From the NCBI RefSeq assembly GCF_020745735.1, contig NC_083435.1, positions 37,659,090 to 37,723,089 of the forward strand: a stretch of 64,000 nt of DNA, given 5' to 3'. Positions 1-64,000 of this stretch are shown here, piece after piece. Position numbers and translations under genes: made by a program. Origin of the DNA: Hemiscyllium ocellatum (taxonomy: Eukaryota). Every line of letters starts with the position of its first letter. Position 1 is the first letter of the stretch. Below the pieces are notes generated by a model. That model ran no database searches and was not told where the DNA came from. It worked only from the letters and a program-made list of their open reading frames with translations.

Positions 1-500
1 TCACATATTAGTTGACTGTATGATAAAAGGTATTCATAATACAATGAATTCCATCTTAAGTTTGGGGAAAAAAACTCCAGTCTCAAATCGTTAAATTGTT
101 ACGAAGGGGAAATTAACTATAGTGCAATTGTAAATAAAATTACAAGGTATAATGCTTAATCAATGGAGAAAAATATTTAAAACTACATGTTCAATGAAAA
201 TACACATGATTGAGAAAAAGGACTGAGCAAGAATAATCTAATTGTGGCCTGCTAAAGAAACTAGGAAGAAAATGGGGTAAAAGATAGAACAGAAAAGTAA
301 ATCAACCAGGGATATGAAAGCAGATCTTTTACAAATAAATCAGCTAAAGTAAACATTGATCACTTAGAGGCAAAATAAATTGTAATGAGTGATAAAAGAA
401 TGAGAGACCTTGTACAAATATTTTGGCTCTATATAAAAGAGGTAACGTTACATTCCAGAAATAGGGAGTGATCAAAGAGCGAACAATAAGGCAATTCAGA
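1..500 (+). mobile_element. Old CR1-like LINE ORF2 remnant
   Basis: Degenerate similarity to the pre-RT linker seen in other CR1 copies (e.g. 37300-37520). Confidence 0.4.
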
Positions 501-1103
501 CCAGCAGAAACAGTCCAGTGCTCACTGAGTGCTTCAGTAAAATGACAGCCAAGATTTAGTGCTCAAGAACTAATTGTGTCTCAGATATGCTCACTGCTAC
601 TTGCCCATGACCAATTTCAAGTCCAAATTCCTCTCTCCTCCCCCGCCAACCACTAAGAAGGAAGCTAGGAATAAAATGGAGTAAAAGATAATGAATGACG
701 GTGAACCAATTAGAATATAAAAGCAGATCTTTTATTATATTGCCAGGCAGCAAATCCAAGACGTAGAAGTAGATTTTCAACACGTATAAAGTTTATAATA
801 AAATGAGAGTGGATGTGACAAGGACATGGCAATTTATAATATAATTTAACAATGACATCAGCTGTCATGTGCAGGAGCCTGTAAAGACAGGATAGAATGT
901 TCTGTGCTTCTGAGAGATGAACTTGCAGTGTTATATATATTGACGTAATTTCTAGGGTTTGTAAAACTCTACTAGAGTCAGTCTGAGGGCAGTCATTATA
1001 GTCCACATACAACCTGAAGGAGTTAGGATAGCTATCTCTTCAATGCGCAGAACAGAACACTCAGCCATATGTCTCATGACAACACAAACCATGGTAATAG
1101 TAA

Positions 1104-2233
1104 GTAGAACATAGAACATTACAGCGCAGTACAGGCCCTTCAGCCCTCGATGTTGCACCAACCTGTCATACCAATCTGAAACTCCTCTATTCCATGTACG
1201 TCCCTATGCTTGTCCAATGACGACTTAAATGTACTTACAGTTGGCCAATCTACTACCAGTGCAGACAAAGCATTCCATACCTTTACTACTCTCTGAGTAA
1301 AGGAACTACCTCTGACATCTGTCCTATATCTATCACCCCTCAATTTAAAGCTATGCCCCCTTGTGCTCGCCATCACTATACTTGGAAATAGGTTCTCCCT
1401 GTCCACCCTATCTAACCCTCTGATTATCTTATATGTCTCTATTAAGTCACCTCTCAATCTTCTTCACTTCAACGAAAACAGCCCCAAGTCCCTCAGCCTT
1501 TCCTCATAAGACCTTCCCTCTATACCAGGCGACATCCTAGTAAATCTCCTCTGCACCCTTTCCAAAGCTTCCACATCCTTCTTATAATGCAGTGATCAGA
1601 ACTGTATACAATACTCCAAGTGCAGCCATACCAGAGTTTTGTACAGCTGTAGCATAACCTCATGGTTCCAAAACTCGATCCCTCTATTAATAAAAGCTAA
1701 AACACTGTATGCCTTCTTAACAACCCTGTCAACCTGGGTGACAACTTTCAAGGATCTGTGTACCTGGACACCGAGATCTCTCTGCTCATCTACACTACCA
1801 AGAATCTTACCATTAGCCCAGTACTTTGCATTCCGGTTACTCCGACCAAAGTGAATCACCTCACACTTGTCCGCATTAAACTCCATTTGCCACCTCTCAG
1901 CCCAGCTCTGCAGCTTATCTATGTCTCTCTGTAACCTACTACATCCTTCATCACTATCCACAACTCCACTAACCTTAGTGTCGTCTGCAAATTTACTAAC
2001 CCAACCTTCTACGCCCTCATCCAAGTCGTTTGTAAAAATGACGAACAGCAGTGGACCCAACACTGACCCTTGTGGTACTCTGCTAGTAACTGGACTCCAG
2101 GATGAACATTTCCCAACAACCACCACCCTCTGTCTTCTTTCAACAAGCCAATTACTGATCCAAACTGTTATTATCTCCCCCAATCCCATTCCTCCACATT
2201 TTATACAATAGCCTACTGTGGGGAACCTTGTAG
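1104..2233 (-). mobile_element. CR1/HER1-like LINE, 3' part
   Basis: RT motifs [13 protein letters not shown] and SKFADDTK, C-terminal RGDLIETYKI, and an (AGAAC/ATAG)n tail. Confidence 0.9.
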
Positions 2234-2896
2234 AGATTCTGATTTAATCATGTATTGGAGCCACAGGAAAACATCAGCAGATAACTTCAAAAGAGGTAAA
2301 GAAAATATCAGAAGACTCTTACTGGGGCAAGCCAGCCATGATGTGAGCAGCAGTCTTCAAAAACTCAGAGAGCCTCCTCACAATAACGTTGAAGAAACAA
2401 TTGTACCTAGCAGCATTAAGTTGTGTGCCATTGAGCAGTGACATCAGATCTTTATGTTCCACTCGGAAGTCAGGCCTTTGAGACAGGTTGGAAGAGAGCA
2501 CTGCAGATTCAAAATCTCCCCTTAAAGGCATTCAAGGCCCATTTCATCCTAGACCAATACCTGCAATCAAGTGAATATGATTTATTCAGAGAGCCCAGAT
2601 TCCAGGGAAATCCATTGAATCATTTCTTACAGGCCTGTGAGAGTTTGTTAATTGACACGGGTGTGGAGCATTGAGAGTTGAGCTTATTCATGATCGGGTC
2701 ATCATCAGACTCTGCAGTGAAAAGCTATTCGGTTTTTTTCGGGATAAACACTGGAATTTAACACCTAAACAAACAGTTCATTACAGTATTCAAGGCAAAG
2801 GAAAAACACAGAATTGGGCAATAATGTGGGAAAATGCCGAAATTTTCGATGATTCAGTTAGTCAGGTAGATCAGAAGTGCCAGGGTTGGACAGTTT

Positions 2897-3330
2897 GAGT
2901 TATAGGGAGAGGCTGAATGGATTGGGGCTCTTTTCCCTGGAGTGTTAGAAGCTGAGGGGTGATCAGGTTTATTAAATCATGAGGGGCACGGAAAGGGTAA
3001 ATAGGCAAGGTCTTTTCCCTGGGGTGGGGGAGTCCAGAACTAGAGGGCATGGGTTTAAGGTGAGAGGGGAAAGATTTAAAAGGGACCTAAGGGGCAACAT
3101 TTTCCTGCAGAAGGTGGTACGTGTATGGAATATGTTGCCAGAGGATGTGGTGGAGGCTGGTACAATTACAGCATTTAAAAGGCATCTGGATGGGTATATG
3201 AATAAGAAGGGTTTGGTGGGATATGGGCCAAGTGCTGGCAAATGGGACTAGATTAATTTATAATATCTGGTCGGCATGGACAAGTTGGACCGAAGGGCCT
3301 GCTTCCATGCAGTGTATCTCTATGACTCAG
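2897..3330 (+). mobile_element. CR1 LINE 3' fragment
   Basis: SRTRGHGFKVRGERFKRDLRGNIF...FKRHLDGYM followed by the 3' UTR. Confidence 0.9.
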
Positions 3331-3384
3331 TGAGACAGCCCTCCTCACTCAAAAGCCTGTGGACACAGGGAAAGAGCAGGAAAG

Positions 3385-3660
3385 TAGAAGCTAGGGATAG
3401 GAATAATCTCATTTGGCCCCTCCAGCCTGCTCATTATGACTGTGGCTGACCATCCAACTCATCACCCTGTTCTTTCTGCTTTTCTCCCATTTTCTTTGCT
3501 ACCTTTAAATGCGATATCCAACTCTTTCCTGAAATCATACAATGTCTTGGTCTCAACTGCTTTCTGTTGTAGCAAATCCCACAGGGTCACCACTCTCTGG
3601 GTGAAGAAATGTCTCTTCATTTCAGTCCTAAATGCTTTAGCCAAGTGTCCTTCGGCTGTG
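3385..3660 (-). mobile_element. CR1 LINE 3' fragment
   Basis: FRTEMKRHFFTQRVVTLW...FRKELD. Confidence 0.8.
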
Positions 3661-5899
3661 GCCCCTGGTTCGGGATAGCAGTACAGCAGCTATTTAATCG
3701 TGTTCACCTAATGGAGCTGAGCAAACCATGGAGTACAAGAGCAATGGAGGAACGGCCAGGAGTTGAAGGAAGACCGGTCACTTGCAGCAATTTCTCAGAT
3801 CAAAAATTATAGCAAAAGGGAAAAGAAATGACACCTCGAAAAACCAGATGCTTCAAGAAATTGGAAGTTAAAAAAACATATCTCTTATGGATAGTTACGG
3901 AGGAAAACCAGAGATTATGTTCAGTCACCCTAGAAACAAAAGGCTTCGCAAAAGAATTTAAGATAAGCACTGATGTTGGTATGACAATCTTGGCAAGCCT
4001 TTTGCAATGGCTCCAAGAAGCAGTTGTAACAGGCAACGCTCAGATTGCAGTTGACATATTGTCTCAAGATACAATGGATTCCAAGTTAGATTTAGACTTT
4101 GTTGTCACGTGTACAAAAGTACAGGAGTGCAGTGCAAAGTTTTCAATGTTGTCCCACACAGTGCCATCTCAGGTACAAGTACTTAGGTACAAAAGCTTAA
4201 GAACGAATAGAAAGAACAAAGTTAAAAGCTAAACATTGCAGTTGCTCTTAGCATAGCTGGAAAAATTAAAGAATAAAATGAAACGACACAGTCCTTCTTC
4301 ACATTATGTCAAGAAAAAGAAATTAAAGCTAAATGTTCAGCCATTGCTGAGCTGTTCTGGAACTGCACTTCCTAAAAGAGCTCATCCTCCTACATTTTCT
4401 ACACACTCGCTCGATGTTTCGTCATCACTGCAAATGTCAGGGGATCCTCCATGGCTGTGTTGGATCTCAGGGAGGAGAAAATTAGAACTGCAGATGCTGA
4501 AACTCAGAGTCAAGAGTGTGGCGCTGGAAAAGCACAGCCAGTCAGGCAGCATCTGAGGAGCAGGAGAATTGACATTTTGGGCATAAGCGCTTTGGGCTGT
4601 AAGCACCACACTCTCGATGCGTAGAATCTCAGACTGACCAACCTCTGATCAAGGTGCCACCCAAGCAGATCCTCTGTCTCACCTTTGGTCCATGCACAGG
4701 CATCTGGAATTCACTGAGAGTCCCGGGTCAGGCCCCAGATGCTGCCTAACATTAGACATCTAGCTAACCGCCAAATTCACCGAGCCCGATACTGCTGCTG
4801 CCACTGCCTTGCCCCAGAAGGTAAGTTTGTAGACAAAAAAAACTTTAAAAAAAATTAAAACTGAAAGAAAGAAAACAATTAAAGAGAAGGAGGAAGAAGA
4901 GCAGGCCAAATGGCCAAGACTACTCAGCCACCATCTTGTAGAGGTGGGGACTGCCATAAGTCTGCACAGGGCTGTCACCACAATCGAGCTCTTCAACAGA
5001 GTTAAAATAATATGAGAAAGAAAAAAAGGATGAGGAAAGAGAGGGAAGGAGAAAAAAAGAAAAGAAAATTGGGCAGAGTGAGCGATACCCAAGATCAGAA
5101 GCCCTACTCTGCTGCCGTTGAATAAAAAGATTTGGTCTTTGTTATGGGCAACAACAAAATGCTTCTACTTCTGAAACAAATTGTTTGCCGGCTTCTAAGA
5201 AGAAATTTCAAAAAACCAGGGACAGCTCAAGGTTGGTGCAGAATAGCCCACATCAGAAAATTCTGTCAAGAGGGTTGGGCAAGTGATCAGCTGTGATGGA
5301 AGCATCATGACCTTCGCAGACCATATTGTATGACAGTGGTCCACAATTTGTGAATTGGTACTTTGTGATGGATGAGTTTTCAATCTTTAATCACAGCCTG
5401 CCAACACCAAAGGCAATGCCCAAAGAAATTCTTCAGAGAGTCTATGGAGATCACTTGAGGAAAAACAAGTTTAGAGTTTGCATGTAATGAATGACGGTCA
5501 GGAACTATTTTTAAAAAATGGTGGATTTACTCTGCCACACATGTATAATCCAGAAACGGCCAGGCACCAGCAGAACTATGATTTTTTTTCTTGTAATCTC
5601 TTAGACAGGCCCTGGAAATTTGGAAATGGACCTCTTCCACTTTCAAGGGAACCAGCATTTTTTATCAAAGTAGATATTTCTCTATGTGACTAAACATTAC
5701 CAGACTTCACACTATAACTGAGGCAGTGATCAAGTCACTGTGGAACATCTTTTCACAAAGGGCTTTCCAGACAAGTTTGTTTTAATGAGTGGTCCACAAT
5801 TTGTGAATTAATCCTTTCAGAGATTCACACCATCCAAAAATGCAAATAAGGAGCTGAACTGGCAGCTGAGGCGACTCTGCAATTCATTGATGATCTCGA

Positions 5900-7050
5900 A
5901 ATGTCTTAAACTCTACATTCCCATCTACCCCGAAGACCTTTGAAAATTAAAGTATACTGCATGCATCAACTCTTCTTTATCAATTCTCTTAGGAACTCCA
6001 ATAAGCTCATCAAACATGGTTTTCCATTCACAAACCCATGCTAACATTGCTCAATCAGATCATTATTAGTCAAATGTCTATTTATCCCTTTCTCTATAGA
6101 ATTTTCCTTGCTACTTCTGTAAAGCTATAGACAGTTGTAAAAAATGAGGTCTGCAGATGCTGGAGATCACAGCTGCAAATGTGTTGCTGGTCAAAGCACA
6201 GCAGGTTAGGCAGCATCTCAGGAATAGAGAATTCGACGTTTCGAGCATAAGCCCTTCATCAGGAATAAGAGAGAGAGTAGCCAAGCAGGCTAAGATAAAA
6301 GGTAGGGAGGAGGGACTTGGGGGAGGGGCGATGGAGGTGGGATAGGTGGAAGGAGGTCAAGGTGAGGGTGATAGGCCGGAGTGGGGTGGGGGCGTAGACA
6401 GTTGTCCCCAGTTCTCTCTCTCACTTCATTCTTAAATAGTTGGGTGTCATTTGCTATTGTTCAACCTGCAGGAATCATTCAGAATTATAAAGGATGTTTG
6501 AAGGTAATCACCAATACCTAACCCAAAGCTTATCTTTTATAGTCACCCCCTTCAACACTTAAGGATGTAAAACATCAGATTCAAGTGATTCGTCTACTTT
6601 CAACCCCTTTAATTGCTCCAATACAATCTTCTTTACTCATACTAATATCCTTCAACTCCTCATTCTCCCTAATCACTTGGATCTCTAGTTCTGGGAGACT
6701 TATGCCTTTTCCTCCTGCAAAATAGATGCAAAGTAATCACTTTGCGTCTCTGCCAATTCTATATTCCACATTTTAACTTGTCCTAACTCTGCCTTTAATG
6801 GACTCATTCATTTTAGCCAACTGTTTCCATTTTAAGTATCTTTTGAAACTTTTCCAGTTTATATTTATATTTCTGCAAGATTAAATTTATAATTTATTCT
6901 TGCTTTCCTCAAAATGTTCTTGGTCCTCAGAATTGCTGCTGTTTCAGGCAATATTATAGGCTTTAATTATAACCAAATCTACTCCTGAACTTCTTTTGTT
7001 TGTCATGATGTCTAGCTTTTTTGAGTTTGGAGGAATGGATAGTTGCTGAG
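5900..7050 (-). mobile_element. Old CR1 ORF2 remnant, interrupted by a Penelope fragment at about 6140-6400
   Basis: Degenerate antisense RT N-terminal sequence; the insert matches the Penelope termini found elsewhere in the window. Confidence 0.55.
6231..6265 (-). ncRNA. Minimal type I hammerhead ribozyme motif (Penelope-associated)
   Basis: Sense sequence TTC CTGATGA A GGGC TTAT GCTC GAAA C GTC GAA T: catalytic core, stem II, GUC site and stem I TTC/GAA. Confidence 0.7.
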
Positions 7051-7055
7051 GTCAT

Positions 7056-7367
7056 TAGAGTAGATTAGATTCCCTTCAGTGTGGAAACAGGCCCTTCGGC
7101 CCAACCGACCCTCCGAAGTGTAACCCACCCAGACCCATTTCCCTCTGACTAATGCTCCTAACACAGTATGTGCAATTTAGCATGGCCAATTCACCTGACC
7201 TGCACATCTTTGAACTGTTGGAGAAAACTGGAGCACCCAGAGGAAACCCACATAGACATGGGGAGAATGTGCAAACTCCACACGGACAGTTACCCGAGGC
7301 TGGAATTGAACCTGAGACCCTGGTGCTGTGAGGCAGCAGTGCTAACCACTGAGTCACCGTCCCACCC
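7056..7367 (-). mobile_element. HE1-type tRNA-derived SINE
   Basis: A/B-box-like head (GTGGTTAGCACTGCTGCCTCACAGC...GGTTCAATTCC), V-SINE-like core and (AATCT)n tail. Confidence 0.9.
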
Positions 7368-7530
7368 ATGTAATAGTTATTTAGAAGACATGCCTGTACA
7401 AAGGAAACGGGTAGTTTTTAAAAAATATTTGCTCAATTCCCCTCAATCAATTTGTGCCTCATGCCTTCAGCATTTCTCTAGATGGAAGTGGTCATGGGTT
7501 TGGAAGGTGCTGTCTAAGGATCTTTGGTGA

Positions 7531-7714
7531 AGATGAGATCCCTGATTTGGGCTGTTAATCTGGTCAAATCAGGGAGCCCTAGCTGACAGATAAAAGCAGA
7601 GGTGACAGATAAAAGCACTCTGATCTGGTTCTGAGGGAGCTGGAGTAATGTCTTTCCACATGTAAGTAAAGGGTGACTTGGTGATAGGATACCAGCCTCT
7701 GTGGAATTATTTCA
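7531..7714 (+). mobile_element. LTR-like 3' fragment
   Basis: TATA-like GATAAAAG and an end of ...CCAGCCTCTGTGGAATTATTTCA. Confidence 0.35.
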
Positions 7715-8461
7715 GTAACTTTAGGTCATCCACCTTGTTGTGAATGCTGTGTGCAGTTACTTGACAGTGCAACTTAATATGGCCCAGAGTTGGGAAGTTA
7801 GAAGAAACAGTCCTCAGATAGGCAGAGCAACCGCATTCTCATAGTGACCAAACCAGATTGGAATGTTCAGTAGGACCCAAAACGTATCAATACTACTCAG
7901 AGCAAAAAAACTGAATGAGTGTAATGACCATAAACTGTGAGATACTGAGAAAGAATGCATCGACTATTATACAGAATTACAATTACATCACGGCAATGGT
8001 TGAAGACTCTTGCCCTTGGATCAGTGGTGATGAGAGTAAGACCAGAATAAACTATAAGATGCTACAAAGACACAACCTGTGAAGTTCAGGTATTACTGTT
8101 GGTTGGGGGGTGTTAATGGTGGAAGAAATGGTTAAAAAGCGTCCAAGTTAAAGTTGAGAGAAACTTGGGGGCACTGTAGTATTATAATCATGCATATGAT
8201 GATGATGATATAGAACATAATATCGTGTTTGATTTAATCAGATATATGTACAAGATGGTGAAAAAATGATGGAATAGTTTTTACTTGTAAGAGACATTTG
8301 TACAATTACTCTTTTTTTCCACAACAGTGTAAATAAAAGACTTTGCAAAAACCTATTAGAGACAGACAGCAGTCATTATTAAGTAAATAGGGAACCATTA
8401 CCACCCATAGATTTCAAAGAAGAGACTGGGGCAGTTATCCTCCCATGTCCTGAATAGATTG

Positions 8462-8678
8462 TTTTTTGTTGTTGTATCAGACCACAGGGGCTGCTCTCTC
8501 ATTAGAAAGGAGTGGCTGGTGGTGATTTAGCCTGAGGGCCACCTGACCTCAGGCAAGGGAAGAGGTTGAGAAGGAGAGTCCTTCATCATAACCTCATACC
8601 ATGATGGGAATTGAACCCTTGTTACTGGTGTCATACTGCTCTGTAAGCCAACAAGCCAGCCAACTGAGCTCAACCAAT
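8462..8678 (-). mobile_element. tRNA-derived SINE (second family)
   Basis: Antisense GAGCTCAGTTGG...GGGTTCAATTCCC head; a partial sister copy lies at 9370-9550 (+). Confidence 0.7.
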
Positions 8679-8880
8679 TCCCCTTGAATAGAGCAATGAG
8701 CCAGAAGCCTTTAACAATACAGCCAAAGCTGGCCTTTATTTCAGTGGAAATTAGGTGTTTGTCTGCCACCTCTTGGTAATGTAATCCTGGGAGCAATGAC
8801 AACATACAAACAGGCTAATTCAGAACTGAATGGGTTCAGGGACAGAGGAATAATCATGATCTTATTCAAATGTGTTTCAG

Positions 8881-8997
8881 AAGTCCCAGGAAACAGCGCT
8901 GGACACTCACATCTTGAAATGTTAGGATTCATGATCACTCCACTGGCTATTATAGTTGGAATAATCGGATTAGTAATGTGGAAAAGGACGCAGAGAG
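8881..8997 (+). pseudogene. Transmembrane exon of a second (relic) MHC class I-like gene
   Basis: tgtgtttcag|AAGTC...AGAGAG|gtgagt, 117 nt, phase 1/1. Encodes EVPGNSAGHSHLEMLGFMITPLAIIVGIIGLVMWKRTQR and shares E(V/I)P, SHL and W(K/R)R..R|G with the minus-strand TM exon. No intact alpha exons were found upstream. Confidence 0.75.
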
Positions 8998-9254
8998 GTG
9001 AGTATCAGAGGAAGTAGAATATCAAACCAGGCAGTCTCAACCATCACTAATTGTTTTCCCTAATGAGACAGCATCCTTACTGTGCTCTGGGACTCTGGTG
9101 GCTTGACCTATTTATCTGGGTAGTCTAGTTCAGTTTCTGTTCTGTTGTAACCTCTAGGATGCCACAGAGATTTAGAAGGTGAGTCCATCATGGTAACCTA
9201 AGCTGGAAGGTGATTGAACCTCTGTTGTTGGCATCACTCTGCATTGCACTGTAT

Positions 9255-9475
9255 TCTGGATGTGGTCTCACCAAATCCTTGTATAAATAAAGCACAATCT
9301 CTTTACTTTTGTATTCAATTCCCTTTGCAATGAGCAATAATATTCTGCTGGCTTTCCGACATTCCCACATTGGCTGAGATTACCATGAAGTACACTCATT
9401 CTCGACCTCTCCAGTTGCCTAAGGTATGGTGACCCTCAAGTTAAATCACGACTTGCTGTCGCTTTTTCTCTCTCT

Positions 9476-9527
<52 letters not shown>

Positions 9528-10010
9528 TGAGAAAGCAATCCTATGGTCCAGTCAGTACAACTAACCTCTTGTAATTTGTGCACAAGGATGCTCAGATCCC
9601 TCTGCATGTCAGAGTTCTGTAATCTCTCACCATTTAGATAATATGCTACATTTATGCTCTTTACCACAAAATGGACAATATTTTAATTATACACTATTAT
9701 CCACATCTTTGCCCAATCACCCAACCTATCAATATCCTTTTGTCACCTCCTTGCAGCTCCTTCACGATCTTCTTTCCCATCTGTCTTTGTGTCATCAGCA
9801 AATTTAGTAACCATACCTTCCGTCCCTTCATCGAAATAACTGTTACAGATTACAAAATGTTGAAGTCCCAAAACTGAACTTTGTGGTGCATCACCTGTTA
9901 CTTCTTGCCAGCCAGAGGATGACCCAAGTTATGCCTACTCTCTATTTCCTGCTTGCTTGCTCATCTTCTCTCCATGACAACATGCTCCCTCCAACAATGT
10001 GAGTGTAGGA
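9255..10010 (-). mobile_element. Old CR1 RT remnant with a nested SINE
   Basis: GIEYKSKEIVLYLYKDLVRPH and YYLNGERLQ...RDL fragments. Confidence 0.7.
9467..9524 (+). repeat. (CT)n microsatellite
   Basis: Directly visible. Confidence 0.97.
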
Positions 10011-10252
10011 ATGAGTAGGAAAACAAAGCTGAGGCAGAAGATCAGACATGGTTGTATTGAAGAGTACAACAGGCTATATCAGCCACTGAGCTCAAGTTGC
10101 TCTAATTTCTATCTCTCTTAACCTGAGCATTTCCAGCAGTTTCGGTTTGAGTTTATTTATTTAGGTTTACTGTTTCCCATTGTAGTCTCTCTCACTTTTG
10201 TACACACCCCAGCATATATTAAAAGCGGGGTGAAAAAAATAGTAGTGCAAGA

Positions 10253-10712
10253 CACATGAGAGCCATACTAATGTACAACGTGAAAACAGACCATTTGGTC
10301 CAACTCGTCCATACCAACCAAATATCCCAACCTAGTCTAGTCCCATTTGCCAGCACTTGGCCCATATCCCTTCCTATTCATATACCCATCCAGATGCCTT
10401 TTAGATGTTGTAATTATACCAGCCTCCACCACTTCCTCTGGCAGCTCATTCCATACATACACCACCCTCTGTGTGAAAAAGTTGCCCCTTCGATCCCTTT
10501 TATATCTTTCCCCTCTCACCCTGAACCTATGCCCTCTAGTTCTGGTCTCCCCCACCCCAGGGAAAAGACTTTGTCTATTTCCCCTATCCATGCCCCTCAT
10601 GATTTTATAAGACTCTATAAGGTCACCCCTCAGCCTCCAATGCTCCAGGGAAAACAGTCCCAGCCTACTCAACTTCTCCCTGTAGCTCAAATCCTCCAAC
10701 CCTGGCAACATC
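10253..10712 (-). mobile_element. CR1 LINE 3' fragment in the TM-cytoplasmic intron
   Basis: RMLPGLEDLSYREKLSRLGLFSLE...RGDLIESYKI. Confidence 0.9.
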
Positions 10713-10765
10713 CTTGTATCTACGTGCATACATTGACAGTTAAAACTCCTAATTCTTGCCCACAG

Positions 10766-10825
10766 GTAAACCTGGAAACCTACAACAACAATGCCATGGG
10801 AAGTCTGGAGAAGAACATCAAACAG
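10766..10825 (+). pseudogene. First cytoplasmic exon of the plus-strand class I relic
   Basis: cttgcccacag|60 nt|gtgaga. Open in phase 1 (GKPGNLQQQCHGKSGEEHQT). Confidence 0.7.
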
Positions 10826-10937
10826 GTGAGATTCCAAATTTTTCCAAACACTGATTAAATCACTATAATGTATTTCTATCCACATTTACACTTTTCCCAA
10901 ATGTTGCACAGTTGACGGTGTTTAATGTTTTTATTAG

Positions 10938-11080
10938 TTTCTACGCAACCATTTCTGGAAACGGGACCCACTCTCCACCAACAGGAAGCCACGGATAATA
11001 AAGTGGAACTGGAGCTAATTGAATCCCACACGTTACTCAAGTCAGAGCCTGTTCAGAGAGACTCAGAACCTGAAACCTGA
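10938..11080 (+). pseudogene. Terminal cytoplasmic exon of the plus-strand class I relic
   Basis: ttttattag| phase 1. Encodes VSTQPFLETGPTLHQQEATDNKVELELIESHTLLKSEPVQRDSEPET* (TGA at 11078-11080). Paralogous to 47331-47623. Confidence 0.72.
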
Positions 11081-11259
11081 CCCAGTGGGAGAAACCAAAC
11101 TCCTAGCGAACAAGAATTGAGTCTGGTTCTGACAGATGATGTAAATAAAGTGTAAAGTAATCCAGGTAATGACATTCTCCTAATCAAGTACAAAGAACAG
11201 GAATAATGTGGGTTTTACTGAGTCCACATCCTGGAACTAAATCATCACCTGAAGAATAA

Positions 11260-12216
11260 TCAGACCCCAAGAATTTGGAGGAGCTGAGCGGATGAGAATG
11301 ATGACTGAGAAGAACAAGCTTGTTCACAAAGGGAGGGAAAAGCTGAAAACAGTTTCAATGGTATTAAAATAGAAGTAACTTCCAAAAATGTGTTTTTCAA
11401 TGTTTCAAACAGTGGTGAAAAATTATTAACAACAAGCATATTAAAGGTAGGACATTGAGTGTGCTGCATTTGAAGGAGAGAGACAGTTTTGAAGAATATA
11501 ACCAATAGAAACAACACACCGTGTCATTCGAGAAAGATTGGCTGAAAGAACAAGTTATCCAACACTGTGCAGCCGCAAATGATGAACAAGTTCCTCTGTT
11601 GCGCTCTCTCGCTTTGGAAGTTCTACACAGGATTATCACCCGGGTGAGGGATACTGTGAAAGACAGAACACCTTCAAATAGTGAGCAGTCAGTTACTGGG
11701 ATCATTCAGACATTCAGAGCAAATCTGGGGGATGAGATACAGATTTCACAAGAGACAGTGGGACCTGTTACTATTCAGTCTGAAAAGGTTAACACTCAGA
11801 ACTTCAAACAAGAAATTGAATGTTTTATCAGAACAAATGATCTGACTGAAAGGGTTAAAAACTGGGAGCAGGACATTGCTGGGAAAATCACTGTTTCCCC
11901 ATCCAGTGAATTGTCCACAATGTTATGTGGCTGTGGGGAGCAGTGTCCCTTCTGTGGAGGCCTGTGTGATTGTATGAACAGGGAGCACACACAGCACAGC
12001 GCTGAATATCACCGGAGCCAAGAGCTGAATGAATACAGAAACAACATGAATGTGAAGTTAAGATCAGAGAATTAGACAACAGCTGTTGCCAGTTTCACAA
12101 ATAAGGACATGAAATGGAATCCACATTGTGAGAAGGCCTTCAGAGATCGCAATGACCAGTGTAGACACTGGAATGTGCCTTCTGATAGCAGCATCAAAAC
12201 ATTAGACCTTTGGAAG
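11260..12216 (+). pseudogene. Very large inducible GTPase (GVIN1/URGCP family) C-terminal region, disrupted; no GTPase domain
   Basis: One frame with several stops: LHLKERDSFEEYNQ*...SFEKDWLKEQVIQHC, then LCGCGEQCPFCGGLCDCMNREHTQHSAEYHRSQ, then TTAVAS...WNPH...HWNVPSDSSIKTLDLWK. These match, in order, motifs I recall from VLIG/URGCP C-termini. Confidence 0.8.
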
Positions 12217-12439
12217 AAAGACAAAACATTCAGCAGATCTGACAACATCTGCGGGGCGACAAACAGTGTTAATGTTTCAGGCGATTATCTTTCATCTGAA
12301 CTGGGACAAGTTTGACATGTGATATGTTTTATGCAGATGAAATGAGAACGTTTGGAATATGGTGTAAGGTGGGAGACACTATGCACCAGAAATTCTTTTG
12401 TCACTTAGAGTAACAGGATCGTACTGAGGCAGATAAGAA

Positions 12440-12483
12440 ATGAGAAGTGAGTCTGCTGTAGATGAGAAGTGAGTCTGCTGTAG
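12440..12483 (+). repeat. 22-bp perfect tandem duplication
   Basis: ATGAGAAGTGAGTCTGCTGTAG twice. Confidence 0.95.
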
Positions 12484-12919
12484 AGGTCATGGTGTCAGTA
12501 TTTTAAAAGACATTGCGGTTTCATAGCTTGTGACTTGAGGGTATGAAGATCTCATACTCCATCTTACCTCAGCTCACTTGAAGCATGACACCGACTGGCA
12601 GCATGTTCCTCTGCGGTCATCTAAGCATTTACTGTTAGCCCAGACACCTATGTGCCTCAGGAATATAATGTTTGTACATAATAGTCAACTGTAATCAGTA
12701 TGTGCTGTATTCGTCAATATCACAATTGAAAAAAAATGTTTTAAAATTGAGGACTGTGGAAGGCTGTGTATTTGAAAACACGTTTGCTGGAGCTCATTGT
12801 GAGTTGTGTTTACAGTGCTGCTTTGTAGGCAGTGAGGACAAATATCATGCCACTGGGGCGTGTTCATGCAGAGTGAGATTTGGCCAGCAACAGATTGCTG
12901 TTTGGTTTATGCAGTTATA

Positions 12920-13149
12920 GTCGAGAGTGTGATGCTAGAAAAACAGCAGGTCAGGCAGCATCCGAGGAGCAGGAGAATCGATGTTTTGGGCATAATCCTC
13001 TCATCAGGATTGGAGGAAGTCCTAATGAAGGGCTTATGCCCAAAACATCAATTCTCCTGCTCCTCCAATGCTGCCTGACCTGCGTGCTTTTCCAGCACCA
13101 TAATCTTGTCTATGATCTCCAGTATCTGCAGTCCTCACTTGCTCCTCCT
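12920..13149. mobile_element. Penelope-derived hairpin element
   Basis: Inverted copies of the CAGCAGGTCAGGCAGCATC...GGGCATAA unit, flanked by TGCAGTTATA direct repeats. Confidence 0.75.
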
Positions 13150-13213
13150 TTGTGCAGTTATAACCAGATGTGGATGCTGAAACTCATAAACTTAACAATA
13201 ACTCTTAGGTTAA

Positions 13214-13515
13214 GGGGTGGCATGGTGGCTCAGTGGTTAGCACTGCTGCCTCACAGCGCCAGGGCCCCAGGTTCAATTCCAGCCTCGGGTGACTGTCTGT
13301 GTGGAGTTTGCACATTCTCCCCATGTCTGCGTGGGTTTCTTCCCACAGTCCAAAGATGTGCAGGTCAGGTAATTGGCCATGCTAAATTGCCCATAGTGCG
13401 AGGTGCGTTAGTCAGAGGGAAATGGGTCCAACCGGGTGGGTTACTCTTCAGAGGGTCGGTGTGAACTGGTTGGGCCGAAGGGCCTGTTTCCACACTGTAG
13501 GGAATCTAATCTAAA
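13214..13515 (+). mobile_element. HE1-type SINE
   Basis: Full tRNA-like head, core and AATCT tail. Confidence 0.9.
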
Positions 13516-13959
13516 CTCCAGGTCAGAGGAACACTTGGATATTTACAATAAAAGGAGGGAAACGTCTGGCCTGCTAAAGTTGATTCTGTGTCTTTGTCAT
13601 TGTGCTATAAAAGTAACTAAAGCCTGTTGAAAACCAATTATCTTCTCTCATCATTTATTGTGGGTTATTGACAAGTAACTTTAAGATTTTACATTGAGTA
13701 TATCAATTGCCATGTGCCTCCTGTGAAAAAAAATGAAAGAATTCAGAGAGGATATGTCTTTAACAGTCTCAACTTCAACACCACCACATCATTTCTTCAT
13801 CAATTCCTGTCCCGCCCTATTCCACTTCTACCCTTCCACTTCCTACTCCAGTTCCCCAACTTCCTTAACCCCCATTCAATTTCCCATCTCCACTTCCCCA
13901 ATTTCTATTCCCGCAATTCCACTTCTCCCCCTTTCATTTTGTCTTTCTATTCCAGCTCC

Positions 13960-15680
13960 ACTTGTCCCCCCACTGCCCATTGTCATACCTACACCAACAC
14001 TCACCCCTCCACTCCCCCCACTACCCATCAATATGTCCCCTCCTACACTCCCACCCCCCAACCACCCCAACTGCCCATCCCCATGTCCCCACCTACACTC
14101 CCCCCTCCACCCCCATGCTCACCATGTCCATGTCCCCTCCTACACTCCCCCCTCCACCCCCAACACTCACCAGCACCATGTCCCCACCTACACTCCCCCC
14201 TCCACCCCCAACACTCACCAGCACCATGTCCCCACCTACACTCCCCCCTCCACCCCCAACACTCACCAGCACCATGTCCCCACCTACACTCCCCCCTCCA
14301 CCCCCAACACTCACCAGCACCATGTCCCCACTTACACTCCCCCCTCCCACCCCCCCACTACCCATCACCATGTCCCCTCCTACACTCTCCCCTCCACGCC
14401 TTCAATGCCCATCACCATGTCCACTTCTACTCCCCCCTCCACTCCCCCCACAAACCATCCCCATGTGCCTGCCTTCGCTACCACCTCCAACCCCACTGCC
14501 CATCACCATGTCCCCTGCTACACTCCCCCCTCCAACCACCCCCCCCACTGCCCATCACCATGTCCTCTCCTACACACCTCATCCACCCACCCCACTGACG
14601 CTCGACTTGTCTCCTTCTATACTTCCCCTCCACCCCCCTACTACTCATCCCCATGTCTTGTCCTTCACTACACCCTCCAACTCCCCCAATGCCCATCACC
14701 AAGTCCCCTCCTGCACTCTCCCCCCCCCCCCCCACTGCCCATCGCCATGTCTCCTCCTCCACTTCCCCCCTCCACACCCCCATCCCCATGCCCCCTCCTA
14801 CATTCCCCACTCCATCCCCGGCTGCTCAACCCCATGTCCGCTCCTACGCTCCACCATCCACCCCCCACTGCCCATCGCCATGACCCCTCCTCCACTCCCC
14901 CTTCCAACCCCACTGCCACTCTCCATGTCCCCTACTACAGTCCCCCCTCCACCCCCCCACTGCCCATCACCATAACCCCTCCTATACTTCCACCCCACCC
15001 CCCAACAGCCCATCCCCATGTTCCCTCATACGCTCCTCCCTCCGCCCCTCACTGCCGACCCCATGTCCCCTCCTACACTCCCCCCACTCCACCCACTGCC
15101 CATCACCATATTCCCTCCTACTCCCCCCTCTCCACCCCCCACTGCCCATCACTATGTCCCCTTCCACACGCCACCCTCCACCCTACACTGCCCTTCACCT
15201 TGTCCCCTCCTCCACTCCCGCCCTCCACCCCCCACTGCCTTCCCCATGTCCCCTCCTACACTCCCCGCCCTCCACCCCCCACTGCCCTTCCCCATGTCCC
15301 CTCCTACACTCCACTCTCCACCCCCCACTGCCCTTCCCCATGTCCCCTCCTATGCTCCCCCCTCCACCCACCAATGCCCATCACCATGTCCCCTCCTGCG
15401 CTCCCCCCTCCAACCTCCCACTGCCCATCACCATGTCCCCATCTACACCCCCCTCCACTGCCACCACTGCCTTCCCCATGTCCCCTCCTTCACTCCCCCC
15501 TCAACCCCCCACTGCCCTTCACCATGTCCCCTCCTATACTCTCCCTTCTACCCCCCACACTCACCATCACCATGTCCCCTCCTACACACCTCCTCCACCC
15601 CCCCACTGCCCATCGATGTATCCCCTCTTGCACTCACCCCTCCACCCCCGCACTGCTCATCACCATGTCCCCTCCTGCAC

Positions 15681-15714
<34 letters not shown>

Positions 15715-15725
15715 ACTGCCCACTG
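13960..15725 (+). repeat. C-rich minisatellite (about 42-48 bp unit)
   Basis: Repeats of CCACTGCCCATCACCATGTCCCCTCCTACACTCCCCC. About four near-perfect 48-bp units lie at 14150-14345; poly-C at 15682-15714. Confidence 0.95.
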
Positions 15726-15974
15726 CCATGTCCCCATGTGTGACTGTGCAGATCCCATGCTTTGTGTGCATTTCATTATGGGCTGGAGTCAGGTAGCCTT
15801 TGTAACCTCGAAGCCAGTGTGGGTTGCTGCGGTGGATCAGAGATAAGTGACATAGTGAACTCCAACAAAATTATAGAAATTATGACTGTTGCATGAACAG
15901 CCGTGGGATCACTGCAGTACTGAAAGAGGCCATTTGGCCAATCGAGTATGCACTGACCCTCTGAAGAGCGTCCC

Positions 15975-16225
15975 ACCCTATTCCTGTAACTGTGCATTTC
16001 CCAGGACTAATCCACCAGCCTGCACATCCCTGGACACCAAGAACAATTTTAGCATGGCCAGTTCACCTAACCTTTGGACTGTGGAAGGAAACTGGAGCAC
16101 CCAGAGGATATCCACACAGGCACGTGTAAACTCCACACAGGCAGTCATCGAAGGTTAGAATGAAACCTGGGCCCCTGGCATTGTGAGGCAACATTGCTAA
16201 CCACTGAGTCATCAGGCCACCCTGA
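15975..16225 (-). mobile_element. Divergent HE1-type SINE
   Basis: Antisense head and core similarity to other copies. Confidence 0.7.
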
Positions 16226-17444
16226 TACACTCCTGTGGTCATACAGTAACTGGACATTGAGACATTCACGGAACTGATAGAGTGCTATCTTTATGTCAAG
16301 GACAGTCACTCTCCCCTCATCTCTCAAAATCGGCTCTTTTGTTCACGTTTGGACCCCCAGATTCTAATGAGGGTCAGGAGCAAAGTGGCCCTTGTGGGAG
16401 TCACATTGATTGTTAGTGAGCAAGTTATTGCTGAGAAGTGCTGCATGATAAAACTATGGACAATCTTCCATCATTTAGAATGAACTAATGAAGAGTAGTG
16501 ACTAGATTGGATTAGCCCTGCATTTTGTGGATGGGACATTGTTGGTTGGATGTTTCTGGAACACTTTATGCTTAGTCCTGGAGACAAGACTTCAGTGCTA
16601 CAGCCGAGATGTTGTCCAGGCCCATAGCCTTTGCTGAGTCAAGTCTCTTCGGTTATTTCAGCAGGTTTGTTGTAAGGTGGTTGTGAAGCTTCAGCCATTT
16701 CACTTGAACCTGATGAGCTTGGATTCCTCCATCATTGAGGATGTGAATATTTCTCGGGTACTGCTCTGATGAACTGTTTCACTGTGCACCCCATTCATAA
16801 CTTGATGCTGTATGACACCAAGGTTGAGAACAGACTGATTAAGTCATAAAGACAGAGTGCTGGGCTTTAGTAGATAGAGAATGTAGTTTGTAACTGGGCC
16901 TGAAAGCAATGTCTGGTCCTTAAAATGCAGGAGTGGATAGAGTGTGGCACTGGAAGAAGCACAGCAGCTCAGGCAGCACGTGAGGAGCAAGAGAGTCAAT
17001 GTTTCAGGCAGGATCCTTTATCAAGACCTGCTTTCTCCAGTGCCACACTCTATCCACACTGACTCTTCAGCATCTGCAGTCCTCACTATGTCCCTAAAAT
17101 GCAGGACAAATCCAGTCCAGTCATTGCTGTCCCATCAGTGATGGAAGATGATGAGGATAGTGTTATTGACAATAGCTTGCTCACTGACATGACTTTCATC
17201 TTCCCAATATTTAATTGGAGGAAATTCCTGCTGATCTGGTACTGGATAACTGGATGTTACCCAGTATGGTGACAAAATATCTGAAAACGAACCTTTCAGA
17301 GCAAACTTACACCCAGAACCTCAACCTGAGCTACAAATCTTCTCCAAACTCGCTAACTAGACAAACAGTCTGATAATCTAGTGATGGGGAGGGAAGAACT
17401 GGTCATCAAGCAGAGCTGTGAAAGCTAATCTGGGCTTTTGGATA

Positions 17445-17795
17445 ATGTGACCTTATAGAGGTTTATAACATCATGAGAGATATAGGTAAAGTGAGTGGAA
17501 GATGCCCTTTCCCTCGGGTGGGGCATTGCAAGACTGGGGCCATATCTATAAGGTGAGAGGAGAAAGATTTAAAAAGATGTGGAGCCTTTTTTTTAATATA
17601 GCAACAGTGTCGGATGAACACTGGATGCGGGTGGATGCAGGTACAGTTATAACATGTAAAAGACATTTAGATAAGAACATGAATAAGAAATGTTTGGAGG
17701 GATATGGACCAAAAGCAGAAAGGTGGGACTAGTTTAGTTTGGGGTTATGATTAGCATGGACCGAAGGGTCTGTTTCCATACTCTATGACTCTATG
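17445..17795 (+). mobile_element. CR1 LINE 3' fragment
   Basis: GHIYKVRGERFKK...CKRHLDKNM. Confidence 0.85.
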
Positions 17796-18346
17796 ATGTC
17801 ACGGGGCAGCAGACCAATGAGAGACAAGAGAGGACGAAGAATAGATCTCCGGAGGGCACTGGGTGTCACAATGTATGAACATGAAGGGAAAAGTCTGTAA
17901 GTGATTCTCTGGCCTTAATCAAACAGGTAAGAATGGAACCAGCAGGGAGAGATCCTATCCAGCTGGTTACATGTTCATTTGTGATCTATTTTATGCTTTG
18001 AAAAGTACATCTGAAACAATAAATTAATAACTCCTAACTATAAGAATAACTTAATACAAATGTTCACGTAATTCATAAAAGTTCAGCACAGCATGAGAAA
18101 CTGATTGCAGTTACTAGTTGGTTCCAAAGTTAGTTACTGAATTAATGCCTTTTGATATTAATAGTTGAAGATTAAACAACAGCAATCTTATCTAACATTA
18201 AAATAAAACAGAGACAAAAAAGTGAAATGTCATGCCAATTTACAACAGACCAGTCAGCATTTGGAAACAGAATGTGAAGTTTCAGATAGTACTTCTCTGA
18301 CTCAAACAATAGATTCACCCTCTTTGTTCCCGAGGGTGAGGATGGA

Positions 18347-19457
18347 GAACATAGAACATAGAAAAATACAGCGCAGTACAGGCCCTCCGGCCCTCGATGT
18401 TGCGCTGACCGAAGCCTATCTAACCTACACTAGCCCAATAACCTCCATATGCTTATCCAATGCCCGCTTAAATGACCATAAAGAGGGAGAGTCCACCACT
18501 GCTACTGGCAGGGCATTCCATGAACTCACAACCCGCTGAGTAAAGAATCTACCCCTAACATCTGTCCTATACCTACCACCCCTTAATTTAAAGCTGTGTC
18601 CCCTAGTAACAGCTGACTCCATTAGCGGAAAAAGGTTCTCACTGTCAACCCTATCTAAACCCCTAATCATCTTGTACACCTCTATCAAATCTCCCCTAAA
18701 CCTTCTTTTCTCCAATGAGAACAGCCCCAAGTGCCTCAGCCTTTCCTCATACGATCTTCCTACCATGCCAGGCAACATCCTGGTAAACCTCCTCTGCACC
18801 CGTTCCAGTGCCTCCACATCCTTCCTACAGTATGGCGACCAAAACTGCACACAATACTTCAGATGAGGCCGCACCAGAGTCTTATACAACTGCAACATGA
18901 CCTCAGGACTCTGGAACTCAATTCCTCTACCAATAAAAGCCCAGTACACCATATGCCTTCTTCACAGCACTATTTACCTGGATGGCAACTTTCAGAGATC
19001 TGTGTACATGGGCACCAAGATCCCTCTGCTCATCCACACTACCAAGTAGCCTACCATTAGCCCAGTAATCCATCTTCTTGTTACTCCTACCAAAGTGAAT
19101 GACTTCACACTTAGCTACACTGAACTCCATTTGCCACCTTTCTGCCCAGCTCTGCAACTTATCAATATCCCGCTGTAACCTGCCACATCCTTCTTCGCTG
19201 TCCACAACTCCACCGACTTTCGTATCATCCGCAAACTTGCTCACCCAGCCTTCAAGCCCCTCCTCCTGGTCATTTATAAAAATGACAAACAGCAATGGTC
19301 CCAAAACAGATCCTTGTGGAACACCGCTAGTAACTGCACTCCAAGATGAACCTTTACCATCAACTACTACCCTCTGTCTCCTTCCAGCCAGCCAATTCCT
19401 AATCCAAACCTCTAATGCACCCTCAATGCCATACCTCCATAATTTTTGCAGTAGCCT
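18347..19457 (-). mobile_element. CR1 LINE 3' part (RT)
   Basis: GPLLFVIFIND...SKFADDTK and LYKTLVRPHLKYCVQFWSP. Confidence 0.92.
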
Positions 19458-20138
19458 AGTAGAGAGAAGATCCCCATTTCATTCTAACTCAGAAGCAAAT
19501 TATTCAGGATTTTGGAATAGAAACTGAAAATTTGGCAAACACGCAGCAGGTCTGACAGCGTCTGTGGGCAGAAAGCAGAGTTAATGTTTAGGTTCCAGTG
19601 ACCCTTCCTCAGAACTGATTGTGGATGGGTGAAGGTGGGAGAGATGCTGAAGAGGAGGGATTGGGAGCAGCTGGAAAGGAGTAAGTGGATAGGTGGACAA
19701 AGAGCCAGAGGGAGAGAAAGACAGTTAGGAAGACAAAGGAATGAATGATTTCCTGCATCAATGTTTCCTGTTGCTGACCTCTCTCTGCTCAGTTTAAGCT
19801 GAAGTGCTGGGCCCCTAATTCTGTGTCTCAATTTATCCTTTTGCTGACTCCCTTCTCACTGCTCTATGTGCTGTTAACTCACTCATTTTATTTTGAATGC
19901 TATGTTTCTGACAAGAATTCTGCGTCTTTGAATGCGTCTTCAGTCATTATTTCCACATTGACATAAAGCCTTTTGCACAAGTTACCAAATATTGATGTGA
20001 AGTTCTTTCTGTACTTTGTGTTCCAACCACCTTTCCAATTATTTTTTCAATTATCCCTGCTCTTCCCTCATTCCCTAGCATTTCTGCTTCAATGGAACTG
20101 ATGTCAGCATTTTTTAATTCTTCTAAACTCAAGCTAGG

Positions 20139-20965
20139 AAGGAGAAATTAAACACCCTCTGGTTAAGTGGAGTATGAGGGCGATGCTACACTCCAATGGA
20201 AATAAAAAGGATCAGGCAGGAGCAGTCATGCTAGATGAGAAAGCTGAGTAAGCCAAATAAGATATAAGTCAGATATATTAATACTATAGATTACAGTGTG
20301 TAGCCGGAGTGTTCAAGAGTTGTTTCAAAACTGTTTTTAAATATTAGACAATCTAAACATGACTCCATCTCACTTGTGGATTCCATCACTACCAGGCTGC
20401 ACTTAACTCAGGCAGATGATGAAAGGACATTTCAGGATTCAGTGAGCCCTCAGACAGAGAATAGATTTGCCTGAAGGTGTGGTCTTTATGAATGCCTCAA
20501 GTGGTAAATGTGAAGTCAGTGCTGCAGTGGGATTCCCACTTGCTTGACTAGGAACACTGAGCCTGCCAGCTGAAATAGCAGCCATTGTTTGGGCACTCCG
20601 ATACTGCTCAAGGCCAGACGTTTGGACATTATGTTGAGGTTGTACAAACGGAATCCTTTTATAATCTTCCTGAGTTAAGTGCAGCCTGGTAGTGACGGAA
20701 TCCACAACTGAGATAGAGTCACCTTCAAATTGTATAATATTTGAAAGCTATTTTCAAAAAGATCTTGAATATCCTAATTGCATGCTGTCATCTATAGTAT
20801 CGGTCTATCTGACTTTTCTCTTATTTGGTTTACCCAGCGTTCTCATCTAGCATTACTGCTCCTGCCTGATCCTTTCTATTGCCACTGGTGTGTAGCATCG
20901 CCCATGTAGTTGCATATCCCCATGTATCAGGCTCCACATAAACCGAGGGTATTTAACTTCTCCTT
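20139..20965. mobile_element. Long fold-back (inverted-repeat) element, probable non-autonomous DNA transposon
   Basis: About 290-315 bp arms (20139-20430 and 20651-20965) are reverse complements, e.g. CTACCAGGCTGCACTTAACTCAGG/CCTGAGTTAAGTGCAGCCTGGTAG and ATGCTAGATGAGAA/TTCTCATCTAGCAT. Confidence 0.8.
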
Positions 20966-20997
20966 TGGCATTTCTTGCTGTTGAGGATGTACAGGAT

Positions 20998-23515
20998 GTT
21001 AGAATATAGAACACAGAACATAGAACAGCACAGCACAGAACAGGCCCTTCAGCCCATGATGTTGTGCCGACCACTGATCCCCATATATGCACCCTCAAAT
21101 TTCTGTGACTATATACATGTCCAGGATTCTCTTAAATGTCCCCAATGACCTCGCTTTCACAACTGCTGCTGGCAACACATTCCATGCTCTCACAACTCTC
21201 TGTGTAAAGAACCTGCCTCTGACATCCCCTCTACACTTTCCTCCAACCAGCTTAAAACTGTGGCCCCTCGTGTTAGTCATTTCTGCCCTGGGAAATAGTC
21301 TCTGGCTATTTACTGTATCTATGCCTCTCATTATCTTGTATACCTCAATTAGGTCCCCTCTCCTCCTCCTTTTCTCCAAGGAAAAAGTCCGAGCTCAGTC
21401 AACCTCTCTTCATAAGTTAAACCCTCCATTCCAAGCAGCATCCTGGTAAACCTCCTCTGAACCCTCTCCAAAGCATCCACATCTTTCCTATAATAGGGCA
21501 ACCAGAACTGGACGCAGTATTCCAAGTGCAGTCTAACCAAAGTTTTATAGAGCTGCAACAAGATCTCACGGCTGTTAAACTCAATCCCCCTGTTAATGAA
21601 AGCCAAAACACCATATGCTTTCTTAACAACCCTGTCCACTTGGGTGGCCATTTTAAGGGATCTATGTACCTGCACACCAAGATCCCTCTGTTCCTCCACA
21701 CTGCCAAGAATCCTATCCTTAATCCTGTACTCAGATTCCAAATTCGACCTTCCAAAATGCATCACCTCGCATTTATCCAGGTTGAACTCCATCTGCCACC
21801 TCTCAGCCCATCTCTGCATCCTGTCAATGTCCCGCTGCAGCCTACAACAGCCCTCTATATTGTCAACGACACCTCCAACCTTTGTGTTGTCTGCAAACTT
21901 GCTGACCCATCCTTCAATCTCCTCATCCAAATCATTAACAAACATTACAAACAGTAGAGGCCCAAGGACAGAGCCCTGTGCAACACCACTCACCACAGAC
22001 TCCAGGCAGAATATTTTCCTTCTACTACCACTCGCTGTCTTCTGTTGGCCAGCCAATTCTGTAGCCAGACAGCTAAGTTCCCCTGTATCCCATTCCTCCT
22101 GACCTTCTGAATGAGCCTATCATGGGGAACCTTATCAAATGCCTTGCTAAAGTCCATATACACCACATCCACAGCTCGATCCTCATCAACCTTTCTAGTC
22201 ACATCCTCAAAGAACTCAATAAGGTTTGTGAGACATGACCTGCCCCTCCCAAAGTCGTGTTGACTGCATTTAATCAAGCCATGCTCTTCCAGATGGTCAT
22301 AATTCCTATTCCTCAGAATCCTGTCTAACACCTTGCAGATGACAGACGTGAGACTGATTGGTCTGTAATTGCTGGGAATTTCCCTATTTCCTTTCTTGAA
22401 GAGAGGAATTACATTTGCCTCTCTCCAGTCCTCAGGTATGACTCCAGTGGAGAGCGAGGATGCAAAGATCTTCGCAAGTGGTGAAGCAATTGTATTTCTC
22501 GTTTCCCAAAGCAGCCGAGGACAAATCTGGTCCGGGCCTGGCGACTTGTCAATCTTAATATTTGACAAAATTTACAGGACCTCAGCTTCCTCTATCTTTA
22601 TCCATTCCAGTATGTACACCTGCTCTTCAAAAATTTCATTCACTACAAAGTTTATTTCTTTCGTAAAGACAGAAGCAAAAAACTCATTTAGGGCTTCCCC
22701 TACCTCCTCAGATTCCACACACAAATTCCCTATGCTATCCCTGATCGGCCCTACTCTTTCTTTGACCATTCTCTTATTCCTCACATAAGTGTAAAATGCC
22801 TTTGTGTTCTCCCTAATCCGTTCTGTAAAGCCTTTCTCGTGCCCCTTCCTGGCTCTCCTCAGACCATTTTTGAGCTCCTTCCTTGCCTGCGTGAAATCCT
22901 CTAGAGCTGAGCTTGACCCTAGCTTCCTCCACCTTATGTAAGCTACCTTCTTCCTTTTGACGAGAAGCTCCACCGCTCTCGTCATCCAAGGTTCCTTTAT
23001 CTTACCACTTCTTGCCTGTCTCAGAGGGACATATTTATTCATCACTTGCAACAACTGTTCCTTAAACAATCTCCACATGTCTATAATGCCTTTACCATGG
23101 AACAATTGTTCCCAGTCCATGTTTCCTAACTCATGTCTAATCGCATCATAGTTTCCTCTTCCCCAATTAAATATCCTCCCATTTTGCCCTAATCCTCTCC
23201 TTTTCCATAGCTATGTAGAATGTGAGGCAGTTGTGGTCACTATCACCAAAATGCTCTCCCACCACAAGATCTGATACCTGCCCTGACTTGTTTCCAAGCA
23301 CCAAGTCTAGAATGGCCTCTCCTCTCGTCGGCTGTCAACGTACTGAGTTAGGAAACCCTCCTGAACACACCTTACAAAAACAGCTCCATTCAAATCTTCT
23401 GCTCGAAGGAGGTTCCAATCAATATTGGGAAAGTTAAAGTCACCCATTACAACAACCCTACTACGTCCACACTTTTCCAAAATCTGCCGACCTATGTGTT
23501 CTTCCATCTCCCTGC
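20998..23515 (-). mobile_element. CR1 LINE ORF2 (endonuclease end plus RT), frameshifted
   Basis: VVVMGDFNFPNIDW; DKSPGPDQICPRLL...DFSKAFDKVPH; [10 protein letters not shown]...FADNTK. Confidence 0.93.
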
Positions 23516-23534
23516 TGTTGGTGACCTTTCGGAA

Positions 23535-24065
23535 CACTGTGTCCAGTCCTGGTCGCCCTGTTAAAGGAAGGATATTATTCAGCTGGAGAGGGTTCAGAGG
23601 AGATTTACCAGAACATTGCTGGGAATGGCAGGTAAGAATTATATGGAGAGGCTGGATAGGCTGGGACCTTTTTCACTGGAGCTTAGGATGTTGAGGGATG
23701 ACCTTTTAAAAGTTCAGAAAATTGTGAGGGGCATAGATAAGCTGAATGGCAGCTGACTTTTCCCCTAGGGTCTGGGATTTCAAGACTGGAGGCATACCTT
23801 TAAGGTGAGAGGAGAGAGATTTCAAAAAAAGCTCAAGAGACAGTTTTTTTTACATAGAGTGGTTCATGTGTGGAATGAACCTCCAGAGGAAGTGGTGGGT
23901 GTGGGTACAGTTACAACGTTTAAAGTACATTAGGATATGTAGGTGAATAAGAAAGGGTTGGAAAGATATGGGCCAGGAGCAGGCAGGTGGGACTGGTTTA
24001 GTTTGGTATTATGGTCGGCATGGATTGGTTGGGCCGAAGGATCTGTTTCTGCGCAGTATGAGTCA
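23535..24065 (+). mobile_element. CR1 LINE 3' fragment
   Basis: Typical CR1 C-terminal and 3' UTR sequence. Confidence 0.8.
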
Positions 24066-24502
24066 ATGGTTCTAGTGGGAAAGCTGGTATAATTTGAGCG
24101 ATGAACAAACACACAGCCAGGAATACAACCTCTTGGCAAGCTGACATCATCACTGGCCGCCATTTCAGTGGGCACTCTAATATCTGGATGAGGATCTGGG
24201 CGAGGATGAGGGAGTTGGGATGGTGATCAGCAGAGCAGGAGCAGTGGATGGGGTGAGGAATGGGCACAAACTATCCCCAGCTCCTGGGCTCCAGGAAGGG
24301 AAACCTGCTAGCTAATGAGGGAGTATGCAGTCAAGCGGCAAACCCAGGGGAATGCAGCAAAATAAATCCATATAATATTTGTATATTCCTACTTTGGAAA
24401 TAGAACCAGTCTGACTCAAGATTGGGATACAGACGGACTCTAATCTCGCACCTTTAATGCATTATCTTATCTGACCTTTTTTTTAAATAAAATCTTAAGT
24501 TA

Positions 24503-24820
24503 TTAGATTAGATTAGATTACTTACAGTGTGGAAACAGGCCCTTCCGCCCAACAAGTCCACACCGACCCGCCGAAGCGCAACCCAACCATTCCCCTACAT
24601 TTACCCCTTTACCTAACACTACGGGCAATTTAGCATGGCCAATTCACCTGACCTGCACATGTTTAGACTGTGGGAGGAAACCGGAGCACCCGGAGGAAAC
24701 CCACGCAAACACGGGGAGAACGTGCAAACTCCACACAGTCAGTTGCCTGAGTCAGGAATTGAACCCGGGTCTCTGGCGCTGTGAGGCAGCAGTGCTAACC
24801 ACTGTGCCACCGTGCCGCCC
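24503..24820 (-). mobile_element. HE1-type SINE (young)
   Basis: Intact GGGCGGCACGGTGGCACAGTGGTTAGC head and (AATCT)n tail. Confidence 0.93.
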
Positions 24821-24999
24821 ACTTAGCTCAAGAAAGTGATTTAAAAGAAGTTTTGGGTATTAATGAGCCGAAACCTGTGACTCATTCTAAAAGATGAAAA
24901 ACTTAACAACAACCTAGGTTTGTTAAACATATCAATTCAGTCGCATGACACTGTTATCCATTGCTATACATTCTATATCCAATGGTCCTTCTTCACAAC

Positions 25000-25033
25000 C
25001 ACCTGATGAAGGAGCAGCGCTCCGAAAGCTAGT
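25000..25033 (+). ncRNA. Minimal hammerhead ribozyme motif (second family)
   Basis: CAC CTGATGA A GGAGC AGC GCTCC GAAA G CTA GTG: stem I CAC/GTG, 5-bp stem II, CUA site, palindromic AGCT. Confidence 0.7.
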
Positions 25034-25629
25034 GCTTCCAAATAAACCTGTTGGACTATAACCTGGTGTTGTGTGATTTTTAACTTTCCTGATGAAGAGC
25101 CTTTGCCTGAAGCATCAATTCTCCTGCTCCTCGGATGCTGTCTGACCTGCTGTGCTTTTCCAGCACCACTCTAACCTTGATTCTAATCTCCAGCATCTGC
25201 CTGATTTGTAACTTTGTCCACCCCCCCAGTCCAACACTGGCACCTCCACATTATGGCACAAAGTAGTGACAGCTGAGGAGATGTAGTCCTCAAACATAGG
25301 CAGGGAGGGGAAACTCACCCCTCTTTCAGCCCTTGGCCTGCCCAGCGCCCCCATCTCTCATCTGGCAGTACATTTACACAGACACTTCTGTGTTCTGCCA
25401 TGACCAGCTGATGCTACAGGCCATGTCTGCACGTGTGTAGGGGGTGATTTTGGCATTTCAGATAGTCACACTGATAGTAAAAAGGCAGGAAGCCAAGATA
25501 AAGAGAGTTCACGTTAAAGAACAGGGCACTCTGCAGCCACAGAGCATTCTCCAGAGACGGTCTCCATGACAACGACATGGAAGAGACATCTTATTCTGGG
25601 ATAGTTTCCATCAGGGAGGGACAAAGTAG

Positions 25630-25945
25630 CAGCATGGTGACTCAGGGGTTAACACTGTTGCATTAAAGCACCAGGGACCCGGGTTTGATTCCTGCCTTGG
25701 GCTACTGTCTGTGTGGAATGTGCATATTCTTCCTGTGTCTGTGTGGGTTTGCTCCAGTTTCCCCCCACAATCCAAAGATGTGCAGGTCAGGTGGATTGGC
25801 CGTGCTAAATTGCCCATAGTGTTAGGTGCATTAGTCAGGGGTAAAGATAAGGTAGGGGAATGGTTCTGGGTGGGTTACTCTTCAGAGGGCCAGTGTGGAC
25901 TTGTTGGGCTGAAGGGCCTGTTTCCATACGATAGGGAAGCTAATT
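25630..25945 (+). mobile_element. HE1-type SINE
   Basis: tRNA-like head and core. Confidence 0.85.
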
Positions 25946-26762
25946 GTAATAAAAGGGGGCATACCTGAAAACAGCTTACCTTCTTAAAATTCTTCGAGCA
26001 GATATAAAGTGCCACACCTATGGAAGTGGAAGAAAGAATCTGTCTCCGTCCTGTAAACTGATCTGCTGAATGCTCCTATGAAATTAATAACTCGCCCAGC
26101 CATTGACAATAGACGCTACTGCGGTTGGTGAAGCAACCCTACAATACAAACCCTTCACTGCAGCCAAGCGACTGAAATGCCAGATCTGAGTGATCTGATC
26201 CAACTTCAGTCAGATTCAATTTCTACCTTCACCTGCAATTAGTGGGGGGTTTTGTGAATGAAATAATAGCTTTAAGGGACTGGAATTTACTTGAGTAATG
26301 CAGACACAAATCTATTCTTTTTTTAAATAAACGGAATTTCTGCTAGATTACTTCTCACTGCTAAAGAGGAGGTATATACATAAATAAATTTATCAGTAGC
26401 TTTGTGTGAAACATGTTTTAAAGCAACTATAACAACTGAAAGCTTCAAACTGAAATTAAACCCCTTGCAAATGAACTGAACCTGACTTTTAAACAATTTG
26501 ATCTATATTACTATCCCTTCCTTTTCCAAATATTTCAGGAAATAATGACAAGTAAGAAAGTTAGGATGGCTAAATTTTAGTGCACAAATTTAGAACAAAA
26601 GGATTTCATTTGGAAATAATTTGTGTCCTTAAACATTGAACAGCTATGAGATGTAGTGAAACGGGTAGGACTGAAAATACAGAATCAGACAAAGAGAGGG
26701 ATTTGTAAAAAGTTAGAAAAACTGAGGTAGAATTTCAGGAAAACAGAAGAGAAGAAAGATCG

Positions 26763-27335
26763 TAGAACATAGAACATTACAGCACAGTACAGGCCCTTCA
26801 GCCCTTAATTGCTGAAAATGTGTTGCTGGAAAAGCGCAACAGGCCAGGCAGCATCCAAGGAGCAGGAGAATCGATGTTTCGGGCATGAGCCCTTCTTCAG
26901 GAATGGGCTTTCCTGAACTTTCCTGAAGAAGGGCTTATGCCCGAAATGTCGAATCTCCTGCTCCTTGGATGTTGCCTGACCTGCTGCGCTTTTTCAGCAA
27001 CACATTTTCAGCTCTGACCTCCAGCATCTGCAGACCTCACTTTCTCCTCTTCAGCCCTTAATGTTATGCCAACCTGTGAAACCGACGTGAAGCCCATCTA
27101 ACCGACACTATTCCATTCTCATCCATATGTTTTTCCATAAAGTTGGCGAGTCTACTACTGTTGCAGGTAGGCCATTCCATGCTCTTACAACTCTCTGAGT
27201 GTAGAGCTTACCTCTGACATCTGTCCTCTATCTATAACCCCTCAGTTTAAAGCTATGTTCCCTTGGGCTGGCCATCACCACCTAAGGGAAAAGGCTCTCA
27301 CTGACCACTCTATCTAATCCTCTGAATATCTTGTG
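26763..27335 (-). mobile_element. CR1 3' end with an inserted Penelope-derived hairpin (about 26811-27048)
   Basis: The insert is flanked by TTCAGCCCTTAAT direct repeats and has an internal inverted structure. Confidence 0.8.
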
Positions 27336-28049
27336 AACTGGGGAGAAAGGGGAGCTGGGAAGCTGCTCTTGATAGATGGAGAATTATATCAGCTCGGAGC
27401 AGCTAAGGCAAATATATCATTGCCCAAGGGTTCTCTGTTATCCGCAAGCCTATCAGCCCAGAGAACCAACCATTTACTCAGTACCACTCCCTGTTGATTG
27501 TAACATCCTTGAGTTTCTCCCCTTCTTCCATTTCCTGACTTACAGGCATTAATTGTAGCCTCTACAGTGAAGACCATTGCGAAGTAGCTATTTACTAATT
27601 GATCCCTTAGAGCTAAAGGATCAAGAGGTCTGGGGGAAAGCCAGGAGCAGGGTACAGAATTGGATGATCAGTCATGATCATATGGAATGGTGGAGCAGAG
27701 CTGAAGGATCAAATGCCCATTTTCAGTTCCTATTTTCCATTCTCTACTTGAATCGAAGGAAGATAAGAATATAATAGTCTTTAATCCAATGAAAGAAGGA
27801 AGGGGCAGTTTAAAAACAAAAGGGAAGGCATATGATTGGGTGGAGAGAAAGAAAGGTAAATGAGGAACAGGTCAATGACAGAAAAGCAAAACAGTAGGGC
27901 AATGGTTATCGAGAAAATTGAAAGGCATATTCAGAGGTGGCATCAGTGGTTAAGTAGAAGCTGTCTGAATGCAACATGGAGGGAGAAAGAAAGAATCAAA
28001 GCAAAAGAATATTAACAAGATAGAGGCAGACGTTATGAACTGAAAAAAA

Positions 28050-29510
28050 AACTTGCCTTTACTTGCTGAGGCATATAGTATAAGATCAGGGAAGTTATGC
28101 TGGAACTGCATAAAATATTGTTTAGATCACAGCTAGAATATTTTGCACAGTTCTGGAATTCACATTATAGGAAGGGTGTGACTGCATTGGAGAGGGCACA
28201 GAGGAGATTCCCCGGGAAGTTGCCTGGGATGGAAAGTTTCAGTTATGAAGGCAAATTCAACTGGCTGGGGTTGTTTTACAAAGATAGGTAGAGGGACAGG
28301 TAGCATTGAGAAGGCATGGAGGCTGCGGAAGGATTTGGACAGGTTAGGGAGAGTGGGAAAAGAAGTGGCAGACGGAATACAACATGGGAAAGTGTGAGGT
28401 CATGGGCTTTGATAGGAAGATTAGAGGCATGAACTATTTTCTAAATGGGGAGAAAATTCAGAATTCTGAAGTGCAACGTGACTTGGGAGTCCTAGTCCAG
28501 CATTTTCTCAAGCTAAACTTGCAGGTTGAGTCAGTAGTTAGGAAGGTAATTGCAATGATGGCATTTATTTTGTGAGGGCTTGAATATAAAAGCAGGGATG
28601 GACTTCGGAGGCTCTATAAGGCTGTGGTCAGACCACGTTTGGAGTATTGTGTGCAGTTTTGGGCCCCATACCTCAGGAAGGATGTACTAGCCCTGGAGTG
28701 GGTCCAGAGGAAGTTCACGAGAATGATCTCAGGAATGAAAAGCTTAACATATAAGAAATATTTGAGGACTCTGGGGCTATACTTGATGGAGTTTAGAAGG
28801 ATGAGGGAGCGTTCTGATTGAAACATACAGAATACTGAATGGCCTGGACAGCGTGGATATTGGGAAGATGTTTCCATTGGTAGGAGAGACAAGGACCTGA
28901 GGGCACAGCCTTAGAGTAAAGGGAAGAACTTTTAGAATGGTGATAAGGAGAAACATCTTCAGCCAGAGGGTGGTGAATCTATGGAATTCATTGCCACTGC
29001 AGGCTGTGGAGGCCAGGACATTGAGTATGTTTAAGACTGAGATGGATAGGTTCTTGATTGTCAAGGGGATCATGGGTTATGGGGAAAAGTGGAAGAATGA
29101 GGTTGATAAACTTATCAACCACGATGCAATGGCAGAGCAGACCCGATGGGCTGAATGGCCTAATTTCTGCTCCTATGTCTGATGGTCTTATGGTTTTCCT
29201 GAGAGCAGAGGGCATTGAAAAGAGAGATGATTGTGATGTTATGTTATTAAGTTATGAGGGGCATAGACAAGGTGGACAGAAACCTTTCCCCTGGTGGAGA
29301 GATCAATGAAAGATGGGCATAGATTTAAGGCTAGGGGCAGAGGAGATATGAGGAATCTCGCTGCCTGTATGGCACAACATTTACGAAGTATTTAGATGTA
29401 CACTTGCAATGCCAAGTCTGACAAGGTTATGGGTCAAGTGCTGGAAAATGGGATTCAAATAATTAGGTAACTGTTATGGCCAGCACAGATTCAATGGGCC
29501 AAAGGTACTG
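28050..29510 (+). mobile_element. Stacked CR1 fragments
   Basis: LHKILFRSQLEYFAQFW; VRPRLEYCVQFWAPYLRKD; RRNIFSQRVVNLWNSLP. Confidence 0.85.
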
Positions 29511-30569
29511 TACATCTCTCCAATTCCAATTCATCTGTCATCTCCTTAATTCCCCAGATTCACCATCGATCCGGCTCAAGAGATCTTCCTTTCCAAAATT
29601 AAGCTTAAATATGGTGGAAGCGAATGACTTAGAAAACTTGCATTCCAGGGAAAGCCGTCAATTCTGTTAAAGTGAAGACCATGTTTTTCACTCATTGTCA
29701 ATGAATAGCATTTGTGAGCTGAGCCAGTACTGGATTCCATTTGCACTCCAATAGTGTTTACCATTTTATCCTGGTGGAAATAGGTCTAGAATCTGAACTG
29801 GAAGCCTTGTAAAAGAGTACACAAAAACATTTTACGTATGTAACTAAACTGCAGAATTCTCTTTCACAACTTCTGGTTTTGGGGCATTAAGTGTTCAGAT
29901 CTCAGTCCATGCAGTAGGATCTCACCTTCCAGCAATGGAAAATTCTACACAATGATGATTCTTTCCTCGAGTCACATCTCCATTTTGTCCTGTCAAGACT
30001 ACAGCCTGGAACAAAGTCCTCTGAGCTTCCCTCCTCCGCTGCTTGGATGTTCTCTTTGATCATTGCTCAGCTCCTTTTACCAGCTGATGAGCTGAGACCT
30101 GGAAACTCCCTAAGTGATGAAGAATAGCCTTGAGTACAGTGTAATGAAACTATAGGGTATGTTTAAAACACTGGATGAAGAGAATTCTCCATGCAGACCC
30201 TCCACACTCAGACCAAAGTAACATCAAGACACTTGGAATAACATTCCTGAAAAACGTGCTTTGCAATTGTTGGCTTTTTCAAGAATAAAATACAAAGTGC
30301 TGGACCTTCCTTTGCCAATGTCAGTGAATGTTGAGACATCTTTGGCTGTTTGTGTTTTAGGACCCACTGGAAGTCCTCCTATGCACAAAGGTTTCAGTTC
30401 AGCACAGTAGCTGCCAAAGAAGTTTGAACTTTTGTTGGGCTAATTTGCACTGCCAGGAGTAGTATGCTCACCCCCACATTTGAATGGTTTCTCCCTTGTA
30501 TGTGTGCTTGGAAGGCAACCACAATTGACTTTGCCCATCAACCAATTGTCTGACTATACTGAGACACTG

Positions 30570-30960
30570 GGCATGTAGGAGGTTGAGAGGCGACTTATAG
30601 ATGTTCATAAAATAATGAGGGATATGGATAAAGGAAATGGTAGTTGTCTTTTCCCTCAGATGGGGGTTGTCTCAAGACTGGGGGGGGGCATATATTTAAG
30701 GTGAGAGGAGAAAGATTCAAAAAAAGACACGAGGGACAATTTTTTTACACAGAGGGTGGTTCACGTGCGGAATGGATTTCCTCAGGAAGTGGTGGATGTG
30801 GGCACAATTGCAACGTTTAAAAGCCATTTGGATAGGTACAGTGACAGGAAAGTTTTGGAAGGATATGGGCCAGGAGCAGGCAAGTGGGACTAGTTTAGTT
30901 TGGAATTATGTTCGATGTTGGATCAAAGGGTTTGTTTCCATTCTGTATATCTCTATAACT
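30570..30960 (+). mobile_element. CR1 3' fragment
   Basis: Typical C-terminal region and 3' UTR. Confidence 0.8.
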
Positions 30961-31914
30961 TTATATCAGAGGAGAATAAGATAGATACTATACGTGGTGG
31001 ACAATCAGGTGGAGAATTCCCGGAGCTGTACACTGGGCAGAGCGCAAGTTAGAAATCCAAATTTAAAAAGTTCAATACCACCAAAGTGCAACCTTCTCAG
31101 ATATATAAAGTGATTACAGATCAAGAGCCAAGTTATAAAGGAACAGAAACCAACTCAGATGATGTATAGAATATCGATCATGCATGAAAAGACTGAAGAA
31201 CAGCATTCTGACAATGATTGATGACATTGAACGCCTGCAACCCACAGTAAGTCAAGCAAGTTGTCAAACAAGTGCAATAGAAAACAACACATGAGACCAT
31301 AAGAAATGGGAACAGGAGTAGGCCATTTGGCCCCTCAAGCCTGCTCCACTATTCAATAGGAACATGGCGGATCCAACATTCCTCACATCCTGTTTCTTGC
31401 CCTTTCCCTGTAACCCTTGATTCCCCAAATGATCAAGATTCTATGTATTTCAGGCTTTAATATACACAAGGACTCTGCCCATAGCTCTCTTTCCAAGGAT
31501 TCAGATCGACTCACCAACCTCTTTATTCAATGGCATAAAAAGAGGCCGAAGCTGACCAAAAGTGAGCTAGCATTTCTGAGGATGCTGTGGAGATGGAGAA
31601 CATTACTTATCGTGTGATAAATTATACAGACATGCTGGTGCTAGTTCTCAGTCTTTCGTATTCCTGCAGTGTCTGTGACATTCGGTTTTATTTTAATTGG
31701 GGGGAAAAAAATTCCTGAAAGCTGTTGCTGCAGTGGCTTCTGATGGTCTGATACTTGTTAAAATTGACAGCTATGGCAACATGAATCACATGGGCCTTTG
31801 ATTCAGGTAGAAATGCTAACTGGAAATACTTCAGCCTCCCAACTTCATTCGATCTTGAAATTTAATGAACAGTTAATTTAAATGAAATCTTCCAGGCACA
31901 CCCAGACCATTTAG

Positions 31915-33630
31915 AAAAGTGGGGATGCAGGTGATAGGTCGGAGAGGAGGGTGGGGGAAGGTAGCAAAGAGTACAATGGGTGAATGGGATGGGATGAAGG
32001 TGACACGTCAGAGAAGAGGGTGGAGTGGAAATGAAGATAGGCAGGTAGGACAGGTCATGAGGAGGGTGCTGAGCTGGAAGGTTGGAGCTGGGGTGAGGTG
32101 GGGGAAGGGGAAATGAGGAAACTGTTGAAGTCCACATTGATGCCCTGGGGTTGAAGTGTTCCGAGGCAGAAAATGAGCCGTTCTTCCTCTAGGCGTTGGG
32201 TGGTGAGGGAGCGGCGGTGAAGGAGGCCCAGGACCTCTGCATATCCTCAGCTGAGTGGGATGGGGAGTTGAAATGTTGGGCACAGGGCGGTGTGGTTGAT
32301 TGGTGCGGGTGTCCTGGAGATGTTCCCTAAAGCGCTCTGCTAGGAGGCGTCCAGTCTCCCCAATATAGAGGAGACCACATCGGGAGCATCAGATACAATA
32401 AATGATATTGGTGGATGTGCAGGTAAAACTTTGATAGATGTGGAAGGCTCCTTTGGGACCTTGGATGGAGGTGAGGGAGGAGGTGTGGGTGCGGTTTTTG
32501 CAATTCTTGTGGTGGCAGGGTAAGGTGCCAGGACAGGAGGGTGGGTTGTTGGGGAGCGTGGACCTGACCAGGTAGTCACAGAGGGAACGGTCTTTGCAGA
32601 AGGCAGAAAGGGGTGGGGAGGGAAATATATCCTTGGTGGTGGGATCCGTTTGGAGGTGGTGGAAATGTTGGCGGATGATGTAGTTTATGCGAAGGTTGGT
32701 AGGGTGGAAGGTGAGCACCAGAGGGGTTTTGTCCTCGTTACAGTTGGAGGGATGGGGTTTGAGGACAGAGGTGCAGGATGTGGATGAGATGCGTGGGAGG
32801 GCATCTTTAACCACATAGGAAGGGAAATTGCAGTCTTTAAAGAAGGAGGCCATCTGGTATGTTCTGCGGTGGGCTCCTTTGTGGCCTTGGATGGAGGTGC
32901 GGGGGGAGGTGTGGGCGTAGCTCCTTTGGGGCCTTGGATGGAAGTTTTACCTGCACATCCACCAATATTATTTATTGTATCCGTTGCTCCCGATGCGGTC
33001 TCCTGTACATTGGGGAGACCGGACACCTCCTAGCAGAGCGCTTTAGAGAACATCTCCGGGACACCCGCACCAATCAACCACACCGCCCCGTGGCCCAACA
33101 TTTCAACTCCCCCTCCCACTCTGCCGACGACATGCAGGTCCTGGGCCTCCTTCACTGCCACTCCCTCACCACCAGACGCCTGGAGGAAGAACGCCTCATC
33201 TTCCGCCTCAGAACACTTCAACCCCAGGACATCAATGTGGACTTCAACAGTTTCCTCATTTCCTCTCCCCTCACCTTACCCCAGTTCCAACCTTCCAGCT
33301 CGGCACCTCATGACCTGTCCTACCTGCCAATCTCCTTTCCCACCTATCCACTCCACCCTCCTCTCTGACCTATCACCTTCTTCCCCACCCCTATACACTC
33401 ATTGCACTCTTTGCTACCTTCTCGCATCTTCATCTCTGACCTATCAACTCCATCCCCACCCCCATTCACCTCTTGTACTCTTGGCCACCTTCTCCCCAGC
33501 CACATCCCCTCCCATTTATCTCTCCACCCTGGAGGCTCCCTGCTTTCAGTCCTGATGAAGGGCTTTTGCCCGAAACATGGATTTTCCTGCTCCTCAGATG
33601 CTGCCTGACTGGGTGTGCTCTTCCAGCCCT
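31915..33630. mobile_element. Penelope-like element with an inverted GIY-YIG region
   Basis: Plus arm encodes IIYCIRCSRCGLLYIGETGHLLAERFREHL...VAQHFN (GIY-YIG); the same region lies antisense at 31915-32430; hammerhead-like core near 33550. Confidence 0.88.
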
Positions 33631-33736
33631 TGCAGCACTGGCTGTGCTCTAATGTAGACTCTTCATTTACACATGTGCAGTACATAGGATCTGACCAGCC
33701 AGCTCGGAGCCAGTCCCTAGACTGAGGAGACTATGT

Positions 33737-33877
33737 CAGGGCGCCATTCCTGATGAAGGGATTTTGCCTGAAGCGTCGATTTTCCTGCTCCTCTGATGCT
33801 GCCTGCTCTGCTGTGCTCTTCCAGCACCACTCTGATCTTGACTCTCATCTCCAGCATCTGCAGTACCCACTTCTGCC
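33737..33877. mobile_element. Penelope-derived short element with a 15-bp TSD
   Basis: CTGAGGAGACTATGT at 33722-33736 and 33878-33892. Confidence 0.85.
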
Positions 33878-34234
33878 CTGAGGAGACTATGTTGCATATT
33901 TTCCTTTTACAATGAAATGGAAATTTATAAAGCAAAACAAATGAAAATAAAATAAAATAATGCTTTTATGCATTGTTCAAATTCAAAAAGGTTTAAATAC
34001 AAGTAAACACATAATTCTGTTAATTCCAGACAGTCCTTTATAAGTTTAAAGAAAACATTTCTTCTACTGTACTTCAATAGCAAAAACTACACTGAAAATT
34101 GTAAAATCAAAGCTAAAGGAAAACCCCTTTTATGATGGGGTTGATTGTCACCAGAAAGGGCAAGAATATATGAATATTATAGTGCATTACAGAATCATAA
34201 AAGTGTAGAGAAATTTAATAAATTTTGTATCTTA

Positions 34235-36003
34235 ACAGACAAAGCATTTAGGATAAGGTAGATGGACAGTGCAAATCAAAGTAAATGGATAGGACCTCAC
34301 AACCATCACAGAGACATGGTTGCAAGATCAAAACTGGGAACCTGATGTTCGGCGGTATTAGACCTGTTTAAAAGGCAGGGGAGGAGGGAAAGCTGGTGGT
34401 ATTGCACTGTTAATCTGAGATGAAATGAGGACAGTTGTGAGAGAGGACCTAGACTCAGATAGTGTAGAGTCCAGTTGTGTAGAAGTCAAAAACAGCAAGG
34501 GCAACGAGACACTGGGGATCTATTGAATACTGTGACTAAATAATTGTCACTTTCTAAGAAAGAGCATAAATCAACAAATAATAAAAACATGTAAAAAGCC
34601 AGGATACTATAGACCAGTGAGCCTGGAGTCGGTGGTGGGCAGGTTGTTGGAGGGAATCCTGAGGGACAGGATGTACATGTATTTGGAAAGGCAAGGACTG
34701 ATTAGGGATCGTCAACATGGCTTTGTGTGTGGGAAATCATGTCTCACAAACTTGATTGAGTTTTTTGAGGAAGTAACAAAGAGGATTGATGAGGGCAGAG
34801 CAGTAGATGTGATCTATATGGGCTTCAGTAAGGCATTCGACAAGGTTCCCATGGGAGACTGGTCCGCAAGGTTAGATCTCAGGAATACAGAGAGGACTAG
34901 CCATTTGGATACAGAACTGGCTCAAAGGTAGAAGACAGAGGGTGGTGATGGAGAGTTGTTTTTCAGACTGGAGGCCTGTGACCAGTGGAGTGCCACAAGG
35001 ATCGGTGCTGGGTCCACTACTTTTCATCATTTATATAAATGATTTGGAAATGAGCATAAGAGGTGCAGTTAGTACTGTGCAAATGACACCAAAATTGGAG
35101 GTGTAGTGGACAGCAAAGAAGGTTACCTCAGATTACAGAAGGATCTGGACCAGATAGGCCAATGGGCTGAGAAGTGGCAGATGGAGTTTAATTCAGATAA
35201 ATGTGAGCTGTTGCATTTTGGGAAAGCAAATCTTAGCAGGACTTATACACTTAATGATAAGGTCCTAGGGAATGTTGCTGAACAAAGAGACCTTAGAGTG
35301 CAGGTTCATAGCACCTTGAAAGTAGAGTCGCTGGTAGATAGGATAGTGAAGGAGACCTTTGGTATGCTCCTCCTTTATTGGTCAGAGTATTGAGTACAGG
35401 AGTTGGGAGGTCATGTTGCAGCTGTACAGGACATTGATTAGGCCACTGTTGGAATATTGCGTGCAATTCTGGTCTCCTTCCTATCGGAAAGATGTTGTTA
35501 AACTTAAAAGGGTTCAGAAAAGATTTACAAGGATGTTACCAGGGTTGGAGGATTTGAGCTATAGGGAGAGATTGAACAGGCTGGGACTGTTTTCCCTGGA
35601 GCGTCGGAGGCTGAGGGGTGACCTTATAGCGGTTTACAAAATTATGAGGCACAAGGATAGGGTAAATAGGCAAAATCTTTTCCCTGGGGTCAGGGAGTCC
35701 AGAACTAGAGGGCATTGGTTTAGGGTGAGAGGGGAAAGATACAAAAGGGATTTAAGGGGCAACTTTCTCACACAGAGGGTGGTGCGTGTGTAGAATAAGC
35801 TGCTAGAGAATGTGGTGGAGGCTGGTACAATTGCAACATTTAAGAGGCATTTGGGTGGGTATACGAATAGGAAGAGTTTGGAGGGATATGGGCCAGGTGC
35901 TGGCAGGTGGGACTAGATGGGTTGGAATATCAGGTCGGCATGGACGGGTTGGACCGAAGAGTCTGTTTCCATGCTGTACATCGCTATGGCTGTATGACTC
36001 TAT
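34235..36003 (+). mobile_element. CR1 LINE ORF2 fragments
   Basis: HGFVCGKSCLTNLIEFFEEV...FSKAFDKVP; LYRTLIRPLLEYCVQFWSP; 3' tail. Confidence 0.9.
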
Positions 36004-36101
36004 GTAATAATTATGGATGACTTTAATCTTCATGTTGAATGTTTTAATCAAGCTGGAAAGGATCGCTGTGGCAGCAAATTCATAGAGTGAGTTAAGGATG
36101 G

Positions 36102-36804
36102 TGTTACGACATGGGGTAAACTCTCCTGCTTGATGTAAACCAGCAACACGGAAAATATTTATCCCGTGCAGTAATCTGTGAAAATTCAAGTGGCCAAGCA
36201 CTATTTAAAGTTAAAATTATTTCTTAAAGTATAACAGAGAATAATTAAATAACAACTATTTACAATTCTTTCCACTAACCTATCTTTTACCTTCCCTTTC
36301 CACAATATTAGTCAGAGAAAACTCCCAATTTAAATTTACAAAGCCAAACTTCTTATCTCAAAACCAGGCAGCCTTTAGTTTTCTCTGAATTCCTGTCATC
36401 TTTTCTCTTTCTTGGAGATACTGCTTCACAGGTTCCTGATCGATAAAGTAACCTCTAAGTGATCTATTTTTCTGGCAGTCTTTACATGCTAGTAGCTGGG
36501 CAGTTCTCCTCTCAACTGTTCAGTTTCCCCAGTCTTATACCCCCCCAAAGCATCGGATTGTGTAATTGGCTTTTAAGATTGTCAATATACTAAATTCAAA
36601 CTGGATTGGAGTTTGGTATTTTTCTGGGTATAATTTAAACTGTTTGGCCTAATTTGAATCTGTTTTTGCCTCTAGGCAACCAGCTACCTTAGCTGCTGGT
36701 CCAAAAGGTTGCATTGTGTCTTGTTCAGAATACTTGGTGCTGTCAGGTAGTTCTGCTAGCTTTTAACTTTCTTAAAGGTACAGTACGCCCACATCTTCAT
36801 AACA
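36102..36804. mobile_element. Solo LTR (703 bp) with a 4-bp TSD
   Basis: TGTTA...TAACA termini flanked by ATGG at 36098-36101 and 36805-36808; it interrupts CR1 sequence. Confidence 0.85.
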
Positions 36805-38515
36805 ATGGTTTCCTTGAACAATATATTGTTGAGGCAACCAAGGATTAGGCTGTCTTATAACTTGTAATGGGCAATGATGCAGCTTTAATAAATGATCTTT
36901 GAGTAAAATATCCCATAGGAAGTAGTGATCATAGCATGATAGAATTTGATATTCAGTTTGAAGGTGAGAAACTGTATCGGAAGCAACTGAACAATTGTTA
37001 AACTTAAATAAAGTAAATTACAGTGTACTGATTCTAGATGGAGCTAAAGTAAACTGGGTGGATACATTAACAAGAAAGACAGTGGCAGACATTGAAGGAG
37101 GTAATTCATGACTCTCAGCAGAAGTATATCCAAATAGGGAGGAGAGATTATAAAACAGATAAACCAACTATGTCTATCTGAGGAAGTTAAGGAGAATGTT
37201 AAGTTGAAAGAGAAAGTATATAGGGAGGTAGAACTTAATGGCAGCCCAAAGGACTGGACTAAGTTCAGAAATCAGTAAAGGAAGATAAAAAGGATAATAA
37301 AAAGAGAGAAGATAAATTATGAGGGCAGACTAGCAAGGAATATAACACTGACAATAAGAGCTCATTTACCTACATATAAAGGAAGAGAGAGCAAAGTGAA
37401 CAGAGGCCCGTTAGAAAATGAATCTGGGGAGATGGTTATAGGGACCAAAAAATGGTAGAGAAATTACACTGATATTTTGCATTGGCCTTTGTAATTGAAA
37501 ATACTTCAAATATTCTAGTATTACCACCAAATATAAGGGAGGAATTAACTGCCACCAACATCACTAGAGAAGTAGTATAAGCCAAATTAGTGGGATAAGA
37601 TAAATCATTCTGCTGGGTAAAGGATCTTAAAAGATCCTATAGGGATTGTGGATGCATTGGCTGGAATTTTCTAAAGATCCTTGGATTTTGGAGAAGTACC
37701 GGAGAATTGAAAAACTGACAATGTGATACCTTTATTCAGAAAGGGAGGAAAACTGAAAGCAGGTAAGTATGGGCTGATTCACATAATATCGAATTTTGGA
37801 ATCAGTTATTAGGAACGTAATAGCAGAACATTTGGAAAATCACAAACTAGTCAAGCATAGTCTGCATGGCTTCATGAAAAGAAAGTTTGTCTGACTAAAG
37901 ATTTATTAAATTTTTTGAGGAAGTCTCAATCAGAGTGAATAGAAGGGAACCAGTAGATGTGCTGTATTTGGAATTCCAGACAGCATTCAACAAGGTACCT
38001 CACAAAAGGTTAAGTCATAAGATGAGATCGTATGGTGTTGGGGTACTATATTGGCATGAATAGCGAACTTGCTAATGTGCATTTCTTCAGAGCAGTCACT
38101 AGATTTGGAATTGTAACTCTTAGCTCTCCCCAGATACTGCCAGACCTGCCAAGTTTCTCCAGTAACTTCTGTTTATGGTTGTTTCAGGTCTCTGACCTCC
38201 ACAGTTCTTTGTTTTGTTTCTAGATAGAATTTTAATCAGTAAGGGAATCAAAATTGTAGGTAAAAGGCAAGAAAATGGAATTGATTATCAGATCAGCTAC
38301 AATCTCTTGAGTGGTGGACTAGACTTGATGAGCTGAATGGAGAAAGTGAGGACTGCAGATGCTGGAAATCAGAGTCAAAGAGTGTAATGCTGGTGAAGAG
38401 CTAATGCTCAAAACATCGACTCTCCTGCTCCTCGGATGTCGCCTGAGCGACTGTGCTTTTCCAGCACCACACTCTTTGACGTGATTGGCTGAATGGCCTA
38501 TTTCTGTTCCTACAA
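36805..38515 (+). mobile_element. Old CR1 ORF2 remnant
   Basis: Degenerate endonuclease-linker-RT sequence continuous with 36010-36101. Confidence 0.7.
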
Positions 38516-61959: not shown

Positions 61960-64000
61960 AAACCGTGTGAGGGAGCTGGAGCTGGAGCTGGATGAACTTT
62001 GGATCATTCAGGAGGCAGAGGGGGTTATTGAGAGGAGTTGCAGGGAGGTAGTCACACCTCGGGTACAAGAAAAAGGCAGATGGGTTACAGTCAGGGGATG
62101 GAAAGGGAACTGGCAGGCAGTGCAGGGATCCCCTGTGGCCATTCCCCTCAATAACAAGTAGACTGTTTTGGATACAGTTGGGGGAGGGGATGACCTAGCA
62201 GGGTTAAGCAATGGGGTACAGGTCTCTGGCACAGAGTCTGTCCCTGCTGCTCAGAAGGGAAGGGGGAAGAGGAGCAGAGCATTAGTCATTGAGGACTCCA
62301 TAGTTAGAGGGACAGATAGGAGGTTCTGTGGGAACGAGAGAGACTCACGGTTGGTGTGTTGCCGCCCGGGTGCTGGAGTTCGTGATGTCTCTGATCGTGC
62401 TTTCAGGATCCTTGAGGGGGAGGGGGAGCAGCCCCAAGTCATGGTCCACATAGGCACCAATGACACAGATAGGGAGAGAGATGGGGATCTAAGGTGGACA
62501 TTCAGGGAGCTAGGATGGAAGCTTAGAGCTCAAACAAACAAAGTTGTTATCTCTGGTTCGTTGCCTATGCCATGTGCTAGCAAGGTGAGGAACAGGGAGA
62601 GAGAAGAGTTGAACACGTGACTACCAGGATGATGCAGGAGGCATTTGGAAACCTGGATAATTGAGGCTTTTTCTGAGGTAAGTGGGACCCCTACAAACGG
62701 GATGGTCTACACCTGAACCACAGGGGTACCAATATCCTGGGGGGTGGGGATATTTGCTAATACTCTTTGGAATGGTTTAAACTAATTCAGCCGGGGGATG
62801 GGAACCTGAATTGTCGCTTCAGTGTCCAGGAGGTTGAGAGTAGTGAGGTCAGAGATATGGTTTCAAGGTCACAAGAGTTAACCAGCAAGCAGGAAGGCGG
62901 TTTGAAGCATGTCTACTTCAACGCCAAGAGCATCCGGAATAAGGTGGGTGAACTTGCAGCATAGGTTGGTATCTGGGACTTCGATGTTGTGGCCATTTCG
63001 GAGACATGAATAGAGCAGGGATAGGAACGGTTGTTGCAGATTCTGGAATTTAGATGTTTCAGTAAGAACAGAGAAGATGGTAAAAGAAGGGGAGGTGTGG
63101 CATTGTTAGTCAAGGGAAGTGTTACAGTGGAGAAAGGACGTTTGATGAGGACTGGTCTACTGAGGTAGCATGGGCTGAGGTTAGATAAAGGAGAGGAGAG
63201 GTCACCCTGTTAGGAGTTTTCCGTAGGCCTCCGGATAGTTCCAGAGATGTAGAGGAAAGGATAGCAAAGATAATTCCGGATAGGAACGAGAGTAACAGTG
63301 GTTGTTATAAGGTGAGCACTTTGCTGGTAGTGACCACAATTCGGTTATGTTTACTTTAGTGATGCAAGGGGATAATCTATACCACAGGGCAAGAGTTATA
63401 ACTGGGAGAAAGGCAATTATGATGCACTTAGGCAAGATTTCAGGTGCATAGGATGGGGAAGGAAACTGCAGGGAATGGGCACAATTGAAGTATGGAGCTT
63501 ATTCAAAGAACAGCTACTGTGTGTCCTTGATATGTATGTACCTGTCAGGCAGGGAGGAAGTGGTCGAGCGAGGGAGCTGTGGCCTAATATAGAAGTTGAA
63601 TCTCTTGTCAAGAGGACGAGGAACGCTTACATAAGGATGAGACGTGAAGGCTCAGTTAGGGTGCTTGAGAGTTACAAGGTAGCCAGGAAGGACCTAAAGA
63701 GAGAGCTAAGAAGAGCCAGGAGGGGACATGAGAAGTCATTGCCAGGTAGGATCACGGAAAACCTTAAAGCTTTCTATCGGTATATGGAATAAAAGAATGA
63801 CTAGAGTAAGATTAGGGATAATCAAGGATAGTAGTGGAAGTTGTGCATGGAGTCAGAGGAGATCAGGGAAGCACTAAATGAATATTTTTCATCAGTATTC
63901 ACACTGGAAAAAGACAGTGTTGTCGAGGAGAATACTGAGGTACTGGCTACTGACAAGATGGGATTGAAGTTCACAAGGAGGTGGTGTTAAAATAGGTAAG
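61960..64000 (+). mobile_element. CR1 LINE 5' portion: ORF1 (SGNH/GDSL esterase-like) and start of ORF2, disrupted
   Basis: ALVIEDSIVRG...VHIGTND...VVISG; then YFNAKSIRNKVGELAA (APE endonuclease start) and the linker. Confidence 0.88.

What the first reader, a model, noticed from the sequence alone, without database searches (positions are those of the whole stretch)
8881..12216. MHC class I-like receptor whose cytoplasmic exon runs into a VLIG (GVIN1/URGCP) C-terminal module: a candidate MHC-VLIG fusion gene
Seen: TM exon, 60-nt exon and terminal exon splice together in matching phase 1. The terminal exon continues, with no recognisable intron, through several stops and one frameshift (near 11200) into about 320 codons of VLIG-like sequence. 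That sequence includes GCGEQCPFCGGLC...H...H...HR, SFEKDWLKEQVIQHC and WNVPSDSSIKTLDLWK. Established: GVIN1/URGCP are interferon-associated very large GTPases with this Cys/His motif near the C-terminus, and class I tails are normally short. Inference: the ancestral gene was a membrane class I molecule with a long tail ending in the VLIG C-terminal module but without the GTPase domain, a possible signalling receptor architecture. I know of no description of it.
Basis: partly seen in the sequence, partly recalled or inferred. Interest (0 to 1): 0.92.

Follow-up and report, generated by a model that had tools for sequence, protein, structure and literature searches.

The report
Decayed shark MHC-I–giant GTPase fusion
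This is a broken copy of a shark gene in which an MHC class I-like surface molecule is spliced onto an interferon-type giant GTPase (VLIG/GVIN1). An intact fusion of this kind is predicted elsewhere in the epaulette shark but, as far as I could find, has not been described in the literature.

Summary
The piece 11461-12315 is a true VLIG/GVIN1 C-terminal module (E 1.5e-37 against 1.8 billion proteins; 65% identical to a bamboo-shark VLIG).

The "class I terminal exon" is itself VLIG. From its acceptor (AG 10936-37) it is the 5' end of the single giant VLIG coding exon. Three collinear VLIG pieces remain (N-terminus, residues ~423-479, C-terminus). The URGCP and GTPase domains are deleted.

The minus-strand paralogue (47623-46813) has the same three-piece layout, so the deletions predate an old duplication (dS ~1.2).

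The 15 codons between the acceptor and the VLIG start codon differ between the copies almost only at third positions (1/1/8, p 0.003). This stretch is therefore translated in the frame set by the class I transmembrane exon.

RefSeq model XP_060706692.1 (Hemiscyllium ocellatum) joins MHC_I + C1-set + TM to a full-length VLIG at the same junction.

The fusion idea is thus supported, but the original partner was most likely a whole VLIG. This copy now stops at 11078-80. A functional GTPase-less fusion remains unproven.

The scan noted a possible intact class I-GVIN fusion before, on other DNA of this genome (s1-203487). I found no paper describing the architecture.

The parts
8881..8997 (+). Transmembrane exon of the plus-strand class I-like gene (117 nt, phase 1/1)
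   Evidence: Splice sites read. It is 33-39% identical to the TM exon of the minus paralogue and of XP_060706692.1. Hydrophobic stretch confirmed.
10766..10825 (+). Putative 60-nt cytoplasmic exon (phase 1/1); doubtful
   Evidence: Canonical cag|..|gtgaga sites. No counterpart in the minus copy. Absent from the XP_060706692.1 junction WKRPWR|VSAQPE.
10938..11080 (+). Present cytoplasmic-tail ORF: 5' end of the VLIG exon, 47 codons, ending at TGA 11078-80. The VLIG start codon position reads ACG at 10991-93.
   Evidence: tblastn of P0122 residues 56-145, E 9e-7 / 2.7e-12. dN/dS 0.22 against the minus copy. Third-position bias 2/2/12.
10938..11269 (+). VLIG N-terminal segment (up to about residue 106 of P0123), 4 in-frame stops
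   Evidence: P0123 residues 2-106 and P0122 residues 56-145 align here.
11269..11419 (+). VLIG middle segment (profile positions ~423-479, end of URGCP domain), with frame changes and stops
   Evidence: hmmsearch with a profile of 8 shark VLIGs matched 441-479. 0 of 300 dinucleotide shuffles reach the score. tblastn of P0124 residues 385-419 and P0126 residues 482-549.
11461..12315 (+). VLIG C-terminal module (GVIN1_C type, Cys/His motif at 11926-12020). Stops at 11506-08 and 12073-75. Natural end near TGA 12313-15.
   Evidence: HMM 1351-1609, E 3e-111. 11 of 12 conserved Cys/His/Pro/Gly/Phe positions kept; the twelfth is the 12073 stop.
11144..11149 (+). AATAAA 64 nt after the tail stop codon; possible poly(A) signal of the class I transcript
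   Evidence: Pattern scan. The homologous AATAAA lies inside the open tail ORF of the minus copy, so its use is uncertain.
59118..59222 (-). TM exon of the minus-strand class I paralogue (105 nt, phase 1/1)
   Evidence: Read. Homology shown.
59342..60012 (-). Alpha2 (MHC_I) and alpha3 (C1-set) exons of the minus paralogue
   Evidence: Pfam PF00129 E 5e-14 and PF07654 E 4e-17. About 62% (alpha2) and 93% (alpha3) identical to XP_060706692.1, counted by eye from the alignment.
47331..47623 (-). Minus paralogue tail exon: VLIG N-terminus, open for 97 codons, VLIG Met retained
   Evidence: Acceptor AG 47625-24 read.
46813..47190 (-). Minus paralogue relic: VLIG middle segment (47190-46993) and the first ~45 codons of the C-terminal segment (46944-46813), then lost
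   Evidence: 1 of 300 shuffles reach the score, and 0 of 300 give overlapping profile coordinates in both copies.

Best explanation
The locus is a decayed paralogue of a shark class I-VLIG fusion gene.

Shown:
- From the acceptor at 10936-37 onward, the DNA is the single giant coding exon of a VLIG/GVIN1-type GTPase gene.
- Three collinear pieces of that exon remain: the N-terminus (10938-11269), residues ~423-479 (11269-11419) and the C-terminal ~285 codons (11461-12315).
- The URGCP and GTPase domains are missing.
- There are about 10 stops and at least 3 frame changes.
- The class I TM exon (phase 1) joins this exon in frame.

Inferred:
- The founding gene encoded a class I-like ectodomain, one TM helix and a complete cytoplasmic VLIG, as in RefSeq model XP_060706692.1.
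- Two internal deletions removed the enzymatic core before the plus and minus copies duplicated.
- Since then, only the first 47 (plus) or 97 (minus) VLIG-derived codons have been kept under selection, as an acidic cytoplasmic tail of the class I-like molecule.
- Today the plus gene, if expressed, ends at TGA 11078-80. The Cys/His module lies untranslated in its 3' UTR or flank.
- The module's unusually good preservation most likely reflects a later gene-conversion tract from an intact VLIG paralogue. This last step is the weakest.
For: VLIG identity:
- Best hit of 115 at 1.5e-37. Hits carry URGCP and URGCP_GTPase domains and are named very large GTPase.
- Closer shark VLIGs are 59-65% identical over 258 residues.

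The tail exon is the VLIG N-terminus:
- P0122 residues 56-148 match both 10937-11179 and 47609-47352.
- P0123 starts MNTEVEQ at the position of DNKVELE / MDKNVELK.
- The P0123 CDS is a single 4971-nt exon.

The three-piece layout is shared by both copies:
- Profile positions 441-479 (plus) and 423-470 (minus).
- Shuffles reach the score 0/300 (plus) and 1/300 (minus). None give coincident coordinates in both copies.
- Both copies share a ~10-residue gap before MLHLKE.

No GTPase or URGCP piece occurs anywhere in the window.

The junction is translated:
- 25 ungapped codons differ at positions 2/2/12 (p 0.0008).
- The 15 codons upstream of the VLIG start differ 1/1/8 (p 0.003).
- NG86 pS 0.60 against pN 0.225, Fisher p 2e-4.
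- The 18-25 nt before the acceptor are also conserved.
- TM and tail exons have the same dS (1.34 and 1.22), so they duplicated together.

Intact counterpart, XP_060706692.1 (1932 aa):
- MHC_I residues 7-126 (E 1.5e-22), C1-set 137-216, a TM helix, then WKRPWR|VSAQPEPDHALHHQEAMDTEVEQ and a full VLIG.
- Its alpha3 is ~93% identical to the window's minus gene (counted by eye).

Decay of the module:
- 31% of columns invariant in 8 intact VLIGs are changed. Both stops sit on invariant columns.
- Terminal branch 0.47 against a median of 0.14.
Against: - No transcript data. XP_060706692.1 is a computed model. It starts inside alpha1 without a leader, and its ~90%-identical Chiloscyllium counterparts are annotated as stand-alone VLIGs starting at the Met.
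- Two database searches for further class I-VLIG proteins found none, though cluster members are hidden behind their representatives.
- The plus gene's ectodomain exons lie outside the window, and I did not see them.
- The C-terminal module shows no frame change in 284 codons and only ~0.16 subs/site of apparent neutral decay, against ~0.6 expected since the duplication. Gene conversion explains this only if assumed. Prolonged translation of the module would explain it as well.
Confidence: 0.6

Rival explanations
1. After the GTPase core was deleted, the gene worked as a class I-like receptor whose long tail ended in the VLIG Cys/His C-terminal module. The plus copy kept that reading frame until recently.
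For: - The deletions are shared by both copies, so they predate a duplication with dS ~1.2.
- Even so, the plus module has only 2 stops, no frame change and 3-4 in-frame gaps in 284 codons.
- It keeps 11 of 12 conserved Cys/His positions and 69% of invariant columns.
- That is much less decay than full neutrality since the duplication would give.
- The module occurs with other N-terminal domains (fn3, PYRIN) in database proteins.
Against: - The 128 codons between the tail and the module (11078-11460) hold at least 8 stops and at least 3 frame changes. I found no plausible donor/acceptor pair that would remove them (inspection).
- The N-to-middle junction is out of frame in the plus copy.
- The minus copy lost the module altogether.
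- 31% of otherwise invariant residues are replaced.
- No database protein with class I + module but without the GTPase was found. None of 131 checked proteins other than P0122, the frog models and XP_060706692.1 has a TM segment in front of the module.
Confidence: 0.2
2. Neighbours only. A class I gene merely lies upstream of a dead VLIG gene. The in-frame splice is a coincidence, and XP_060706692.1 is a read-through annotation chimera.
For: - Gene models of shark VLIG N-termini are inconsistent. P0125 carries an extra GTPase, P0126 a low-complexity repeat and P0140 an RT-like stretch.
- Chiloscyllium counterparts start at the Met.
- VLIG genes normally have 5' non-coding exons that use this acceptor (my own knowledge, not tested here).
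Against: - Third-position bias and dN/dS of 0.22 in the 15-25 codons around and upstream of the VLIG start, measured between two relics whose VLIG function is long gone.
- The acceptor region is conserved at dS > 1.
- The same TM-to-VLIG junction is in frame in three genes.
- No other class I cytoplasmic exon with a stop codon was seen between the TM exon and 10938.
Confidence: 0.12
3. The VLIG piece is a retrocopy or transposed fragment that landed in the 3' UTR of a class I gene.
For: The VLIG CDS is intronless, so a retrocopy would look like genomic DNA.
Against: - No poly(A) run after the VLIG end; the nearest A8 is at 12729.
- The relic starts with the VLIG exon's own splice acceptor and upstream codons, not with a transcript 5' end.
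- The same arrangement is present in the old minus paralogue and in an intact gene model.
Confidence: 0.03

Closest known systems
RefSeq model XP_060706692.1, 'interferon-induced very large GTPase 1-like', Hemiscyllium ocellatum (P0133)
   Same: - Class I alpha2/alpha3 are about 62% and 93% identical to the window's minus gene.
- The TM exon is spliced in phase 1 to the VLIG exon at the same acceptor (R|VS(A/T)QP).
- The VLIG clade is the same: 63% identity to 11461-12216.
   Different: - It has an uninterrupted full-length VLIG with URGCP, GTPase and GVIN1_C domains.
- The window copies have lost residues ~107-422 and ~480-1340 and carry stops.
- It is a computed model, it lacks a leader, and it is named only as a GTPase.
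VLIG / GVIN1 / URGCP family of giant interferon-inducible GTPases
   Same: - The C-terminal module with GCGxxCPFCxxxC...H..H....H matches at E 1e-37 to 1e-106.
- The N-terminal acidic region and a piece of the URGCP domain are also recognisable.
- Human GVIN1 is reported to coat cytosolic bacteria (bioRxiv 10.1101/2025.03.24.645074; title and abstract only).
   Different: - No GTPase domain and no intact ORF.
- It is preceded in frame by a class I TM exon.
- Described family members are cytosolic, as far as I know.
Elasmobranch non-classical MHC-Ib lineages (UBA, UDA, UEA, UFA; PMC10751288)
   Same: - Multicopy class I-like genes with altered grooves on the MHC chromosome.
- The minus gene has MHC_I and C1-set domains.
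   Different: - That paper does not mention GTPase, VLIG or cytoplasmic regions.
- The tail here is VLIG-derived.
- I did not assign the genes to a lineage.
Membrane-anchored VLIG models of frogs (e.g. XP_077303238.1, XP_069840766.1, XP_068100083.1) and horn shark XP_067865890.1
   Same: A signal peptide or TM helix, followed by an acidic region and a full VLIG. The horn shark model uses the same acceptor (VSARLSQETDLTLHHPETMDNEVELE).
   Different: - They have no class I ectodomain.
- All are computed models.
- No sequence similarity of the horn shark model's (P0122's) TM part to the window.

Membership tests
VLIG/GVIN1 giant GTPase | URGCP-like GTPase domain (PF25683) with P-loop | tested here: not met
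   tblastn of 20 full-length VLIGs and a profile of 8 shark VLIGs find no GTPase-domain match anywhere in the 64 kb.
VLIG/GVIN1 giant GTPase | URGCP domain (PF25496) N-terminal to the GTPase | tested here: not met
   Only its last ~55 positions (profile 423-479) survive, in both copies.
VLIG/GVIN1 giant GTPase | C-terminal module with conserved Cys/His cluster (PF26772 GVIN1_C in newer Pfam) | tested here: met
   phmmer 1.5e-37 and profile 3e-111. 11 of 12 conserved positions are present. The local Pfam copy lacks this model.
VLIG/GVIN1 giant GTPase | Uninterrupted single-exon ORF of about 1600-2400 codons | tested here: not met
   About 10 stops, at least 3 frame changes and two internal deletions.
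MHC class I-like gene | Alpha1/alpha2 MHC_I fold and C1-set alpha3 | tested here: inconclusive
   Met for the minus paralogue (PF00129 5e-14, PF07654 4e-17). For the plus gene these exons lie before the window start (none found in 1-8880).
MHC class I-like gene | Phase-1 connecting-peptide/TM exon after alpha3 | tested here: met
   8881-8997, homologous to the minus TM exon that directly follows alpha3.
Class I-VLIG fusion (as in XP_060706692.1) | TM-exon donor and VLIG-exon acceptor in the same phase, with an open frame across the junction | tested here: met
   Both are phase 1. G|TT gives V-STQPF (plus) and G|CT gives A-QPF (minus). The model reads R|VSAQPE.
Class I-VLIG fusion (as in XP_060706692.1) | Junction codons upstream of the VLIG Met evolve as coding sequence | tested here: met
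   Differences by codon position 1/1/8 in 15 codons (p 0.003). dN/dS 0.22 over 44 codons.
Class I-VLIG fusion (as in XP_060706692.1) | A single mRNA containing class I and VLIG exons | not testable with these tools
   No transcript data were available. The DNA of the RefSeq locus could not be fetched.

The most novel reading that the evidence does not exclude
Sharks have a working family of receptors in which a class I-like ectodomain and one TM helix are covalently joined to a complete interferon-type giant GTPase. This would tether a cell-autonomous defence machine to membranes through an MHC-like sensor. The window holds two ancient derivatives that kept the VLIG-derived tail. In the plus lineage, the zinc-finger-like C-terminal module may also have stayed translated as a GTPase-less signalling tail for a long time.
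Probability: 0.4. Interest if true: 0.85.

Novelty: new variant of a known kind. Interest (0 to 1): 0.68.

Why it matters
MHC class I-like molecules and interferon-inducible giant GTPases are both central to vertebrate immunity. As far as I know, and in the papers searched here, they have never been reported in one polypeptide.

If the fusion is real, it would give a concrete handle on two things:
- what non-classical shark class I molecules do;
- how VLIG proteins, whose function is only starting to be understood, are brought to membranes.

The window adds something the RefSeq model cannot. Two old paralogues show protein-level constraint across the class I-VLIG junction. That argues the splice is real and old, not an annotation accident.

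The locus itself is a relic, so its own present function is at most a class I-like protein with a short borrowed tail.

Tried and rejected
- Pfam on the ORF pieces gave only noise, because the local library lacks GVIN1_C.
- A profile of the 240 residues upstream of the module found no contiguous VLIG homology in 11081-11460. That was right: the middle piece comes from residues 423-479, not from the flank of the module.
- My by-eye match of PQEFGGAERMRMM to SPQDIPGYFLRNLMM was rejected. It lies out of frame over the better-supported middle segment.
- DNA-level search for the plus exons in the minus copy found only the tail exon, 70% identical over 148 nt.
- No alpha3 or alpha1 exon was found for the plus gene in 1-8880, and no alpha1 for the minus gene above 60040.
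- Database searches with P0122 residues 1-160 and P0133 residues 1-300 returned nothing new.
- The N-terminal signal/TM part of horn shark P0122 shows no similarity to the window.
- No TM segment was found in any short database protein that carries the module.
- I looked for a donor in 10938-11080 and an acceptor near 11410-11460 that would splice out the decayed stretch. Only cag at 11410-12 looks like an acceptor, and it is followed at once by TGG TGA.
- Partial Chiloscyllium plagiosum entries P0137 and P0138 do not cover the module, so no nucleotide-level dN/dS of the module was possible.
- Literature searches for a class I-VLIG fusion found nothing.
Full report
**1. What is there**

The window is TE-rich shark DNA. 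Notes from other agents of this scan call the genome the epaulette shark. My data fit that but do not prove it.

I read three plus-strand exons, all with canonical splice sites and all in phase 1:
- a TM exon at 8881-8997;
- a 60-nt exon at 10766-10825;
- an exon starting at 10938.

The spliced frame reads ...WKRTQR-(G KPGNLQQQCHGKSGEEHQT)-VSTQPFLETGPTLHQQEATDNKVELELIES... and stops at TGA 11078-80. A splice from the TM exon straight to 10938 is equally in frame.

**2. The VLIG module is real**

- ORF 11521-12072 found 115 proteins among 1.84 billion, best E 1.5e-37, always matching near the C-terminus of proteins 1,500-3,700 residues long.
- These proteins carry URGCP and URGCP_GTPase domains and are named interferon-induced very large GTPase 1-like.
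- A second search recovered closer shark relatives. They align to 11461-12216 in one frame at 59-65% identity, E down to 5e-94. Weaker alignments reach 12303.
- The segment has two in-frame stops (11506-08, 12073-75) and no frame change.
- It keeps 11 of the 12 positions that are invariant or nearly so in 57 family members. The twelfth, a Cys, is the 12073 stop.

**3. The 'class I terminal exon' is VLIG too**

- Horn shark VLIG P0122 residues 56-148 match both 10937-11179 and the minus-strand stretch 47609-47352.
- Bamboo shark VLIG P0123 has a CDS that is one 4,971-nt exon. It begins MNTEVEQMITES, exactly where the plus copy reads TDNKVELELIES and the minus copy MDKNVELKLMS.
- So 10938 is the acceptor of the giant VLIG exon. 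The VLIG start codon sits 17 full codons downstream of it, after the split V (ACG in plus, ATG in minus).

**4. A three-piece relic shared by both paralogues**

Sensitive tblastn and a profile of eight shark VLIGs show the following pieces:
- Plus copy: N-terminus up to about residue 106 (10938-11269), profile positions 441-479 (11303-11419, preceded by KNLEEL at 11269-86), then positions 1351 to the end (11461-12315).
- Minus copy: N-terminus (47623-47331, open for 97 codons), positions 423-470 (47123-46993), then positions ~1320-1375 (46944-46813), after which homology is lost.

The middle-piece scores were reached by 0 of 300 (plus) and 1 of 300 (minus) dinucleotide shuffles. No shuffle pair gave overlapping profile coordinates in both copies.

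Both copies also lack about 10 residues just before MLHLKE.

No URGCP-core or GTPase sequence exists anywhere in the window.

The two deletions therefore predate the plus/minus duplication. Between 11078 and 11460 the plus copy has at least 8 stops and at least 3 frame changes.

**5. The class I context**

- The minus gene has an MHC_I alpha2 exon (E 5e-14) and a C1-set alpha3 exon (E 4e-17) directly upstream of its TM exon 59222-59118.
- The plus TM exon is homologous to the minus TM exon.
I found none in 1-8880.

**6. Is the junction used?**

- Plus and minus tail exons align over 44 codons with pS 0.60 and pN 0.225 (dN/dS 0.22, Fisher p 2e-4).
- In the 25 ungapped codons, differences fall 2/2/12 by codon position (p 0.0008).
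- In the 15 codons upstream of the VLIG start codon they fall 1/1/8 (p 0.003).
- A 5' UTR would not behave like this, and the VLIG function of both relics is long gone. The simplest reading is that these codons are translated as the cytoplasmic tail of the class I-like protein.
- TM and tail exons have the same dS (1.34 and 1.22), as expected if they duplicated as one unit.
- About 20 nt upstream of the acceptor are also conserved.

**7. An intact counterpart exists**

While listing the 90% cluster of P0123, I found XP_060706692.1 of Hemiscyllium ocellatum (P0133, 1,932 aa).

Its layout is as follows:
- MHC_I at residues 7-126 and C1-set at residues 137-216;
- a TM helix;
- then WKRPWR|VSAQPEPDHALHHQEAMDTEVEQ..., running into a complete VLIG with all its domains.

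Its alpha3 is about 93% identical to the window's minus gene, counted by eye from the alignment. A 349-residue class I gene lies 8.8 kb upstream of it.

Caveats:
- It is a computed model that starts inside alpha1.
- Its Chiloscyllium counterparts are annotated as stand-alone VLIGs.
- Searches for further examples found none.

Other computed models show that membrane-anchored VLIGs recur:
- Horn shark XP_067865890.1 puts a signal-like and a TM-like segment on the same acceptor.
- Frog RefSeq models place a signal peptide, a TM helix and acidic repeats before a full VLIG.

An earlier first-reader note (s1-203487) flags a possible intact class I-GVIN fusion 1.88 Mb upstream in this genome. It may be the same locus as P0133.

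**8. What remains unexplained**

The plus C-terminal module is clearly unconstrained today:
- only 68 of 99 columns invariant in eight intact VLIGs still match, against 87-99% for intact members;
- both stops hit invariant columns;
- its terminal branch is 0.47 against a median of 0.14.

That corresponds to only about 0.16 neutral substitutions per site. The duplication implies about 0.6 per lineage, and there is no frame change in 284 codons.

The switch in preservation is abrupt at 11461.

The heavily broken 11078-11460 stretch, the lack of a splice route around it, and the loss of the module in the minus copy make me favour conversion. I could not test it without the paralogues' nucleotide sequences.

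**9. Verdict**

- The fusion idea is supported in a stronger form than proposed: the partner was a whole VLIG.
- The specific GTPase-less receptor remains a minority possibility.
- I found no description of a class I-VLIG fusion in the searchable literature.
- The locus itself is a relic. Its value is as evolutionary evidence that the class I-VLIG splice is old and was under selection.

Noticed in passing
database proteins P0031, P0044, P0070 (frogs) and P0122 (horn shark): RefSeq VLIG models with a signal peptide and/or one TM helix and long acidic repeats in front of a complete VLIG. Membrane-anchored VLIGs may be a recurrent, undescribed architecture.
   Followed up: partly
alignment A1 (57 short proteins carrying the VLIG C-terminal module): Four members combine the module with fn3 domains and one with a PYRIN domain, so the module may occur outside giant GTPases. 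I did not check which proteins these are or whether the models are sound.
   Followed up: no
window 48413-49060 (-): ORF with a GIY-YIG-like motif (GLLYTGETGRLLAERFREHL), probably a Penelope-like element, inside the 11.5-kb intron between the minus TM exon and its VLIG exon. Identified by eye only.
   Followed up: no
window 13727-15793 (+) and 49002-49940 (-): Long proline/histidine/threonine-rich low-complexity open frames (689 and 313 codons) on both sides of the convergent gene pair. Nature unknown.
   Followed up: no
window ~58360-58980 (-): Tandem repeats of about 88 nt (peptide REGGMGNEGTGVWGNLLYWEYRALRGESE in one frame) starting right after the donor of the minus TM exon.
   Followed up: no
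window 10254-10718 and at least 8 other places (e.g. 2878-3307, 35526-35991, 41210-41667, 60515-60924): A ~460-nt interspersed repeat at 82-86% identity. One copy ends 48 nt before the putative 60-nt exon. RT-like fragments lie at 1599-2243, 18930-19478 and 21352-22116 (-).
   Followed up: no
window 11142-11151 (+) and 47461-47452 (-): GTAAATAAAG is conserved in both tail exons. It lies after the stop codon in the plus copy but inside the open frame (VNK) in the minus copy, so it could be a poly(A) signal gained by exaptation in one copy only.
   Followed up: partly
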